A DNA stretch of 64,000 nucleotides from Candidatus Omnitrophota bacterium (lineage in GTDB: Bacteria > Omnitrophota > Gorgyraeia > Pluralincolimonadales > Pluralincolimonadaceae). The translations under genes and the position numbers were made by a program. The first letter of the stretch is position 1; every line of letters begins with the position of its first letter. The stretch lies in contig JAQUPL010000001.1 in the NCBI GenBank assembly GCA_028716565.1, forward strand, positions 537,476 through 601,475, given 5' to 3'. This document shows positions 1 to 64,000 of the stretch, one piece after another. Under the pieces are notes generated by a model. It saw only the letters and a program-made list of their open reading frames with translations, did no database searches and was not told the DNA's origin.

Positions 1-310
1 CCTCGGACGGGCCTGCCGACTCTTTCTTCTGCAGGTATTGCGGCTCTTCTTTTTCGAGGAAATAATATGACCTCAAAAGTTTCATCGCGGTCTCTTTCCT
101 CACCCCGATCTCCCTCGAGGCATACGCCTCAAACGTCAGGTATCCCCAGTCCCGGTAAAGTTTGTCTTTCCAGACGGAATAGAGCGACTGGCCCAGCTCT
201 ATCCAGGATGTCTTAAAATTAATGACATTCCGCAGGACCGTGTAGCGGATCGAGCCCTCATCCAGCCCCTCCATCTTCCGCTCTATATTCTCTATCGCTT
301 TTGTCTTCAC
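1..310 (-). CDS. hypothetical protein (5' part only; continues beyond window start). Putative GTG start at 310-308 overlaps the upstream stop as GTGA.
   Basis: Open frame on minus strand from 310 to the window edge (VKTKAIENIERKMEGLDEGSIRYTVLRNV...WGYLTFEAYASREIGVRKETAMKLL...). No family recognised. Codon pattern is consistent with neighbours. Confidence 0.3.
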   Translation of the reverse strand, partial: MKTKAIENIERKMEGLDEGSIRYTVLRNVINFKTSWIELGQSLYSVWKDKLYRDWGYLTFEAYASREIGVRKETAMKLLRSYYFLEKEEPQYLQKKESAGPSE

Positions 311-1758
311 TTGACGGCTACCGCGTCCTCTTTCCGTTCCTTTTTTACGGTTTTTTGTCCGGGGCACTCGCCGGTCCAGCAATAAACGCAAAGCCTCTCC
401 TTCGGCAGGCCGATCGCCTTTACCATATCCGCGAGTAGCTGGTAGCGCAGCGTCGTCACGCCGAGGTCCTTCCTTATCCATTCGACCATGTTCCTGTATT
501 TTTCGGAACCATGGTCGACGTATTCAGATACATTTTCGGCGTCATGGCCTTCCAGCGCCTTTATCGCCTTGCGCGCGGCGAGTTCCTGTATGCTGCGCGT
601 CGAGAGGCAGAACTTGCACGGGAACATGAGCGGCGGGCACGCGGGCCTGACGTGCACTTCCTTCGCGCCGTTATCCCAAAGCTTGTTGACCGTGAAATTC
701 TTGAGCTGTGTCCCCCTGACTATCGAATCCTCGCACAGGACTATCCTGTTTCCGGTTATGATCTCTTTTATCGGGATGAGTTTCATCCTCGCTATGAGGT
801 CGCGCGTCCTCTGTGACGGCGGCGTATAACTTCTGCCGTATCCGGGCGAATATTTCACAAGCGGGCGCCTGTATGGCTTCTTAGATTCCATAGCGTATCC
901 GAGGGCGTGGGCAGAGCCGGAATCCGGCACTCCCGCGACTACATCCACCTCTATGTCTATGTCGCGTTTGGCCAGGTGCCTGCCGCACTTTTCCCTTACT
1001 ATCTCGGTATTTATGCCTTCATAATCCGACGCGGGAAAACCCGAGTATATCCACAGGAACGAACAGATCTGGTTCGCCTTCCCTCCGGGCTTACTTTGGA
1101 CCATCCCCTCGTCGTTCAGCAGGACGATCTCGCCGGGCTCGAGGAATTTTACCGTCTGGAATTCAAGGTTGGGGAAAGCGGTCGTCTCCGAGGCCACCGC
1201 CCACGCGTCCATCCGTTTTCCTACCGCAAGCGGCGTATATCCGGACCTGTCCCTCGCCGCGTATATTCCGTCCTTGTTCAATATCAGCAGAGAACACGAG
1301 CCTTCTATCATCTCAGACATCTTCTCTATGCCGCCGATGATGCTCTCGCCCTGCACGATGAGTTTCGCGATCAGTTCGGTGGTATTGACCGAGCCTTTCG
1401 TGAACTCGCTGAAAGATATCCCCTTATCGAGGAGGCCGTTCATGAGCTCCTCGGTATTTTCTATAAGGCCGCACGTCACTATGCAGAGCGGGCCGAACTT
1501 CGAGTTAAGGTAGACCGGCTGCTCATCGAACGAGCTTATGACGCCTATCCCCTTGTTGCCCTTCATCCTCTTGCAGTCGTCGAAGAATTTCGACTTGAAC
1601 TGGCTCTGGCTTACGCTGTGTATCTGCCGCGTGAAATTCTCCCCGAGGACCGCCATCCCTCCGTATTCGGTGCCCATATGCGTATGGTAGTCGGTCCCGT
1701 AAAAAAGTATCTCCGCGCAGTCCCCCTTTGACACTACGCCGAACAATCCGCTCATCAC
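307..1758 (-). CDS. amidophosphoribosyltransferase (PurF)-like class-II glutamine amidotransferase/PRTase, [4Fe-4S]-type. N-terminal nucleophile position is Ser, not Cys.
   Basis: PRTase motif LCEDSIVRGTQL. RDRSGYTPLAVGKRMDAWAVASETTAF resembles the PurF Ntn-domain core. C-terminal Cys cluster (CPPLMFPCKFC...CVYCWTGEC) resembles the B. subtilis-type PurF Fe-S ligands. N-terminus reads (V)MSGLFGVV rather than MCGI(V/F)G. Confidence 0.65.
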   Translation of the reverse strand: MMSGLFGVVSKGDCAEILFYGTDYHTHMGTEYGGMAVLGENFTRQIHSVSQSQFKSKFFDDCKRMKGNKGIGVISSFDEQPVYLNSKFGPLCIVTCGLIENTEELMNGLLDKGISFSEFTKGSVNTTELIAKLIVQGESIIGGIEKMSEMIEGSCSLLILNKDGIYAARDRSGYTPLAVGKRMDAWAVASETTAFPNLEFQTVKFLEPGEIVLLNDEGMVQSKPGGKANQICSFLWIYSGFPASDYEGINTEIVREKCGRHLAKRDIDIEVDVVAGVPDSGSAHALGYAMESKKPYRRPLVKYSPGYGRSYTPPSQRTRDLIARMKLIPIKEIITGNRIVLCEDSIVRGTQLKNFTVNKLWDNGAKEVHVRPACPPLMFPCKFCLSTRSIQELAARKAIKALEGHDAENVSEYVDHGSEKYRNMVEWIRKDLGVTTLRYQLLADMVKAIGLPKERLCVYCWTGECPGQKTVKKERKEDAVAVK

Positions 1759-1830
1759 CCACCCCCATTTTTTCTCAAAACGGCTTTTTTAACAGCTTTT
1801 ATTATATCATCATCCTTGAGGTTACATCTC

Positions 1831-3345
1831 TTAAGACTCAAACAGGCTCTTTGTCGCGAAATTCGGTTCGCTTGTCAGGTTCACTCCCAGCTTGCGGAGC
1901 CCCGCCTCATCGCCGGATGTCGGCATGTGCGTGAGATGGACCTCGCAGCCCTTCAGCTCTTTCAGTTTCTCCATCGCTTCCTGCGCGGCCGGGTTGGTGG
2001 TCGCGCTTATGCTGAGCGCTATAAGCGCCTCCTCGACATCGAGACTTACCGTTTTTGAGGAGAGTATCTCCTTCTTCAGGTTCTTTATCGAATCGATTAT
2101 GCTCGGCGAGAGCAGGTGTATCTTATCAGGAATGTCCGCGAGCCTCTTGATGGCGTTGAGGACGAGGCTCGATGTCGCGTGCATCAGCTGCGAGTTCTTT
2201 CCCGTGATCACCGTCCCGTCGTCCAATTCAAGGGCTGCGCCGCAGAATATCCCGTCGTTGCCCTTGTTCTTCTTCTGGCCTTCTTCTGCGGCCCGGCGGG
2301 CGGGTTCAACGACTTTCCTGTCCTCTATCTTCACCCCGACCTCGCCCATAAGCAGCTCGGCGCGCTGGACCGTATCTTTGTCGACAAATCCCATCGCGTA
2401 TTCGCACGAATACCTGAAATACCTGCGTATGATCTCCTGCTTCGCGGCCTCTTTAACGGCTTCATCATCCACGATGCCGAATCCGGCGCGGTTGACTCCC
2501 ATGTCTGTCGGCGACTTGTAGGCCTCGCCCTCTCCCATTATCTTCTGCAATATCCTCTTTATCACCGGGAAGACCTCGACGTCGCGGTTATAATTGATCG
2601 ACGTCTCGCCGTGGGCCTCGAGGTGGAAAGGGTCTATCATGTTAAAATCCTTCAGGTCGGCGGTCGCCGCCTCATACGCTACATTAACGGGATGCTTGAG
2701 AGGTATACTCCATATCGGGAACGTTTCGAATTTCGCGTAGCCGGCATTGACCCCGTGCTTGTGCTCGTGGTAGAGCTGCGAGAGGCAGGTCGCGAGCTTT
2801 CCGCTGCCCGGGCCCGGGCCCGTGATTATCACGAGCGGGTTCTTCGTCTTTATGAATTCATTCGCGCCGTAACCTTCGTCGCTGACGATGAGGTCGACGT
2901 CGGTCGGATATCCCTTCGTGAAGCGGTGCGTATATACTTTTATGCCGCGCCGTTCGAGCTTGTTCTTGAATATCGTCGCCGCGGGCTGGTTATCGAAACG
3001 GGTTATCACGACCGCGTTGACCTCGATGCCCCAGTCCCTGAAGTCGTCTATCAGTTTCATCGCGTCGACATCGTAGGTGATGCCGAAGTCGGCCCTGACC
3101 TTCTTCCTTTCGATATCGCCCGCGTAGATGCAGAGCAGTATGTCGGCCCTGTCCTTAAGTTTTTGGAAGAGGCGCATCTTTACGTTCGGGTCGAATCCCG
3201 GCAGGACCCTCGACGCATGATAATCGAAAAGGAGTTTGCCGCCGAATTCCAAATAAAGCTTGTTGTTGAACTTCGCGACCCTTTCAAGGATCGCGGCTGT
3301 CTGTTCACGAAGATACTTCTCGTTGTCAAAGGCCGGCTTTTTCAT
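1831..3345 (-). CDS. DUF1846 / UPF0371 family protein (function unknown)
   Basis: 504 aa. N-terminus [23 protein letters not shown]...[26 protein letters not shown] matches the conserved UPF0371 N-terminal pattern from memory. Confidence 0.6.
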
Positions 3346-3358
3346 TTAAGGAGACCCC

Positions 3359-4123
3359 CTATCTCCTGGCAAAGATGAACAAGAATATCACAAGGCTGAA
3401 CACCAACCTGTATATGACGAATGCCGTAAAAGAATGCCTCTTCAGGTAATTTAAAAGAAAACGGATCGACAGGAATCCCGTTGCCGCCGACACTATAAAA
3501 CCGGCGAAAAGCGACAAGCCGTTCTCGCCTGAGGCGAGGGCGCCGATATCCTTCAGTTTTAACACGGTCGCGCCGAGGATGATGGGCGCCGAAAGCAAAA
3601 ATGAGAACCTGGCCGCCGCCTCCCTGTCGAACTTTAACCCTATGCCCGTGGCCATGGTCACGCCTGACCGCGATACGCCGGGGACTATGGCAAGCGCCTG
3701 CGAGATGCCGATCAAGAGCGAATCAAGAAAGTTCAGCGACTTCAGCGTCCTCGTCTTCCGGCTGTACCTGTCGATAAAGTAAAATATTACCGCGAAGATT
3801 CCCATGGCGCACGCTATCAGCGCAGGCGACCTGAAGACCGTCTCGGCTTTTTCCTCGAGCAGCTTGCCTATCACCGCTCCCGGGACGCTGGCGACGGCGA
3901 TATACCAGAGGAACCGTCCCCTGATTATGCCGAACCAGTCCCTCCAGAAATACGCCAACACCGCAACGAGCGTTCCCGCATGCAGCGCGACGTCAAAGGC
4001 GAGGCTGTGCTCCTGCCACCCGAACAGCCACGGGACGACGATCAGGTGCGCGGAACTGCTGACCGGCAAAAATTCTCCCACACCCTGGACGATACCAAGT
4101 ACGATAGATTGGACTATGCCCAT
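3359..4123 (-). CDS. uppP: undecaprenyl-diphosphate phosphatase
   Basis: VQGVGEFLPVSSSAHL...SRSGVTMATGIGL motifs, 8-TM profile, 254 aa. Confidence 0.85.
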   Translation of the reverse strand: MGIVQSIVLGIVQGVGEFLPVSSSAHLIVVPWLFGWQEHSLAFDVALHAGTLVAVLAYFWRDWFGIIRGRFLWYIAVASVPGAVIGKLLEEKAETVFRSPALIACAMGIFAVIFYFIDRYSRKTRTLKSLNFLDSLLIGISQALAIVPGVSRSGVTMATGIGLKFDREAAARFSFLLSAPIILGATVLKLKDIGALASGENGLSLFAGFIVSAATGFLSIRFLLNYLKRHSFTAFVIYRLVFSLVIFLFIFARR

Positions 4124-4141
4124 ATTTTTAGTATTACCATA

Positions 4142-4468
4142 TCACTTGTTGATTATATTTTCCGCCATATTGCCGATCCCTGGCAGCTTGAACATCTCGC
4201 CCGAGTAGGCCTTGATGATGCAGATGATCCAGACCGCCAAGCCTAATATTCCCAGGAACAACGGGCCTATGACGGTGATAACCAGCAATATCGATATGAT
4301 CGTCAAACCGCCGAAAAAGATCAGCGACTGCATGGCATGGAACTTCACGAACTTGTTATCCTTCTCGACAGCGAAGATTATCAGCCCGGATATCCAGCCA
4401 AATACATACGCCAGTGCCGCCGCGAGGTTCGCGTCTATCCCCAGGGAACTTTTGCCGACATCTGCCAT
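4142..4468 (-). CDS. DUF4870-family small membrane protein
   Basis: AALAYVFGWISGLIIFAVEKDNKFVKFHAMQSLIFFG signature followed by a TM segment. Confidence 0.5.
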   Translation of the reverse strand: MADVGKSSLGIDANLAAALAYVFGWISGLIIFAVEKDNKFVKFHAMQSLIFFGGLTIISILLVITVIGPLFLGILGLAVWIICIIKAYSGEMFKLPGIGNMAENIINK

Positions 4469-4488
4469 TTTACCCCTCCTTGCCCGTT

Positions 4489-5709
4489 TTAGGCGGGCCT
4501 TTTTTGGAACGCCTCCGTTAACGCCGCCTCTCCGCCCAATAAAGCGTCCTTATTGCCCGAAACCGCTATCCCGTCCTTTATTATCCGCGTGAGCCCGGCG
4601 ACGCCGTCTTTCTCGCCCAATACTATCGCGCCGACGAGCCTCCCGTCCTTGATGACGCATTTCCTGTAGATGCCTTTGCCGGCGTCTTTCCTGAAGACCG
4701 TCTCATATCCCTCTCCTTCGGGGTTGACGGTCCCTATCGAGGTAAGGTCGATGCCCATCACCTTAAGCGTCGCCTGGAAAGTCGTTCCCTTGTATTCGAA
4801 CGGCTTGTCTATGATGTTCGAGGCCACCGCGAGCCCCTGGTCTATCGCCGCCGGGATTATGCCGTAGACTATCCCGTTGAATTCGGCGCAGTCGCCGGCC
4901 GCATATATGTTATCGCAGCTTGTCCTCATGAACTTATCTACCAGTATCCCTTTTTCGATGCTGATGCCGCAGTTCTTCGCCAATTCGGTATTCGAGCGGA
5001 CGCCGGCCGAGACGATGAAGAGGTCCGCCTCGAGCTTTCCTATCTCCTTGGAGAGGAGGCAGGTCTTCGCGCCTTCGGTCACGATGCGGTCGCACGTGAC
5101 CTGCAATATGACCTCGATGCTGGATTTTTCGATCCTGGATTTCAGTATCCCGCCGCCCTCATCGTCCAGCTGGCGAGGGAGGAGCCTTGAATTATGTTCG
5201 ACGACCGTTACCTTGAGCCCCCGGTCGGTCAGGGCCTTAGCCGTCTCGAGGCCGAGCAGGCCTCCGCCAATGACCGCTGCCCTTTTCTTCCCGCGGGCGA
5301 ATGAGCGTATCCTGAGGACATCGGCGATATTCCTGTAAGTGAAAACATTCCGTGACTTGATCCCTTCTATCGGAGGGACAAAAGGCGATGCGCCGGTCGT
5401 AAGGAGAACCTTGTCGTAATCGTTCCACCCGTCCTTTTCGGTCTTTAATTTCTTAGAGGGGAGCCCTATATCGAGGACTTTATTTTTTAGGGAGACTTCT
5501 ATGCCGCGCTTCTTGTACCATTCGTCGTTATACGGGAAGAGCCGGTTCAGGTCCGTCGTCTCCGCGAGGAGCCTGTCCAAAAGAGGGCGGGGATAATAAT
5601 TGTATTCTTCGTCGGTGAAAATAATTATCTTTGCGCCGGGGGAATTTTCGGAGATGGATCTAGCGGCGGTGATGCCGCATACCCCGTTTCCTACGATGGC
5701 TATCTTCAT
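4489..5709 (-). CDS. FAD-dependent pyridine nucleotide-disulfide oxidoreductase, likely NAD(P)H:rubredoxin oxidoreductase
   Basis: N-terminal Rossmann motif MKIAIVGNGVCGITAAR and a second dinucleotide fold RAAVIGGGLLGLETA. Lies immediately downstream of rubredoxin and the flavodiiron protein. Confidence 0.7.
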   Translation of the reverse strand: MKIAIVGNGVCGITAARSISENSPGAKIIIFTDEEYNYYPRPLLDRLLAETTDLNRLFPYNDEWYKKRGIEVSLKNKVLDIGLPSKKLKTEKDGWNDYDKVLLTTGASPFVPPIEGIKSRNVFTYRNIADVLRIRSFARGKKRAAVIGGGLLGLETAKALTDRGLKVTVVEHNSRLLPRQLDDEGGGILKSRIEKSSIEVILQVTCDRIVTEGAKTCLLSKEIGKLEADLFIVSAGVRSNTELAKNCGISIEKGILVDKFMRTSCDNIYAAGDCAEFNGIVYGIIPAAIDQGLAVASNIIDKPFEYKGTTFQATLKVMGIDLTSIGTVNPEGEGYETVFRKDAGKGIYRKCVIKDGRLVGAIVLGEKDGVAGLTRIIKDGIAVSGNKDALLGGEAALTEAFQKRPA

Positions 5710-5721
5710 AGTTTGGGACGG

Positions 5722-5880
5722 TTATACCTTTTCGAACATATCCTTCGGTGCGCCGCACTCGGGGCAAACCCAATTATCGGGAAGTTTATCAAAAGGCGTC
5801 CCTGCGGAGATACTTGCGGTAGGATCGCCTATAGCCGGATCGTATATGTACCCGCATACCGTACAACGATATTTGTCCAT
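5722..5880 (-). CDS. rd: rubredoxin (52 aa; absent from the supplied ORF track because it is <60 aa)
   Basis: Reverse-strand translation [52 protein letters not shown] has two CxxCG knuckles in the classic rubredoxin fold pattern. It sits 3 nt downstream of the FDP gene. Confidence 0.85.
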
Positions 5881-5883
5881 TGT

Positions 5884-7080
5884 TTATGCCTTTCCGGTTA
5901 TCTTCTTCGCCAATTCAACGCCCATTTCATAACATCTCTTCAGTTCATTTTCGTCCGGGACGTATTTGACCGCGATCGACGGCAGGGCCTGCTCTATCCC
6001 CGTCTCTTTAAGTGCCTGCTCCAGCGAAGGTACTGCGCCTCCGGCCCAACCGTAGGAACCGAACGCAGCCCCTATCCTGCCCTTCGGCTTCAGGCCGTTC
6101 AGGAATTCGAGGAACCCGGCCATGGTGGAGAGCATCCCGTTGTCGTGCGTGGATGAACCGAACACGAAGCATTTGGCGTCGAGCATCTGGTTATTCACCT
6201 CGCTCCTGTCGGAGCGCGTGATATCGAAGAGTTTCACCTCGATGCCGCCGTCGGTTAGGCCCTCGGTTATCTTCCTGGCCATCATATCGGTCGAGCCCCA
6301 CATCGTCTCGAAGATGACGACCGCTTTCGGTTTCGTCTCGTTCTTCGTCCATGAAACATAGGAATTGATTATCTTCATCGGGTCACGCCGCCATATGATC
6401 CCGTGGCTCGGCGCTATCATCTTTATGGATATGCCCATCTTGAGGATCTCGTCTATCTTCCTGGCGATCATGCCGCCGAGCGGCCAGAGGATATTCGCGT
6501 AATACTTCGCGGCCTCGTCCATCAGCGCGCACTGGTCCGTCTCGTCGTCAAACCTCTCCGAGGTCGCGTAATGCTGGCCGAAGGCGTCGTTCGGCAGGAG
6601 CAGCTCCTCCTCGGCGCAGTAGGTGAACATGCTGTCCGGCCAGTGGATCATCGGCGCCTCTATGAAAGTGAGGTTCCTCTTGCCGATATTTAACTTATCC
6701 CCTGTCTTGACGGCCTGGAGGCCCCAATCCGTGTAATACATCCTCGCGAGGCCTTCCTTGCTTTTCGCCGTGCCGAACAGTTTGGCCTTGGGGCAAAGTT
6801 TCATCAGTTCCGGCAGCCCGCCGGAATGGTCCGGCTCGATATGGTTGACCACGATATAGTCTATCTTTTCGACCGGCACGATCTCGCGTATCCGCCCGAT
6901 CTGCTCGCCGGCAAAAGAACCGGGAACGCCGTCGATAAGCGTCACCTTCTCATCGATAATAAGATATGAATTGTAGGTCGTGCCCCTTTTTGTCGAATAA
7001 GTATTCCCGTGGAAGGTCCTTATGTTCCAATCGACTACGCCTACCCAGTATACGCCTTTTTTTATCTCGACGGGTCTCAT
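5884..7080 (-). CDS. flavodiiron protein (rubredoxin:oxygen/NO oxidoreductase; metallo-beta-lactamase + flavodoxin domains)
   Basis: VNHIEPDHSGGLPEL diiron motif in a beta-lactamase-like N-domain. C-terminal flavodoxin-like part (AVVIFETMWGSTDMMA...). 398 aa. Confidence 0.85.
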   Translation of the reverse strand: MRPVEIKKGVYWVGVVDWNIRTFHGNTYSTKRGTTYNSYLIIDEKVTLIDGVPGSFAGEQIGRIREIVPVEKIDYIVVNHIEPDHSGGLPELMKLCPKAKLFGTAKSKEGLARMYYTDWGLQAVKTGDKLNIGKRNLTFIEAPMIHWPDSMFTYCAEEELLLPNDAFGQHYATSERFDDETDQCALMDEAAKYYANILWPLGGMIARKIDEILKMGISIKMIAPSHGIIWRRDPMKIINSYVSWTKNETKPKAVVIFETMWGSTDMMARKITEGLTDGGIEVKLFDITRSDRSEVNNQMLDAKCFVFGSSTHDNGMLSTMAGFLEFLNGLKPKGRIGAAFGSYGWAGGAVPSLEQALKETGIEQALPSIAVKYVPDENELKRCYEMGVELAKKITGKA

Positions 7081-7081
7081 T

Positions 7082-7609
7082 TCAACCGGCCTCCATCACC
7101 CTTCCTTCCTGTTTCACGAACCAGCTTGCCGAATCCGAAAGAAGCGAGTACGCCTCTTCGAGCAGCTCATAGTGGTGCTCCTCTTCCTTTTTCAATCTGT
7201 CAAAAAAAAGCTTTGCTATGCGTATATTTGTCTCCTTGGATTGTTTGTCATAATAATCATAGCTCTTCGTCTCTTTCTCCATAGATATCGTTATCGCCTC
7301 GAGGTTCGAAGGATCCGCTTTTAACTTCTTTTTTTCCGACGCGGAAAGCGGCCTGAAGACAAGAACTAATTTTTTCTTCGCGTCACGGGATATCGTCTTC
7401 TCGAAATCGCCCCAGTCCTTCTCCCCTTTCAGGCCCTGCTCTATCACCTTGATGCGTTCGATATGGACGAGTTCCTGGTCGGCGAGCGAGACGAGAAGTT
7501 TTTTCGCTACGGGGTTTTTCGCGGTTTTGCTCGACTTAAGGTAAAATTTGCGGCCGTCCTCTTCCATCTTTATCGCGGCCTGCAGTATCTTCAGGTCTTT
7601 CTTCGGCAT
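7082..7609 (-). CDS. ferritin-like diiron protein (rubrerythrin-like, no rubredoxin domain)
   Basis: Two E...ExxH-type helices (ILQAAIKMEEDGRKFY...; EKETKSYDYY...EEEHHYELLEEAY) typical of the rubrerythrin/ferritin-like superfamily. Confidence 0.5.
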   Translation of the reverse strand: MPKKDLKILQAAIKMEEDGRKFYLKSSKTAKNPVAKKLLVSLADQELVHIERIKVIEQGLKGEKDWGDFEKTISRDAKKKLVLVFRPLSASEKKKLKADPSNLEAITISMEKETKSYDYYDKQSKETNIRIAKLFFDRLKKEEEHHYELLEEAYSLLSDSASWFVKQEGRVMEAG

Positions 7610-7661
7610 GGTAGTCTCCTTTTGCGGGGTTTTAATACTTTATTGATAAAACAGTCTGGGA

Positions 7662-7943
7662 TTAACCGAGCCTGTAAAGGATGCCGAAACCGCCCTGCGG
7701 ATAGTTCCAATCGACGTTCATGAACTCATCGCAGATGACGCGGCAGGTGCCGCATTCGAGGCAGCCGTCGACATTGACTTCGGCTATGCCCTTGTCGTTA
7801 ATCTTCCAGCAGTCCGAAGGGCATCCTATCGAGCACTGCTTCCTGGCGCATTTAAGACAGAGCTCCTTGTCCTTCACCTTTATATGAGGTTCCGGCCCGA
7901 GCTTAAACCTGTTCACGAACAGTTTATCTTCAATGCGGGTCAT
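7662..7943 (-). CDS. FixX-like ferredoxin-like protein (4Fe-4S)
   Basis: 93 aa with CLKCARKQCSIGCP...CLECGTCRVIC, resembling FixX. No fixABC nearby. Confidence 0.55.
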   Translation of the reverse strand: MTRIEDKLFVNRFKLGPEPHIKVKDKELCLKCARKQCSIGCPSDCWKINDKGIAEVNVDGCLECGTCRVICDEFMNVDWNYPQGGFGILYRLG

Positions 7944-7970
7944 TTTATTCGTCCTTTGGAAAATATTATC

Positions 7971-9266
7971 TCACAATCGGGGTAAGGCTTCAAGGTTTTT
8001 GTTGCCGAGTTTGCAAAGTTCCATCCAGGACTTGATGCAGCCGTTGCGCATGAAATAATCCCAGACCAGGCCTGTCCTGTAGTCCTCGATCATAAGCACC
8101 GAGACGCCCTGGTCTATGCCTATATAGTTCCCGCTCCACCAGTTCTTGTCGAGATTAAAGCCTGCCTTGAACCCATACCTGCCGTAGACTTTGTCGCCGT
8201 ATTTATTATACAATGCCCTAACCGATTTGATCGCCGTATCCGGTATCAACGGTATGGAAGCGACCATGCCGTACGGGTTTATCGTGCCGTCGTGGGTGAT
8301 ATTATCGGCAGGCAGGGCGCCGTATCCCTTATATCCTCCCGGGCCGTCGCCGGCGGTAAGACCCCAGCCGTTCTCCCCGTATCCTTTATATTTCTTGGAA
8401 TTATCTATGCAGAATTTCCTGTTCGCCAGCGCCGCGTCTATCGAGTTCTGCCAATAACTGAACCCCTCCTCGTTGATATTACGGAAATCTACCCATGCCT
8501 GCGCGAACTGATAGGTAAAAAGGCTCCCGAAATATGAATAGATGATCCTGTGCCCTCCGTATTCGCCCCTCGGGCGCCTCCATTTCTTCCACGTCTCAGG
8601 CGGGATAGGATACGTGGGCGAACCTATGGCGAGTATATAAGCGATAAGGCCCTCGTTATACCAGTCCCAGTACGCGCTCAGGAAGCCTTTCTTCGGGTCC
8701 CATCCCATAGACATCAGCTGCTTCTGGTTCATCATCCACTGCCAGTCGGTGCGGTAATACAGGTAAGTCGCGAGCCGTTCCAATTCCGTCCCCTTGAAAT
8801 ACTGCGCGGCGAGCAAGGCCCCGGCGAGGAAGAGCGCCGTATCTATTGACGAAACCTCGGAATTCCACACCCGCCGGCCGGTCTTCATGTCGACGAAATG
8901 GTAATAGAAGCCGCGCTCGCTTTTCAGCGTATTCTTGAAAGTCCTGAGCGTCCTGAAAGCGCGCTTGTAGGCCTCGTCGTATGTTATCCATCCCCTGCTC
9001 TGCCCGATGCAGATAGCGGCAAGCCCGAATCCCGTAGCGGCTATGCTTGACGGGGCGCCGGGTTGGGAGTTATCGGCGATGAGCCCGGTCTCGGGATCGG
9101 CCTTCTCCCAGAAATAGAGGAACGTGTCATGTTCCACCTTATCCAGGAATTCCTCGTCGGCTTTCGAGAGCGCAGGCCGAGCCTCCCCGGTTGCCCAAGA
9201 GGCGGGTATAAATGCCGTTGATGCAAAAACAGCGCACGCAAGTACCGCGGAAACGATCTTATCCAT
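7971..9266 (-). CDS. secreted six-hairpin glycosidase-like protein (DUF3131 / beta-1,2-glucanase GH144-like)
   Basis: N-terminal signal peptide. Motifs ...GLIADNSQPGAPSSIAATGFGL...SSIDTALFLAGALLAAQYF reminiscent of the DUF3131 (alpha/alpha)6 fold. Assignment is tentative. Confidence 0.4.
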   Translation of the reverse strand: MDKIVSAVLACAVFASTAFIPASWATGEARPALSKADEEFLDKVEHDTFLYFWEKADPETGLIADNSQPGAPSSIAATGFGLAAICIGQSRGWITYDEAYKRAFRTLRTFKNTLKSERGFYYHFVDMKTGRRVWNSEVSSIDTALFLAGALLAAQYFKGTELERLATYLYYRTDWQWMMNQKQLMSMGWDPKKGFLSAYWDWYNEGLIAYILAIGSPTYPIPPETWKKWRRPRGEYGGHRIIYSYFGSLFTYQFAQAWVDFRNINEEGFSYWQNSIDAALANRKFCIDNSKKYKGYGENGWGLTAGDGPGGYKGYGALPADNITHDGTINPYGMVASIPLIPDTAIKSVRALYNKYGDKVYGRYGFKAGFNLDKNWWSGNYIGIDQGVSVLMIEDYRTGLVWDYFMRNGCIKSWMELCKLGNKNLEALPRL

Positions 9267-9308
9267 TGCTCCAATTATATCATATCGGCCGGAAATTAAC
9301 AGCCGCAG

Positions 9309-9337
9309 TTGACACCCCGCCGGTATTGTGCTATTTT
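9309..9337 (+). promoter_or_regulatory. sigma70-like promoter TTGACA-N17-TATTTT upstream of comF; -10 ends 7 nt before the annotated ATG
   Basis: TTGACA at 9309-9314, 17-nt spacer, TATTTT at 9332-9337, in a divergent intergenic region. Confidence 0.35.
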
Positions 9338-9344
9338 ATAGCCA

Positions 9345-10040
9345 ATGTTAAAGACGATTTTGTCATCGACAGGTGATTTCTGTTTGATATTCTTGAACCT
9401 GCTTTACCCGCAGGACTGCCTCGTCTGCAGCGGCAGGGCGCGCGAGTTAAAACCCACTCCGCTCTGTGAGCCGTGCAGCGACAGGATAATGGCCTACGTC
9501 GGGTCGCCCCACTGGGCTACGGCCGAAAGGGAGTTGGCTTTTGACGCGGCCTACCACGTCGCCTCTTACGAGGATATCGTCAAGAGATGCATCTGCCTCT
9601 TCAAATACGAAGGCAAGACCCGCCTTTCGAAAGTCCTCGGCTCGGTCATGGTCGAATACGCCGCCAGGAACCTGAATTTCGGCTCCGTAGATATGATAGT
9701 GCCTGTGCCTCTCCATCCCGTCAAATTACGCGAGAGGCAGTTCAACCAGTCAGAGCTGATAGCCGAGCACCTCGCGAAAAAATTCAACAAGAAGATCGAG
9801 AAGGACTGGTTGAAGAGGATCAGGTATACCGCCCCTCAGGCCGGCCTTTCCAGGGAACAGCGCCTCAGGAACATCAAGGGCGCCTTCCTCGTAAAAAGGG
9901 ACGCGGGCTTCGCCGGCAAATCCATCCTCCTCGTCGATGACGTCATGACGACCGGGGCCACCCTCCATGAATGCGCCAAGACCATAAAATCCGCCGGCGC
10001 CAAAAAGGTGCTTGCCTATACCCTGGCGTGCGGGAACTAA
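9345..10040 (+). CDS. comF: ComF-family protein (phosphoribosyltransferase-like, competence/DNA uptake)
   Basis: N-terminal Cys pairs (CLVCSG...CEPCS) and C-terminal PRTase fold ILLVDDVMTTGATLHECAKTIKSAGAKKV. Confidence 0.75.
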   Translation: MLKTILSSTGDFCLIFLNLLYPQDCLVCSGRARELKPTPLCEPCSDRIMAYVGSPHWATAERELAFDAAYHVASYEDIVKRCICLFKYEGKTRLSKVLGSVMVEYAARNLNFGSVDMIVPVPLHPVKLRERQFNQSELIAEHLAKKFNKKIEKDWLKRIRYTAPQAGLSREQRLRNIKGAFLVKRDAGFAGKSILLVDDVMTTGATLHECAKTIKSAGAKKVLAYTLACGN

Positions 10041-11128
10041 ATGAAGATAATAAGAAGATACATACTAAAAGAGATCATCGGCCCTTTCCTGGCGGCTTTC
10101 ATAGTATTAAGCTTCTTCTTCGTGGTCTTCAACATAATAAAATTGGCCGACATGATCATAAACAAGGGCGTAAACATTTTTTCGGTCATGCAGCTTTTGC
10201 TCTATATGCTGCCGTCGGTCTCCACCTGGACTACGCCTATCTCGATCCTGGTGGCTACCCTCCTCGCCTTCGGAAGGCTCTCGGCCGATAACGAGATAAC
10301 CGCGATGCGGGCTAGCGGCATAAGCCTCTACCGCCTGGTACTCCCCCTTGTGATACTCGGCCTGGTGATAAGCCTCATTTCTTACGAATTCAACGATTGG
10401 GTCATCCCGTCCCTGCGTTACAAGATGAGGAAGCTGACAGCCCAGATAGGCACAAAGAACCCGGCCGCTTACCTGGACGCCGGCACTTTTATCAAGGACT
10501 TTAAGGGCTATATCGTCTTCATTTACGGGATCGACAAGAATAAGCTCAGCAATATCAGGATATACCAGCCGCAGGAAGGCAAACCGACGAGGACTATAAT
10601 CGCCCAGAAAGGCGAGATAGACTATATAGAATCGAAGGATGCTATCCGGCTGAAACTGATAAACGGGACGGTCGACGAGCCGAACCCCCAGGACCCGAAC
10701 AACTTTTATAAGCTCAATTTTAAGACATATTATATGACCCTCGACCTCAACCGGGCCCGGAACCTGAACGTGGCGAAGAAAAAGGTCGATATGTCGATAG
10801 ACGAGCTGAACCAGGAGATAAAAAAACTCGGCGCCGATTCCGTGGATACCACGCCCCTGCGCATCGAGATCCAAAAAAAAATATGCTACTCCTTCGCGTC
10901 GCTTATCTTTATCCTGATAGGCGTGCCTCTCGGGCTTATGGCCCGGCGCGGCGAGAAACTGATAGGTTTCGCCTTGAGCCTCGGGGTCATCCTGGTCTAC
11001 TATACCCTGCTCATCTTCGGGGAGGTCCTGGCTAAAAAGGGCGCGGTACCCCCCGGCCTGGGCATTTGGCTGCCGAATATCATATTCGGGGCTATCGGCC
11101 CGGCGCTCATCTTCTGGATGGCCGAGCA

Positions 11129-11132
<4 letters not shown>
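10041..11132 (+). CDS. LPS export permease LptF/LptG family (YjgP/YjgQ)
   Basis: MKIIRRYILKEIIGPFLAAF N-terminus, 6-TM architecture with a large periplasmic insert, 363 aa. Confidence 0.8.
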
Positions 11133-13164
<2,032 letters not shown>

Positions 13165-13170
13165 TTATTT

Positions 13171-15578
<2,408 letters not shown>

Positions 15579-15597
15579 TCTTTTTCCTCTTTCTCCT

Positions 15598-16338
15598 TTA
15601 TTTTTCCTGGAAACTTAAATTAGCCTTGCGGTACGATTCCAGGTCGCCTATATCGTACCATACCCCTTTGAAAACGTAACACCTGACTTCCTCTTTTTTG
15701 CTCAACCACTGTATGAAATGGCCGGGCGCGTCTTTCTCATTGCCTACTTTAAGGAATTCCTCTATAAGGCCCAATTTTCCCGCCGGGAAATAATAGATGC
15801 CCGTACCTATCAAAGACGTCGGCGGGGCCTGGGGCTTCTCCAGGAAATTGACCAAGTCCCCTTTTTCATCGACCTCTATGACACCGTAGATGTTCGCCTT
15901 TTCCCTGTCCCCTATATCGTATGCGCCGATAGCGAAATTTCCGGAGGCCTTCTTCGCGTAATCCGCGAAACCCTTCAATTCCCAGTCGAACATGTTATCG
16001 CCGGCGAGGACGATCATGTCGTCTTGTATCTTCTGCCTCTTTATCGCGAGCCTGATATCCCCTATCGCGCCGAGCCTGTCGTCGTTCGTCGTGCTGCCAT
16101 CGTTCTCGAGGATCATCTCTTTACCGGATTTGACCGTCTTCAGCCAATCGCCGAACGCCCCGTGGAACTTCTGGTTCGTCACTATATATATCGCGTCTAT
16201 CTCTTGTATCCCGTCGAGTTTCCGGACCAGGTGGTCCGCTATCGTCATCCTGCCCACGTTCAAAAGCGGTTTCGGCCTGTCTTTTGTCAGCGGGTACAGC
16301 CGTGTGGCATATCCGGCGGCGAGGATAACGGCCTTCAT
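15598..16338 (-). CDS. sugar-phosphate nucleotidyltransferase (NDP-sugar pyrophosphorylase family)
   Basis: [27 protein letters not shown]-terminal signature. 246 aa. Confidence 0.7.
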
Positions 16339-17408
16339 CTGAACTTACTCAATTCCTTTTTAAGATTAGCGATCCTCTCGACCGGCGTCGGGTCGACGCC
16401 GTTCAGGATCGCGAGGTAACAGCTCACGAAATCCCCGGTATTTATAAGGTTGAACATCCTCGAGAGGAGGTTCCTGCCTTTCGAACGCAGTTCTATGACC
16501 TTCGTTTCCTTCCCTATCATCGTCTTCGTTATCTCTATCCTCTTCGCGACGCGCGGATGCTCGCTCTCGTCCCTCAATATCACGACCGCGAGGTACTTAA
16601 GCAACTTCTCCGGGCCTTCCCACCCGACCGTCTCATTATGGTTCAGCTCCGGGAAGACGTGCGTCGAGGCGAGGGTCTTCGCGTTCTCGGCTAACTGGCC
16701 CCTCCACCTGACGACGATAGAATCGATATGTTTATTAGCGCCGTAGACAATGACGTATTTGCCGCTTAATTCCGCCGCGATCTTTTTGGCAATATTTTTT
16801 GATGAGGGCACGGCGGGGCCGATGGCTTTGTCCCGGAATTCTCGCATATCCTCGACCGCCTCCCTGACGTCCCCGGTCTTGTCGCTTATGAAACCGAATT
16901 TATAAAGCACGTCCAGCCAGCTGAAGAACGAATATCCCAGCGCCGATCTCGGAGGGTTGCCGCCCGGTATATAAATGACCGGCACCTTGTCCTCCTTCGC
17001 GAGGACCTCTAGTTTGCCGCCTGAGGTTATAGCGATTATCTTCGCGCCCTTCTGCCTCGCTTCCGCGTATGAGGAGAGGGTCTCTTCCGTGTCGCCCGAA
17101 TAGCTGCAGGCGAAAAAGAGCGTATCCCTGCCCACGAACCTGGGCAGGGTATAATCGCGGCTAACGAATATGGGGATCTTTATCTCGTCGGTAAGGTAAG
17201 AGCGCAGGAGGTCGGCCCCTATCGCCGAACCGCCCAGCCCCGAGAATACGATATTTTTGCAGCCGGCGCCGATATACGACTGCGGCACGGAAAAATCCTT
17301 CCCTATGGAAAAGGCGTTCTCGCACTGTTCCGGGAATTTCACTATCAAATCGAGCATGCCTGATTTATCTATCTTTTTCACCTGGTCCATATTATCGATA
17401 TCGTTCAA
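16335..17408 (-). CDS. bifunctional phosphoglucose/phosphomannose isomerase (SIS-domain, archaeal-type PGI/PMI)
   Basis: Two SIS-like segments (GLGGSAIGADL...; ACSYSGDTEE). 357 aa. Confidence 0.65.
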   Translation of the reverse strand: MNDIDNMDQVKKIDKSGMLDLIVKFPEQCENAFSIGKDFSVPQSYIGAGCKNIVFSGLGGSAIGADLLRSYLTDEIKIPIFVSRDYTLPRFVGRDTLFFACSYSGDTEETLSSYAEARQKGAKIIAITSGGKLEVLAKEDKVPVIYIPGGNPPRSALGYSFFSWLDVLYKFGFISDKTGDVREAVEDMREFRDKAIGPAVPSSKNIAKKIAAELSGKYVIVYGANKHIDSIVVRWRGQLAENAKTLASTHVFPELNHNETVGWEGPEKLLKYLAVVILRDESEHPRVAKRIEITKTMIGKETKVIELRSKGRNLLSRMFNLINTGDFVSCYLAILNGVDPTPVERIANLKKELSKFR

Positions 17409-17419
17409 TCTCTTCTCCT

Positions 17420-19156
17420 TTACTGGAGGCCGGGGACGATTTCCCTGAGTTTCCTGGCGGCGAATTCCTCTATTTCGGTGCCGGTCGAGAAAGCAAGGGC
17501 CTCATTCGCTATTTTCTGGGCGGCTTTATATTCTACCGACCTTATTATCTGCTTGATCCTCGGGATATTGACCGGGCTTGTTGAGAACTCATCGAGGCCG
17601 AAACCGAGCAAAAGCAGCGCGAAAGCCGGATCTCCGGCCATCTCGCCGCACATCCCTACCCATATATCCGCCTTATGACCTATATCTATGACGCTCTTTA
17701 TCAGCCTCAGGACGGCCGGATGCGCCGGCTCGTAAAGATACGCGATCTTTTCATTGACCCTGTCGACGGCCAGCGAATATTGTATCAGGTCGTTCGTCCC
17801 TATTGAAAAGAAATCCACTTCCTTGGCGAGTATATCCGCGGTCATCGCCGCCGAGGGCACCTCGATCATCGCGCCCACCTCGACGTTCTGGTCGAACGGG
17901 ACGTTCTCCCTCCTGAGCTCGTCTTTCATCTCGCCAAGCAGCTTGTTCGCCTCGCGCAGTTCTTCGACTCCCGAGATCATGGGATACATTATCTTGAGTT
18001 TGCCGTGCGCCGAGGCCCTCAATATCGCCCTGAGCTGCACCTTGAAGATATCCGGCCGGGCGAGGCAGAACCTTATCGCCCTCCACCCCATGAACGGGTT
18101 CATCTCTTTGGCTATTTTCAACTGGGACATGAATTTATCGCCGCCGAGGTCGAGGGTCCTTATGATCACGGAATCCGGCGACATCTGTTCCGCGACATTC
18201 TTATAGGCCGCGTATTGCTCTTCTTCGGTGGGAAGCTCGGTGTGTTCAAGATAAAAAAATTCGGTCCTGTAAAGCCCGATGCCGTTCGCGCCGTGCGACT
18301 TTACCGACGGCATCTCATCCGGTATCTCGATATTGGCTGAAAGGTGCACTTGGCGCCCGTCGCGCGTCACGCAAGGCAGGTCGCGCAGGTGCGTCAGCGA
18401 GGCGTCGAATTCGGCGATCTTGGTCTTCGCCTGTTCGTATTTCGCGAGCGTCTCCTGGTCCGGGTCGGTGATCACCAGCCCGTTCGAACCGTCTACGATT
18501 ATCGTATCGCCGCTCTTTACGCTCTTAGTGACGTTCTTGAGCCCGACGACAGCCGGTATCTCGAGCGCCTTCGCCATGATGGCGGTATGGGATGTCTTGC
18601 CGCCTATATCCGTAGCAAAAGCTATGACATTCTTCTTATGGAGGGAAGCCGTGTCCGACGGCGAAAGGTCATAAGCTATCACGATGACTTTCTCGCCTAT
18701 ATCCGCGAGCGTCTCGCGTTTCTTGCCCAACAGGTGGAGCAGGACCCTCTTTCCGATATCGCGGATGTCCGCGACGCGCTCCTTGAGGTATTCGTCCTCG
18801 ACCTTCTGGAACGCGCTTATATACCTCTTGACGACATCGTCGAATATATACTCGACGCACACGAGGTCTTTCTTTAGCCTGGCTATGACCTCCTCGATAA
18901 GCGTGCGGTCCTCGAGCACCAGGAGGTGGGCGTTGAAGATCTCGGCGTGTTTTATTCCCAGTTGTTCGGATATGCGTTCCTGGATGCCCAGTATCTCCTG
19001 CCTCGTCTGGATAAGGGCGTCCTCAAAGCGCGCGATCTCGCGGGGCAGGTCCTTCTCCGGGATCTCCCTCTTTATAACGGTATAGGCCTCGCTGTCTAAT
19101 ATAAAGACCTTGCCTATAGCGACACCGGGCGAAGCCGGTATGCCTTTAAGCAGCAT
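17420..19156 (-). CDS. ptsI: phosphoenolpyruvate-protein phosphotransferase (PTS enzyme I)
   Basis: N-terminal LKGIPASPGVAIGKVFIL, phospho-His region GGKTSHTAIMAKALEIPAVVG, C-terminal PEP-utilising domain. 578 aa. Confidence 0.9.
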   Translation of the reverse strand: MLLKGIPASPGVAIGKVFILDSEAYTVIKREIPEKDLPREIARFEDALIQTRQEILGIQERISEQLGIKHAEIFNAHLLVLEDRTLIEEVIARLKKDLVCVEYIFDDVVKRYISAFQKVEDEYLKERVADIRDIGKRVLLHLLGKKRETLADIGEKVIVIAYDLSPSDTASLHKKNVIAFATDIGGKTSHTAIMAKALEIPAVVGLKNVTKSVKSGDTIIVDGSNGLVITDPDQETLAKYEQAKTKIAEFDASLTHLRDLPCVTRDGRQVHLSANIEIPDEMPSVKSHGANGIGLYRTEFFYLEHTELPTEEEQYAAYKNVAEQMSPDSVIIRTLDLGGDKFMSQLKIAKEMNPFMGWRAIRFCLARPDIFKVQLRAILRASAHGKLKIMYPMISGVEELREANKLLGEMKDELRRENVPFDQNVEVGAMIEVPSAAMTADILAKEVDFFSIGTNDLIQYSLAVDRVNEKIAYLYEPAHPAVLRLIKSVIDIGHKADIWVGMCGEMAGDPAFALLLLGFGLDEFSTSPVNIPRIKQIIRSVEYKAAQKIANEALAFSTGTEIEEFAARKLREIVPGLQ

Positions 19157-19415
19157 CGATTTCTCCTGCCAGGACCTGTTCGAGTTCGAGCATGGCCTTT
19201 TCTGCGTCCTCCCCGTCGACCTTCAGGGTGACCTGGGCGCCTTTTCCGGCCGCGAGCATGAGTATGCCCATGATAGACTTGCCGTTGACTTCAAGCTTGC
19301 CCTTTTTCACGACGACTTCCGAGTCGTATTTATTCGCAATCTGCACAAATATCGCGGCAGGCCTGGCGTGAAGCCCCGATTTGTTCTTTATGGTTATCTT
19401 CTTCTCTGTTATCAT
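19146..19415 (-). CDS. ptsH: phosphocarrier protein HPr
   Basis: KNKSGLHARPAA active-site His15 context. 89 aa. Confidence 0.85.
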   Translation of the reverse strand: MITEKKITIKNKSGLHARPAAIFVQIANKYDSEVVVKKGKLEVNGKSIMGILMLAAGKGAQVTLKVDGEDAEKAMLELEQVLAGEIDAA

Positions 19416-19416
19416 C

Positions 19417-21417
19417 TCATTCCTCTATTTTGATATTTTTTGTGATCTTCACGCCCCATGCCGCCCCCGGCGCGAGCTTGAACTTCCAATGGAACAGGAC
19501 CGAAAGCTCCTGGTAAGTCCTTTCCAGCCCCTGCTCCGAATCCGATACCGTCTCTACCGGGAAATACCAGAGATCCGCGGCCTTCGAGATCTCAAAATCT
19601 ATTTTTACTCCGTACCACTGGTCGTTGACGTTTATGTTCGTCAGCCCGTGGGCCTCGCCCGCCTTGTTCAGGTGCGGGTCCTTCAGCGAATAATTGAATT
19701 CCACCCCGAACCACGGTTCGAACTCCCTCGTATCGAGGCTCGTTATCTTATATTCGATTTCCATATCCTGGCTGTCCGGCTTGACGCTTATGCGCTTGGC
19801 GACCCTTAATTTATACGCGTCGCCGGAGGCGCCGTAATAATTGCCGTCGCGTGTAAGTTCGACCGCGATACCCTTCGGCCTCGCCTCTTTCTTTATGCCA
19901 TATTTATATTCGCCGCCCAGGAAATCCCCGGCTTCGCCGTATTTGCACTCCGAGAAATCCTTCACGGTCGTGCCTTCCTTAAGGAAGTGGTCCAGCAGCG
20001 ACACGCGCCTGTAAGAATCGTAGCTTAAGTCGGCGACGAGCTCGGCGTCCTTCTGCCTCGAAATATCGTGTATCGAGTCTATGCCGCCGTCTTTCTTTCC
20101 CGTGTCGCGCGCCTTCGCCTTCTCCAGCGCCTTGTCGTGGTACGGTTCCCTGCGCCTTGCCAGCGTGTTCGTCATGTTCAGCGCGAGAGGCTTAAAATCC
20201 AGCTCAAAGAGCGTGCCGCCGTTGTGCGGCGAAAGATCGAGCTCCAGCTTTGAATTCGATATCAACACTTCATCATATGAATCGCAGTCGAGATCCGTCT
20301 CTACCGACTCGATCCAGTTGGTGTCACTGTGCGCGGCCTTATCGAGTTCCTTCTGCGCCTTTATCAGGTTCGAATAGACTGCCGAGCGCAGGTGGTTCAG
20401 GTAGAGCCCGCCGAAAACCCCGTGCCAGTAGGCGCAATTGCACTGGCCCTTATAAAGGTACTCCAGCGCCTTCTTCGACTTGGCTCCGGCCACCAGCCCG
20501 CTCACGAACTGCATCTTCTTCTGCATGCTGTTCGCTTCGGGATACTTCACTAAAAAATTCTTGAAATAACCGCCGCTCCACTCCATCATCTCGCGGTAAC
20601 TCGCGCACGTCAGGTATATCCTGCCGGTCGGACCGTTCTCTTTTATATATTCGGAGAAGGTCGTCGTCTTAAGCCATCCCGACTCTTTCTCAAGCGCGCC
20701 GAGGAAATTCTCGAGCCATTTCTCCTCGTAGACCCACTTGTATGTCCCGGGCCAGACGCCGAATTTCTCGCCGTCGTCGGCGAATATCTTCGAGGAGCAG
20801 CCCTTCTCTTTCTGCTGCCCCATGTAATCGATCGTTTCCTGCGGCAGCTTGAACGGCATCATATACCTTAATCTTTCCGAGCCGGGGAATATGAATAATT
20901 TCTCCCCCTCGTCCTCAGTCACATAATATCCCGAAAGGCCGTCCGGCTTCTGCCCTACATAAGTAAAATGCCAGTCATCTACTATCGCGAACTTTATGCC
21001 TGCCTTCGCCAGGGGCTTTATGAGCGTCGGCTCCCATACCCTCTCGGTCAGCCATACGCCGTTCGCCCGGTATCCGGTGAAGCCCCTTATCTTCTCGTTC
21101 ATAAGCTTTACCTGGCCGAGGATATCGCGCTCGGGTATGAGCGTCAGTATCGGCTCATAATAACCGCCCGAGAGCATCTCGACCTGACCGCGCCCTACCA
21201 TCTCTTTCAGCATCTTGATGAACTCGGGATGCTTCGCGGCTATCCAGTCGAGCAGGCAGCCGGAATAATGCAGGGCCGCCTTAAGCCGCGGGTGCCGGTA
21301 AAGCGATTCCAAAAAAGGCAAATATGACTTCTCGTATGCCTCGGCGAATACCCACTCGAAATTCCCGTCAGGCTGGTGGGAATGTATCGCCAGTAAAAGA
21401 TCGATCTTCTGCGGCAT
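19417..21417 (-). CDS. glycoside hydrolase family 57 protein (4-alpha-glucanotransferase / alpha-amylase type)
   Basis: LLLAIHSHQPDGNF...GQVEMLSGGYYEPIL are GH57 signature regions. 666 aa. Confidence 0.75.
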   Translation of the reverse strand: MPQKIDLLLAIHSHQPDGNFEWVFAEAYEKSYLPFLESLYRHPRLKAALHYSGCLLDWIAAKHPEFIKMLKEMVGRGQVEMLSGGYYEPILTLIPERDILGQVKLMNEKIRGFTGYRANGVWLTERVWEPTLIKPLAKAGIKFAIVDDWHFTYVGQKPDGLSGYYVTEDEGEKLFIFPGSERLRYMMPFKLPQETIDYMGQQKEKGCSSKIFADDGEKFGVWPGTYKWVYEEKWLENFLGALEKESGWLKTTTFSEYIKENGPTGRIYLTCASYREMMEWSGGYFKNFLVKYPEANSMQKKMQFVSGLVAGAKSKKALEYLYKGQCNCAYWHGVFGGLYLNHLRSAVYSNLIKAQKELDKAAHSDTNWIESVETDLDCDSYDEVLISNSKLELDLSPHNGGTLFELDFKPLALNMTNTLARRREPYHDKALEKAKARDTGKKDGGIDSIHDISRQKDAELVADLSYDSYRRVSLLDHFLKEGTTVKDFSECKYGEAGDFLGGEYKYGIKKEARPKGIAVELTRDGNYYGASGDAYKLRVAKRISVKPDSQDMEIEYKITSLDTREFEPWFGVEFNYSLKDPHLNKAGEAHGLTNINVNDQWYGVKIDFEISKAADLWYFPVETVSDSEQGLERTYQELSVLFHWKFKLAPGAAWGVKITKNIKIEE

Positions 21418-22682
21418 CAGAAACTTGTCCCCTTTACCTCATATACCAGCTCGAATATCCTTTTCGAGATCTTGTCGGCGTTGTGCCTGACGAAATCGTC
21501 GACGGTTATCATGTCGCCTTCGACCACGCCAAGGCCCATCTCGCGTATCTTCTTTATGTCCGCCTCGACGGGATACGCCCCTTCGATCTTGTATTTATCC
21601 AAAAAGTGCTGGGGTATCTTCGCCGTATTAACGAATACGTAATCTGCAAGACCGCTGTTGGTATGCCTCAACAGCGCCTCGACATGGTCCGAGGCCGCGA
21701 ACCCGTCGGTCTCGCCGCGTTGTGTCATCACATTGCAAAGGTAGATCTTTACGCCCTTGGATTTCAGTATGCTCTCGACCACGCCTTCCACCAGGAGATT
21801 AGGCAGTATGCTCGTATAAAGACTGCCCGGCCCGATCACGATCGCGTCGGCCTCTCTCAAGGCGATAAGCGCCTCCGGGGTCGCTTTCGCGCCGGCAGGA
21901 TTGAGATATAACCTTTTTATCCGGCTCACGGCCCCGGTGACCTTCGGGATAGTGCTTTCGCCCGAGGTCTGCGTCCCGTCTTCGCGCTTGGCGGTCAGCG
22001 TCACTTTCTCAAGGGTTGACGGCACCACGCTCCCGCGTATCGCGAGGACCTTGCTCGATTCTTTTATCGCTTTCTCGAAATCGCCGGTTATCTTTGAAAG
22101 GGCGGTAATAAAAAGGTTCCCGAAACTGTGGCCCTTCAGGCCCTCGCCCTCGGTAAAACGGTATTGGAAAAGGTCCCTCATCAGCACTTCGGCGTCCGAG
22201 AGTGCGATCAGGCAGTTGCGTATGTCCCCGGGCGGCAGGACGTCGAATTCATTCCTTATCCTCCCGGAGCTTCCCCCGTCATCGGCAACCGTGACAATCG
22301 CCGTGATATTCGACGTCATCTCTTTGAGGCCGTGCAGCAGGACAGCCAGGCCCGTGCCGCCGCCTATCACCGCTATCTTCGGCCCTTTGGAGAGGGCCCT
22401 CTGCCTGAACATGATATCCAGCAGGTCCTTCTCGCGGCGCGGCAAAAAGACGGTCACGAAAGACTTGACCATCTTGCGCATGCCGATGATCATCAATATA
22501 ACTCCGAGCACAAAGAGCAACGTCCCGAAGACGAGGAGGTTCGCCTTGTGGGTATACATATATTTCACGTAGCCGAACCACAGGAACCCGGCCGCGAACA
22601 TGACCGCGAGTATCCCGACGGAAAAGAGGAATATCCACCTCTTTATCCTCATACCAGGATATAACCACTTGAACCAGCGCAT
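21417..22682 (-). CDS. YvcK/CofD-like gluconeogenesis factor (UPF0052) with N-terminal ~90-aa transmembrane extension
   Basis: IAVIGGGTGLAVLLHGLK...VTVADDGGSSGRIRNEFDVLPPGDIRNCL core. N-terminal 2-3 predicted TM helices (WIFLFSVGILAVMFAAGFLWF...LLVFGTLLFVLGVILMIIG). Confidence 0.75.
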   Translation of the reverse strand: MRWFKWLYPGMRIKRWIFLFSVGILAVMFAAGFLWFGYVKYMYTHKANLLVFGTLLFVLGVILMIIGMRKMVKSFVTVFLPRREKDLLDIMFRQRALSKGPKIAVIGGGTGLAVLLHGLKEMTSNITAIVTVADDGGSSGRIRNEFDVLPPGDIRNCLIALSDAEVLMRDLFQYRFTEGEGLKGHSFGNLFITALSKITGDFEKAIKESSKVLAIRGSVVPSTLEKVTLTAKREDGTQTSGESTIPKVTGAVSRIKRLYLNPAGAKATPEALIALREADAIVIGPGSLYTSILPNLLVEGVVESILKSKGVKIYLCNVMTQRGETDGFAASDHVEALLRHTNSGLADYVFVNTAKIPQHFLDKYKIEGAYPVEADIKKIREMGLGVVEGDMITVDDFVRHNADKISKRIFELVYEVKGTSF

Positions 22683-22756
22683 TCTATTACCCTTTTTTTA
22701 ACGATTTATTATCTAAAAAAATTATGGCGTTTTTTACTGCCGGGCTTTTGGAACGA

Positions 22757-23221
22757 TCAATGGCGTTTCGTGTCTTCGTCTTCGATCAGCCTAAGGATGC
22801 TCTTCTCATCTTTGCATTGCCTGAGGGCATCGCGGAAGGGCCTGTCCTTCAGAAGGCGTGATATCCTGGCCAATGCTTTAAGGTGAGGGCCCGCGGAATC
22901 TTGCGGCGCTACGAGAAGGAAGAAGATATGCACCGGTTCGCCGTCGAGCGAATCGAAATTGACGCCTTTGGGCGAGAGCGCGAACGCGGCGGTCAATTCC
23001 TTCACGCCGTCGTATTTGCCATGGGGGATACCTACGCCCTGGCCTATCCCGGTCGAGCCAAGCGCCTCGCGGCTAAGGAGTATCTTCACCAGCTTCTCCT
23101 TCTCCTTAAGCGACCCGGCCTTGGCCAGCAGGTCGACCAGCTCCTTGACGGTTTCTTCCTTGTCCTTCGCCTGAAGATCGGCGGTCACAGCATCCTGGTT
23201 GAGAAAATCCATTATCTTCAT
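22757..23221 (-). CDS. ptsN: PTS EIIA (fructose/mannitol/Ntr type), PtsN-like nitrogen regulatory IIA
   Basis: GIGQGVGIPHGK phosphorylation-site motif. 154 aa. No EIIB/EIIC nearby. Confidence 0.7.
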   Translation of the reverse strand: MKIMDFLNQDAVTADLQAKDKEETVKELVDLLAKAGSLKEKEKLVKILLSREALGSTGIGQGVGIPHGKYDGVKELTAAFALSPKGVNFDSLDGEPVHIFFLLVAPQDSAGPHLKALARISRLLKDRPFRDALRQCKDEKSILRLIEDEDTKRH

Positions 23222-23250
23222 TACGGCTTCCTCCTATTGACGTTAGAAAA

Positions 23251-23326
23251 TGGAGCGGGTGAACGGGATCGAACCGTCGACAACTACCTTGGCAAGGTAG
23301 CGCTCTACCAGCTGAGCTACACCCGC
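23251..23326 (-). tRNA. tRNA-Gly (anticodon GCC), CCA encoded
   Basis: Reverse complement GCGGGTGTAGCTCAGCTGGTAGAGCGCTACCTTGCCAAGGTAG...GGTTCGATCCCGTTCACCCGCTCCA folds as a cloverleaf. Anticodon loop TTGCCAA. Confidence 0.85.
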
Positions 23327-23350
23327 GTTATCTTCAACTTCCCAATGAAC

Positions 23351-23435
23351 TGGTGCGCGGAAGAGGGTTTGAACCTCCACGGGTTTCCCCAATAGCTCCT
23401 AAGGCTATCGCGTCTGCCAGTTCCGCCATCCGCGC
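23351..23435 (-). tRNA. tRNA-Leu (anticodon TAG), long variable arm, CCA encoded
   Basis: Reverse complement GCGCGGATGGCGGAACTGGCAGACGCGATAGCCTTAGGAGCTAT...GGTTCAAACCCTCTTCCGCGCACCA. Anticodon loop CTTAGGA. Confidence 0.8.
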
Positions 23436-23454
23436 GGAGACAAAAACGGCACTA

Positions 23455-23530
23455 TGGTGAGCCGCGAAGGACTCGAACCTTCAACCAACAGATTAAGAGT
23501 CTGCTGCTCTACCGATTGAGCTAGCGGCCC
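23455..23530 (-). tRNA. tRNA-Lys (anticodon CTT), CCA encoded
   Basis: Reverse complement GGGCCGCTAGCTCAATCGGTAGAGCAGCAGACTCTTAATCTGTTG...GGTTCGAGTCCTTCGCGGCTCACCA. Anticodon loop CTCTTAA. Confidence 0.85.
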
Positions 23531-23595
23531 GAATTTAGAGAACACATTTTAACAGAATTCCCTGCGCAGGTCAACCAAAAACAGGGTGGAATTGT

Positions 23596-23649
23596 GGTGA
23601 CAGTATACTTAATTATTTGGTTAATTCGGGAATTAAGTATACTGTCACC
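23596..23649. repeat. perfect 19-bp inverted repeat (GGTGACAGTATACTTAATT / AATTAAGTATACTGTCACC) with 16-nt loop; copy A of a GGTGACAG...CTGTCACC element family
   Basis: Read directly from the sequence. Lies between tRNA-Lys and the 3' end of the 23657-24421 gene. Related copies at 26160-26244 and 30440-30507. Confidence 0.8.
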
Positions 23650-23656
23650 GAAATTA

Positions 23657-24421
23657 TTACCATGGGAACTTCAGGCCGGCCTCGACCTTTGATTCCTCGG
23701 CAAGGCGCTTGAACCGGAGGAATGCTTCCCCACCCAGGAGTTTCCTTGAGAGGGTCGCGCTCATTCCGACCCTCTGGCCGCGGGTGTCGGTAAACTCGAA
23801 CTCCAGGGAGGTCCGTTTATTGAGACTATATCTCAACAACCCGAAAAATTTTATGACTTTTTCAATCGGCCTCTTCCTCTGGGATACGCCGATGCCGATA
23901 CGGTATACGAGCTTTCCCAGGCGCCCGGTGACGCCGGAATCCTCAAACTGCGCCCTGAATAAAAATCCGGATTCGCCGCTCGTATCGAGCATGTATGCGA
24001 TCTTGTCCCTGCCGGTCAACCGCCACGCGCCGTTAAAAACGAGGATGCGCTCCTTTTTCGTCTTGCGGACCAGGTCTGTCTTTTTATACCTGTATAATAT
24101 CCGGTTATCGTCGCCTATCTCCCAGGCGCCGTCGAAGACGAGGATATCGCGCCTCCCGTCTTCCTTCGAGACGGCGAACGACAAGCGGTTATCCTCGTCG
24201 GCCTGCCATTTGCCTTTTAATTTAAGGATGCTCGCGACATCGACATTCCTCTCCTTCTTCGATGTCACGATGCAGGTAAGCTCATCGGAGGAGATGCCGG
24301 CCAGGTCGGCCCTCATGCTGAGGACTTCCCTGCCGTAAGGGTCCGTAGTGTCGGTGACGACCAGTTCCAGGTCGTGGTTACTGTTGAGGCGCCACCGGCT
24401 TTTCTGTTTTAATGAGGGCAT
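23657..24421 (-). CDS. hypothetical protein with tandem ~20-aa internal repeats (start uncertain; overlaps upstream gene by 44 nt if 24421)
   Basis: Repeated ILVFDGAWEIGDDNRILYRY / ILVFNGAWRLTGRDKIAYML units. No family recognised. Confidence 0.4.
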   Translation of the reverse strand: MPSLKQKSRWRLNSNHDLELVVTDTTDPYGREVLSMRADLAGISSDELTCIVTSKKERNVDVASILKLKGKWQADEDNRLSFAVSKEDGRRDILVFDGAWEIGDDNRILYRYKKTDLVRKTKKERILVFNGAWRLTGRDKIAYMLDTSGESGFLFRAQFEDSGVTGRLGKLVYRIGIGVSQRKRPIEKVIKFFGLLRYSLNKRTSLEFEFTDTRGQRVGMSATLSRKLLGGEAFLRFKRLAEESKVEAGLKFPW

Positions 24422-25451
24422 ACCGTGGATCCAGTTTTTCGAGGAACTTCAGGCTGTATGTCCTGAAGAAAACGGCGAACGGCAGGTTAAGCGCCATAAG
24501 GCAATATAACAAAAAGAGGCAGACCGGAGTCAATACCACGCCGAAGAATATCCAGTAAGGCAGGATCGCGATGCCCGGGACCGTTTTTTGGATAAACCAC
24601 AGCACTAAGACCACCAAGGCTACCGGTATCGCTACGATGATGAAGCCGGCAATAAAAGCCAAAATATAGGCTATGCCCGCGGCGATGCCGAGCCCCATTT
24701 TAATCAAAATATAGACGATGAGATTCCCGGCATTCCTTTTCACGAGTGCCCAGGCCTTGCCCCACGCGGCGAGGACGCGTATCCTCTCCTTATACATTAT
24801 CGGGATGACAAGGTCCACCGTTATAAGCGCGACTATTCCGGTTATGATGAAAAGTATAGATCCGATGATAAGGGCCGGCAGCAGCATCATGATGATCTCA
24901 AGCACCTGCTTCGGGGTCGGGTCGGAGACGTTGATAAGCCCCGATCTTACCAGGGCCGCGACGACGAGATATGCCAAAAACCCTAATATCGCGAGGAAGG
25001 CCGCGGTAAAGACGAGGTTGAAACGGAAAAATGAGTTCCCCGCGTCCGCGTTCGCGCCGAAAGGCGCCTTGATAGAAGCGTCGTTCTTGATGACGTCCTC
25101 CAGGAATACGAAGGAGAACCGCGAGCACAGCCACATCAATACCAGCGCCACCGCGATAATGATGACGGCTATGACCGCGACGACCGCTATTATTATACCT
25201 GTCTCTTCCGCCGACGGGGCGCAGGACTGGGCGCTGCTGCCCGGCTTGCGCTCGGCGGACTCCTGCTGTTCCTGCTTCTGCTCGTAATGGCTGCCGTTCC
25301 CGCCTGAATTAAGATTGCACCCGTGCGACATCGCGCCGGCCATGATCGCGATAAAAGCAAGGACCATCCATTTCTTGAAATTGAAAGGCTTGAAGAGGAC
25401 CTGTTTTGTCCATTCCGCGGATCCGCCGATTATCGCGCCGAAGTCGACCAT
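24378..25451 (-). CDS. hypothetical polytopic membrane protein
   Basis: 357 aa. Low-complexity N-terminal region followed by ~7 hydrophobic helices. No family recognised. Confidence 0.4.
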   Translation of the reverse strand: MVDFGAIIGGSAEWTKQVLFKPFNFKKWMVLAFIAIMAGAMSHGCNLNSGGNGSHYEQKQEQQESAERKPGSSAQSCAPSAEETGIIIAVVAVIAVIIIAVALVLMWLCSRFSFVFLEDVIKNDASIKAPFGANADAGNSFFRFNLVFTAAFLAILGFLAYLVVAALVRSGLINVSDPTPKQVLEIIMMLLPALIIGSILFIITGIVALITVDLVIPIMYKERIRVLAAWGKAWALVKRNAGNLIVYILIKMGLGIAAGIAYILAFIAGFIIVAIPVALVVLVLWFIQKTVPGIAILPYWIFFGVVLTPVCLFLLYCLMALNLPFAVFFRTYSLKFLEKLDPRYALIKTEKPVAPQQ

Positions 25452-25460
25452 TTTTCCCCC

Positions 25461-25742
25461 TTACCTGGAATAGTGTTTTAAATACCTTTGGAACTCTCTG
25501 CCGCTCAGGTACCCGTCATGGTTCGCGTCGAATTTTTTCTGGTTGGTCGTCGTAACTTTGACCGTGACATAGTTACTAAGCTTGTCTTCCCTTATCATCC
25601 GGCTCTCTTCTGCCGCGCTTTGCCTTCTCAGCGGACTGGCAGTTTGAGTCGTATCTGTATTGAGGCGCTTGTTCACCTCTGTCTGGGAATACGCCGCCGG
25701 GAAAAATAGTAACGCGATAATTATTGCGGTGATCATCCTCAT
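25461..25742 (-). CDS. small secreted protein with EF-hand-like calcium-binding loop
   Basis: Signal peptide MRMITAIIIALLFFPAAYS. DANHDGYLSGRE fits the canonical 12-residue EF-hand loop DxNxDGx(I/L)xxxE. Confidence 0.45.
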   Translation of the reverse strand: MRMITAIIIALLFFPAAYSQTEVNKRLNTDTTQTASPLRRQSAAEESRMIREDKLSNYVTVKVTTTNQKKFDANHDGYLSGREFQRYLKHYSR

Positions 25743-25954
25743 TTCATCGCCTGTTTCTTCGCCTTCCGGACTTTATATCGTTTATAGAATACCAACCCGG
25801 TGTGGACGCATGCCAGGACAAATGTCGCGGCGCCCAAGTGCGCGTGTATCTCATAATTTATCCCGGTGACCCCGAGCACCGCGGTCACGGCAAGACAGAT
25901 AAATGCCGCAATACCGGTATATATTATCCAGTCGTATAACTTAAACATTCGCAA
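25739..25954 (-). CDS. small membrane protein (2 TM), hypothetical
   Basis: 71 aa with two hydrophobic helices and a basic C-terminus. Start overlaps the downstream gene (ATGA). Confidence 0.3.
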   Translation of the reverse strand: MRMFKLYDWIIYTGIAAFICLAVTAVLGVTGINYEIHAHLGAATFVLACVHTGLVFYKRYKVRKAKKQAMK

Positions 25955-25983
25955 CCTCCTTCTTTCCAGTTGGTTATATTCTA

Positions 25984-25992
25984 TGGTATAAT
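25984..25992 (+). promoter_or_regulatory. extended -10 element TGGTATAAT positioned 6 nt upstream of the exosortase ATG (leaderless-type architecture)
   Basis: tggtataat-agcatt-ATG read from sequence. The identical 9-mer plus 6-nt spacing recurs at 30513-30530. Confidence 0.35.
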
Positions 25993-25998
25993 AGCATT

Positions 25999-26856
25999 AT
26001 GGTCAACATTATAATTTGGGTATTGGTCGCGGGGCTCTATTCGCCGGTCATCTCCCAGCTTTACAGGGCGCGATGGGAAAGCATCGACTACACCCATGCC
26101 TATTTCATCCTCCCCGTCTTCTTCGCCTTCCTCTTCTTCAAACGAAAAGAACTGAAAAATTCGGTGACAGCTTCTCTAATTCCCGCTTATGGGCGTAATG
26201 AATTAGGTAGCTGTCACCGAATTAAGTATGCTGTCACCGGAATTATCATTTTGGTCGCCGGCCTGCTGATGTTCATATTCGGATGGAAGTGGGATTACCT
26301 GATGATAACCTCGGGCTCGATGATACCGGTGCTTTTCGGGCTGGTTTTGTACCTCTACGGCCCGTCTACGGCGAAAATAACGGCATTCCCGATATTATAC
26401 CTGTTATTGCTCGTCCCGCCGCCGCTCGGCATCCTTGACTCGATAACGATGCCCATGCGCTACGGAATCTCCATCGCGACGGAGCACATCTTAAAGGCCT
26501 TCAGCATCCCGATAATCCGCGACGGGCTGATGCTCACCGTCGGCGGCCACGAGGTCTACATGGGCGCGCCGTGCAGCGGTTTCCGCTCGCTCATAACGAT
26601 GTTCTCTCTCGCCCTCGCCTACGTCTATTTCATAAACGCGCGCCTGCGGAACAAAGTGATCCTCGTCATCTCGGTCGTCCCGCTCGCCCTGCTCGGTAAC
26701 CTCATCCGCGTGACAGGGATGTGCCTCGTCACCTATAAATTCGGCGAGGAGACCGGGCACAAATTCCACGACACTAGCGGCCTCGTGATATTCGTCGTGC
26801 TCATTCTCGGCCTGCTGGGGATAGAGTCGCTTCTCGAAAAGAGAGCCAAGAAATGA
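25999..26856 (+). CDS. exosortase (EpsH/XrtA-like transpeptidase of the PEP-CTERM system)
   Basis: N-terminal W..ID.THAYFILPVFFAFLFFKRKEL motif. Catalytic triad contexts MGAPCSGFRSL (Cys), LGNLIRV (Arg), KFHDTSG (His). ~8 TM helices. 285 aa. Confidence 0.75.
   Translation: MVNIIIWVLVAGLYSPVISQLYRARWESIDYTHAYFILPVFFAFLFFKRKELKNSVTASLIPAYGRNELGSCHRIKYAVTGIIILVAGLLMFIFGWKWDYLMITSGSMIPVLFGLVLYLYGPSTAKITAFPILYLLLLVPPPLGILDSITMPMRYGISIATEHILKAFSIPIIRDGLMLTVGGHEVYMGAPCSGFRSLITMFSLALAYVYFINARLRNKVILVISVVPLALLGNLIRVTGMCLVTYKFGEETGHKFHDTSGLVIFVVLILGLLGIESLLEKRAKK
26160..26244. repeat. copy B of the GGTGACAG...CTGTCACC palindromic element, located inside (in frame with) the exosortase ORF
   Basis: ttcGGTGACAGCTTCTCTAATTCCCGCttatgggcgtaatgAATTAGGTAGCTGTCACCgaattaagtatgCTGTCACCggaatt. 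About 85 % identical to copy C over ~65 nt. Tail matches copy A arms. Confidence 0.75.
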
Positions 26857-27512
26857 ATAACAAAAAATCAATTATAGCTATTATCCTTATATGCCTTACG
26901 ATGCTCGTAAGCTTCGCCCTGCCCAGGCCGAAATACACAAGCCCGGACGTCCTCTCAAAGCTCGAGATACCGGCAAGTTTCGGCGCCTGGCACTCTCGTG
27001 ACGCATCCTCGCAGATCCAGACAGGCGGCGATGTCTATAATTTCGTGAGCCGCGTCTTCGCCCGCGAATACGCTCGGCCCGCATACATTTCCCTGCTCGA
27101 TAAGGGCTACGAGGGACTGCTCTTCCTCATCCTGGACGCCGGAAATTTCCACAATCCGAAAGTCTGCTACGGCAGCTCCGGCTACAAGACAACGGACCTC
27201 CCGGATATCGAATTCGACGCCAACGGCCATAGATTCAAGGCGTCGGCCGTCTTCTTCGACAGGCCAGGCAAAAGCGTCGTGATCACTTATTGGATAGTCA
27301 TAGATAAGAAACAGGCGGGCTGGGGCCAGCAGAAGATCATCGAGCTCTGGTCGTCTTTATTAGGAAAGAAAAAGGTAGGATTTATGTGCCGGATCGACAT
27401 CCCGGCCACGGCAGATACGACAGACAAAGCCGTCAATCTCGCGAAAAGCTTCATCTCCGCTATCGCCCCGCTCCTCCCTCAAGACCAGGCGGAATATCTC
27501 TTCGGCAAATAA
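26853..27512 (+). CDS. exosortase-associated EpsI-family protein (DUF3485-like)
   Basis: 219 aa. N-terminal TM anchor then periplasmic domain. Start overlaps the exosortase stop (ATGA), the usual EpsH-EpsI arrangement. Confidence 0.5.
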   Translation: MNNKKSIIAIILICLTMLVSFALPRPKYTSPDVLSKLEIPASFGAWHSRDASSQIQTGGDVYNFVSRVFAREYARPAYISLLDKGYEGLLFLILDAGNFHNPKVCYGSSGYKTTDLPDIEFDANGHRFKASAVFFDRPGKSVVITYWIVIDKKQAGWGQQKIIELWSSLLGKKKVGFMCRIDIPATADTTDKAVNLAKSFISAIAPLLPQDQAEYLFGK

Positions 27513-27562
27513 AAGGGGACGTTTCAAAAAGGGCTACATGAAACGTCCCCGAATTTACTCGC

Positions 27563-28231
27563 TTATTTCCTGCGCAATCTCCTTACAGCCAGCGTCGCGC
27601 CACCGAGAAGGAATAACACCGAACTTACCGGCTCGGGAACGGCGGATACGTGCATATCATCAAACATCGCGCTTCCACTGCCTGTGCCGTCTGCCTTGAC
27701 TTCCCAGACAAAAGTTCCCTTAACTATTCCGGAACCGTAACTCGAGGGCGTGAGAACGGTCGAGCTGTGCATCCAGTCATCACTGATCAGATCATCCGCC
27801 TGAAGATGTTCAGATGACGCTGTGCCGACTATCGTATCCGAAGAATTTTTGAATTCTATCCTCAGCCACGCGTATACGTCTCCGGTCAAGGGATCGCCGC
27901 TCGGCTGGAATATCCAACCACCTACATTCAACGGCTGGTTAGGATCGGTGATCGCAAAATCCTGCCACGCGCCGCCGCTTGTGCCTGCTTCTCCCCATGA
28001 CCATGCATGAATCGAATAACTGCTTCCGTCATGGCCCCAATTGTTAATATTATAAGCATAGTCGTGGCCGTAATTCGTCCAACTCGTCCATCCCGAAATA
28101 CTGCCTGTCTCAAACCCCGGATTGCTCAATGCATTTGTATCGGCATACGCCGGCGCTGCGGCAAGTGCCAAAAATAGCACCGCCATCACCATTTTTTTCA
28201 TGCTCTCACCCCACTGTTGTTTTTTCCTCAA
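27563..28231 (-). CDS. PEP-CTERM sorting-domain protein with CBM4/9-like carbohydrate-binding jelly-roll module (probable true start MKKMVMAVLF at 28201)
   Basis: C-terminus VPEPVSSVLFLLGGATLAVRRLRRK (PEP motif, TM helix, Arg-rich tail). NPGFETGSISGWT resembles the start of CBM_4_9 modules. Signal peptide present. Confidence 0.7.
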   Translation of the reverse strand: MRKKQQWGESMKKMVMAVLFLALAAAPAYADTNALSNPGFETGSISGWTSWTNYGHDYAYNINNWGHDGSSYSIHAWSWGEAGTSGGAWQDFAITDPNQPLNVGGWIFQPSGDPLTGDVYAWLRIEFKNSSDTIVGTASSEHLQADDLISDDWMHSSTVLTPSSYGSGIVKGTFVWEVKADGTGSGSAMFDDMHVSAVPEPVSSVLFLLGGATLAVRRLRRK

Positions 28232-28239
28232 CCCGAAAT

Positions 28240-28959
28240 CTATTTCCTGCGCAATCTCCTTACAGCGAGAGTCGCGCCGCCCAATATAAATAGAACTGTC
28301 GAAACCGGCTCGGGAACCGCGGTCGCGGTCGCGGAAACGTTATCGAACAGTGTGTAATCATAATGGTATCCCTCGTCCATCGCCCCGATGCCGACAAAAT
28401 ACGAACCTGCGCCCGACATCGTCGAGCTGTCATGCGACCACACAGGCGACGAATCCTGGTAAAAAGCCCATTGCGAGTTGTCGAACGTCAAATTGTAATT
28501 TTTCCAGTTGAACGACGGCTGGTTTGACCAATCGATCTCGCTGACAAACGTCCCGCTGTCTTCGAAACGGAGCTTACTGGAAGCCGCTTCGTAAGAAACT
28601 TTAAAATATTTTGAAGGGTCGACGCTGCTGAAGATCGCCAACTCACTTGACTGCGTCGGGGTCGGATACAGCGTATAGCTTCCGGCGAACACGCTTCCCG
28701 AGAAATTCACCTGGCCCTGCGCCGCGAAAGCCGACGAATAAAGATAGGCGTAACCGCTGTTGACAAGGTTATAATTAACATAACCGTCCGGTGAGATCCC
28801 GGCATAGTTACCTTCTCCCGAAGTAACGACAGTCCAATTCGTCCCTATCGTATTAGCGCTGAAATCGTCGCTGAATACGGTGACGTCCGCGAACGCTGAG
28901 GGATAAATAAACATCCCGATAATAACCGCGAAAATAAGTTTTTTCATAAAGGGAAACAC
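28240..28959 (-). CDS. PEP-CTERM sorting-domain protein
   Basis: Signal peptide. C-terminus AVPEPVSTVLFILGGATLAVRRLRRK. Confidence 0.7.
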   Translation of the reverse strand: MFPFMKKLIFAVIIGMFIYPSAFADVTVFSDDFSANTIGTNWTVVTSGEGNYAGISPDGYVNYNLVNSGYAYLYSSAFAAQGQVNFSGSVFAGSYTLYPTPTQSSELAIFSSVDPSKYFKVSYEAASSKLRFEDSGTFVSEIDWSNQPSFNWKNYNLTFDNSQWAFYQDSSPVWSHDSSTMSGAGSYFVGIGAMDEGYHYDYTLFDNVSATATAVPEPVSTVLFILGGATLAVRRLRRK

Positions 28960-29685
28960 TTATTTAGTTTTTCTGCGCAGGCGTCTTACCGCCAGCGTCG
29001 CGCCGCCGAGCAAAAACAACACGGTTGAAACCGGCTCGGGAACGGCAGTTACATCCAGTTTCGCCACCGAAAAATCACTCCAGATTGAAGGAATTCCCTC
29101 AGGAACATAGAATACGATCTTGTCGATAAGATAAGGGGTATCATAAACGTAATCGACTATGCCGTTACCTCCATCACCTATATACTCCTGCGCCAGCAAT
29201 GTCTGGGTAAAAAAGTTTTCTCCCTCATAGAAAAATTTCACCGCGCCCTTCTCCCGCTCGATGGGCCAGCAAAAGATCTTGTCATCATAGAAGAGCGACC
29301 TAACCTGAAAGGAATTGAGTTCGGTCGGCGCGTTAAACTTTATAACAAGTCTCTCCGATCCGCCGCACAGGGGGTTGTCGATCTCATCGTCTTCGCCGCC
29401 TAATATGCCAAGGCCCCGCGTCCCGCGATGCGTCAATATTCCCGGATTGCTCGGAATGTCACTATCCCAAGCCTTGACTACACCATAACCGCCCAATAAG
29501 CTCCAGCTGTTTTCTCCGAGGGAAAGGGAAGCGTCGCTATTCGACCATCCGCTTGTGTCCCCGTCAACACCCTGCAGCGTTTCCCCTACGCTTGGGTCCC
29601 AGATAAAGCTTACCTGGTCGGCGCTAGCCAGGCCGGCCACCGTCAAAAACAGGCATATCATTACAACAAAGTAGATTTTCTTCAT
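28960..29685 (-). CDS. PEP-CTERM sorting-domain protein
   Basis: Signal peptide. C-terminus AVPEPVSTVLFLLGGATLAVRRLRRKTK. Confidence 0.7.
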   Translation of the reverse strand: MKKIYFVVMICLFLTVAGLASADQVSFIWDPSVGETLQGVDGDTSGWSNSDASLSLGENSWSLLGGYGVVKAWDSDIPSNPGILTHRGTRGLGILGGEDDEIDNPLCGGSERLVIKFNAPTELNSFQVRSLFYDDKIFCWPIEREKGAVKFFYEGENFFTQTLLAQEYIGDGGNGIVDYVYDTPYLIDKIVFYVPEGIPSIWSDFSVAKLDVTAVPEPVSTVLFLLGGATLAVRRLRRKTK

Positions 29686-30233
29686 GCTTTTCCTTTTTTT
29701 CCCATCCTGCGTAGTAATAGCATAGAACCACCCGCCACAAACAATATCGAAGCCACCGGTTCGGGTATCGCAACGGGGTCGCCGCCGCCCAAATCATGCC
29801 AATTTTGATCGCTGCCTATGAATTCCGGCCAGGTCCACCAATCAGCTTCCGTATAAGTCAGGATCTGCCTCTGGACGACCTGCCCGTTTAAGGATGTCTG
29901 ATAAAGAAATTGGGTCGCGCGCGCCGGCTCGGCATTATCAAAATTCAGATAAAACCTCAGCCAGTCTGAATCCGGGCCTATGGCATACGCTTCGGTACTT
30001 GAAACAGTGAAGTTTTGCCAGTTGGAATCGGTAAAATTGGTGAAGGTAGGGGTCGCAAATGTATCATCCGCCTGCCAGAAGATCTGCATCTGATCGAATG
30101 CCCCAACATTATGCCCCTGATATTGTTCCGTGCTCGACTGCTGGAATAACTGGTTCCATGTGCTGGCTGAAGCCGTACCGGCAGCAAGCATCGTTAAAGC
30201 CGCGACAAATATTACCACAAAAATCTTCTTCAT
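29682..30233 (-). CDS. PEP-CTERM sorting-domain protein (divergent tail)
   Basis: Signal peptide. C-terminus AIPEPVASILFVAGGSMLLLRRMGKKGKA. Confidence 0.65.
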   Translation of the reverse strand: MKKIFVVIFVAALTMLAAGTASASTWNQLFQQSSTEQYQGHNVGAFDQMQIFWQADDTFATPTFTNFTDSNWQNFTVSSTEAYAIGPDSDWLRFYLNFDNAEPARATQFLYQTSLNGQVVQRQILTYTEADWWTWPEFIGSDQNWHDLGGGDPVAIPEPVASILFVAGGSMLLLRRMGKKGKA

Positions 30234-30439
30234 TTTGCAACCCTACCTCATTCAAATAAGTTAATATTATCCCTTATTAAGAGTATGAAATAACACGGAA
30301 TTTCGTCAGGAAGGTGTCATTCAAAGCAACGTGGTTATTCTAACAGATACTAAGATTTTGTCAACTGAAATAATTGCGATTTTTATAGCATTATCTTGCG
30401 GCCTATAGTCGGGAGAAATCTACCGGTAACAGTTTCACT

Positions 30440-30507
30440 GGAATTCGGTGGCAGCTTCTCTAATTCCCGCTATTAGTCGTAGTGAATTAGGTAGCTGCCT
30501 CCGAATT
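30440..30507. repeat. copy C of the GGTGACAG...CTGTCACC-type palindromic element, directly abutting the promoter of the GH5-like gene
   Basis: ggaattcGGTGGCAGCTTCTCTAATTCCCGCtattagtcgtagtgAATTAGGTAGCTGCCTCCgaattc is homologous to copy B. Confidence 0.7.
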
Positions 30508-30512
30508 CAATG

Positions 30513-30521
30513 TGGTATAAT
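30513..30521 (+). promoter_or_regulatory. extended -10 element TGGTATAAT, 6 nt upstream of the ATG at 30528 (same architecture as the exosortase promoter)
   Basis: tgtggtataat-tatgac-ATG read from sequence. Confidence 0.35.
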
Positions 30522-30527
30522 TATGAC

Positions 30528-32462
30528 ATGCGTTACTTAATTTTAGCTTTGGTTTTAGCGGGGGTCGTTGGCGTAGCCCACGCCGAAGAAGGCTGGTTCC
30601 CTTTCTCTTATGGTAAGGATCTTGATTCCAATTCTCTTCTAAATATGGGCAAGCTCGTTCTCGACCCACCTGCAGGCAAACACGGTTTTGCAAAGGCTGC
30701 GGGAAATCATTTTGTCTTTGAAGATGGAACTCCAACGCGCTTTTTCGGTACAAATTTATATTTTGAAGCATGCTTTCCCACACATAAACAAGCAGAAATA
30801 ATAGCTGAACGCTTGGCTTTCTTCGGTTTTAATGCTGTCCGTCTACATCATATGGATTTCTATTTTGAACCTAAAGGCATTTTTGAAGATATTTGTCCAG
30901 CTTTTAAAAACCCTCAAATGAAAAAAACTGGTATCTTAAGTAAGAAGCAGCTTGAAAGACTTGATTATTTAATTTATCAATTGAAAATACGAGGCATCTA
31001 TGTTGATTTGAATTTGCTTGTCGGAAGACATTTTACTGAAGCTGATGGTGTAAAGGACGCGGATAAACTTGTTTTGGCAGCAAAACCTGCTTCCGTGTTT
31101 GACGAGAAGCTTATTGCGCTTCAAAAACAGTACACCAAAGATTTATTAACTCACTATAACCCTTATACAAAACTTCGCTATTATGAAGAACCGGCAATTG
31201 CACTTATCGAGATAACCAATGAAAATTCTCTATTAGATTCTTGGTATGACGACAAACTTAATGGCGATATGCCGGGCTTCAAAACAAATCCAATTCCTGT
31301 ATATTATTCCAAGGAGCTCAACAAATTATGGAATATTTGGCTTCAAGATAAATATAAAACTGTCGAAGCAGTAAAGACCAGTTGGCTGTCTATCTCTTGT
31401 TTCAACGATGTATCAAAATTTGATTTTCAAATACCTGTACATAAACTCAGAGCGTTGGTCTCCAAAAAATGTCTTGATGATTTTCGCTCTTTTCTTATTT
31501 CGCTTGAAAAACGTTACTTTTCAATCATGCTAAATTTACTAAAGAGCGAAATAAAGATAAAGGTACCAATAACAGGAATAGGCGGGTGTTCAAACGTTGA
31601 GGAATTAGAAGCACAAGAACAATGCGATTTTCTCGATAAGCATGCCTATTGGGATCATCCGCGTTTTCCACATAAAACATGGGACCAGAATGATTTCACC
31701 ATTAAAAATAACTCAATACTCCAAAACGCCTCGTTCGGGATGATGGAAAATATAGATAAATTCAACTTGCGTAAAAAGCCTTTCACCGTTACAGAGTGGA
31801 ATCACTGTTATCCCAACAAATATGCGTACGAAACACCACCCCTTATGGGTGCATATGCAGTAAAGAATGATTGGTCAGGAATTTTTCAATACGCACTTAC
31901 CCGAGGTTGGCAATTCGATCCTGTCTACGACGTGATTTCCAGCTATTTTGATACTTTTGCAAACGCACAACAACTCAGCCTTAGCGCGATAGGAAGTTTT
32001 ATTGTGCAACGTTGTCCGGATATTAACGTTGTAGTAAATAATGATTCTGCTACTTTTGAATCGGATTTTCTTTGCGGGGTTACCGGCTTTATCGGTGGTA
32101 AAGAATTCCACATTAGAAATCTCACCGTTAATTCAGATAAAAACGGGTCAATATTTATTTATTCTCCTGATCTAAAAGAGATTGGTTCTGCAAAAACACT
32201 AATTTGCTTGGTTGTTGGCGAGATTAAAAACGAGGATAGTCAGTGGGACTCACAAAAAATGTTTAATTGGGGAATTAAAAAGACTGTACTGAGCGCGATT
32301 AATGCGAAAATTGGGATTGGATCATTCCGTCCCGGAATAGTGTATGCACTTGACAATCAAGGAAAAAGATCGCGCATAATTCCATCGAGCTATATCTCTG
32401 ATAAGCTGGTTTTTACGACTAACAAAGCAGATACCCTCTGGTATGAAATCTCGTTAAAATAA
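30528..32462 (+). CDS. secreted clan GH-A (GH5-like) glycoside hydrolase (track ORF starts at 30510, but the ATG at 30528 gives signal peptide MRYLILALVLAGVVGVAHA)
   Basis: FFGFNAVRLHHMD and IALIEITNENS (NE acid/base motif) are typical of (beta/alpha)8 clan GH-A enzymes. AT-rich codon usage. Confidence 0.5.
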   Translation: MRYLILALVLAGVVGVAHAEEGWFPFSYGKDLDSNSLLNMGKLVLDPPAGKHGFAKAAGNHFVFEDGTPTRFFGTNLYFEACFPTHKQAEIIAERLAFFGFNAVRLHHMDFYFEPKGIFEDICPAFKNPQMKKTGILSKKQLERLDYLIYQLKIRGIYVDLNLLVGRHFTEADGVKDADKLVLAAKPASVFDEKLIALQKQYTKDLLTHYNPYTKLRYYEEPAIALIEITNENSLLDSWYDDKLNGDMPGFKTNPIPVYYSKELNKLWNIWLQDKYKTVEAVKTSWLSISCFNDVSKFDFQIPVHKLRALVSKKCLDDFRSFLISLEKRYFSIMLNLLKSEIKIKVPITGIGGCSNVEELEAQEQCDFLDKHAYWDHPRFPHKTWDQNDFTIKNNSILQNASFGMMENIDKFNLRKKPFTVTEWNHCYPNKYAYETPPLMGAYAVKNDWSGIFQYALTRGWQFDPVYDVISSYFDTFANAQQLSLSAIGSFIVQRCPDINVVVNNDSATFESDFLCGVTGFIGGKEFHIRNLTVNSDKNGSIFIYSPDLKEIGSAKTLICLVVGEIKNEDSQWDSQKMFNWGIKKTVLSAINAKIGIGSFRPGIVYALDNQGKRSRIIPSSYISDKLVFTTNKADTLWYEISLK

Positions 32463-32471
32463 GCAGTTGTT

Positions 32472-33650
32472 CTAATTACCGCTACTCTTCACTTTTGAAT
32501 TAAATTCATAAAACTTCTTACCTAAGAGACATTTGACAATGCGGTGTGCGGCATAACCATCACCGTAGGGATTTGCGCCTGTCGCCATCAATTCATAGTG
32601 CCGTTTGTTATTAAGTAGCTTTTGCGTTTCCTCTACTATCTTAGCCTTATTGGTACCCACTAATCTTGCAACACCAGCCTTAATCGCCTCAGGTCGCTCA
32701 GTCACCTCTCTCATTACAAGAACTGGTATATTTAGCGAAGGAGCCTCTTCCTGTATGCCGCCAGAGTCAGTCAGGATAATATGGGATCTTTTCATGAGTT
32801 GAACAAATACATCATAACTAAGCGGAGGAACTAAGTGTATTCGTTTGTTTTCACTTAAAGCGTTAAAAACGGGCTTATTAACATTTGGATTCAAATGAAC
32901 TGGATAAATAAATTCAACGTTAGGATTCAGTTTCGATAATTTTCGTATTGCATTGCAGATATTCTTAAGTGGGCTGCCAAAGCTTTCCCTGCGATGAGCA
33001 GTTATTAAGATTATTTTTCTGTCAAAATCCACGGATGCCAGTTGTTTAGCAAATTTCGGATTGTCCGAGGATGAACTACTTGTCTTTTTCCGCGCCATGA
33101 ATAAAAGCGCATCAATTCCGGTATTTCCCGTAATATAGATTGAATTTTTATCAATATTCTCAAGGAGTAAATTCTTTTTCGCCTGCAAAGTAGGAGCGAA
33201 ATTATAATCGGCAATCACAGAAATCAAACGCCGGTTTGCTTCTTCGGGAAAAGGGCTATATTTATCATAGGTACGCAAACCGGCCTCAATATGCGCCACA
33301 GGGATTTTTTTGTAATACGCTGAAAGAGCACCGATAAAAGCTGATGTCGTATCTCCCTGCACCACAATAAGATCCGGATTAATTTTTGTTAATATTTTCT
33401 CAAATCCTTTTAGCGCCTTTCGGGATATTGAAAATAGTGTCTGGTTATTGCTCATGATATTCAAATTATAATCCAGATTGATATCGAATGCCTGCAGAAC
33501 CTGCTTAAGCATTTCGATATGCTGAGAAACAGAAACGTTGACTAAGTTAACCCCCCGGTATTTTTTAAATTCCCGTATTACGGGCGCCATCTTGATGGCC
33601 TCCGGCCGTGTTCCAAAAACAATAATAATATTATATTTTGTTTTAATCAT
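32472..33650 (-). CDS. wecB: UDP-N-acetylglucosamine 2-epimerase (non-hydrolysing)
   Basis: IIVFGTRPEAIKMAPV...HIEAGLRTYDKYSPFPEE motifs. 392 aa. Confidence 0.85.
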   Translation of the reverse strand: MIKTKYNIIIVFGTRPEAIKMAPVIREFKKYRGVNLVNVSVSQHIEMLKQVLQAFDINLDYNLNIMSNNQTLFSISRKALKGFEKILTKINPDLIVVQGDTTSAFIGALSAYYKKIPVAHIEAGLRTYDKYSPFPEEANRRLISVIADYNFAPTLQAKKNLLLENIDKNSIYITGNTGIDALLFMARKKTSSSSSDNPKFAKQLASVDFDRKIILITAHRRESFGSPLKNICNAIRKLSKLNPNVEFIYPVHLNPNVNKPVFNALSENKRIHLVPPLSYDVFVQLMKRSHIILTDSGGIQEEAPSLNIPVLVMREVTERPEAIKAGVARLVGTNKAKIVEETQKLLNNKRHYELMATGANPYGDGYAAHRIVKCLLGKKFYEFNSKVKSSGN

Positions 33651-34405
33651 TGCTTTTTCACTCCTCGTAACATTTCTTTAAAGATAAGCCTGAAAAAATA
33701 AATATCCTCAACCAGATATCGCTTCCATAGTCGCTTTGGTTCGTTTATGAGTCGCCAAAACCACTCGAGCCCTAATTTCTGCATAAAAACAGGCGCCCGC
33801 TTAATTCGCTCGGATAAAACCTCAAAAAGACCACCGATGCAAATGATGTACTTTGCGTTGATCTTGCTGCGATGGCTCGATATCCATTGTTCCTGCCGGG
33901 GAGAACCCATACCGATAAACAGGAAGCTTGCATCCGAACTGTTAATTTTATCGATGACCATCTGAGAATCGGTAAAACTGAAAAAACCGTTATGCATACC
34001 GGAAACAGAGAGCCTCGGATACTTATTGCTCAGTTTCTCCGACACAAGTTTTAAATTTTCGTCGGTTGAACCAAGCAGGAAGACCTTTTCGGAAGTCTCT
34101 GCGGAAAGAGTCAACAATATATGCGTTGCATCAAAACCAGTAACCCTGGACTTTAATGTCTTCCTTAAAATTAAACTGCCTAGCAGGACTATCGAACTAT
34201 CGCAAAGCGACAGATCGGCCTTGTTCAGGATATTTTTGAATTCTTCATTTTGGGCTGCCCGTATCACAAAATCCACATTAGGCGTAACAATGAAAACCTG
34301 TCCTTCCCCGCTTCCCGCGACATCTCGAAGGAAAGCCTCGAGCTCAGGCAAGCTTATATTATCAAAATTTACGCCACAAATTTTCAGTCTGGGGACTGTA
34401 CGCAT
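33647..34405 (-). CDS. WecG/TagA/CpsF-family glycosyltransferase (UDP-ManNAc(A) transferase type)
   Basis: FIVTPNVDFVI...FLLGS...FLFIGMGSPRQEQWI signature. 252 aa. Confidence 0.8.
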   Translation of the reverse strand: MRTVPRLKICGVNFDNISLPELEAFLRDVAGSGEGQVFIVTPNVDFVIRAAQNEEFKNILNKADLSLCDSSIVLLGSLILRKTLKSRVTGFDATHILLTLSAETSEKVFLLGSTDENLKLVSEKLSNKYPRLSVSGMHNGFFSFTDSQMVIDKINSSDASFLFIGMGSPRQEQWISSHRSKINAKYIICIGGLFEVLSERIKRAPVFMQKLGLEWFWRLINEPKRLWKRYLVEDIYFFRLIFKEMLRGVKKQ

Positions 34406-35465
34406 ATAGTATCCATCCTAAATGATACGAATATTCCCAATTCATCCGGCAAAGATATTTTGGCTGGTCAAAATAGCCGGACAAACAATCGATTTTCATA
34501 AACTTAAAGACCAGCGTCCTAACATTAATCAGTTTGGCAAGAAAACGTTTGCGCTGAATCCCTCTGCGAACGTAATTCTTTTCTTCATTAGCCAGTTTTA
34601 CATTCAACTCGTTTTCTGAGAAAAGCCATTGTAAACCCAAGGAAATCGATGACGAATAATCCTTCTGCGACACTTTGTTTAATTCCATAAGCGCAAACGG
34701 AGCCATCGAATCCTGATGAACGGAATACACAGGATATTTCTGTATTACGGTGCCGCGAGGAACATTATAATGCCACCACCATTGCCCCTGCTTACCCTGC
34801 AACGAACAGATTTTGTCGGCGCATTGTTCGGAGATCTGTAGACTCTCGCCGTCACGTTTCAACCCATAATAAAGCGCAAAAGCATAGATCGAATAAATCT
34901 GATCAGCGAAATTTGCAATGTCATACCGTATGTCGAAGCTAGAAAAGAAGCTGTTACGCGGCCTATGATAAAATAGGCATGTATCGCAATTGAAGCGTTT
35001 TTTTAAATGTTGCGATACGGCATCCATAGTCTTACCGGTCTTTTCGGACCTTTTTTGATGCGCATAGAACACAAGAGAAGTCAATAACCATGCAACTTCC
35101 ATCGTCTCGGCGTTGATAATTACATTCGAGGGTAAAGCACAAATTTTCCCGAATATGATGTCGGAACGCGGGTCATTCTCTTTTGCCAAAAGCCATAAAA
35201 GTAAAGCCGATTCACGTAATCCGCTTTTCATGGCAACCTGCTCATAAACTCTGTTTTTTGATTCGGAAAAATCAATATGCACAGATTCCTTATAGTTTGA
35301 TATACCGAGAAGTGAAATTAGACTGTGTGTCAATAAAAGGTTTGCTTTTTCAGGAGAACGTCCCAGGTCAGTCACAATAAAGCTAAATAGAGAGGTCTGG
35401 GGATCGTAATAAGCCTCGAGCCCATTAGCTGCGATACTCAATAAACAAGCTATGTAATCATTCAT
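34362..35465 (-). CDS. hypothetical protein, possibly an (alpha/alpha)-barrel polysaccharide-modifying enzyme
   Basis: 367 aa, no confident family. Embedded in a glycosyltransferase cluster. AT-rich. Confidence 0.3.
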   Translation of the reverse strand: MNDYIACLLSIAANGLEAYYDPQTSLFSFIVTDLGRSPEKANLLLTHSLISLLGISNYKESVHIDFSESKNRVYEQVAMKSGLRESALLLWLLAKENDPRSDIIFGKICALPSNVIINAETMEVAWLLTSLVFYAHQKRSEKTGKTMDAVSQHLKKRFNCDTCLFYHRPRNSFFSSFDIRYDIANFADQIYSIYAFALYYGLKRDGESLQISEQCADKICSLQGKQGQWWWHYNVPRGTVIQKYPVYSVHQDSMAPFALMELNKVSQKDYSSSISLGLQWLFSENELNVKLANEEKNYVRRGIQRKRFLAKLINVRTLVFKFMKIDCLSGYFDQPKYLCRMNWEYSYHLGWILYAYSPQTENLWRKF

Positions 35466-35481
35466 ACGCCGATTCCCTGTT

Positions 35482-36423
35482 TCATAACTTAAACATTTCC
35501 AAATACACTTTTATTCTCTCAAATACATCTTTATTAAATAAAATGCATGGGACAAGAACTAGTACTCTGAATAATATGGAAATCTTAAGTACTACCAATG
35601 CTAACATATAATAATGCCTGGGATAATTCTTTTTGAAAAAATACTTTAGACTATTAGTATAATAAATCAAATATTTGTAATTTGTTTTTTCTGTGCTTTT
35701 CCCTTCGTAATGCATAACCGAGTAATGGGGATATACGTAATTTTTATATCCTGCCTGTTTTGCTCTGAAGCAAAAATCCGTTTCCTCAAAATAAACAAAA
35801 TAATTTTCATCGAAATTTCCTATTTTATTAATAATGGCCTTTTGAAAAAGGAAGAACGCTCCTACTATGCTATCAACCTCCTCTGTTGAATTTATGTGCC
35901 TTTTATGCCCACTCTGTTTAGGGACAAGATAATATAATGGACGAATTAAATTGTTAACCAACGATATTTTTAGCACTGCGGCAATCCCTGTGTAAAAAGT
36001 AAATATTCTTAAAATTGTTGGAAAATTTTGAAATGAAATAGCTCTCTGCCCGTTTTCATATACTAATTGACACCCGACTATCCCGCAATCATTTCGTTCC
36101 TCCATAAACATCAGTATTTCTTTGAAATCATTTTTCAAAACAGTATCGGGGTTAAGCAGCAACATAAACCTTCCATTACTTACATTTATGCCTTGGTTAC
36201 ATGCTTTAGCAAACCCAACGTTTGAATTATTTCTTAGCAAAATAACATCTTTATGCTTTGTACTTAGCATATCAACGGTATCATCTGCTGAAGCATTATC
36301 AATTACAATAATTTCCCTAGAGCTACAATTTATAGATCTTTTAATGCTGCTTAAACATTGATCGAGAATGCTTGAAACATTCCAGCTGACAATTATTATG
36401 GAAACATCTATTTTGTTTTCCAT
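35482..36423 (-). CDS. glycosyltransferase family 2
   Basis: VSIIIVSWNVSSILDQCL...VIDNASADDT with DxD-type GT-A fold. C-terminal TM helix. Confidence 0.7.
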   Translation of the reverse strand: MENKIDVSIIIVSWNVSSILDQCLSSIKRSINCSSREIIVIDNASADDTVDMLSTKHKDVILLRNNSNVGFAKACNQGINVSNGRFMLLLNPDTVLKNDFKEILMFMEERNDCGIVGCQLVYENGQRAISFQNFPTILRIFTFYTGIAAVLKISLVNNLIRPLYYLVPKQSGHKRHINSTEEVDSIVGAFFLFQKAIINKIGNFDENYFVYFEETDFCFRAKQAGYKNYVYPHYSVMHYEGKSTEKTNYKYLIYYTNSLKYFFKKNYPRHYYMLALVVLKISILFRVLVLVPCILFNKDVFERIKVYLEMFKL

Positions 36424-37280
36424 CTTAATCTTTCTAGGATATACCTCTTGTGTTTATTTCTCAGAAAACATGTCATCTCCTCATCGAAATATTTCTGCTC
36501 TTTCTTTATCCAAGAATATAAATAGCCAAATATTATGCCTGCTGACCCTAGCAAATAAGGCCTCTCGAATACTTTATTTAAAGCTTTTAAACAAGTATAT
36601 AGAAAAGTATATCCAAATCTATATTGCATCCTACCTAAAAAAAATTTCCCCTTAGTTATTCCTCTCCTCTGTGTTCCTGTTTGCCTATAATGAATAATAA
36701 TAAGTTCTTTAAAACACCTAGTATCCCATTCTTTCATTTGGGCTGACAAAATATCAGCTAAATCCCATCCATATATAGGCCTAAGTCCCCCTATACTTTC
36801 AAAGCATTCTCTTTTATATACTTTACAGGGACCTACAGGATGGTCATCCTGAACTTTCTCTTGAATAAGCTTTCTTTTATTAAGTAAAAAAGTACACCCG
36901 CTTGCTATTCCCAGCTTACTATTTTTTCTAAATTCATTCAATATTTTCTCAAAATAATCAGCATCGAAAGAAATATCGCAATCCATTTTTACTATGAATT
37001 CCCAATCTTGAGAAAATAGGCTTTCAACCCCTCTATTAAATGAATTGACTACTCCAGGTCCAGCTAAATAGTAGCCCCTATCAGGAAGATTGATCAATTT
37101 AATCCATCTCACTCTTTTTGAATAATCATCAACAATCGCTGCTGTTTTATCTTTTGAGCCATCATTAACAATAACCCACTCAACCGGCTTTATTGTTTGA
37201 GAAATAACAGAACATATCGTCCTTTCAATATATTGCTCTTCGTTTCGAACAGCTGATATTATTACGTAAGAATTTTTCAT
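36408..37280 (-). CDS. glycosyltransferase family 2
   Basis: VIISAVRNEEQYIERTI...WVIVNDGSKDKT GT-A signature. Confidence 0.7.
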   Translation of the reverse strand: MKNSYVIISAVRNEEQYIERTICSVISQTIKPVEWVIVNDGSKDKTAAIVDDYSKRVRWIKLINLPDRGYYLAGPGVVNSFNRGVESLFSQDWEFIVKMDCDISFDADYFEKILNEFRKNSKLGIASGCTFLLNKRKLIQEKVQDDHPVGPCKVYKRECFESIGGLRPIYGWDLADILSAQMKEWDTRCFKELIIIHYRQTGTQRRGITKGKFFLGRMQYRFGYTFLYTCLKALNKVFERPYLLGSAGIIFGYLYSWIKKEQKYFDEEMTCFLRNKHKRYILERLRWKTK

Positions 37281-37284
37281 ACCA

Positions 37285-38295
37285 TTAGTCTAATAATCCG
37301 GTAATTAGCTCCATCCAACTTTCTTTAAAATGATTAAGATCAAACTGTGCGGCATACTTATAGCCTGCTTCACCTAACGACTCTTTGTCATTTATTGCCA
37401 TATCAACGCTTTTTTCTAACGTTTTTGGATTAGTGCAAATAATTTGTTTGCCATTTTCTAAAAGTTCACGCATACCGCCTTTGCCAGAACCTACAACTGG
37501 TGTCTTTAAAAGCATAGCTTCATGAGCCGTACGACACCAACCCTCGTTAAACAATGAATAAATTACTGCGCATTCCGATACTTTCAATAAAACCAAATAT
37601 TCACGGTATGGCATATTTAACACCAAAAATGGCTCTTTGCCGAATTTCTCTCCTGAGGCAATTAGTTGATGTTCTGGAAACGCTGTTTTCAATTGACTAT
37701 ACGCGATATAAACACCTTTTATTCTAGAGTTATTCCCAATATAAATTATTCTTTTATTTTCTAAATTGTATTTTCTCCTAAATTGCACGCATTCTTCTTC
37801 AGAAACACTGGATATATCCTTTACGTCAAAACCATTTTTTATAACGCAAATATTGGTTAATCCTCTTTTCTCCAGATATTCTTTCCAAAATTCAGCTACT
37901 ACTACAACTTTGGATATATATTTTTTTGCCGAAATAAGAAATAGCCTAAAAAACACCTCTGTGAATATTGGTTGAGATTGACCTATCGAATCGTGGTGGT
38001 GAAAAACAGCAATATGCTTGGTTTCCTTTCTCCGCGCTAAAAGTAAACTGACCGTAGGAATAATGCTGCGGATATCAAGCAAGCTTTCTTGCCTATTGTA
38101 TTCAACCATTCTAATTAGCTGTTGGAATCGGATGCCTTTACTGAAAGGCAAAATATTAGAAACGGGGACACCTATGACCTTAAGGGAATTGGAATTAAGC
38201 TGATCAACCAAAAGCTTTTCATAGGTAAACCCGCCCCTTCTTTGATTTTGAAATATTCGAAAAACTCGTATTGTCTTCTCATCGAAAATCATCAT
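37285..38295 (-). CDS. glycosyltransferase family 4 (GT-B)
   Basis: C-terminal EGWCRTAHEAMLLKTPVVGSGKGGMRELL (E-x7-E-like GT4 motif). Confidence 0.65.
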   Translation of the reverse strand: MMIFDEKTIRVFRIFQNQRRGGFTYEKLLVDQLNSNSLKVIGVPVSNILPFSKGIRFQQLIRMVEYNRQESLLDIRSIIPTVSLLLARRKETKHIAVFHHHDSIGQSQPIFTEVFFRLFLISAKKYISKVVVVAEFWKEYLEKRGLTNICVIKNGFDVKDISSVSEEECVQFRRKYNLENKRIIYIGNNSRIKGVYIAYSQLKTAFPEHQLIASGEKFGKEPFLVLNMPYREYLVLLKVSECAVIYSLFNEGWCRTAHEAMLLKTPVVGSGKGGMRELLENGKQIICTNPKTLEKSVDMAINDKESLGEAGYKYAAQFDLNHFKESWMELITGLLD

Positions 38296-38299
38296 AATT

Positions 38300-39484
38300 T
38301 TAGTTGTTTATTCCATAGATTTTAAACGATTTACTGGAAATAACTTCGGGAGAAAATTTGCCTTTGATGGTTTGTTTGGCATTTATTCCAAGCAAAGCTA
38401 GCTTTTCCCGGTCCTCGTATAAGATTTTTATATTTTTAGCCAACTCATCGATGTCTTTTGGCTTAAACATTACACCGTTCTCTCCTGAGCAGATAATCTC
38501 TCGTATCCCCCCGCATTCAGAAGCTATAACCGCCTTACCTAATGACATCGCTTCCAGAACCACTCTGCCCAATGGTTCATCCTCTATTGGACTATGAACA
38601 ACGAGATCAGCAGCATTTAATAAACTACCGATATCCTTTATGAATCCCAAAAACTTGATGCGGTTTTCCATATTTAACTTCCTAACTAAATTCTTCAATT
38701 CGTTATAATATTTTTCGCTGCCGATAGAAGCATCGCCTGCAATGCAAACGAAGATTTTTTCATTATTAAGTTTGGCTATGGCATTGATTAAAACATCATA
38801 ACCTTTCCATTCCGTAATTCTTCCGAAAGAAACCACAAGAAAATCTTCCGGTCTAATACCTAACTCGTTCCGAACTATTTGAGGAGTAACTTTCGGCAAA
38901 TACATATTGGGATCGACAACGTTATAAAGCACCTCTATCTTGTTATATATTCCGCTTCCCTTAAATATATCTCTTACAGAGTAAGAGATGACTATTATTT
39001 TGTCAGTAAAGCGACTAAGTACAAACAAAAGCAAGGGAAATAGCTTACGTTTAGCTATACGCAATTCTCTTATATGACATATTATTTTTGCCCTGGTAAA
39101 TATTTTTATAAACATCGGTAAATATAAATTAAGCTCAAAATTGTTGAGGTGGATAACATCCGGTTTGTACTTGTATACATTTTGCAGAACAGAACAAACC
39201 ATTCTCGTAATATTCAATATGTTTACAATTAATTTTATGGGATTAATTATTTCAAAACGAGCAAATATTAAAAATGGAGATGTTAACTTACGATAATAAT
39301 ATTGGCGATAACTTATTTTAAATTCCTTTAATAGGTGGGAGACTGGCCCCTCCCCGGGAATTAATATTAACGATTGTTCTTTTATTCTGGGGGGAAGATT
39401 AATAATAGTTGTAAGAATACTTCTTTCCGCTCCCCCCACATTAGGAGTAATTACTATATAAAGAATCTTTGGTTCGTTTTTCAT
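38300..39484 (-). CDS. glycosyltransferase family 4 (GT-B)
   Basis: EPLGRVVLEAMSLGKAVIASECGGIREII GT4 motif. 394 aa. Confidence 0.7.
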   Translation of the reverse strand: MKNEPKILYIVITPNVGGAERSILTTIINLPPRIKEQSLILIPGEGPVSHLLKEFKISYRQYYYRKLTSPFLIFARFEIINPIKLIVNILNITRMVCSVLQNVYKYKPDVIHLNNFELNLYLPMFIKIFTRAKIICHIRELRIAKRKLFPLLLFVLSRFTDKIIVISYSVRDIFKGSGIYNKIEVLYNVVDPNMYLPKVTPQIVRNELGIRPEDFLVVSFGRITEWKGYDVLINAIAKLNNEKIFVCIAGDASIGSEKYYNELKNLVRKLNMENRIKFLGFIKDIGSLLNAADLVVHSPIEDEPLGRVVLEAMSLGKAVIASECGGIREIICSGENGVMFKPKDIDELAKNIKILYEDREKLALLGINAKQTIKGKFSPEVISSKSFKIYGINN

Positions 39485-40944
39485 TTATGCCATTGGTTAG
39501 ATGAAACATTTGATTTTTGGTAGCGGTAAATCGCATTATTGACAATCCCCATGAATATGCCTAAAACGGCAAAGCCGCCAAATGACATGAAGCTTCCAGA
39601 TGTTAAGAACTCCACTATGTATATCAATAAAACAGCAAAAATCGACATAATGACCGCGTATTCATAAGTATCTTTAGGCATACTGCGGATTAAAAACAAC
39701 AGATCTTTGAAGATGAAAATAAAAATAACTAAAAAACCAATCAGCCCAATCAGTCCAAAGTCAATCATGAGTGAAATTAATCCGCTGTCAGCCGTCCTAA
39801 ATTGCCCGTTGAAACCCCTCATGTAGCTTAGTTCTTGTGATTCATCATGCAAGAATCCGATTCCCAAAAGGGGGTTATCTTTTATAAGTTGTATTCGGTA
39901 ATAAGAATCATCAAGCCTGAACCGAAAAGTACCTGTATTGGTAAGTACTTCATCGAACGACGACAGTGTCCTATCTTTTATAAAACCAGGTAAGCCTTTT
40001 TCTCCAGGAGATATTATTCCAAAAAGCAGGATAACTAAAATAAAAAACCCTAAACTTAACAATAAATATCTAGCTATTCTAAGTCTGATTTTCTTGTTTC
40101 TAGCCATAAAAATCGTAACAAATAAAGCTAATAAGAATCCTATAATTCTGCTTCTTCCTAAAGAGAGTAATGGATGCAGTGCGGTAAATATCATTGCTAA
40201 TATGAGAAGTATTTTTGCTTTTTGTTTATTAAAAAGGGTGAATATATAATGAAAAAATATGAAGAAAAATGTAAAGTTGATTAGTTCTGTTCCGGATATA
40301 TAAATACGATATGCGCTTATGCCTAGCATGTTCTGAAAAACACTGCGAGAAAATGGGATCAGATAGATACGGCCTTTGGATAAAAACTGAATTATAAAGG
40401 CTATGGATACAAATGTACTAAATATTGCAGCAATATTAACAAAAACACGCATGTTTTTGTTTTTGAATAGAAAAATGCAAGCCGGGTAAAACAACATAAT
40501 GTATAAGTACCTTCTTCCCATTCGCAGGCTGGATAACAATGTAGTTTCAGGAAAACGCATTTGAGTAATAAATATCTGCAGCAAAGTAGCCAACACAATA
40601 ATGGCCATAATAATAGTGTATCGTTTTAATATTTTTGGTTTATCTTCTTCTTTTATGGTTAATATAGTGACAAAACAAATGAACATGGCGCCTAAAAAGA
40701 ATAAATCACTGATTCTAAAAACATAAGCAAAACGAAACCAGTCCTCATTTATAAAAGAAAGACAACTGTGGGTTACTAATAAAGCAACCGCCAAAAATGC
40801 AGCAGGTAAAGATATGCCTGTTAAAATAAGGCCCATACCTACAAGAACAATAATTGGAAGCTTGAAATCGATTCCTGCCAACCAACCCATAAATACTCCA
40901 AGAAATATAATTGATAAATATTTTATAATATGTTTTATTGACAT
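39481..40944 (-). CDS. Wzy-type polysaccharide polymerase / O-antigen ligase-like membrane protein
   Basis: 487 aa, >10 TM helices with one large loop, located between GTs and the flippase. AT-rich. Confidence 0.55.
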   Translation of the reverse strand: MSIKHIIKYLSIIFLGVFMGWLAGIDFKLPIIVLVGMGLILTGISLPAAFLAVALLVTHSCLSFINEDWFRFAYVFRISDLFFLGAMFICFVTILTIKEEDKPKILKRYTIIMAIIVLATLLQIFITQMRFPETTLLSSLRMGRRYLYIMLFYPACIFLFKNKNMRVFVNIAAIFSTFVSIAFIIQFLSKGRIYLIPFSRSVFQNMLGISAYRIYISGTELINFTFFFIFFHYIFTLFNKQKAKILLILAMIFTALHPLLSLGRSRIIGFLLALFVTIFMARNKKIRLRIARYLLLSLGFFILVILLFGIISPGEKGLPGFIKDRTLSSFDEVLTNTGTFRFRLDDSYYRIQLIKDNPLLGIGFLHDESQELSYMRGFNGQFRTADSGLISLMIDFGLIGLIGFLVIFIFIFKDLLFLIRSMPKDTYEYAVIMSIFAVLLIYIVEFLTSGSFMSFGGFAVLGIFMGIVNNAIYRYQKSNVSSNQWHK

Positions 40945-40983
40945 CCCTTTTCCTTTATTCTTGTACCGCGTATATAAATAGAT

Positions 40984-42297
40984 TTAGGAAAACAGCCTTT
41001 TTATAATCAATAACAATAGAATAAGCGTAATACTTAAAGCCATCGGTTTAATTAATTCATAATAGTAGTCTGAAAGTTTCAACTTGATAATCTTCAATGT
41101 AATATAATTCGTATATATTGACCATAGTATTGAGAATAAAGTATACAAATAAGCAACTCCATATATCCCCCAATTTAACCCTATAATTACCGATATAATA
41201 GTAATAAACGCATTTCCTATCCCTATTTTTAAATGCAACTTAGAATTGCCCGTGGAAAGACGGATATTTCCTGAAATAGAATCGCTGACTGATTGAGTCA
41301 AGCCACAAAAGCATAAAATTCTTATTAGTAATATTGCGGGTTGCCATTTATGTCCAAGTATTAGGAAAACAAAGTCCGGAGCTATAGCAAACATACCTAA
41401 CATGGCTGGAAAACTAACCATAGAAATAATTTTTACTTCTTTAATGTACGCATTACGTAATTTCTCAATATCATTTTGGATCCTAGAAAATGCTGGGAAC
41501 ATAACTTTTCCAATCACCCAAGATATGTTTCGTATTGGATACAACATAATTTTATATGCTAGTGCATAGTATCCTAATGCTTCTGCCCCTAAATACTTAC
41601 CAATTAAAAGCTGGTCAACATTTCTCGCGAAATAATTTACTACGTTAAATCCTGTTAAGTTAGCGCTAAAATGAAAGATGTCTTTTATATCCTGTATCGC
41701 GAAAACAAATTTTGGTCGCCAAGTCGAAACTGTCCATAAAAGTATGGCATTTAGTAGAGTAAAAATTACTGACTGATAAACTAAACTCCACACGCCAAAA
41801 CCATGGTACGCCAAGTAGATACCTACGATACCTGATATTGCAACCGCTAAAATATCGCGAATAGCAAGTTTTTTAAAATCCATTTCTTTTGAAAGAATTG
41901 TCTGCTGTATAATTACAAAAGAAGACAAGAAGAAATTAACCGATATTACTATTAGAATAGGCTGCAGCTCCGGCTTGTTATAAAACCATGCAATAATTGG
42001 CGAAACTGCAATAAAAACCAAGGTTAGAAGTACGCCTACGATAATATTAAACCAAAAGGCGGAATAATAATGTCTATCATTAGTATCTTGTTTCTGAATT
42101 AGTGCACTGCTGATTCCCATCTCACTGAAAATCATTGCAAAATTGATAAAGACAGTTGCCATCGCCAATAGGCCGAAATCATCGGGAGAAAGAAGGCGGG
42201 CAAGAATTATAGTTATAACTAATTGGCTTATCTGCTTTCCTGCCTGTGAAAATCCTGACCAGAATAAACCCTTTATTGTCTTTTCCTTAAGACTCAC
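40984..42297 (-). CDS. Wzx-type oligosaccharide flippase (MOP superfamily polysaccharide biosynthesis protein)
   Basis: N-terminal KGLFWSGFSQAGKQISQLVITIILARLLSPDDFGLLAMA signature. 12-14 TM. Confidence 0.8.
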   Translation of the reverse strand: MSLKEKTIKGLFWSGFSQAGKQISQLVITIILARLLSPDDFGLLAMATVFINFAMIFSEMGISSALIQKQDTNDRHYYSAFWFNIIVGVLLTLVFIAVSPIIAWFYNKPELQPILIVISVNFFLSSFVIIQQTILSKEMDFKKLAIRDILAVAISGIVGIYLAYHGFGVWSLVYQSVIFTLLNAILLWTVSTWRPKFVFAIQDIKDIFHFSANLTGFNVVNYFARNVDQLLIGKYLGAEALGYYALAYKIMLYPIRNISWVIGKVMFPAFSRIQNDIEKLRNAYIKEVKIISMVSFPAMLGMFAIAPDFVFLILGHKWQPAILLIRILCFCGLTQSVSDSISGNIRLSTGNSKLHLKIGIGNAFITIISVIIGLNWGIYGVAYLYTLFSILWSIYTNYITLKIIKLKLSDYYYELIKPMALSITLILLLLIIKRLFS

Positions 42298-43868
42298 TAC
42301 ACCCTCTCGTAGATCGCCTTCGGAATTGCGAAAGTGCGGCTGCCGAGGATGGCGCCGAGGAAAACAGGTTTTGCCTTTGAGAGCACCTCGACCGCTTCTT
42401 TCGCGACCTGGCGGCGGGTGCGGCCTTCGTTAACCATGAACGCGACGCTGTCTACGTGGGAACTTAACACTATGGCGTCCTTCGACTCCCTCAGGTTAGC
42501 GCAGTCAAGGAATACCACGTCATATTTTTCCTTCGCGTGGTCTATCAGCACGCCCATCTTCTGGGATTCCAACAGGGAGCCGGGGTTTATATCCACCTTC
42601 CCTGTGGTCAGGACGAAGAGGTTGTCGGTCACCTTGTTGACGGCATCCTCGAAGGAAATATTTCCTTCGAGGACATCCACAAGGCCCCTAGTGTTGGCGA
42701 TCTTGAAGGCCTGATGGATGGCGGGTTTCCGCAGGTTGGTGTCCATAACAAGGACCTTCGGCCTGCATTTGTTCGAGATGCTCCTGGCAAGGTTGACTAT
42801 GGCTGTCGTAACGCCTTCCTTCGGATAGGCCGCTACTACCATTACGGACTTTAACTTCCTGTCTTTCAACTCAAAACAGAGCTGGTCTGAGATATGCTCG
42901 TAGTCGTGCGGTTTCGGCTTTCTGGGTATGGCCCCGAGGAATGGCATGCTGAGCACGTCCTCAATTTCCTGGGGGGACTTGAACGTCTGGTCCATGTAAT
43001 CGAAACCGAACGCGAGCATGACGCCGAGGAAGATGCTCATAAAGAAAGCAAGGATGAGTGTGAGGACTTTCGGCAGGCCCGCCGGCTTTAACGGCGGTAT
43101 CGCCTGCTCGACGATTTTTACGCTTGCCGGGCCGATAGCTTCGATATTCGGCAGGGGCTGGCCGTTCAAGCTCTTTTCCATCTGGGTGATGCTGTCTCTA
43201 AGCTGCATGACGGCCAGGTTCTTCTCGCCGTATTTCATCTGCATCTCTGCCAACTGCTGTTCGAGGTCAAAAATGACATACGAGCGGCTGATGATATTCG
43301 CGATTGCCGCGGCAATGCCCGGGTCAAAATCCCTGTATGTGATGGTAAAAAGGTTCGTGTCGCGGAGCGGTTCGACCTTTACATTGTCCTCCATATCTTT
43401 AAGGGCCAGCCGGAAGAGGATATTTTGCTTCTGCTGTTCCGCTATCTTCAGGTCGGTCGTTTTAGCGGTTATCTCGGCGAACTGTTTATTTAACGCGGCG
43501 ACCTGCCAATCTATCATGGCTTGGCGCGGCGGGCTGGCAAACTTCTTCTCGAAATCGAGCGGCTTGAGGCCGACGGCTTTTAGCGCGCGCTCCATGACAG
43601 GGTTCGATTTGACTATTTCGCTCTGGGTGAGGGCTACCTGTATGTTCTGCATGCTAATAAGAGGGCTGTAGTACGGCGCCTCCGTCCCCTTCTGCGCCGT
43701 GACAAGCAACTTTACCGTCGCCTCGTAGGTATTCGTTTTCATCCAGAGCCCGAGCGCCACGACTACCGTCACCGTGACTATCGACGTGAAGACGACCCAT
43801 TTCTGCCTGAAAAGGACCTTCAAATAGTCCCTAAGCGTAAGTTCGTCCATCTTAGCCTCCTTTAACAA
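42297..43868 (-). CDS. Wzc/GumC-like polysaccharide co-polymerase with C-terminal degenerate BY-kinase-like domain
   Basis: Wzz-type N-terminus (TM, long periplasmic coiled region, TM) then an ATPase-like domain whose Walker A reads AAYPKEGVTTA (no GK[ST] lysine). GC-rich, unlike the preceding 12 kb. Confidence 0.65.
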   Translation of the reverse strand: MLKEAKMDELTLRDYLKVLFRQKWVVFTSIVTVTVVVALGLWMKTNTYEATVKLLVTAQKGTEAPYYSPLISMQNIQVALTQSEIVKSNPVMERALKAVGLKPLDFEKKFASPPRQAMIDWQVAALNKQFAEITAKTTDLKIAEQQKQNILFRLALKDMEDNVKVEPLRDTNLFTITYRDFDPGIAAAIANIISRSYVIFDLEQQLAEMQMKYGEKNLAVMQLRDSITQMEKSLNGQPLPNIEAIGPASVKIVEQAIPPLKPAGLPKVLTLILAFFMSIFLGVMLAFGFDYMDQTFKSPQEIEDVLSMPFLGAIPRKPKPHDYEHISDQLCFELKDRKLKSVMVVAAYPKEGVTTAIVNLARSISNKCRPKVLVMDTNLRKPAIHQAFKIANTRGLVDVLEGNISFEDAVNKVTDNLFVLTTGKVDINPGSLLESQKMGVLIDHAKEKYDVVFLDCANLRESKDAIVLSSHVDSVAFMVNEGRTRRQVAKEAVEVLSKAKPVFLGAILGSRTFAIPKAIYERV

Positions 43869-43914
43869 GTTTTAGTTCTTAGTTGTTAGTTCTTAGTAAA
43901 AGCAAAAAACTAAG

Positions 43915-44289
43915 TTATAACCTCATCCTTATTGAACTGATCAAGCCGGAGATCATTTTTCCGACTTCGCTACCGGCATTCTCTACTTTCTCAAGCTGAG
44001 CGTCGTTGATCCATTTCTTTAGATGAAAAATCCTTAACAATGTGACAGTTTCAAACAAAGAGCCGCGGGCAATATGCAAAAACTGGAGAAACTCCTTTTT
44101 TGAATAGCGCCCTTTGCCTTCCGCTATATTTAAAGCTATGGAAGTTGAAGATGCCTCTAACTGCTCTATAAGCCGATAATGCCTGGGATCGGTGTTAATT
44201 TCTTCGGTAAGATCGATTACACTTTTGGCGAAATCAATTGCTTTCTTCCATACTTCCAATTCTTCAAAATTAAACGGCGATTTTCTCAT
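43915..44289 (-). CDS. four-helix-bundle protein (TIGR02436-type; 23S rRNA-IVS protein family); start taken at MRKSPFNFEELEVWKK
   Basis: FEELEVWKKAIDFAKSV...ALNIAEGKGRYSKKEFLQFLHIARGSLFE signature. The longer track ORF (to 44334) would overlap the upstream small ORF. Confidence 0.65.
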   Translation of the reverse strand: MRKSPFNFEELEVWKKAIDFAKSVIDLTEEINTDPRHYRLIEQLEASSTSIALNIAEGKGRYSKKEFLQFLHIARGSLFETVTLLRIFHLKKWINDAQLEKVENAGSEVGKMISGLISSIRMRL

Positions 44290-44438
44290 CTGACAGAATG
44301 CGGAGAAATGCGCACAACCTTGCCATTCTTCCACACTGCCAGCGACCGGCCTGTTTTTTTGTGGCGCTCCACTACCTGCCGAATCGCTTTTTTCATAGCC
44401 GCTTCAGCCTTATCCTGTAAGGACATTCTCTTTTTCAT
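44286..44438 (-). CDS. unannotated 50-aa ORF between the zeta-like ATPase and four-helix-bundle genes (possible antitoxin-like partner)
   Basis: MKKRMSLQDKAEAAMKKAIRQVVERHKKTGRSLAVWKNGKVVRISPHSVR. Starts 4 nt after the upstream stop. Its stop overlaps the downstream ATG (ATGA). Basic and helical. No family recognised. Confidence 0.35.
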   Translation of the reverse strand: MKKRMSLQDKAEAAMKKAIRQVVERHKKTGRSLAVWKNGKVVRISPHSVR

Positions 44439-44441
44439 ATC

Positions 44442-45014
44442 TCACCTCAAAAATTTGTGTATGGTGTTAAACAGCTCCTGCTCGATCACTTCTTTATGAC
44501 CGTTCTTTCTCTTCGCTATTAATACGGGTTTTGCCTTCGAATTATCGAACATCATCCATGAGTCAAACAATGGTTCATACACCTTAAAGAAGTTGTTGAT
44601 GCCTCGAAAGAATCTCCTTCTAACATCCTCATCCGGAACATTATGTCCACCCTCCCTGACTCTGTCTTTAATGCGCTGAATTGCCAACTCGGGGCTTGGA
44701 ATACATAAAAAGAAAAGATGGACGGCATACCCTTTCTTTTTCAATTCTGTAAGCGCTCTCGCGTAAGAAGTACCAGATAACGTTGTTTCAAAAGCAAAAT
44801 CGGCGCCGAGGCCGCTAAACTCATGGATTTGCTGTAATACGAGTCTGCCTGCTTTGATGGCCGCGCTACGAGGCTCAAACGGAGCTAATCCAAGAGCAAT
44901 AAGATCGGCATTTACAAAGTTAGGGCAATTTGCGTATTCCGGAAGAAATAACCTCGCTAAGGTCGTTTTCCCTGATCCGTTGGGCCCTGCGATTATATAA
45001 ACATTCTTTTTCAT
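44442..45014 (-). CDS. zeta-toxin-like P-loop ATPase/kinase (PF06414-like, short form)
   Basis: Walker A IIAGPNGSGKTTLAR. 190 aa. Overall resemblance to the short zeta-toxin/UDP-GlcNAc kinase-like AAA proteins. Lower GC than flanks. Confidence 0.6.
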   Translation of the reverse strand: MKKNVYIIAGPNGSGKTTLARLFLPEYANCPNFVNADLIALGLAPFEPRSAAIKAGRLVLQQIHEFSGLGADFAFETTLSGTSYARALTELKKKGYAVHLFFLCIPSPELAIQRIKDRVREGGHNVPDEDVRRRFFRGINNFFKVYEPLFDSWMMFDNSKAKPVLIAKRKNGHKEVIEQELFNTIHKFLR

Positions 45015-45139
45015 ATCATATCGTATGGCATGTTATACAGTATATTATAATGTATTATGTACACAAAATATAATGTGGACATCTTCTTCTTATCCACGCT
45101 AAGCTTATTAAACATATTAGGTTATAATTATACCACATT

Positions 45140-46459
45140 CTACTTGCCCTTGAGGCCGAAAACCGTAAACACGGTTCGAAGCAAAATAGCCGCGTCCAGC
45201 AGGAAACTCTGGTTCTCTATGTAAAAAAGGTCGTATTCCATGTTCTCGTGGATGGGCGACTTGCGGTGCTCGCTTATCTGCCATAGGCCGGTCATTCCCG
45301 GCTTTACTTTCAGGCGCTCTTTCTGTATCTCGTTGTATTCCTTAACGATGAATTCCATCTCCGGCCTCGGCCCTACAAGGCTCATATCGCCTTTCAGCAC
45401 GTTTATAAGCTGCGGCATCTCGTCAAGGCCGGTCCTGCGGAGGAACCGCCCCACCTTGGTTATTCGCGGGTCGTTGGATTCTTTAGGCGAGAAGTCATAC
45501 CTCGAAGACTCCGAGAACATCGTCCGGAACTTCATTATCTTGAAAGGCTTTCCTTCCTGTCCGGCGCGCTCCTGGCTGAATATGATCTTGCCCGGAGAGT
45601 TGAGCTTAATCGCCGCGGCTATTAATATCCCCGCGGGCAGGGTTATGATAAGCGCGGTAAAAGATACTATGATATCTATGGAACGCTTGAACTTCGCGTA
45701 AAGCGAATGGGGGCTGTACCTGCGCAGGCCGATGACCGGGATGCCCTCGATATCGTCCATCGAGATGAGGTCTATGGGCATATTATAAATATACGGGACG
45801 AACCTGAACAGGATATTCTTCCCGGCGCAGTAGTTCATCACGTTTAGGACCTGCTCGTAAGGTAGGTCCTGCTCTGCCATGAAGACGGCGCCTATCCGCT
45901 TCTTCTCCACGGTATCGGGCAATGTGCTTATCTCGCCCAGGATGCCTACGGGCCTAAAACCTATTTTCGGCGTATGGAGGAGTTTCGACGCGAGCCTCTT
46001 CGCCACTACCCCTGTCCCTATGATAAGCGTATTTGTGACGCCTATCCCCTGCTCGTGCCGGCTTTGTGTCCATTTGCGCAAAAGCAGCCGCTCTGGGGGC
46101 ATAAGGCACATCATGAACACGAAGAAGAAAAAGAGCGACTTGTGCAGGCCGGCGACACCCGGGAACAGGAAGAATATAAGGAATACGAAAAGGAAACCGA
46201 AGAGTATCCCCCTGAATATCGAAATGGTTTCCTTGATATGCAGTATCCCGGTCTTCGCCTTGTAAAGCCCGACGCTCTTGAACACGAATATGAAATACGG
46301 CCCCATGAACGCGAATTCCGGGATGCTTACGCCCTTTTGCGCCCCGCCGATCAGGCCGGTCTTCACCGATGCCCAGATCGCGAGCGCGAGGCTCAGGTAT
46401 ATCAGCGCCAGGTCGCAGGCCAGTACCGTATACAGCTGTATTCTCCTGTTACTATCCAT
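45140..46459 (-). CDS. undecaprenyl-phosphate sugar phosphotransferase (WbaP/EpsB-like initiating transferase)
   Basis: C-terminal bacterial sugar-transferase domain KFRTMFSES...DPRITKVGRFLRRTGLDEMPQLINVLKGDMSLVGPRP. N-terminal TM block. Confidence 0.8.
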   Translation of the reverse strand: MDSNRRIQLYTVLACDLALIYLSLALAIWASVKTGLIGGAQKGVSIPEFAFMGPYFIFVFKSVGLYKAKTGILHIKETISIFRGILFGFLFVFLIFFLFPGVAGLHKSLFFFFVFMMCLMPPERLLLRKWTQSRHEQGIGVTNTLIIGTGVVAKRLASKLLHTPKIGFRPVGILGEISTLPDTVEKKRIGAVFMAEQDLPYEQVLNVMNYCAGKNILFRFVPYIYNMPIDLISMDDIEGIPVIGLRRYSPHSLYAKFKRSIDIIVSFTALIITLPAGILIAAAIKLNSPGKIIFSQERAGQEGKPFKIMKFRTMFSESSRYDFSPKESNDPRITKVGRFLRRTGLDEMPQLINVLKGDMSLVGPRPEMEFIVKEYNEIQKERLKVKPGMTGLWQISEHRKSPIHENMEYDLFYIENQSFLLDAAILLRTVFTVFGLKGK

Positions 46460-47511
46460 CAGTTCTTTCTTATTTTTTCCGTTGTGAACGCTTTTAGCGC
46501 GTCGTATGCGGGAAGTTTCTTGTAGTCCGATGTCATGAGCCCGAAGTCGAAGTCCTTCGGCATGCCGATCTCGGTCCCGCAGTCGCGCAGTGTATGCCAG
46601 AAGACCACCTCTATGCCCTGGTTGAAGAACATTTCATAGAATTTGGCCAGCATTTCCGCCTTGTCTTTCTCTTCCTTTGCCCGGTCGCCGCTCTTGAAGA
46701 AATCCGGCGTCGTCGAGACCTCGGTCACCCATATCGGCATATCCTTGCCTGACCATTTCACGATATTCTGCGTGTTAGTTATCGCCCTCTGGACATCCCA
46801 GGTGGACTTCGAATAAGCGTGTATGCTCATTATGTCAAAATAGCCGAAGGCGCCCTCTTTTATCAGGCCCTTCATAAAGGTATCGTCGAGCGGGTAGGCG
46901 ATGCCGCCCACCAGGACTTTACATCCCGGGTCGCCCCTCTTCAGCCCCGCGTACATCTTCTTCAGCACTTCCGTATATTCTTTCACGTCGGGCTTGCCCC
47001 TCCAGAATATGAAGAGGTCCGGCTCGTTCCATGCCTCGTAATATTTTATCTTTCCCTTGTAATGCGCGGCCAGCGCCTCGCAGAACCTTTCGATGTCATT
47101 GAAGTCTTTTGCCGGGAAATGGTTCGTGCCTATGTCGAAATTGTTCACTCGCGCCGGCCCGCCGCTCGCGTTCCATTTCGCGGAGATCGGCACGGTGAAG
47201 AGGATGTCTATATCGTTGCGGCGCAGGGTATCTACTATCTTGTCCATCTTATCCCACGAATATTTCCCGCGCGACGGCTCGAGCTCGTCCCAGCAATCGG
47301 TGTTCATTCGGGTTATGCCGATATTCAGGTCCCTGGCGTACGGTATCTCTTTTTCATAGACTTCTACGGGAGCCCATACCCCGAGAACGCCGCCCATGTA
47401 AGTACCGAAATTTTTAGGCGAAAGTGGCGCGCTGCCGGAATTTTGCGGCGTGACTGCAGCCCCCATTATTAAAATTGCCGCCAGGAAATTCATCATACGA
47501 AGGTCCTCCAT
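46459..47511 (-). CDS. secreted clan GH-A glycoside hydrolase (GH5/GH39-like)
   Basis: Signal peptide. YYEAWNEPD (acid/base NEP) and IWVTEVST (nucleophile TE) motifs. Confidence 0.5.
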   Translation of the reverse strand: MEDLRMMNFLAAILIMGAAVTPQNSGSAPLSPKNFGTYMGGVLGVWAPVEVYEKEIPYARDLNIGITRMNTDCWDELEPSRGKYSWDKMDKIVDTLRRNDIDILFTVPISAKWNASGGPARVNNFDIGTNHFPAKDFNDIERFCEALAAHYKGKIKYYEAWNEPDLFIFWRGKPDVKEYTEVLKKMYAGLKRGDPGCKVLVGGIAYPLDDTFMKGLIKEGAFGYFDIMSIHAYSKSTWDVQRAITNTQNIVKWSGKDMPIWVTEVSTTPDFFKSGDRAKEEKDKAEMLAKFYEMFFNQGIEVVFWHTLRDCGTEIGMPKDFDFGLMTSDYKKLPAYDALKAFTTEKIRKN

Positions 47512-48302
47512 TTTCTTTCGCCGAGATACCTGGCGAAAAACCTCATTGCGCTTGCCGTGTGGTAATATTTCAGGATGTTGAACAGGCCGCCCGCGCTCTC
47601 GCGCTTATACGTGTGCGCAGCTTCGGCCTGCGGCACGTATACGACGCGCGAACCGGCCTTCTTTACGCGGTAGCACAGGTCAATGTCCTCGTAATACATG
47701 AAATGCCTTTCGTCGAACCCGCCCAGCTTATCGAGGAGCGCCTTGCGCGCGAACATAAAACTGCCGAGGACCCAATCCACGTCCATCGTCTTCGTGTGAT
47801 CAGCGTCAACCATCAGGTAATCGTGTATCGGCTTCGGCGTCTTCCCGGGAAACAGTCCCCTGGCGAGAAATGTCGCCACCGTCGGGAAACGCCGGCATGA
47901 ATACTGCAGGGTCCCGTCCGCGTTGACCAGTTTCGGACCGGCGATGCCAACGTCTTTATTTGCGTCCATGAACCCGGCCAGGGCCTCTATCGTGCTCCCG
48001 CCTTGGCGGAACTCTGCCTTCCTGAAGCGTATGTCGGGGTTGCAGACCAGGAAATATTTCGAGCGCGCTTTCCCGAGCGCGATATTATTAGCCGCGCCGA
48101 ACCCTATATTTTTCTCGTTGAATACGAAATGCGCCCATTTATATTCTTCTTCAAGGCCGTGTATCGATTCCGCGGAGGCATTGTCAACGACCCATACTTC
48201 AGGGACAGTCCCCTGCGGGGACAGTCCCTTCAGCGAATCCAGGCAGCCGATCAGGTCCGCGCGGCTGTTGTAATTTACGATTGAAACCGTGAGATCCGTC
48301 AT
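47493..48302 (-). CDS. glycosyltransferase family 2
   Basis: LTVSIVNYNSRADLIGCLDSL...VVDNASAE GT-A signature. Confidence 0.7.
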   Translation of the reverse strand: MTDLTVSIVNYNSRADLIGCLDSLKGLSPQGTVPEVWVVDNASAESIHGLEEEYKWAHFVFNEKNIGFGAANNIALGKARSKYFLVCNPDIRFRKAEFRQGGSTIEALAGFMDANKDVGIAGPKLVNADGTLQYSCRRFPTVATFLARGLFPGKTPKPIHDYLMVDADHTKTMDVDWVLGSFMFARKALLDKLGGFDERHFMYYEDIDLCYRVKKAGSRVVYVPQAEAAHTYKRESAGGLFNILKYYHTASAMRFFARYLGERKWRTFV

Positions 48303-49447
48303 TTCGAGGACATCTCCGCCGCGACCTCGCGGAATGCCGAGAATACCTCGTCCACCTCTATCTTCTCAAGGCACTCGGGAGTGGCCCTTCCCCTGCATTT
48401 CGCCGGAAGTACCTTTATGCTGTTACAGAAGGAGCAGGGCAATCTCTTGAATACGACCCTGAGTTTTTCTTCCGACCTGTGGCGCGGCTTTATGATGTCC
48501 GCATCCATCGGGCCCGAGATGATGATGACCGGCACGTCGAGCGCCGCCGCGATATGGACCGGCGCGCTGTCGTTGCCGATGACGCATCGGCACCTCTTCA
48601 CAAAACTGACCAGACCCTCGAGGGAAAGCTTGCCGGCGCAGTTGACGGCGTTTCCGCCGGAATTGTCGGCGACCTTGCCGCACTTTTTGGCATCAGCATC
48701 ACTGCCGCATATTGCGGGCAAAAATCCCTCATCTGATATTTTTTTTGCCAGAAGCCCGAACTTTCCCGGCTCCCACTCCTTTGCCGCGAAGTTAGAACAC
48801 GGGAATATGCCGACGGTCTTTTTGCCCGTGCCCATCGCCTTCAGCAGTCCCTCGGCTTCCTTCACGCCCGTCTCGGTCTCGAACAATTCCGGATGCGCTT
48901 CGGTCTTTGCTTCCTTATCGAAATATTTGACTATCTCCATGTTCCTTGACGACAAAGGCATCCCGCTCTTGTACGGCACTATGTCAGTCAACATGTATGC
49001 GCCGCCTGCGCGGTCGAAACCGACACGGCGTTTTATCCCGGCCATGAATAAAAAGAAGATATAACGCAGGTCGCCGCGCGGCTCTATCGCGATATCATAA
49101 TTCTTTGCGCGGACCAGGGCGGCCGTCCGCATGCCCCTGTAAGGTATTATCTCCGCGACGTAAGGGTTCTTATTCAGCAAAGGCGCCGCTTCAGGCCTGA
49201 CGAGCAGGCCTATCGAGGCGTCCCTGAAGATATTCTTCTTCAGTTCGCGCACGAGAGAGGTCGCCATTACCACATCGCCGATATTATCGACCCTCATGAT
49301 GAGGGCCTTCTTTACGCTTCCGTGCGGCGGGAATTTTCTCGTGCCGCCCCTGAGCAGGTCCACCGCCAGCGCGAACGGCCTTAATATGATGTCCGCCGCT
49401 ACCGCGAGAAACCTGTCTTTTTTATTCCGTATCTCATACATAGACAT
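48299..49447 (-). CDS. glycosyltransferase family 9 (heptosyltransferase-like)
   Basis: KKALIMRVDNIGDVVMATSLVRELKK N-terminal GT9 signature. 382 aa. Confidence 0.6.
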   Translation of the reverse strand: MSMYEIRNKKDRFLAVAADIILRPFALAVDLLRGGTRKFPPHGSVKKALIMRVDNIGDVVMATSLVRELKKNIFRDASIGLLVRPEAAPLLNKNPYVAEIIPYRGMRTAALVRAKNYDIAIEPRGDLRYIFFLFMAGIKRRVGFDRAGGAYMLTDIVPYKSGMPLSSRNMEIVKYFDKEAKTEAHPELFETETGVKEAEGLLKAMGTGKKTVGIFPCSNFAAKEWEPGKFGLLAKKISDEGFLPAICGSDADAKKCGKVADNSGGNAVNCAGKLSLEGLVSFVKRCRCVIGNDSAPVHIAAALDVPVIIISGPMDADIIKPRHRSEEKLRVVFKRLPCSFCNSIKVLPAKCRGRATPECLEKIEVDEVFSAFREVAAEMSSK

Positions 49448-50348
49448 ATTTAAGCAGTATCCTCATCGAGCGGATCTTCTTGCGCAATTCCGGTGACCCT
49501 TTAAAAAGTCCTTTAACTGACAACACAAAAAAACGCGCCGTCAGCCCGCCGAAAAGGATATCCTTGAATACTTTATACTTCCACGCGGGATTCCTCGTCC
49601 TGAAAAAATCCTTCAAACCCTCTATCTGGTATTTCGATACTTCTTCGCCCTGTTTCGACGTGCTCTGTTTCGAGATATGCATTATGATTGCGCCCGGGTA
49701 GAAGACCGACCTGTATCCCTTCTCTTTCAGGCGATAACAGAAATCCATGTCTTCGGCGTAGAGGAAATATTTCTCGTCGAGCCCGCCCATCTCTTTATAG
49801 ATCTTCCTCGGCGAGGCGAAGCAAGCGCCGCAAAGCCAATCGACATCCGAGGCCTTCTTTAGCTTGCGGTTCATGAAAATTCCCGGCAGCCCGAATATGC
49901 GGCTCAGGAAGAAATATTGCGCGAACGCCGTCCCAAGGCCCGGGAAACGCCAGCCCTGTTCCCTTTGGAAGCTCCCGTCTTTGTTCAAAAGCACCGGCCC
50001 TGCCGCTCCGACGTCTTTCTCCGCGGTTTCCAGGAAATCGCATATTTTATCAAGCCCGCCGTCGAGCACTTTCGTGTCCGGGTTAAGCAGGATCACGTAT
50101 TTCCCTTCGGCGGCTTCGACGCCGATGTTATTGCCTTTCGCGAAGCCGAAATTTTTGCTGTTCTTTATTACGACCACGGCCTTGAATTCCGCCTCGACAA
50201 GAGAGACGCTGTCATCGGAAGACGCGTTGTCGACGACGATCACTTCTAACGAGTGCCTCGTTGTCTCGCTGTAGACGCTCTCCACGCAGTCGCGCAGGAG
50301 CGCGCCCGTGTTCCAGTTAACTATTATGACCGAAAGGTCCTTAACCAT
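49434..50348 (-). CDS. glycosyltransferase family 2
   Basis: LSVIIVNWNTGALLRDCVESV...VVDNASSDDS. Confidence 0.7.
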   Translation of the reverse strand: MVKDLSVIIVNWNTGALLRDCVESVYSETTRHSLEVIVVDNASSDDSVSLVEAEFKAVVVIKNSKNFGFAKGNNIGVEAAEGKYVILLNPDTKVLDGGLDKICDFLETAEKDVGAAGPVLLNKDGSFQREQGWRFPGLGTAFAQYFFLSRIFGLPGIFMNRKLKKASDVDWLCGACFASPRKIYKEMGGLDEKYFLYAEDMDFCYRLKEKGYRSVFYPGAIIMHISKQSTSKQGEEVSKYQIEGLKDFFRTRNPAWKYKVFKDILFGGLTARFFVLSVKGLFKGSPELRKKIRSMRILLKYVYV

Positions 50349-50886
50349 TATTTTCCTTTATTACCCTCGCGGGGGAGCCGGCAACGACCTTGTTGTCCGG
50401 GACATCGTCAAGCACCAGGGACGCCGCGCCGACCGACACGTTATTGCCGACTTTAACAGTGGCGAGTATTTTCGCGCCGATATACATCGTTACGTTATCG
50501 CCGACTACCGGGCCTCCGTACCAGCCCTTGTCGTTCTCTTTTGTGCCGCCGCCGAAAACGTTCTGCCCGTATAACAACGCGTTCTTGCCTATCTTGGCGT
50601 GTATGATGTTGCCGACGAGGTGGCATATCACCAGCCCGGGGCCTATTTCCGACATCGGGGAGATATCCAGCCCGAAAAACATTATGTTAAGCACGTAAAA
50701 GAATTTCGATACCAGCCCGAGGCGCTTGCAGAAGAAATAATGCGAGAGCCGGTAGATGCTTGTCGCCACCGATATATGCGAGAAGAGGCCCGCGAGCAAT
50801 CCGAAGAACGAAGTGCTCTTGCGCATGTATACGCGCCGACGGCGGTTATCCTCCCATATATACGAGAACAGCTGGAATAACGTCAT
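50341..50886 (-). CDS. serine-O-acetyltransferase-like hexapeptide-repeat acyltransferase (polysaccharide O-acetylation)
   Basis: Left-handed beta-helix repeats with the CysE-like loop (GGTKENDKGWYGGPVVGDNVTMYIGAKIL). Confidence 0.6.
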   Translation of the reverse strand: MTLFQLFSYIWEDNRRRRVYMRKSTSFFGLLAGLFSHISVATSIYRLSHYFFCKRLGLVSKFFYVLNIMFFGLDISPMSEIGPGLVICHLVGNIIHAKIGKNALLYGQNVFGGGTKENDKGWYGGPVVGDNVTMYIGAKILATVKVGNNVSVGAASLVLDDVPDNKVVAGSPARVIKENNG

Positions 50887-51470
50887 TTAGCCCTTTCGTA
50901 CATGTTTGCACCCGGCGTAACCTTGCCCATCACCCTCGCCGGGGTGCCCGCGACTATCGAGCCGGCCGGGATGTCCTTGAATATGGTCGCCCGCGAGAGG
51001 ATCCAACAGCCATCCCCTATGGTGACCGGCCCCAGTATCAATATGTCCACGCCGAACTGGACGTTATTGCCTATCACGGGAAGTCCGGGGCCCGCCCCGG
51101 CATCCGCGCTTGACCCGTCACCTCCTGCTTTAAGAGCGCCGGCGATGACCGCGTTCTCCCCTACGTTACCTGTGATCGCCGTGGCAACGGGATGAAAAAG
51201 GATAAAACCCTTCCCTATCTCGGCCCTTGGATTCAGGTCCGTCCCTGTAATCATGATGCCGATGTTCTGCATAAGCCTGCTTATGAGCCGGATGTTGAGA
51301 CCGTCAAACCAGTGCGCTATCCTGTAGATACAAATCGCGCAAGTCCCCGGAAGCAGCAAAAAGCTCAGCAAAGAGGTGATGCCGGCCTTCTTGTGGTTCA
51401 GTTTCAGCCAGAAAGTGTAATCGCCCCACATATTGGCGAATGTTCTGTCGAGAGTCGTCCTTTTTTTCAT
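50883..51470 (-). CDS. hexapeptide-repeat acyltransferase, second paralog
   Basis: Same architecture (PRAEIGKGFILFHPVATAITGNVGENAVI...). Tandem with previous gene, ATGA overlap. Confidence 0.55.
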   Translation of the reverse strand: MKKRTTLDRTFANMWGDYTFWLKLNHKKAGITSLLSFLLLPGTCAICIYRIAHWFDGLNIRLISRLMQNIGIMITGTDLNPRAEIGKGFILFHPVATAITGNVGENAVIAGALKAGGDGSSADAGAGPGLPVIGNNVQFGVDILILGPVTIGDGCWILSRATIFKDIPAGSIVAGTPARVMGKVTPGANMYERAK

Positions 51471-52207
51471 TTAACCGTAAACTCCAGTATCCTGTAATAT
51501 GACAACCTGCGCGCCGGCGCGAACAGCGACAACAGCCCGTCCATCGATGAGAACAGGACGCGCGCCCAGTGCGCGTCCCCCAAAAAATATGAAGCGAACA
51601 GTACGAAGAAGACCGTCTCCGGAAAATGTACGCGCGCTTTCCCGAGATGCTCCTCCGCCTTGCGTATCCTTTCTTTTGTCAGCGGGTATTCCGACGGCGA
51701 GCTCTTCCTCAGTCCGAACACCGGCAATACCCTGCTCCTGAAGAACATTAGGAGCGGGTTATCACCCGAATTTTCGATGAATACCGCCTTACCGCCGCCC
51801 TTCAGGACGCGGCGTATCTCCGGCGCCGCTTTTTCTATATCTATATGATGCAGTATGAATGAGCCGAAGACCATATCGAACGATGCGTCCGCGAACCCGA
51901 GTTTCCCGCAATCCATAACGCGCGCGTCGATGGTTACGCCGTTTTTAGTTGCCCAGGATTTCGTCTTTTCAATATTGACAGGCGATATATCGATCGCCGT
52001 CACTTTCGCGCCCCTCTTCGCGAGCCAGCACGAGTTCCCGCCGGTGCCGCAACCCATGTCGAGGACCCTCTTGCCCGCAGCATCGCCCAACAGCGAAAGC
52101 GCGTATACATGCAGGCGGTAGAGTTTCTCGTCCGGGTTGTTGATAAGGCCTTTGTAATAATTTACCGGCCCTCCGGATTTTTTGTCCCAGAATTCCGCTT
52201 CGTTCAT
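51467..52207 (-). CDS. class I SAM-dependent methyltransferase
   Basis: VLDMGCGTGGNSCWLAKRGAKVTAIDIS motif I. Confidence 0.75.
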   Translation of the reverse strand: MNEAEFWDKKSGGPVNYYKGLINNPDEKLYRLHVYALSLLGDAAGKRVLDMGCGTGGNSCWLAKRGAKVTAIDISPVNIEKTKSWATKNGVTIDARVMDCGKLGFADASFDMVFGSFILHHIDIEKAAPEIRRVLKGGGKAVFIENSGDNPLLMFFRSRVLPVFGLRKSSPSEYPLTKERIRKAEEHLGKARVHFPETVFFVLFASYFLGDAHWARVLFSSMDGLLSLFAPARRLSYYRILEFTVK

Positions 52208-53448
52208 ACAGTCTTGAGCGATCTCCTTAACGTAACGGTAAGGATCACGAAAAATAACGCTTCGGGAATAAGCGTCGTCATCGCCGCGCCGGCCGCGCCG
52301 AATCTCGGCAGCAGTACCAGGTTTATCGCTATCGCGAAAACGATCACCGCGGCCAGTATCTTCAGGTACGTCTTCTCCCTGTCCAGCGTATAAAAAATAT
52401 AATTGTTACCGGTATTAAGGAACAGGAAGACCGGCGTGAACGCCATTAGATATAAAGGCAGTACCGCGCCCTCGAACTTCGCGCCGTAGACGAGCCGTAT
52501 AAGCTTCGGCGCCAGCGCGAATATTCCCGCGCTGATCGCGAACCCCGCCCAAAAGAGGTATCTGCGTATCTTCGCGACCGCCGCTTTAAGCCGAGCGGCG
52601 TCTTTCCCCGAGGCGATATTGGTCAGGTGCGGGAAGACCGCCTGCGTCATGCTCACCGCCAGCACGCCTGAGACGCTGATGAAACGGAAGCCCGCCGCGT
52701 AAATGCCCGTCGCCTCATCTCCCTTAAAAATGTTCAGCAGTATCGTGTTCGTCTGGACGTACATCGCGATCAGCAATTGGATGACCGAGATATTCGCGCT
52801 CTCTTTGAACAACAACCCGCATTCATCCAAAGACAGCGGTTTTATGGCGCTCTTAGAGGCCACGAAACGCTTCGTGACGGCAAAACCTATGATAAAGAAC
52901 AACAGGTATACGCCCAACTGCGCCAGCGCGACCGCGCCTATGCTCCTGTATTTGAATATCGCATACATCGACGCGGCGGTCCATACCGTGTAGAGCGATC
53001 CGCGCAGGGCTCCCTCGTATTTCATCTTCTGGAAAGCCCTGAAATACGCGAAGAACGAGAACATCAGGGATTCCACCAGGCGCGGCGACATCACAAGATA
53101 TATAAGGGCCCTTCTTGCCGCCGGGTATCCCGCCGCCCTCAGCGCGGCCTCAATGACAATTATTCCCGTAAAGATAAGCGCCGAGCGCGACGCCAGGATA
53201 TTATAAAAATAAGCGCCCGCCTTCTCCGGGTCCCTCGCAATGGACCTTATCGCGTAGTCGTTCATCCCGAAGAAGCTGGCGAAATATATTACCGTCGCCA
53301 CCGAATACGCGAACGAAAAAAGCCCGAGGTCGGCCGCGCCGAGCACGCGCGCGAGCGCGATTATGACCGCCACGCCGCACGCCATGTTAAACGCTTCCGA
53401 GGCCGTCAGTATCAGCGCGTTCTTCGCTACGGCCTTATTCATCGGCAA
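52204..53448 (-). CDS. Wzx-like oligosaccharide flippase (MOP superfamily), second locus
   Basis: 414 aa, 12 TM. N-terminal KNALILTASEAFNMACGVAVIIALARVLGAADLGLFSFAYS. Confidence 0.65.
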   Translation of the reverse strand: MPMNKAVAKNALILTASEAFNMACGVAVIIALARVLGAADLGLFSFAYSVATVIYFASFFGMNDYAIRSIARDPEKAGAYFYNILASRSALIFTGIIVIEAALRAAGYPAARRALIYLVMSPRLVESLMFSFFAYFRAFQKMKYEGALRGSLYTVWTAASMYAIFKYRSIGAVALAQLGVYLLFFIIGFAVTKRFVASKSAIKPLSLDECGLLFKESANISVIQLLIAMYVQTNTILLNIFKGDEATGIYAAGFRFISVSGVLAVSMTQAVFPHLTNIASGKDAARLKAAVAKIRRYLFWAGFAISAGIFALAPKLIRLVYGAKFEGAVLPLYLMAFTPVFLFLNTGNNYIFYTLDREKTYLKILAAVIVFAIAINLVLLPRFGAAGAAMTTLIPEALFFVILTVTLRRSLKTV

Positions 53449-54904
53449 GCGTTATCCTGTCCCTTATAGCATAATTGGCTATCGTGGATAACGCGGCGAA
53501 GAAGGCGAACACGGTAAGGCGCGACGGGTAATTCATGTCGGAGACGCAGTGTATCGCGTAAGCGATGAACCCGAACAATAAGCCAACGTTAAGGTTGAAC
53601 AGGAATCCCTTGGACCTGCGGATATTGCCGATGCTTGTCGCTACTATAACGAAGAACAGCGACAATAGCGAGACGATGCCCAGGAGGCCGGTCTCCGCGT
53701 AATATTCGAGGTAAACGGTATGTATCGGGAACTTGAAAGCGCGGGATATGCGATCCGTCGTCTCGTCGTATGATTCCATGACCTCGACATAATTGTTTAT
53801 TCCCACGCCTACGAGGGGGTGCGCGGTTATTATCTCGGCCGCGACATAGAACTGGCTGACCCTAGCCGCCGCGGCACCCCTGTCCCTGGAGACGACTCTC
53901 TTGATTATCTTCGGGGAAAATGCCGCCAAGATGCCCACGGCCAGCAGGACGATCAACAGTGTCTTGAAAAAGAACTTCTGCTCGTAGATGTTCCTTGCCG
54001 TGACGATGAAGAACAATAAGAACGACGCTACGACCACCCCGACCCAGCCTCCGCGCGAGAGCGTATAAATCAGCGAGAAGCCGCCCGCGAACATCGCGAC
54101 GGTCGCCAGCCTGCGCAGGGCAACGTTGCGCCTGACGAACGACATCGCGAACATCAGCGGTATCAGGAACTCAAGGTAGTTGCTGAAGAGGTTAGGATGG
54201 CCGAAAAGCCCCGACGGCCTGAATATCTGGTGCTCCTCTTCGTACGATAGGTACGGGGTCTTGAGCTCGCCGAGGTACAGGAGGCCCAGCGTGTCGCGGA
54301 AATAGACTTGCATTATGACTATGGCTGTTTGGAGTATCAGCCCGACAGCAAGCGTGGCGACTATGACCTTTATCTCCTTCATCGAGTTTATGTTATTGAT
54401 GAAGTAAAAATAGACCAGGACGGCCTTTACCATCATCGCTATCTCGATGAACGACCGGTCGAACCTTACGGCGTTGACCAGCGAGAGGATGTCCGCGGCT
54501 ACCATCGCGAACATCAGGAACATCACCGGCGTCATCCAGATGATCCTGCGGCCCCCCTTCTCGCTGTGGGCCATGCTGTATATCCACAGTCCGTAAAGGA
54601 CCGCCAGGAACGCGTCGGTCGCGTAGAAAGGCAATACGTCGCCGAGCGACGGTATGGGGCTGTCTATCCTGAATATCGCCTTGTTAATATTGATAGGCAG
54701 GAAGAATACCAGCAGGGTCAGGTAATAGAGTTTTTTATCGCGGAAGAACAGCGACCCCACCACGATGAGCAGGCCCGCGCCCATCGTGAGCACGAAACGG
54801 AGCGGCAGCAATCCCGATACCGCCGATAACGCCCCTATCGCCGCGCATATGAGTAATGAGAACGCGATGTTCCTGAAACCGGCGTTTTCCTTCTTATCAG
54901 ACAT
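53435..54904 (-). CDS. O-antigen ligase/Wzy-like polymerase membrane protein, second locus
   Basis: 489 aa polytopic with a periplasmic loop. Located between the flippase and Wzc-like genes. Confidence 0.55.
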   Translation of the reverse strand: MSDKKENAGFRNIAFSLLICAAIGALSAVSGLLPLRFVLTMGAGLLIVVGSLFFRDKKLYYLTLLVFFLPININKAIFRIDSPIPSLGDVLPFYATDAFLAVLYGLWIYSMAHSEKGGRRIIWMTPVMFLMFAMVAADILSLVNAVRFDRSFIEIAMMVKAVLVYFYFINNINSMKEIKVIVATLAVGLILQTAIVIMQVYFRDTLGLLYLGELKTPYLSYEEEHQIFRPSGLFGHPNLFSNYLEFLIPLMFAMSFVRRNVALRRLATVAMFAGGFSLIYTLSRGGWVGVVVASFLLFFIVTARNIYEQKFFFKTLLIVLLAVGILAAFSPKIIKRVVSRDRGAAAARVSQFYVAAEIITAHPLVGVGINNYVEVMESYDETTDRISRAFKFPIHTVYLEYYAETGLLGIVSLLSLFFVIVATSIGNIRRSKGFLFNLNVGLLFGFIAYAIHCVSDMNYPSRLTVFAFFAALSTIANYAIRDRITLADE

Positions 54905-56468
54905 GCTTGTAGATGAAAGCCGGGATAAAATATCTCTGGTTCGTCAAGACCGCCCCCAGGAAAGTGATCCCCTCTCTCTCAGTCTTGCGCAGTATGTCCT
55001 TTATAACCTCGCGCCTTGTCGAGCTCTCCTTCACGACCATGATCCCTAAGTCCGCCTGCTTGCAAACAAGCAGGGTAGCGGCCGAACTCTTCATCGACGG
55101 GGTGTCGAAGATGACCAGGTCGTAATGTTTCTTGGCTTCGTCGATCAGGTGGCGTATCTTGTCGGCCTTGAATGCCGCCCTCGAATCCGCCCTTCCCGCC
55201 GTTATGACGTCGAGGTTGTTGTTTATAGTGTTCTTGGCCTTCTCGATACCCATATCACCGTCCAGGATATCGCTGAGCCCGGGATTTTCCGGGAGGCCGA
55301 AGAGCCTGTTCAATGAAGGCGACTTCGTGTTCGCGTCTATCAGCAGCGTCTTTATATGCGAACGCTTGCTTAAGATCACCGCGATGTCCTTTGCGGTCAC
55401 GCTCTTGCCTTCCTGCTTCTCAGTGCTTGTCACTGCCACGCAGACCGGATGCCTCTCCTTAACGAGGATCTGGAGCCGTCCGGCAAACAGTTCATACGCG
55501 CCGTAATATGAGTCGTCCATGTTCGGGTCGAGGTCGCTGGCCATCCTTGTCTTTAACGCGGGTATGGACGCGAGGACGTGCAGGCCGAGGTATTTCTCCA
55601 CTTCGAGCGGCGTCTTTACGGAGTGGTCGAGCATTTCCATGGCGAACATGCCGGCAATGCCGAATATGATGAACAGCACGAGCGTCACCAGGTAAGCTAT
55701 TTTCTTGTTCGGCGTGCTGGGCCATGCAGGCACCGAAGCCTGCTCTATGACCTTGATATTACCGGTGCTCATCGCATCACTGAAACCAACCGTATTCTTG
55801 GCGATCTCTTCGCGGATCGCTTTCAGCTGGTTCTCGAGTATCGTTATCTTCGGGTGTTTCTCGCCGTATTTCGTGCGGTACTCGTCCATCTGCTGCATCA
55901 TGTTGAACAATATGTAGCGTTTCGTGAGCGCGTCGGCTATCTTGGATGCCATCACCGGGTCGTAGTCGATCGCGGCTACGCGGATGACGTCGGTCCTCTC
56001 GATGCTGTCTACCCTGATCTGTTTCGCGAGCCGGTTTATCGATAATTCGAGCTTTTCCGATGCCGTAGGCGGCCTCTTGAACCACGACATGACCGGGTTG
56101 ACAACGTAATCCATAGTGAGCTTTACCGCTTTCCATCCGAGCGGGGAATATTTCAATTCGTCTTTGCGCTTATCGAGTCCGAGGTTAACGGTGACATCCC
56201 TGAGCAGGTCCCTGCTTTTTATGACTTCGCTGACCGTGCTCGCGATATCCACCGTCCTGAAAGCGGGTATCGGCGCGTAATACGACGAATCTACCTGCGG
56301 GAGGCTCGCGACGAGCAGCCTTACCTCGCTCTTGTATTTCGGCAGGAAAAACGAAAGGAATATCGTGGTAAAGATCAGCGAAAGCACCGCGAATATCGGC
56401 AATAGCGACTTTCTTTTGAAGATTATCCTGAGGTTATCACGCGCGCTCATCTCATAACGGTCCATCAC
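54897..56468 (-). CDS. Wzc/GumC-like polysaccharide co-polymerase with BY-kinase-like domain (Walker A intact)
   Basis: Wzz-type N-terminus, then VTSTEKQEGKSVTA (GKS Walker A) and DxxP-like Walker B region. Confidence 0.65.
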   Translation of the reverse strand: MMDRYEMSARDNLRIIFKRKSLLPIFAVLSLIFTTIFLSFFLPKYKSEVRLLVASLPQVDSSYYAPIPAFRTVDIASTVSEVIKSRDLLRDVTVNLGLDKRKDELKYSPLGWKAVKLTMDYVVNPVMSWFKRPPTASEKLELSINRLAKQIRVDSIERTDVIRVAAIDYDPVMASKIADALTKRYILFNMMQQMDEYRTKYGEKHPKITILENQLKAIREEIAKNTVGFSDAMSTGNIKVIEQASVPAWPSTPNKKIAYLVTLVLFIIFGIAGMFAMEMLDHSVKTPLEVEKYLGLHVLASIPALKTRMASDLDPNMDDSYYGAYELFAGRLQILVKERHPVCVAVTSTEKQEGKSVTAKDIAVILSKRSHIKTLLIDANTKSPSLNRLFGLPENPGLSDILDGDMGIEKAKNTINNNLDVITAGRADSRAAFKADKIRHLIDEAKKHYDLVIFDTPSMKSSAATLLVCKQADLGIMVVKESSTRREVIKDILRKTEREGITFLGAVLTNQRYFIPAFIYKHV

Positions 56469-56477
56469 GCCCTCCTT

Positions 56478-57431
56478 TTAAGTTTGATTGCTTCCGTAAA
56501 ATCCTTTGTGGAAATAATAATTAAACAGGCGCCTGTATATGAATGAACTGACAGCTTTGCTGTTTCGTTCCAGTTTTTTTGCCAGGGATAAAAGTGCATT
56601 TATAGTCATATCATTAATGAATATCTTTTGCGCGGCATATCTCGCGTATCTCACCGACAGCTTCGGCCCGCGTTCCGGAAGGAACCTCGCGATGAACGCC
56701 GTCTCCTTCAGCAGGTCTTTGTCCCCCGACCCGAGCCAGAGCCGGAACGCCTCTCCGTACCTGCGCACCTTTTCCAAAAACTGCTGCGGCGTCCTGAAAT
56801 GGTAATGGCGCGAGACCGCTTTTTCGTTATATACGATCTTCAACCCCTTTTTATAGAGGCGGAAGCCGAAATCCGTATCCTCGAACCCTATCGTCCTCGC
56901 GAATATCTTCTCGTCGAACCTTTCCGAGAGGAACGCCTTCTTGAGCGAGATATTCATCGACGAGAAATCCGCCCATCCGCAATAATTGCCGTGCTCCAGG
57001 TGCCTGAACGCGAGGCCGACATCGTCGAGCCTCATCAGGGGTGTAGTCTTGACATCGGACGGGTATTTCGGGTTCCCTAATACCGCGACCTGCGGGCCCG
57101 GGAACCTCTTATGGAAATCCAGGTGCCGGGCAAGGCAATCCTTTTCCGGGACGTTGTCTCCGTCGAGGAACATTATATAAGTGCCCATAGCGGCATCAAG
57201 CCCCCTGTTTCGCGCCACGCCTGAGCCTAAACGTTCGTCATTCCTGAAATATTTTACGAGGCCTTTTTTTACGAACGCCCCAACCAGCGCGCGCGTGCCG
57301 TCAGTGGAAGCGTCGTCGACTACTATCACCTCGATGTCTCCGGCCGGGATGGCCTGCCGCTCCAAAGCCTCAAGCGCCTTGCCCAATACCTCTCCGCAAT
57401 TATATGCGGGTATTATGACAGAGAACAACAA
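56478..57431 (-). CDS. glycosyltransferase family 2
   Basis: FSVIIPAYNCGEVLGKALEAL...VVDDASTDGT. Confidence 0.7.
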   Translation of the reverse strand: MLFSVIIPAYNCGEVLGKALEALERQAIPAGDIEVIVVDDASTDGTRALVGAFVKKGLVKYFRNDERLGSGVARNRGLDAAMGTYIMFLDGDNVPEKDCLARHLDFHKRFPGPQVAVLGNPKYPSDVKTTPLMRLDDVGLAFRHLEHGNYCGWADFSSMNISLKKAFLSERFDEKIFARTIGFEDTDFGFRLYKKGLKIVYNEKAVSRHYHFRTPQQFLEKVRRYGEAFRLWLGSGDKDLLKETAFIARFLPERGPKLSVRYARYAAQKIFINDMTINALLSLAKKLERNSKAVSSFIYRRLFNYYFHKGFYGSNQT

Positions 57432-57436
57432 GGAGG

Positions 57437-58147
57437 TTAAAAAACGCCTTCTTCGACCTGTACGATATCGCCCGGTTCAAGCACGATGTCTTTTGACAGG
57501 CCGTTCATTATGAGTTTCATGTTCGCTTTTATCGTTTCATATCCTGCGGATCCGGCCTTCGGGCGCAACACTTTCACGCGGCTTGACGAACCGTATTTTG
57601 TGAAACCGCCGGCGCTCGAGATCGCCTTGAGCACGGTCATGTTATCCTCCAGGAAATACGTGCCCGGCTTCAGGACCTCGCCGTAGACGTAAAACTTCTT
57701 GCTGCGCGATTCCTTGACCGCGACCGAGACGACCGGGTATTTCAGGTAACCGTCGGCGAGGCGCGCCTGTATTTCATCCTGCACTTCGGAAGGCGTCTTG
57801 CCTTTCACGTCTACCTTGCCGATATACGGGAAGGTTATCGAGCCGTCCGGAGATACGGTGACTGTCAGCGCCAGCTGCTCGGGCTGTAACACCGCTATGT
57901 CGAGGATGTCCTCGTTGCCCACCCTATAGTCCGATGATTTCGGCGCCGGGGCCCCTAACGGGGCAGGCGCAGCCGTTAGCGGAGCAGTCTCCTGCATGCT
58001 ACTTTCCGGGGCCTGGGGTTTTACGCCCGGCGCGGCGGCCTTCGGCTGCGCAAAGTTAAACTTTTTTGCGGCCTCATCCGCGTCCGCGCGCGGCAGGAAT
58101 ACGCATACCGCCGCCAGTGATATCACTATTGTGAGTCCTTTCATCAC
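57437..58147 (-). CDS. polysaccharide export protein (Wza/GumB-like periplasmic/OM component)
   Basis: Signal peptide. YRVGNEDILDIAV...DGSITFPYIGKVDVKGKTPSEVQDEI PES-motif and SLBB-like region. Confidence 0.75.
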   Translation of the reverse strand: MMKGLTIVISLAAVCVFLPRADADEAAKKFNFAQPKAAAPGVKPQAPESSMQETAPLTAAPAPLGAPAPKSSDYRVGNEDILDIAVLQPEQLALTVTVSPDGSITFPYIGKVDVKGKTPSEVQDEIQARLADGYLKYPVVSVAVKESRSKKFYVYGEVLKPGTYFLEDNMTVLKAISSAGGFTKYGSSSRVKVLRPKAGSAGYETIKANMKLIMNGLSKDIVLEPGDIVQVEEGVF

Positions 58148-59550
58148 TTCGCTCCTTTCGCTAAAAGTACTACGGGTATCGTTTTAATGAATATCGCCAT
58201 GTCGAGCCAAATAGACCAGTTGTCTATGTATTCCAGGTCGAGTTTTGCCCACTCGTTGAAATCCGTTATGCGGCTGCGGCCGCTCACCTGCCAGATGCAG
58301 GTAAGACCGGGCCTCATGCTCAGCCGGCGTCTCTGCCACGGGTCGTATTCATTGACCTCGGACGGAAGCGGCGGACGAGGCCCGACGATGCTCATATCGC
58401 CGGTGAGCACATTCCAGAATTGCGGAAGCTCGTCTAAGCTGTATTTTCTCAAAAATTTGCCTATTTTCGTGATCCGCGGGTCGTTCTTTATTTTAAAGAC
58501 CGGGCCGGTCATTTCATTTTTGTCGCGCAGCTCTTCAAGCTTCGATTCCGCGTCCGCGGCCATCGTGCGGAACTTCAAAAGCTTGAACTTCCTGCCGTTG
58601 ACGCTGACGCGCTCCTGTTTGAATAATACCGGGCCGGGCGATGTCGCCTTTACGGCGATCGCGACAGCGGCGAATACCGGCGAAAGAAGCAGGAGCGACG
58701 CGCCGGAGGCCGTAATATCAAAAAGCCGTTTTAAAAACATCCCCCAGACATCTTTGGGCACGCTCTCGAATGTCTGCATCGGGAAGCCGTGGATATCCGA
58801 CTGCCGCGCTTTCGCCAGTTTTAATTCAAAATAATCCGTGGCTACGCTGACTGTAATGCCTTCCAGCTCGCAGAGCTGCATGAGCGGCTCTATCTTGATT
58901 ATCGTCGCGCGCGGGACGACAAAAATGATCTCGTCTATCGGGTTGCCGTGGATTATGTCCGGCACATCCTTAAAAGTCCCTATTACCTTAAATCCATCGA
59001 TCGTCTCGCCCGTTTTCGTCTCATCTTCGTCGACGAGGCCGATTATCTTGAGGCCCCATTCCGCGTGCGTTTTCGCGAGGTTAAGGAAATTTTGCGCGCG
59101 CCTGCCCGTCCCGACTACGAGTATATGCCTGAAATTATACCCGAGGCGGCGGATGAACCTGAATATCAGCACGAGCGCAAGCTTTTCGGCGCTCAAAAAT
59201 ACCCATGTGGCAAGGAACGCTATCAGGATCAGCGCGCGGCTTACGTATTCTATCTTGAGCATGTAGATGACGCTGCTCGTGACGCCGAAGCCGATGAGCG
59301 CAGTCTGCATTATATCGAGCAGGATATCCGGGATCGTCTTCGTCCTGAAAGTCCTGTACATCCCGAAATACGAAAGCATCCCGCCCCATACCACAAGGAA
59401 CAGCGGCAGGAGCCACAGGTAATAATGCAACGGATAAATATCATTTATCCTGTCCCTGAGCGCGTATCCGGCGAAAAAACACGCCGTGATTATGCACAGG
59501 TCCGCCAACAGGCTCAACTTCCTGAATACCGTTATGTTTTCTTTAAGCAT
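58144..59550 (-). CDS. undecaprenyl-phosphate sugar phosphotransferase (second WbaP-like initiating transferase)
   Basis: KFRTMAADAE...DPRITKIGKFLRKYSLDELPQFWNVLTGDMSIVGPRP. N-terminal 4-5 TM. Confidence 0.8.
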   Translation of the reverse strand: MLKENITVFRKLSLLADLCIITACFFAGYALRDRINDIYPLHYYLWLLPLFLVVWGGMLSYFGMYRTFRTKTIPDILLDIMQTALIGFGVTSSVIYMLKIEYVSRALILIAFLATWVFLSAEKLALVLIFRFIRRLGYNFRHILVVGTGRRAQNFLNLAKTHAEWGLKIIGLVDEDETKTGETIDGFKVIGTFKDVPDIIHGNPIDEIIFVVPRATIIKIEPLMQLCELEGITVSVATDYFELKLAKARQSDIHGFPMQTFESVPKDVWGMFLKRLFDITASGASLLLLSPVFAAVAIAVKATSPGPVLFKQERVSVNGRKFKLLKFRTMAADAESKLEELRDKNEMTGPVFKIKNDPRITKIGKFLRKYSLDELPQFWNVLTGDMSIVGPRPPLPSEVNEYDPWQRRRLSMRPGLTCIWQVSGRSRITDFNEWAKLDLEYIDNWSIWLDMAIFIKTIPVVLLAKGAK

Positions 59551-60743
59551 TAAAACTCAGTCGCCAGGCCGAACGTGACGGTGTTTTTCCGGTATTCGCT
59601 GAAATAGGAAGTAGAGTCCTGGTTTGAGAATGAATACAATGCCCTGGCTTTCCATTTATCGTTAATTTCGTATGCCAATCCCGCGCTGGCGCCGACAAGG
59701 TCGTCAATCTGCCCTGTGTTGACGTATTCGCCGCGGCCGTAGAACGCAGAGACCGTGCCGGTCAATTTCCGGGTGATCTCATGGTTTATCTGCCCCGAAA
59801 CCTGCAATTGGTCGAAAATGTCCTCCTGATAGGATATAGTATTGTAGCGCTTTGAGAACATAAGGCTGGCGTTAGTGCGATCGTTGATATCGTCCGTGAG
59901 GGCTATTGTGCCAAAGGGCTTCGCGAACTCGTTGCCGCTGTACGCCCTGATAAAATCCACTCCGGTGGACGCGTCCACATAGACCTGTTTCGTGAGGAAT
60001 TTGCGGAATCCCCCCGTCCATGTGTTTGTCGTCGCGTGCGGCCCATTGTCGAAATCGCGGCGGCTGAAATCGTACGCGGTGAAAATAGTGAAATCGGAAC
60101 TTAATATGTAGGCGCCTTCTATGCCGGCGGTGTTAAGGAATGATTTCGCGATGTCATTGCGCGAATAAGCGTTGTATTCGTTCGAGTAACGCGTAGAAAG
60201 GCCGAAATGCTGGGATACGTCGCGCGCGTAGCCGAAGTTGACGCGGTTCCTGTCTGAGCTGTACCGGCCCCCGACGAAGCCGAACTGGTCCTCGAAACTG
60301 CGCGGCTCGTATGTCCTTGTCCATGTGTCGCTTAACGTTATCCTGTCATATTTGGAGAGCTCGGATGCGAACGCCGCAGTCACGTCTCCGGAGTTGTTGT
60401 CGAAACCGGAATTATCGGCATAGAACTCGTGATAGTAGTTCCCGGATACCGATGCCGTTGACGTCTTGCCTTCGTAAATGAGCGAGGCGCCTACCGACGG
60501 CTTAGTGTAAAAGTCGCCTATCTTGTTGTCTTTGACATAGGTTATGTTGTCGTCATAGGTCTCATAGACGGCGCCGTGGACCTTTACCTCCACCTCATGG
60601 AACCGTACGGCATACGTCTCCGGAGAAAAGAGGCACAGGATCCCTATCATCAATACTGTTTTTATGTGTTTGTTCATTTGATTTGCTTGTCGGATCACAG
60701 GATAAAACGACGCAAGTAGAAATATCTTTATAAAGGCAGACAA
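59550..60743 (-). CDS. outer-membrane beta-barrel protein (C-terminal Phe), possibly polysaccharide-system associated
   Basis: Signal peptide. Alternating-hydrophobicity strands rich in Y/G/S. Terminal ...VTFGLATEF. Confidence 0.45.
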   Translation of the reverse strand: MSAFIKIFLLASFYPVIRQANQMNKHIKTVLMIGILCLFSPETYAVRFHEVEVKVHGAVYETYDDNITYVKDNKIGDFYTKPSVGASLIYEGKTSTASVSGNYYHEFYADNSGFDNNSGDVTAAFASELSKYDRITLSDTWTRTYEPRSFEDQFGFVGGRYSSDRNRVNFGYARDVSQHFGLSTRYSNEYNAYSRNDIAKSFLNTAGIEGAYILSSDFTIFTAYDFSRRDFDNGPHATTNTWTGGFRKFLTKQVYVDASTGVDFIRAYSGNEFAKPFGTIALTDDINDRTNASLMFSKRYNTISYQEDIFDQLQVSGQINHEITRKLTGTVSAFYGRGEYVNTGQIDDLVGASAGLAYEINDKWKARALYSFSNQDSTSYFSEYRKNTVTFGLATEF

Positions 60744-60757
60744 GTCAATATTTTACG

Positions 60758-61972
60758 TTATCTGTGGGGGTTAGTCAAGCGGTAAAAAACGAAGGTGGCG
60801 AAGAGGCAAAGCGCGCCGCCGAGCATCAGGGCGTCCGGAGCGCCCATTTTACTGGCGAGGGCCCCGGCAAGAAGGCTTCCGATGGGCGCCATGCCCATGA
60901 AAGCCATGACATAGAAGCTCATGACGCGGCCGCGCTTGTCATCGTCGACGTTGGTCTGGATAAGCGTATTGCTCGAGGCGGTCGTCGCGAGGAATCCGAA
61001 GCCGGTCACGACAAGTAAAATTATAGAAACCCATAAAACGCGCGAGAGGGCGAATAAAATCACGCCGGCCGCGAATATCGCGGCGGCAATAGGTATTCCC
61101 CTTTCAAGTGTCGGCGGTGTCTTGCGCGACGCGAGGTAAAGCGTCGCGATAAGCGCGCCGACGCCGATGGCGGCCATCAATACGCCGAGCGTAAGCGACC
61201 CGCCGTGGTGGATATCCGCGGCGAAGACCGGCATCAGCACGACATACGACATGCCGAGCATGCTTATTATGCTCAGCAGGAATAATATCATCCTGATCGA
61301 CTTCGAGCCGAACGCGTATTCAACGCCTTCTTTGAGTTCGCGCAGGACGTGCATCTCCTTCCCCTTCTCTTCTTTCGGCGTAAGTTTCATCATCAGCAGG
61401 CTCGCGATGACGGCAAGGAAAGTTATCCCGTTAATAAGGAAACATATCCCTTCCCCTGCCAGCGCGACGAGGATGCCCGCGGCCGTCGGGCCGATGAGCC
61501 GCGCGCCATTAAATATGGCAGAGTTAAGGGCAATGGCGTTGCCGAGCATCTCTTTCTTCTCGACCATATCTATGAGGAATGACTGGCGCGTCGGGATATC
61601 GACGGCGTTCACACAGCCCAGGAACAGGGCCAGGGCGATTATCTCCCAGACTTGTATCTTACCGGTGAGCGTCAGATAAGCGAGGATGAACGCCTGTATC
61701 ATCGAAAGCGCCTGCGTGGTTATGACGATGCGGTGGCGGTTATACCTGTCCGCGAAGACGCCGGCGAACGGGCTTAAAATAAATGTGGGGATCTGCGAGC
61801 AGAACGCCACGATACCGAGGAGCAAGGTAGAACCGGTCATCCGGTAAACAAGCCAGCTCATAGCGACAGACTGCATCCATGTGCCGATGAGCGAAATGCT
61901 CTGGCCCATGAAGAACAGGCGGAAATTCCTTAACTTCAGCGTGCGGAAAGTATTATTAAAAAAATTATTCAT
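60758..61972 (-). CDS. MFS transporter (EntS/DHA3-like)
   Basis: LRNFRLFFMGQSISLIGTWMQSVAMSWLVY N-terminal signature. 12 TM. Confidence 0.75.
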   Translation of the reverse strand: MNNFFNNTFRTLKLRNFRLFFMGQSISLIGTWMQSVAMSWLVYRMTGSTLLLGIVAFCSQIPTFILSPFAGVFADRYNRHRIVITTQALSMIQAFILAYLTLTGKIQVWEIIALALFLGCVNAVDIPTRQSFLIDMVEKKEMLGNAIALNSAIFNGARLIGPTAAGILVALAGEGICFLINGITFLAVIASLLMMKLTPKEEKGKEMHVLRELKEGVEYAFGSKSIRMILFLLSIISMLGMSYVVLMPVFAADIHHGGSLTLGVLMAAIGVGALIATLYLASRKTPPTLERGIPIAAAIFAAGVILFALSRVLWVSIILLVVTGFGFLATTASSNTLIQTNVDDDKRGRVMSFYVMAFMGMAPIGSLLAGALASKMGAPDALMLGGALCLFATFVFYRLTNPHR

Positions 61973-63932
61973 ATCTTAAAGCTTCGATGGGATTCAGCTG
62001 GGCGGCCTGGTGCGCGGGCCAGCTGCCGAACACGATGCCGACGAGCAAAGAGAAACCCGTCGCTAAAATTATCGAGAACGCGGAAAGTTTCACCGCCCAC
62101 CCGGCTATCATCGCTATTAAACTCGATATGCCCGCGCCGAGCGCGATGCCGCAGACGCCGCCGATAAACGCTATCAGCGCGGCCTCGATCAAAAACTGGA
62201 TCATGATGTCGGTATTGCGCGCGCCTATCGCCTTGCGCAAACCTATCTCGCGCGTGCGCTCGGTCACCGAGACGAGCATTATATTCATGATGCCGATGCC
62301 GCCGACGAGCAAAGATATCGCCGCGATCGAGCCCAATAATAACGCCATCGTCCTGGTCGTCGTCTCAAGCATCTGCTTGATCTCCGCCATGTTCCTTATC
62401 TGGAATGTGTCCTCGTTATCCTTGCTGAGGCGGTGCTGTTTTATGATGAGCCTGGTTATCGCGTCCTGCGTCTCCTCTATCAGGTCCGGCGATTTTACCT
62501 CGACAAATATCGCGTCGATATAATCCTTGCCGAAGACGCGGTACATCGCGGTCGTGACCGGGATGATCACGATGTCGTCCTGGTCGTGCCAGCCGCTGGC
62601 GCCTTTCGTCGGGAGGACGCCGACCACCTTGAAATTTATAAGGTTTATTTTTATCGTCTTTCCGACGGGATTCGAGTCGCCGAAAAGTTCGCGCGCGACC
62701 GTAAAGCCGATAACCGCGACCTTGTCCCGCAATTTCACTTCCTCTTCGGTGAAGAACCTGCCGACAACCGGGACCGAGTTTCGCATCTCGGCGTAACCCG
62801 GGCCGTCGCCTTCTACCGTCGTGCTCCAGTTCTTGTTCCCGTAGACGAGCTGGCCCCTTCCCTGGACGTTGGGATATATCCGGCTTATCTCCTCGCTCAT
62901 TTTTGATATAGCGGCCACGTCCTGAAAAGTGAACCTGGTCACCGTGCCTGAGCCCATAGAAACGCCGTGTACCCGCGCCGAGCCGGGCATGACGACCAGG
63001 AGGTTCGAGCCCAGGGACGACAATTGTTTGGATATAGTCTCCTGCGCGCCTTGTCCCAGCGCGAGCATCGCGATGACCGCCGCGACACCTATCAGTATTC
63101 CGAGCACAGACAAAAACGTGCGCATCTTGTGCGACCACATCGCGCTGGCCGCCTGGCGGATGTAATCGAGGAGCTCGGCCTGGCTCGAGAATTTCTGCTC
63201 TTTATCGAACGCCTCTTTTATTTTTTCCGCCTCCGGCGAGGGCGCGCATTTTTTCTTGTCTTCGCAATTGGGCTCGTCCGAGATTATCTCGCCGTCACGC
63301 ATTTTTATGATGCGTTTCGCGTGAACCGCGATCTCGTTCTCGTGCGTTACGATAATGAGAGTTTTGCCTTTTTCGTTCAATTGTTTCAATACCGCTAGTA
63401 TCTCTTCCTTGCTTTTTGAGTCGAGGTTTCCGGTCGGTTCGTCGGCCAGGATTATCAGCGGGTCATTTACCAGCGAACGCGCTATCGCGACGCGTTGCTG
63501 CTGGCCGCCTGAGAGTTCATTCGGCTCGTGCGTCATACGTTCGCCGAGGCCGACTTCCTCCAGCCTCTCGCGCGCGAGTTCTTTCAGGTGGCGCTTGCCC
63601 GCGTAGATAAGCGGCAGTTCGGCGTTCTCGAGCGCGGTCATCCTGGGCAAAAGGAAGAACTGCTGGAATACAAAACCTACAAGCCGGTTTCGCGTAGCGG
63701 CGAGTTCGTCGTCGGAGAGTTTCGTGACGTCTTTGCCGCTTAGTAGATATGAGCCGGAATCGGGCCTGTCCAAAAGGCCCAACAGGTGCATCAGCGTCGA
63801 CTTGCCCGAGCCCGACGCTCCCATGATGGCGACAAATTCCCCCGCCTCTATCTTCAGGGATACATTATTGAGCGCGTGCACCTCGGACGCGCCCATGGAA
63901 TACGACTTTTTTAAATTTTTTATTTCTATCAT
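61965..63932 (-). CDS. macB: MacB-type ABC transporter, fused ATP-binding and FtsX permease domains
   Basis: Walker [10 protein letters not shown], signature [15 protein letters not shown], Walker B ILADEPT. Then a 4-TM FtsX-like permease with a large periplasmic domain. Confidence 0.85.
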
Positions 63933-64000
63933 TTTTTGTTGGAACTCTTGTTCCTTGACGGCATGAACGGGTTTGTCGCGGTGTCGGCGGTGGGAAGGGC
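63929..64000 (-). CDS. 3' end of an upstream gene (C-terminal 23 aa only); a periplasmic adaptor (MacA-like) would be expected here but cannot be shown
   Basis: Open frame from the window edge ending in TGA that overlaps the macB ATG (ATGA). Confidence 0.2.
   Translation of the reverse strand, partial: ALPTADTATNPFMPSRNKSSNKK

Follow-up and report, generated by a model that had tools for sequence, protein, structure and literature searches.

A palindromic repeat in the TM2-TM3 loop of an Omnitrophota exosortase is probably a tolerated, in-frame passenger

How does the gene for a polytopic membrane enzyme come to carry, in the middle of its reading frame, a palindromic repeat that is also found in the intergenic DNA around it? 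We met this question in a 64,000-nt stretch of a Candidatus Omnitrophota metagenome-assembled genome (referred to as the window here), whose exosortase gene reads through one copy of such an element. A first-pass annotation of this DNA had offered two answers, namely, that the exosortase tolerates a domesticated repeat in a loop or that the element is an intragenic regulatory or RNA-structure site. Here, we compare the element with its other copies, the exosortase with its orthologs, and the repeat family with similar hairpins in other phyla. The features of the window are collected in Table 1.

Table 1. Features of the exosortase locus and of the palindromic repeat family in the window
Feature	Position	Strand	Basis or remark
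Element copy A, intergenic	23590..23655		25-nt arms, 92% complementary; fold z = -8.2
Exosortase (EpsH-family) gene, host of the element	25999..26856	+	Intact ORF, 285 aa
Element copy B, palindromic repeat, 87 nt, residues 54-82	26158..26244	+	Sequence, fold and frame analysis
Left core half-site of copy B, TTCGGTGACAGC, encodes SVTA	26160..26171	+	Exact match
Right core half-site of copy B, GCTGTCACCGAA, encodes SCHRI, pairs with left core	26210..26221	-	Core scan, fold
Extra third half-site of copy B, GCTGTCACCGGA, encodes AVTG	26230..26241	-	Core scan; resembles right arm of copy A
EpsI partner gene	26853..27512	+	TIGR02914 (53 bits; cutoff, 42.8); PF11984
Four genes with PEP-CTERM-like C-terminal sorting signal (VPEPVS...LAVRRLRRK)	27563..30233	-	Translations
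Degenerate extra half-site CCGGTAACAGT, upstream of copy C	30423..30433	+	Sequence comparison
Element copy C, intergenic, between divergent PEP-CTERM operon and GH42-like gene	30442..30507	+	Fold z = -6.8; similarity to copy B

The host exosortase and its operon

The product of the host gene (NCBI MDD5546096.1, encoded on a 625,636-nt contig) matches the exosortase models PF09721 of Pfam (E value of 6e-52; 176.9 bits against a cutoff of 25.7) and TIGR02602 (121.7 bits, above the cutoff of 105.55), while all exosortase subtype profiles (XrtB, XrtV, XrtA, etc.) score below their own cutoffs. It has the expected residue in 59 of the 59 invariant columns of a 39-sequence alignment, including C192, R196, N234, R237, and H257, with the cysteine lying in the PCSGFRS motif, so that all invariant exosortase residues are intact despite the insertion. 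The operon is intact as well, with the EpsI gene overlapping the exosortase stop codon. The four PEP-CTERM-like genes that follow have an 89-nt repeat (D1) in common and likely encode the substrates of the enzyme, as judged from their C-terminal signals. Both kinds of exosortase partner gene, EpsI and the PEP-CTERM neighbors, are therefore present in the window.

Copy B starts with AATTCGGTGACAGC TTCTCTAATTC CCGCTTATGGGCGTAAT GAATTAGGTA and continues with GCTGTCACCGAATT AAGTAT GCTGTCACCGGAATT, forming a long imperfect palindrome to which a third core arm is added. It encodes residues N54 to I82 (NSVTASLIPAYGRNELGSCHRIKYAVTGI) without a stop codon or frameshift, which bears out the first-pass annotation of a palindromic element read through by an intact ORF. 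Only one of the six frames of copy B is free of stops, and this is the frame that the exosortase uses.

Copy B belongs to a repeat family dispersed in this species

The core of the family reads (A)ATTCGGTGACAG...CTGTCACCGAAT(T). The window contains 5 matches to the 12-mer TTCGGTGACAGC when up to one mismatch is allowed, whereas 0.19 would be expected, and 0 of 100 shuffles reach this count. The likeness of copies B and C had been open to doubt in case the aligned identity fell below 70%, but it amounts to 88% over 66 nt (E value of 4.5e-13) and 85% over 73 nt, and their cores differ by one compensatory exchange of an A-T for a G-C pair. Copy B is thus a member of the repeat family and not a chance match.

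Copy A has the same core as copy B with different inner arms. Its end is 2 nt away from the stop of a minus-strand ORF (23657-24421), and it adjoins a cluster of three tRNA genes. Synteny with L001, the locus of the closest ortholog without the element, breaks precisely at this place. Near copy C, homology to the same locus ends at position 30399. A fourth full copy lies about 5 kb past the end of the window in the sister MAG GCA_028711645.1 (L206, positions 4751-4817), where it directly follows the stop codon of an unrelated gene and precedes one of the Rrf2 family. A solo arm follows the stop of another gene at position 7297, which brings the total for this species to four full copies plus a solo arm within ∼74 kb. 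Since these additional copies adjoin unrelated genes, the family is dispersed and not bound to the exosortase locus. For the same reason, we rejected locus-specific regulation as a reading of the clustering of copies A to C (three copies in 6.9 of 64 kb; P ∼ 0.03 by our own calculation). The core was found in none of 82 other Omnitrophota exosortase loci, which together span 509 kb.

Independent assemblies support the in-frame copy

A contig of the sister MAG (L123) ends inside the element, at window position 26225, as is typical of assemblies at repeats. Could the repeat have been collapsed or chimerically joined within the exosortase gene? The same contig is 99.86% identical to the window over 7,210 nt (19016-26225) and includes the left junction and the main hairpin of copy B, identical in this independent assembly. 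Moreover, the 29-aa segment recurs, with 2 of 29 residues changed, in P0001, a 91% identical protein that was predicted as full-length 285-aa products from nine contigs of several ENA samples. The reading frame and the downstream protein are perfectly kept. Given both lines of support, we regard an assembly artefact as extremely improbable.

Position and likely effect of the insert in the protein

A search of the PDB by sequence returned no solved relative, and the topology was therefore taken from an AlphaFold (AF2) model built from the 39-sequence alignment (mean pLDDT, 83.7; pTM, 0.73) and from the positive-inside rule. In this model, two helices (residues 32-60 and 68-97) extend through the element-encoded residues and are joined by a turn at residues 61-67, which places the insert between TM2 and TM3, i.e., in the second loop rather than in the first, where it had been annotated. 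The tip of the loop is the least confident part of the chain (pLDDT of 56 for residues 61-70). The loop is rich in positive charges (K48, R49, K50, K53, R65, R73, and K75, against E51 and E67), which by the positive-inside rule would put it on the cytoplasmic side, opposite the conserved W-ESIDYTH loop and the Cys/Arg/His face. The loop encoded by copy B is thus probably cytoplasmic and far from the catalytic face.

Does the peptide itself do something, for instance, bind a cytoplasmic partner or influence substrate choice? Its helical character in the model would suit a domesticated role, as would the low number of changes in the P0001 cluster (2 of 29 residues at 91% identity overall). However, this change of ∼7% is no lower than the 9% found elsewhere in the protein, the segment is wholly missing from the next closest ortholog (89% identical), and the tip is predicted with low confidence. 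The peptide is also dictated by the palindrome, SVTA and SCHRI being its two core arms. A protein search with all open-frame peptides of copies A, B, and C returned a single match, namely, this same exosortase, cut short by the end of a contig. We consider it highly improbable that the 29 residues act at the protein level. Of the first proposal of the first-pass annotation, tolerance in a loop is hence what stands, in a permissive loop and with all invariant residues in place, while domestication is disfavored.

The loop is hypervariable and holds different palindromes in different orthologs

In the 39-sequence alignment, not one column is conserved between TM2 (YFILPVFFAFLFFKRK) and TM3 (LMFIFGW), while 59 invariant columns lie elsewhere. 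The length (∼8 to more than 50 residues) and sequence of this stretch vary in all 38 homologs, and no other part of the protein family is hypervariable. The closest ortholog without the element (P0002 at L001; 89% amino acid identity) has another loop there, 10 aa shorter and with another small hairpin, and P0005 to P0008 also lack the copy B segment. A conserved equivalent of the segment at the amino acid level is found in no ortholog outside the same species-level cluster.

At the DNA level, the window and L001 are 91.4% identical before the loop (25999-26150) and 94.7% identical after it (26251-26400) but only 30% identical across it (26151-26250), where the window is 30 nt longer. The segment is thus an insertion relative to the orthologs, as had been supposed, and these figures imply that copy B replaces the loop rather than interrupts it. 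The replaced loop measures 18 to 19 aa in the nearest orthologs, and the net gain is 10 aa (285 versus 275 aa), fewer than the 27 to 28 extra residues that had been counted from the window itself.

A simple insertion would not predict the replacement of an old loop. What the loop holds differs from one relative to the next. In L001 it contains GGTCCCTCCGCAGAGGGAGACACC, with no second copy elsewhere, and in L002 it contains AGTCCCACCGCAGTGGGAAAT, with a second, intergenic copy at L002 position 6556, which is the positional equivalent of copy A of the window. The stems of these two differ by a compensatory pair; their hairpins are weak (-15.7 and -13.8 kcal/mol) and no better than control windows of the same gene, and no hairpin of this type occurs in the window. 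P0003 (L205) has a different long palindrome (-46 kcal/mol over a 117-nt stretch), of which no second copy was seen, and P0012 (L204) has TCATTCCCGCGAAGGCGGGAATCC, with a second, intergenic copy at L204 position 4548. Strong palindromes of -40 to -78 kcal/mol fill the loops of the more distant L143, L140, L150/153, and L185; the L143 repeat is also present in unrelated bacteria, and the L185 insert recurs nearby. Thus, at least six different palindromes were captured in one exosortase loop across orthologs. By back-translation of the protein, the loop of P0004 (KKSVTAYLSPGKLSILSPY) would be a hairpin similar to copy A. The left junction (KRKELK-N/K-SVTA) is apparently common to P0004 and the window lineage, which could reflect targeting or recombination and not chance.

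This picture changes with evolutionary distance. Our loop statistics cover 51 to 60 genes of 85 loci. The 41 short loops average -0.12 kcal/nt, whereas 5 of the 15 long loops reach -0.35 kcal/nt or below; other long loops are tandem repeats (L170) or low-complexity sequence. In distant orthologs, the loop is mostly short and hardly structured or unstructured, often less so than the rest of the gene. Since close relatives carry other hairpins and distant ones short, unstructured loops, the hairpin is neither ancestral to nor required in the exosortase. The TM2-TM3 loop is permissive, and the repeat family resident in a genome tends to occupy it. For genes in general, the earlier remark that in-frame insertions of this kind are uncommon is fair, but it does not apply to this loop, which collected palindromes repeatedly.

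Does the fold of copy B have a function?

The second proposal of the first-pass annotation, an intragenic regulatory or RNA-structure site, deserves attention because copy B folds strongly (-36.2 kcal/mol; z = -5.1) just after TM2. A structure at this place might act as a pause that aids membrane insertion of TM1-TM2, as a roadblock, as an attenuator, or, on the minus strand, where the stem is followed by TTTTT, as an antisense terminator. Some palindrome is present in the loop in all five close orthologs compared at the DNA level, and there may be a lineage-specific need for loop structure in this set of relatives. Against this reading stand the low structure of the 41 short distant loops, the weakness of the L001 and L002 hairpins, the lack of sequence relationship among the repeat families that occupy the loop, and the occurrence of the same element at unrelated intergenic sites. 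On the sense strand, the tail of copy B (AAGTATGC) contains no T-run, and the promoter and terminator scan flags none of the elements. Copy B therefore does not show the full combination of a GC-rich stem, a short loop, and a subsequent T-run on the transcribed strand by which intrinsic terminators and attenuators are recognized. A scan of positions 23000 to 31000 with Rfam 15 (E value up to 1) assigned no family to copies B or C, and in the region of copy A it returned only the tRNAs and sub-threshold miRNA-like matches on the copy. Taken together, we find a functional intragenic structure highly improbable, and this second proposal is not upheld.

The repeat core recurs in many phyla, in places beside Y1 transposase genes

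To see how far the family extends, we scanned one genome per species for the pattern TTCGGTGACAGN{20,50}CTGTCACCGAA, i.e., TTCGGTGACAG followed after 20 to 50 nt by CTGTCACCGAA. The scan yielded at least 120 loci with at least 129 hairpins across many phyla, while we estimate ∼1 to 2 matches by chance (22 fixed bases in 596 Gb). The hosts among the matches listed include Caulobacter, Phenylobacterium, Inquilinus, Rhodospirillales, Bryobacterales and other Acidobacteriota, Gemmatimonadaceae, Aminicenantes, Flavobacteriaceae, Planctomycetota, Armatimonadota, and Pseudobdellovibrionaceae, often with several contigs per genome. The exact core TTCGGTGACAG was not found in the searchable literature, where primers and unrelated matches were all that came up.

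The 11-nt fixed core lies midway in a longer stem and not at the termini. Among 118 distinct hairpins listed, ten positions inside the core pair in 77 to 96% of cases, compared to 29 to 71% with shuffled partners; the inner stem positions use three or four pair types each, and positions -1 to -3 outside the core also covary. The pairing of the stem-loop, and not sequence alone, is therefore conserved, with folds at z scores of -5 to -10. An extra direct partial core within 30 nt accompanies 16 of the 127 hairpins listed, as opposed to 2 with the inverted orientation, which makes the third arm of copy B a family trait. A rough check of the 129 hairpins listed revealed no convincing mid-gene copy. 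Long stop-free frames across other hairpins listed were discarded as candidate in-frame copies; they look spuriously GC rich or lie upstream of real starts.

Seven of the at least 120 loci contain Y1_Tnp genes (above the Pfam cutoff) of ∼205 to 230 aa, and in all seven a core half-site lies within 70 nt of a gene end, with half-sites on both sides in L103 and L122. The NCBIfam model that fits these genes best is the REP-associated tyrosine transposase, although the scores of 59 and 74 bits stay under the cutoff of 80, and Pfam detects no HTH extension of subclass 2.1 in the proteins, even at an E value of 5. Related Y1 genes are found within 6 kb of the exosortase in the Omnitrophota loci L170, L173, L135-137, and L128, where the flanking arms carry GGGGACAG or GGGACAG. 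Arms of the GGGGACAG type agree with the published TIRYT motif GGGGWSAS (PMC3733652, PMC6006769), the exact motif GGGGACAG being present in L135 and L128. The repeat core is thus common to many phyla and linked to TIRYT-like Y1 transposases.

The element had been called a MITE at first sight, and a classical MITE derived from an insertion sequence with a DDE transposase is a competing origin. Its terminal inverted repeats, small size, and position at synteny breakpoints would fit, and a tblastn search found no Y1 transposase in the 64-kb window. However, none of copies B (flanked by CTGAAA and ATCATT), A, and C has a direct target-site duplication beside it, and the conserved core is internal to a longer covarying stem instead of terminal. 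In addition, seven independent loci have the core against Y1 transposase genes, and a single base separates this core from the TIRYT motif (PMC3733652). A DDE origin thus appears very unlikely. Given the link to Y1 tyrosine transposases and the absence of visible target-site duplications, the label MITE is imprecise.

A probable tolerated passenger in a permissive loop

The explanation that we favor, and hold to be probable, is that a palindromic repeat of the Y1-transposase type became fixed in a permissive loop of the exosortase, where only an insert with an open frame could persist, and that it serves no purpose there. Points against it are that no Y1 gene lies in the window, that the core is missing from the 82 other Omnitrophota exosortase loci, and that copy B takes the place of the old loop instead of splitting it. 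Copy B would be a nonautonomous repeat accompanying Y1 tyrosine transposases (IS200-like, RAYT/TIRYT-type) and would have been moved as a single-strand hairpin by such an enzyme, a step that, for this genome, we infer from the other phyla. It may have taken the place of an earlier small hairpin of the L001/L002 type and would merely lengthen the helical hairpin of TM2 and TM3. Its survival could then be due to its being in frame, free of stops, and located in a positively charged, probably cytoplasmic loop away from the catalytic face. Copy B is best read as a putative tolerated passenger without a dedicated function.

A more far-reaching idea, which we put forward tentatively and with more doubt than confidence, is that the TM2-TM3 loop is a preferred landing site, where successive hairpin families insert into, or recombine with, the resident hairpin. 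The loop would then be overwritten in place whenever the genome changes its resident repeat family. This fits the observation that two orthologous positions, namely, the loop of the exosortase and the spacer that follows the 254-aa gene, are both occupied by the GGTGACAG family in the window and both by the TCCCNCCGCAGNGGGA family in L002. If true, resident selfish repeats would be a steady source of new peptide in a membrane enzyme, and the locus would reveal that Y1 transposases, several of them encoded beside Omnitrophota exosortase genes, target hairpins for insertion.

For annotation, the analysis means that the 29 residues should be regarded as repeat derived and not as an exosortase feature and that contig breaks are to be expected at this spot. 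For the biology of mobile elements, the locus provides a clean comparison of a filled site with alternative sites, with an in-frame copy in a polytopic membrane enzyme. Six or more palindromes in one loop amount to a natural experiment on how selfish hairpins generate variation in protein length, and the core TTCGGTGACAG is a direct basis for designing in vitro cleavage and binding assays.

Comparison with known systems

Correia/NEMIS, RUP, ERIC, and Nezha MITEs stem from insertion sequences of the DDE type and generate target-site duplications. They resemble the family described here in being small, noncoding hairpins with inverted repeats that sometimes lie in genes, but we saw no target-site duplication, and the enzyme to which this family is linked is a Y1 HUH transposase.

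The closest likeness in arm sequence is to TIRtrons, in which Y1 transposases are flanked by inverted repeats with GGGGWSAS in common and some of these repeats make up moderately abundant families (Di Nocera et al. 2013, PMC3733652), and to TIRYT (TIR-associated tyrosine transposases), subclass 2.1 of the TnpA-Y1 superfamily (Quentin et al. 2018, PMC6006769). As in these, inverted arms with a G(G/T)GACAG motif abut Y1 genes of ∼205 to 230 aa, and moderately abundant families occur as single units, dimers, and clusters. In contrast, the core TTCGGTGACAG has GGTG and not GGGG, leaving the GGTGACAG family one base off the arm motif GGGGWSAS, and one copy of the family lies inside a gene.

Similarity to the REP/REPIN-RAYT system consists of short hairpins, mostly extragenic and near the 3' ends of ORFs, and of a Y1 transposase acting on single strands with its own repeats on its flanks. 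The foot of the window family, (A)ATTCGGTGACAG, differs in having no GTAG/GTGG or CGTC tag and so is not that of a canonical REP; the stems are longer (up to 25 to 30 bp), and the RAYT equivalog model stays below cutoff for the family-linked Y1 genes.

In behavior, the nearest parallels are palindromic repeats found in frame in intact genes, namely, Rickettsia RPEs, intragenic GTAG/CGTC REPs, and REPs in transposase genes, which have been explained as insertions in flexible loops (PMC3733652, PMC6006769). As with RPEs and intragenic REPs, the palindrome is in frame, the gene is intact, and the site is presumed to be a surface loop or linker (PMC3733652, PMC6006769). The likeness to RPE-1 to RPE-8 is one of behavior; the host is unrelated, and the sequence presumably so. 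Furthermore, the element sits in a polytopic membrane enzyme whose orthologs have had several different repeat families in this very loop. Tolerated in-frame palindromic insertions are thus already known, and what is mildly new is the repeated turnover at a single loop. With at least six palindromes in one loop of a membrane enzyme and a core conserved across phyla, the present case goes slightly beyond those described.

Palindromic repeats at orthologous positions and synteny breaks

In L002, the locus of a close exosortase ortholog, a TCCCACCGCAGTGGGA hairpin (6545-6580) occupies the spacer that separates the tRNA cluster from the 254-aa gene, whereas the equivalent position of the window has copy A (23590-23655), indicating that this spacer and the exosortase loop switched repeat family together. 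Comparison with L001, the locus of another close ortholog, showed that a 5.8-kb pga-like operon is present there exactly at the copy A junction (window 23581-23658) and is missing from the window. Copy C, like copy A, lies at such a break: homology to L001 stops there, at window 30399.

Four distinct Omnitrophota lineages have, within 6 kb of their exosortase gene, Y1 (TIRYT-like) transposase genes flanked by GGGGACAG-type arms. In L135, the exosortase start codon lies 20 nt past the end of the last hairpin.

Coordinates of genes and repeats in the window and in the compared loci
Feature	Locus	Position	Strand	Remark
Three tRNA genes	window	23254-23530	-	directly beside copy A
Likely start of GH42-like gene	window	about 30528		M7, MRYLIL...
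pga-like operon	L001	1824-7546		PgaA barrel, deacetylase, glycosyltransferase; absent from window
Y1 transposase gene, GGGGACAG-type arms	L135	5038-5980		likewise in L136 and L137
Y1 transposase gene, GGGGACAG-type arms	L128	4281-5254		
Y1 transposase gene, GGGGACAG-type arms	L170	3100-3850		
Y1 transposase gene, GGGGACAG-type arms	L173	451-1098		
GTCATTCCCGCGAA(A/G)GCGGGAAT hairpin	L143	3517		
GTCATTCCCGCGAA(A/G)GCGGGAAT hairpin	L204	3167 and 4548		
GTCATTCCCGCGAA(A/G)GCGGGAAT hairpin	L041	5919		
GTCATTCCCGCGAA(A/G)GCGGGAAT hairpin	L120	5591		

Start signals and PEP-CTERM genes

Window positions 25963-25999 contain an extended -10 box (TG-TATAAT, a promoter-like site, 10 of 12), with the exosortase start codon 6 nt downstream and no Shine-Dalgarno sequence. 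A similar TGGTATAAT lies at 30511-30528, upstream of the likely start of the GH42-like gene next to copy C. Both mRNAs may be leaderless. Between the two genes, three tandem PEP-CTERM genes have in common, within 27566-29057, an 89-nt direct repeat (74-76% identity), which codes for the C-terminal sorting signal.

Hairpins and exosortase loops in other genomes

The hairpin GTCATTCCCGCGAA(A/G)GCGGGAAT (peptide VIPAKAGIQ / RESGNP), common to Omnitrophota and Allosphingosinicella loci, appears to be a further very widespread repeat. In Deltaproteobacteria bacterium IMCC39146 (L010 6811-7556), two hairpins of the copy A/B/C family flank a YafQ/RelE-type toxin-antitoxin pair. L122, which carries five hairpins, is a near-perfect mirror image over positions 771-6598, centered at 3684, with transposase, cysS, and folE genes duplicated in inverted order; either a large stretch has been duplicated in inverted orientation, or the assembly has folded back on itself at the hairpin.

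The exosortase loop itself varies. In P0113 (L170 4734-4961) its extra length comes from NTNEKARI-like peptide units repeated in tandem, not from a palindrome, and L180 has the short version of the same loop. Exosortase P0008 shares its N-terminal portion and its loop with P0005, yet its C-terminal substitutions are those of P0004, which suggests recombination among these alleles. In L135-137, the loop (L135 6176-6200) contains AAAAAAGGGG-TCAGG-CCCCTTTTT, translated in frame as KRGQAPF, which at the nucleotide level looks like a bidirectional intrinsic terminator.

Follow-up and report, generated by a model that had tools for sequence, protein, structure and literature searches.

A zeta-superfamily kinase gene and a conserved downstream helix-hairpin partner form a putative toxin-antitoxin-like cassette inserted in a polysaccharide locus of Candidatus Omnitrophota

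Zeta-family kinases are among the few toxins of toxin-antitoxin systems that hit metabolites rather than translation, and to our knowledge only a handful of them have known substrates (UDP-GlcNAc, other UDP-sugars and NAD). In the epsilon/zeta and PezA/PezT systems, the toxin is 250–290 aa long, has a catalytic aspartate (Asp67 in zeta, Asp66 in PezT) and carries a GTXR motif, and a small protein encoded upstream, a three-helix bundle to which PezA adds an HTH domain, neutralises the toxin by binding. The zeta GTXR motif, which binds UDP-GlcNAc, spans Gly117–Thr121, and Rv0366c (PezT-Mtb), 197 aa long and zeta-like, has Asp36 but lacks GTXR; its bacteriostatic effect is relieved by its partner (PMC6362051). 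This partner, PezA-Mtb (Rv0367c), is a 129-aa RHH/ParD-like protein encoded upstream of the toxin. In the Xanthomonas system AvrRxo1-Arc1 (AvrRxo1-ORF1:ORF2), the toxin gene comes first and the gene of a small neutralising partner second. AvrRxo1, a type III effector of ~420 aa with extra domains, is also zeta-like, but instead of UDP-GlcNAc it phosphorylates NAD, at the 3'-OH. According to a 2023 preprint, an AvrRxo1 partner acts as an antitoxin. In E. coli EzeT, antitoxin and kinase are joined in one polypeptide; the kinase acts on UDP-GlcNAc and the antitoxin domain is N-terminal (PMC10532202). A 2023 survey of 'orphan' zeta homologues looked for their antitoxins upstream of the toxin gene only (PMC10532202).

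We analysed a 64,000-nucleotide stretch of a Candidatus Omnitrophota genome (the window) in which a first-pass annotation, made from the letters alone, had described a zeta-toxin-like kinase gene, a small ORF and a four-helix-bundle gene as one block. We found the three ORFs on the minus strand at the positions that it had given (Table 1). The ATGA overlap between the stop codon of the small ORF and the start of the four-helix-bundle gene is present in the sequence; between the end of the kinase stop codon and the ATG of the small ORF there are 3 nt (GAT) and not 4 as claimed. The position of the Shine-Dalgarno sequence across the kinase stop codon suggests that the two genes are translationally coupled. 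The block had been placed between two polysaccharide loci, but its position is within the second Wzx/Wzy locus, where the Bac_transf and Wzz genes flank it. The UDP-GlcNAc 2-epimerase is encoded in the same locus, ~10.6 kb from the block. As had been noticed, the GC content of the block (kinase gene 43%, small ORF 49%, four-helix-bundle gene 40%) is lower than that of its flanks: the neighbouring Bac_transf and Wzz genes have 53–54%, and the two intergenic stretches flanking the block have 26% each. The four-helix-bundle and kinase proteins have consecutive accessions, MDD5546113.1 and MDD5546114.1, and the latter is identical to the 190-aa kinase and is named 'zeta toxin family protein' (Candidatus Omnitrophota). 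The deposited genome holds no NCBI accession for the small protein, so that the 50-aa ORF does appear to be unannotated.

Table 1. Positions of the block and of the neighbouring features within the window.
Feature	Position	Strand	Description
Kinase gene	44442-45014	minus	190 aa; putative toxin; Zeta/AvrRxo1-superfamily P-loop phosphotransferase
Small ORF	44286-44438	minus	50 aa; strongly basic; putative antitoxin or regulatory subunit
Four-helix-bundle gene	43915-44289	minus	124 aa from ATG; TIGR02436 / 23S_rRNA_IVP family
GAGGTG Shine-Dalgarno of small ORF	44443-44448	minus	read from sequence; overlaps kinase stop codon
AT-rich intergenic region, 5' of kinase gene	45015-45139	minus	26% GC
Bac_transf gene	45140-46459		initiating transferase of second Wzx/Wzy locus
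Wzz gene	42297-43868		second Wzx/Wzy locus
UDP-GlcNAc 2-epimerase gene	32472-33650		far end of second Wzx/Wzy locus

In the window, 125 nt of intergenic DNA precede the kinase gene. This region contains a sigma-70-like site (TGGATA-18-TATATT, 45096–45067) and an imperfect palindrome (45034–45061) and may serve as promoter and operator. Promoter-like matches are no more frequent there than in shuffled sequence, and we treat the region as a weak feature. In the near relative (locus L001), the region is missing; there and in the P0004 contig, the kinase gene begins 4 nt after Poly_export. We found no RNA element in Rfam at E ≤ 1 over positions 42000–47000 and no intrinsic terminator around the block.

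Both the Pfam match and the fold put the 190-aa protein in the zeta-toxin family, broadly defined, as first proposed, and not in a housekeeping family such as gluconate or shikimate kinase. It scores above the gathering threshold of PF06414 Zeta_toxin (51.4 bits, cut-off 22.3, E 1.2e-13) and also passes that of PF13671 AAA_33 (31.9 bits, cut-off 27). Homologues make up more than 7,800 protein clusters at 90% identity, spread over many phyla; a precomputed PF06414 match is present on every homologue shown, and some are named 'zeta toxin family protein' or 'predicted ABC-type ATPase' by their sources. In an alignment of 56 sequences, the Walker A motif (G10–T17, GPNGSGKT), the putative catalytic base D37 (in FVNAD) and the RxxxR pair R114/R118 are invariant, and there are further conserved motifs at E76–T78 (FETTL), 122–124 (GGH) and 132–134 (RRR).

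The kinases of the epsilon/zeta and PezA/PezT systems share PF06414, the fold, the catalytic aspartate and the Walker A logic with the window kinase, and in a phmmer alignment Asp37 falls on the DGD region of PezT. In contrast to these longer toxins, the window kinase has no GTXR motif: E-G-T-L-R of PezT aligns with E76-T77-T78-L79-S80, such that the threonine is kept and the glycine and arginine are lost, and the family consensus at this position is ETTL[AS]G in the 56-sequence alignment. The absence of GTXR is common to the window kinase and PezT-Mtb, which we compared by its published description, and the two are also alike in their Walker A motif, in the aspartate (Asp36 in PezT-Mtb, Asp37 here) and in an arginine at ~116 (Arg114/Arg118 here). 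Because the recognition motif is missing, UDP-GlcNAc is not necessarily the substrate, and the UDP-GlcNAc 3'-kinase activity that had been expected cannot be assumed, as the family profile is also closer to Pnkp1 than to PezT by sequence. The best whole-domain match of this profile among PDB sequences is the polynucleotide kinase Pnkp1 (4xrp, E 3.9e-5), and PezT was not reached at E 0.01. When we searched the PDB by fold with an AlphaFold2 model of a homologue that is 51–52% identical to the window kinase, the best match was AvrRxo1 (4z8q_A, E 1.3e-8, TM 0.59), although by sequence the window kinase does not match AvrRxo1 at E ≤ 1. PezT and zeta (2p5t, 3q8x, 1gvn) were also matched at E ~1e-6, and O-phosphoseryl-tRNA kinase and Clostridium thermocellum polynucleotide kinase were among the matches with E values near those of PezT and zeta.

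These matches bear on a reading in which the pair is a non-toxic two-subunit kinase that acts on nucleic acid (an RNA or tRNA end) or on a nucleotide, and in which the basic 50-aa protein is not an inhibitor but a nucleic-acid-binding or substrate-targeting subunit. We consider it unlikely. The Pnkp1 profile match, the fold matches to Clostridium thermocellum polynucleotide kinase and O-phosphoseryl-tRNA kinase, the AAA_33 score above the Pfam threshold and the RxxxR lid motif, which occurs in polynucleotide kinases, all point towards it, but the toxins AvrRxo1, PezT and zeta remain the best fold matches. The layout of Walker A motif, aspartate and RxxxR is the one seen in polynucleotide 5'-kinases (Pnkp1, Clostridium thermocellum Pnkp, T4 Pnk); however, unlike the bacterial enzymes, the window kinase has none of the RNA-repair partners (ligase, phosphatase or Hen1) and is distributed like a toxin-antitoxin cassette. 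The AAA_33, RxxxR and Pnkp1 matches place the kinase in the same clan and are not proof of function.

We found the 50-aa ORF to be a gene that is conserved, under selection and an obligate companion of the kinase gene. It is under purifying selection (median dN/dS 0.068), and its variability is highest at third codon positions. Of 80 related loci, 78 have a homologue directly 3' of the kinase gene, and the remaining two end at or just past the kinase gene; the loci come from Omnitrophota, Planctomycetota, Elusimicrobia, Patescibacteria, Clostridia and others. The spacing from kinase to partner is –4 (mostly as an ATGA overlap) in 30 and +3 in 23 of 77 loci. Most of the 348 homologues of the small protein are exactly 50 aa long, and across the kinase clade the downstream partner has 50–65 aa. 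In contrast to epsilon and PezA, which are encoded upstream, the partner gene follows that of the kinase, and no ORF is conserved upstream in the window's clade (77 loci). The toxin-first order, described as the reverse of classic epsilon/zeta, already exists in the superfamily, where the AvrRxo1 structures name the toxin ORF1 and the partner ORF2; the order in AvrRxo1-Arc1 is the same as in the window, although the AvrRxo1 effector is a much longer protein.

The small protein is strongly basic (pI 11.75). Its AlphaFold2 model (pLDDT 88) has a long helix at residues 7–29 followed by a beta-hairpin at residues 33–44, and the conserved motif is KA..A..KA...V..HKKTGRPLAVW.NGK. This helix-hairpin differs from the longer RHH/ParD-like PezA-Mtb, and we detected no similarity between the window partner and RHH proteins. 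It had no match in Pfam, NCBIfam or PADLOC and only a marginal one in PHROGs (phrog_5649, E 0.007, unknown function); its profile gave only chance-level matches to designed proteins among PDB sequences, and a Foldseek search of the PDB with the model reached a best E of 1.8 and did not match Arc1. There is no recognisable DNA-binding domain for autoregulation. A literature search returned no paper that describes this downstream partner, and a search for 'COG4185' found none.

Some kinases are natural fusion proteins with a C-terminal domain homologous to the small protein (P0246, P0252, P0270 and P0391–P0393), and one fusion, P0323, has two copies of the partner domain. Both these fusions and EzeT have kinase and partner in one polypeptide; however, the fused domain is at the opposite end of the kinase from that of EzeT and has a different fold. 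The natural fusions link the kinase physically to its partner and count for a toxin-antitoxin reading; together with the confident model of a fused kinase and partner (pLDDT 87, pTM 0.72), they are consistent with neutralisation of the kinase by direct binding. Repeated fusion is equally what a cis-antitoxin and an enzyme with a permanent accessory domain would show, and both the fusions and the equal conservation of the two proteins would fit the permanent subunit of a two-subunit kinase.

To the near relative (L001), the pair is 92–100% identical, with ~95% DNA identity from the kinase ATG to the stop codon of the small ORF and sharp falls on both sides. The low GC content and these sharp boundaries mark the pair as an insertion. 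In the window, a mobile cassette has inserted into a polysaccharide locus without being part of the pathway. Such loci are well known for frequent horizontal transfer. The first-pass annotation had suggested a kinase recruited to modify the polysaccharide precursor pool, and in a reading of this kind the pair would combine a nucleotide-sugar kinase and its regulatory subunit, drawn into polysaccharide or sugar-nucleotide pathways to tune or modify that pool. The pair is inside a Wzx/Wzy locus both in the window and in a 92% identical relative, and the families that occur most often among its 102 immediate neighbours are Epimerase/GDP_Man_Dehyd (7) and NTP_transferase (3). Genes of the Epimerase/GDP_Man_Dehyd family flank the pair on both sides in two loci (L065 and L081), and nucleotidyltransferase genes do so in a third (L063), at distances of at most 14 nt. 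Characterised zeta toxins also phosphorylate UDP-sugars (PMC3062530, PMC5923241). However, the 102 neighbours represent 178 Pfam families (77 loci), nucleotide-sugar enzymes are only ~10% among them and ~90% of loci have no such neighbour; flanks as diverse as these also speak for a mobile element. The enrichment is only about two-fold (11 of 143 nearest genes against 13 of 375 more distant ones), and the Elusimicrobia cases have their synteny in common. As GTXR, the sugar-nucleotide recognition motif, is absent, as the pair is also found in tRNA clusters and plasmid toxin-antitoxin islands, and as it bears the marks of an insertion in a kind of locus prone to transfer, we regard this reading as quite improbable.

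We found a tRNA gene near the pair in 18 of 80 loci (~22%), at most 500 nt upstream in 15 and at most 350 nt downstream in 4. In all 15 upstream cases, the tRNA gene is on the same strand as the pair. If the pair were a two-subunit kinase, this frequent position downstream of tRNA genes would reflect function or co-expression. Against this, the adjacent tRNAs are diverse (Ser, Gln, Leu, His, Glu, Arg and Gly), and the same inter-tRNA spaces carry LAGLIDADG ORFs and adjoin an integrase gene, which argues for an insertion hot spot. The tRNA-Lys/Leu/Gly cluster of the window (23251–23530) is without the pair, and the corresponding cluster in locus L017 holds it, beside an integrase.

Two copies of the pair occur on one 1.55-Mb chromosome (L044 and L071) and two within one MAG (L010 and L022). 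On the Synechocystis plasmid pSYSG, the pair (sll8004/ssl8003) is between PIN and DarTG-like modules; on a Nostoc plasmid it is flanked by VapBC pairs, and on a Legionella plasmid it is beside a Tn3 transposase. Kopfmann et al. (2016) listed sll8004/ssl8003 only as 'related to TA modules', as it fell short of their own criteria. Plasmids gave no match at the nucleotide level, and phages gave only four weak protein matches. More distant plasmid relatives of the kinase, at 28–39% identity, have an overlapping upstream gene instead, which encodes a ParD-like protein, a Phd protein or a protein of ~80 aa; no downstream partner is annotated for them in the PLSDB gene tables, which are incomplete. 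These different partners point to partner swapping, which is typical of toxin-antitoxin toxins. The patchy, multi-copy distribution on plasmids and in toxin-antitoxin islands is unlike that of a housekeeping enzyme, and this distribution and the pairing of relatives with ParD-like and Phd antitoxins both speak against a non-toxic two-subunit kinase. The downstream 50-aa partner (RHKKTGRPLAVW) and the upstream ~80-aa partner (HL.aG.PvYY) were compared with hhalign, and a relationship was unsupported (probability 1%, E 0.05).

Taken together, these data suggest, with a probability of roughly 0.6, that the kinase gene and the small ORF together make up a single two-gene cassette of the toxin-antitoxin kind, self-contained and horizontally mobile. 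The description that fits best is a toxin-first, toxin-antitoxin-like module of the zeta superfamily with a new helix-hairpin partner. Like type II modules in general, the pair has small, co-oriented and coupled genes, a known toxin family and a patchy, mobile and multi-copy distribution. By analogy, PezT-Mtb, which is zeta-like without GTXR, bacteriostatic and rescued by its partner, offers an experimental precedent for reading the kinase as a toxin. From the earlier reading, the zeta family, a real partner and the toxin-antitoxin-like character are retained; the trio as a unit, the UDP-GlcNAc activity and the role in precursor supply are not supported.

The family and fold, the catalytic residues, the obligate pairing, the purifying selection, the fusions and the mobility are what the analysis shows; from these we infer that the kinase is toxic, that the small protein neutralises it and what kind of substrate it has. 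Using ATP and the invariant Lys16, Asp37 and Arg114/Arg118, the kinase would phosphorylate a hydroxyl on an essential nucleotide-like metabolite or on nucleic acid. The small ORF would be translated in coupling with the kinase gene, and its product would bind the kinase stoichiometrically and keep it inactive, in the manner of epsilon, PezA and Arc1; the fused partner domain of some lineages would be a cis-acting version comparable to EzeT. The cassette would insert at hot spots such as tRNA clusters, sugar-nucleotide or polysaccharide operons and plasmid toxin-antitoxin islands, and its location in a polysaccharide locus would be happenstance. The pair could possibly stabilise the island that contains it.

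Several features count against a toxin-antitoxin reading. The partner is conserved as well as the kinase (~80% and 77% identity), whereas faster evolution is usual for classical antitoxins. The kinase (pI 9.7) is basic like its partner, a feature that counts for a two-subunit kinase, and classical antitoxins are usually acidic. The partner is without a DNA-binding domain, and in PADLOC-DB 2.0 the kinase gives only matches of Walker A length (P-loop noise). Many loci have the pair tightly embedded in a host operon, only a few nucleotides from the adjacent genes and lacking a separate promoter. The absence of GTXR, the Pnkp1 match, the O-phosphoseryl-tRNA kinase fold, the basic proteins and the placement at tRNA genes also leave room for a toxin that is no UDP-sugar kinase but phosphorylates a nucleic-acid end (for example a tRNA or other RNA hydroxyl) and is gated or targeted, in trans or in cis, by the extremely basic 50-aa protein as a novel type of partner; we give this version a small chance.

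The pair could bring to light an antitoxin fold and a kinase substrate that are both new. A very large clade of kinases is not orphan and has a conserved downstream partner, which annotation often misses, which belongs to no assigned family and which in some members is part of the kinase polypeptide. In Synechocystis PCC 6803, sll8004/ssl8003 is a concrete pair in a tractable model organism.

The four-helix-bundle gene had been treated as the third member of a unit. A three-component system of kinase, small ORF and four-helix bundle would agree with the ATGA overlap in the window, with a four-helix-bundle gene that is also 3' of the pair in the near relative, and with another four-helix-bundle gene ~1.5 kb from the fused kinase P0246. 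However, the L001 gene encodes a protein only 46% identical and lies 53 nt off, next to a near-identical pair. No homologue adjoins the pair in the 80 loci L002–L081, where the single case found (L052) is ~4.7 kb downstream, and the plasmid copies of the pair are without it. A search for conservation across genomes thus places the gene with the pair in this lineage only, and since the comparative data contradict its membership, we rejected the three-gene system as very improbable. The gene is an independent, swappable passenger and not part of the module. The 124-aa protein is a clear member of the TIGR02436/PF05635 family, as had been proposed (TIGR02436, 107.6 bits, cut-off 24; PF05635, 109.5 bits, cut-off 33.8). 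It has no match in PADLOC-DB 2.0 and stays below the cut-off of the DGR Avd model NF033474 (19.4 bits, cut-off 80). The gene lies neither within an rRNA intervening sequence nor within a diversity-generating retroelement. A GTG at 44334 is the less likely start, as both the Pfam domain and the L001 homologue begin at the ATG.

The kinase gene, the small ORF that encodes its 50-aa partner and a four-helix-bundle gene form a three-ORF block, with a Bac_transf gene on one flank and a Wzz gene on the other. The first-pass annotation described the ORFs, an ATGA overlap and lower GC content correctly; however, we found that the gap between the kinase stop and the small-ORF ATG is 3 nt (GAT, read from the sequence) and not 4 nt. 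A GAGGTG Shine-Dalgarno sequence overlaps the kinase stop codon, and the four-helix-bundle start overlaps the stop codon of the small ORF (ATGA). GC content is 43% in the kinase gene, 49% in the small ORF and 40% in the four-helix-bundle gene, compared to 26% in both intergenic stretches flanking the block and 53-54% in Bac_transf and Wzz. There are two tandem Wzx/Wzy polysaccharide loci in the window, and the block is not wedged between them, as had been thought, but lies inside locus B. The exact proteins have been deposited from a Candidatus Omnitrophota MAG, where the 50-aa ORF is evidently unannotated because the four-helix-bundle and kinase proteins have consecutive accessions.

Features of the block and of the two polysaccharide loci (window positions)
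Feature	Position	Strand	Content
P-loop protein (kinase), 190 aa	44442-45014	minus	
Small ORF, 50 aa	44286-44438	minus	
Four-helix-bundle ORF, 124 aa	43915-44289	minus	
Bac_transf gene	45140-46459		
Wzz gene	42297-43868		
Locus A	~59.5 kb to 46.5 kb		Bac_transf, Poly_export, GT2, Wzz, Wzy, Wzx and further genes
Locus B	~46.5 kb to 32.5 kb		Bac_transf, three ORFs, Wzz, Wzx, Wzy, glycosyltransferases, WecG, UDP-GlcNAc 2-epimerase

The 50-aa protein has 348 homologous clusters, mostly of exactly 50 aa. When we searched 80 related genome loci (L002-L081, fetched with the kinase as query) by tblastn, we found a partner homologue directly downstream of the kinase in 78, and the remaining two stop at or just past the kinase gene. 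These loci come from Omnitrophota, Planctomycetota, Elusimicrobia, Patescibacteria, Verrucomicrobiota, Clostridia, Ratteibacteria, Desantisbacteria and Margulisbacteria, and the spacing between the two genes is –4 (ATGA) in 30 of 77 loci and +3 in 23 of 77. Small-ORF variation falls mainly at third codon positions and the median pairwise dN/dS is 0.068. The 50-aa ORF, first noted as a possible partner, is thus genuine coding sequence and obligately paired with the kinase. An AlphaFold2 model (pLDDT 88) predicts a long helix (7-29) followed by a beta-hairpin (33-44), and the protein has no significant match in Pfam, NCBIfam, PADLOC, PHROGs, PDB sequences or PDB folds. In several lineages there are natural fusions in which a linker of 20-60 residues joins the kinase to a C-terminal domain; this domain is a clear homologue of the small protein, ~40% identical to that of the window (P0246, P0252, P0270, P0278, P0284 and P0391-P0393; P0323 has two tandem partner domains).

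The 124-aa four-helix-bundle protein, a clear TIGR02436/PF05635 member that scores far under the Avd cut-off, does not belong to this unit, although it had been described as part of a gene trio. No homologue adjoins the pair (kinase and partner) in any of the 80 loci; L052 alone has one, ~4.7 kb downstream. In the near relative L001, DNA identity to the window is ~95% from the kinase ATG to the small-ORF stop and then collapses; after a 53-nt gap there is a four-helix-bundle gene (L001 983-1372) with 46% protein identity to that of the window, beyond which the start of the Wzz protein is nearly identical again. Because this different allele sits between near-identical flanks, the gene is a separately exchangeable passenger, and four-helix-bundle genes may be exchangeable cassettes. 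A three-gene system is essentially excluded. The fused kinase P0246 has another four-helix-bundle gene ~1.5 kb away, beside a PIN pair (L087 1133-1546).

The kinase matches Pfam Zeta_toxin at 51.4 bits (threshold 22.3) and, more weakly, AAA_33 at 31.9 bits (threshold 27). It has homologues in more than 7,800 clusters at 90% identity, named 'zeta toxin family protein' or 'predicted ABC-type ATPase' by their sources, and 11,294 relatives at E<=1e-3 in a library clustered at 50% identity. The clade is very large and the window's kinase is unexceptional within it, in a family already known and named. In a 56-sequence alignment, Walker A residues G10, N12, G13, G15 and K16 are invariant, as are N35 and D37 (FVNAD), E76 and T78 (FETTL), and R114 and R118 (RxxxR). 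For a fold search we used the AlphaFold2 model of P0246 (pLDDT 87.4, pTM 0.72), a natural homologue 51-52% identical to the kinase. This predicted structure best matched AvrRxo1 in the PDB (E 1.3e-8), followed by PezT and zeta (~1e-6), with Clostridium thermocellum polynucleotide kinase at about the same level as these two. By sequence profile, the top whole-domain match in the PDB is the polynucleotide kinase Pnkp1 (E 3.9e-5), and PezT does not reach E 0.01. Pairwise alignment with PezT matched the catalytic Asp; the UDP-GlcNAc-binding GTXR motif (PMC6362051) is absent from the kinase, which has T-T-L-S at the aligned position. Taken together, the Pfam scores, invariant residues, fold and profile matches and PezT alignment mark the kinase as a competent-looking member of the phosphotransferase clan that includes zeta, AvrRxo1 and polynucleotide kinases, and the sequence does not single out a substrate. 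Among characterised proteins, M. tuberculosis Rv0366c (197 aa, Asp36, no GTXR) is the closest analogue and has the size class, catalytic Asp and missing GTXR in common with the kinase; it is bacteriostatic when overexpressed, and growth is rescued by its partner (PMC6362051).

In some members of the family, a winged-helix or XRE HTH domain is fused to the N-terminus of the kinase (P0241, P0242, P0247, P0397; L086 3001-4121). At least one of these, P0397, keeps a downstream partner of 72 aa with a 4-nt overlap, adjoins a DDE transposase, and has a three-function layout reminiscent of omega-epsilon-zeta. Because this HTH-kinase fusion still has its partner, it suggests a separate source for DNA binding, where that is required, and a partner that acts by protein-protein interaction. 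In L073 (2501-3069), the kinase gene is seemingly frameshifted and the small partner intact, and L025 has, ~2.3 kb upstream of its intact pair, a second short kinase fragment (2567-2656). Decay of the copy or an error in assembly may explain each case.

The pair acts like a mobile cassette. Its 102 nearest flanking ORFs span 178 Pfam families, and two copies are found in one 1.55-Mb chromosome and likewise in one MAG. The two-gene arrangement recurs on plasmids of cultured bacteria: in Legionella pneumophila it adjoins a Tn3 transposase, in Nostoc it lies between VapBC pairs, and in Synechocystis PCC 6803 (pSYSG sll8004/ssl8003) it lies among a DUF433/PIN pair, a type I restriction-modification S subunit and a DarTG-like pair. 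On pSYSG, a 96-aa nucleotidyltransferase-family (MNT-like) gene overlaps the sll8004 start by 8 nt, and the DUF4433 and macro-domain genes of the DarTG-like pair lie directly downstream of the small partner; this region (L082 2197-4932) is a dense toxin-antitoxin (TA) and defence island.

We found a same-strand tRNA gene ~75-500 nt upstream of the kinase in 15 of 80 loci (L005, L006, L009, L010, L012, L013, L016, L017, L020, L034, L040, L041, L047, L064, L066) and a tRNA gene ~110-330 nt downstream of the small ORF (limit 350 nt) in four (L024, L034, L053, L068), or 18 of 80 with both sides together; we estimate ~1% to be expected from typical tRNA gene density. The tRNAs are of Ser, Gln, Leu, His, Glu, Arg and Gly kinds. 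In Omnitrophota tRNA-Ser/Arg clusters, the inter-tRNA spaces hold the pair and also LAGLIDADG ORFs. The tRNA-Lys(ctt)/Leu(tag)/Gly(gcc) cluster of the window (23251-23530, minus) is uninterrupted, with spacers of 20-25 nt, whereas the same cluster in L017 (4317-6812) holds the pair and a 255-aa ORF between tRNA-Leu and tRNA-Gly, with a tyrosine recombinase (integrase) adjoining tRNA-Lys; the site is polymorphic, empty in the window and occupied in L017. The tRNA adjacency could mean that these are hot spots for insertion or that the pair and the tRNAs are functionally linked. Together with the similarity to Pnkp1 and PSTK and the charge of both proteins, it would fit a kinase that acts on nucleic acid or tRNA and has a basic subunit for targeting, a reading we consider unlikely.

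Sugar-nucleotide enzymes are also found beside the pair. Epimerase or nucleotidyltransferase neighbours number 10 of 102 by Pfam, and in our own scan 11 of 143 nearest genes compared to 13 of 375 more distant ones. The pair directly adjoins Epimerase/GDP_Man_Dehyd-family or nucleotidyltransferase genes in eight loci (L002, L011, L052, L061, L063, L065, L076, L081), flanked on both sides with gaps <=14 nt in L063, L065 and L081. This excess is modest and partly shared synteny among Elusimicrobia. It is what favors a nucleotide-sugar kinase tied to glycan synthesis, the less probable of the two rival readings; ~90% of contexts have no such neighbours and GTXR is missing, which also speaks against the earlier proposal that the kinase was recruited to polysaccharide synthesis. 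The pair is no surprise in kind, and we found no evidence for a role in that synthesis.

Plasmid relatives with 28-39% identity to the kinase (Sphingobium, Variovorax, Piscirickettsia, Zymomonas, Burkholderia, E. coli, Agrobacterium) have an overlapping upstream gene encoding a ParD-like, Phd or unannotated ~80-aa protein. A downstream partner is not annotated in those records, whose gene tables are incomplete, and in the window's clade no upstream ORF is conserved. Such mix-and-match partners are typical of TA toxins and are the main comparative argument for the kinase as a putative toxin. We favor, with a probability of roughly 0.6, a putative toxin-first, zeta-superfamily TA-like cassette. 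Unless held inactive by the helix-hairpin protein, the kinase would phosphorylate an essential nucleotide-like target; in some lineages the fused partner domain would act in cis, as does the fused antitoxin of the E. coli zeta toxin EzeT, to which we liken the fusions. AvrRxo1 and its partner are a precedent for toxin-first order within the superfamily. Against a TA module, partner and kinase are equally conserved and both are basic (pI 9.7 for the kinase and 11.75 for the partner), no DNA-binding domain was detected in the partner, and fusion equally suits a permanent subunit.

In the literature searched we found no description of the downstream helix-hairpin partner, its fusions or a clade that is not 'orphan', and all three seem undescribed; a 2023 survey of PezT/Zeta homologues sought antitoxins among upstream genes only (PMC10532202). 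Kopfmann et al. listed sll8004/ssl8003 only as 'related to TA modules', short of their criteria. The finding is a solid, testable lead, for which this Synechocystis pair offers a tractable model.

The unannotated ~80-aa upstream partners of distant zeta-like kinases in L091, L094, L095 and L096 (E. coli, Piscirickettsia, Zymomonas and Burkholderia plasmids) belong to no Pfam family and have a common motif, D.G..A..HL..G.P[IV]YY...[KR].[FY]PDG...LV; profile comparison did not support motif-level kinship with the downstream 50-aa partner (hhalign probability 1%).

At E<=1e-5, Pfam gives no match for three sizeable ORFs in or beside the polysaccharide loci: 30510-32462 (+; 650 aa), 34362-35465 (-; 367 aa) and 50883-51470 (-; 195 aa). 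On the P0004 contig, which carries a 92% identical relative, the gene order is MFS_3, BBP2_2, Bac_transf, Fic, Poly_export, kinase, small ORF, four-helix bundle, Wzz. The window has its MFS_3, BBP2_2, Bac_transf, Poly_export block at the head of locus A (57.4-62 kb), and locus B has only Bac_transf, then a 125-nt AT-rich spacer and the kinase gene. Because Bac_transf alone precedes the kinase there, locus B is without its own Poly_export (Wza-like) or Fic gene, and region 45015-46459 looks rearranged relative to the P0004 contig. Within locus B, 38000-42200 has very low GC content (29-37% compared to ~53% around it) across the Wzx, Wzy and GT1 genes, typical of the horizontally exchanged, serotype-specific portion of a polysaccharide locus.
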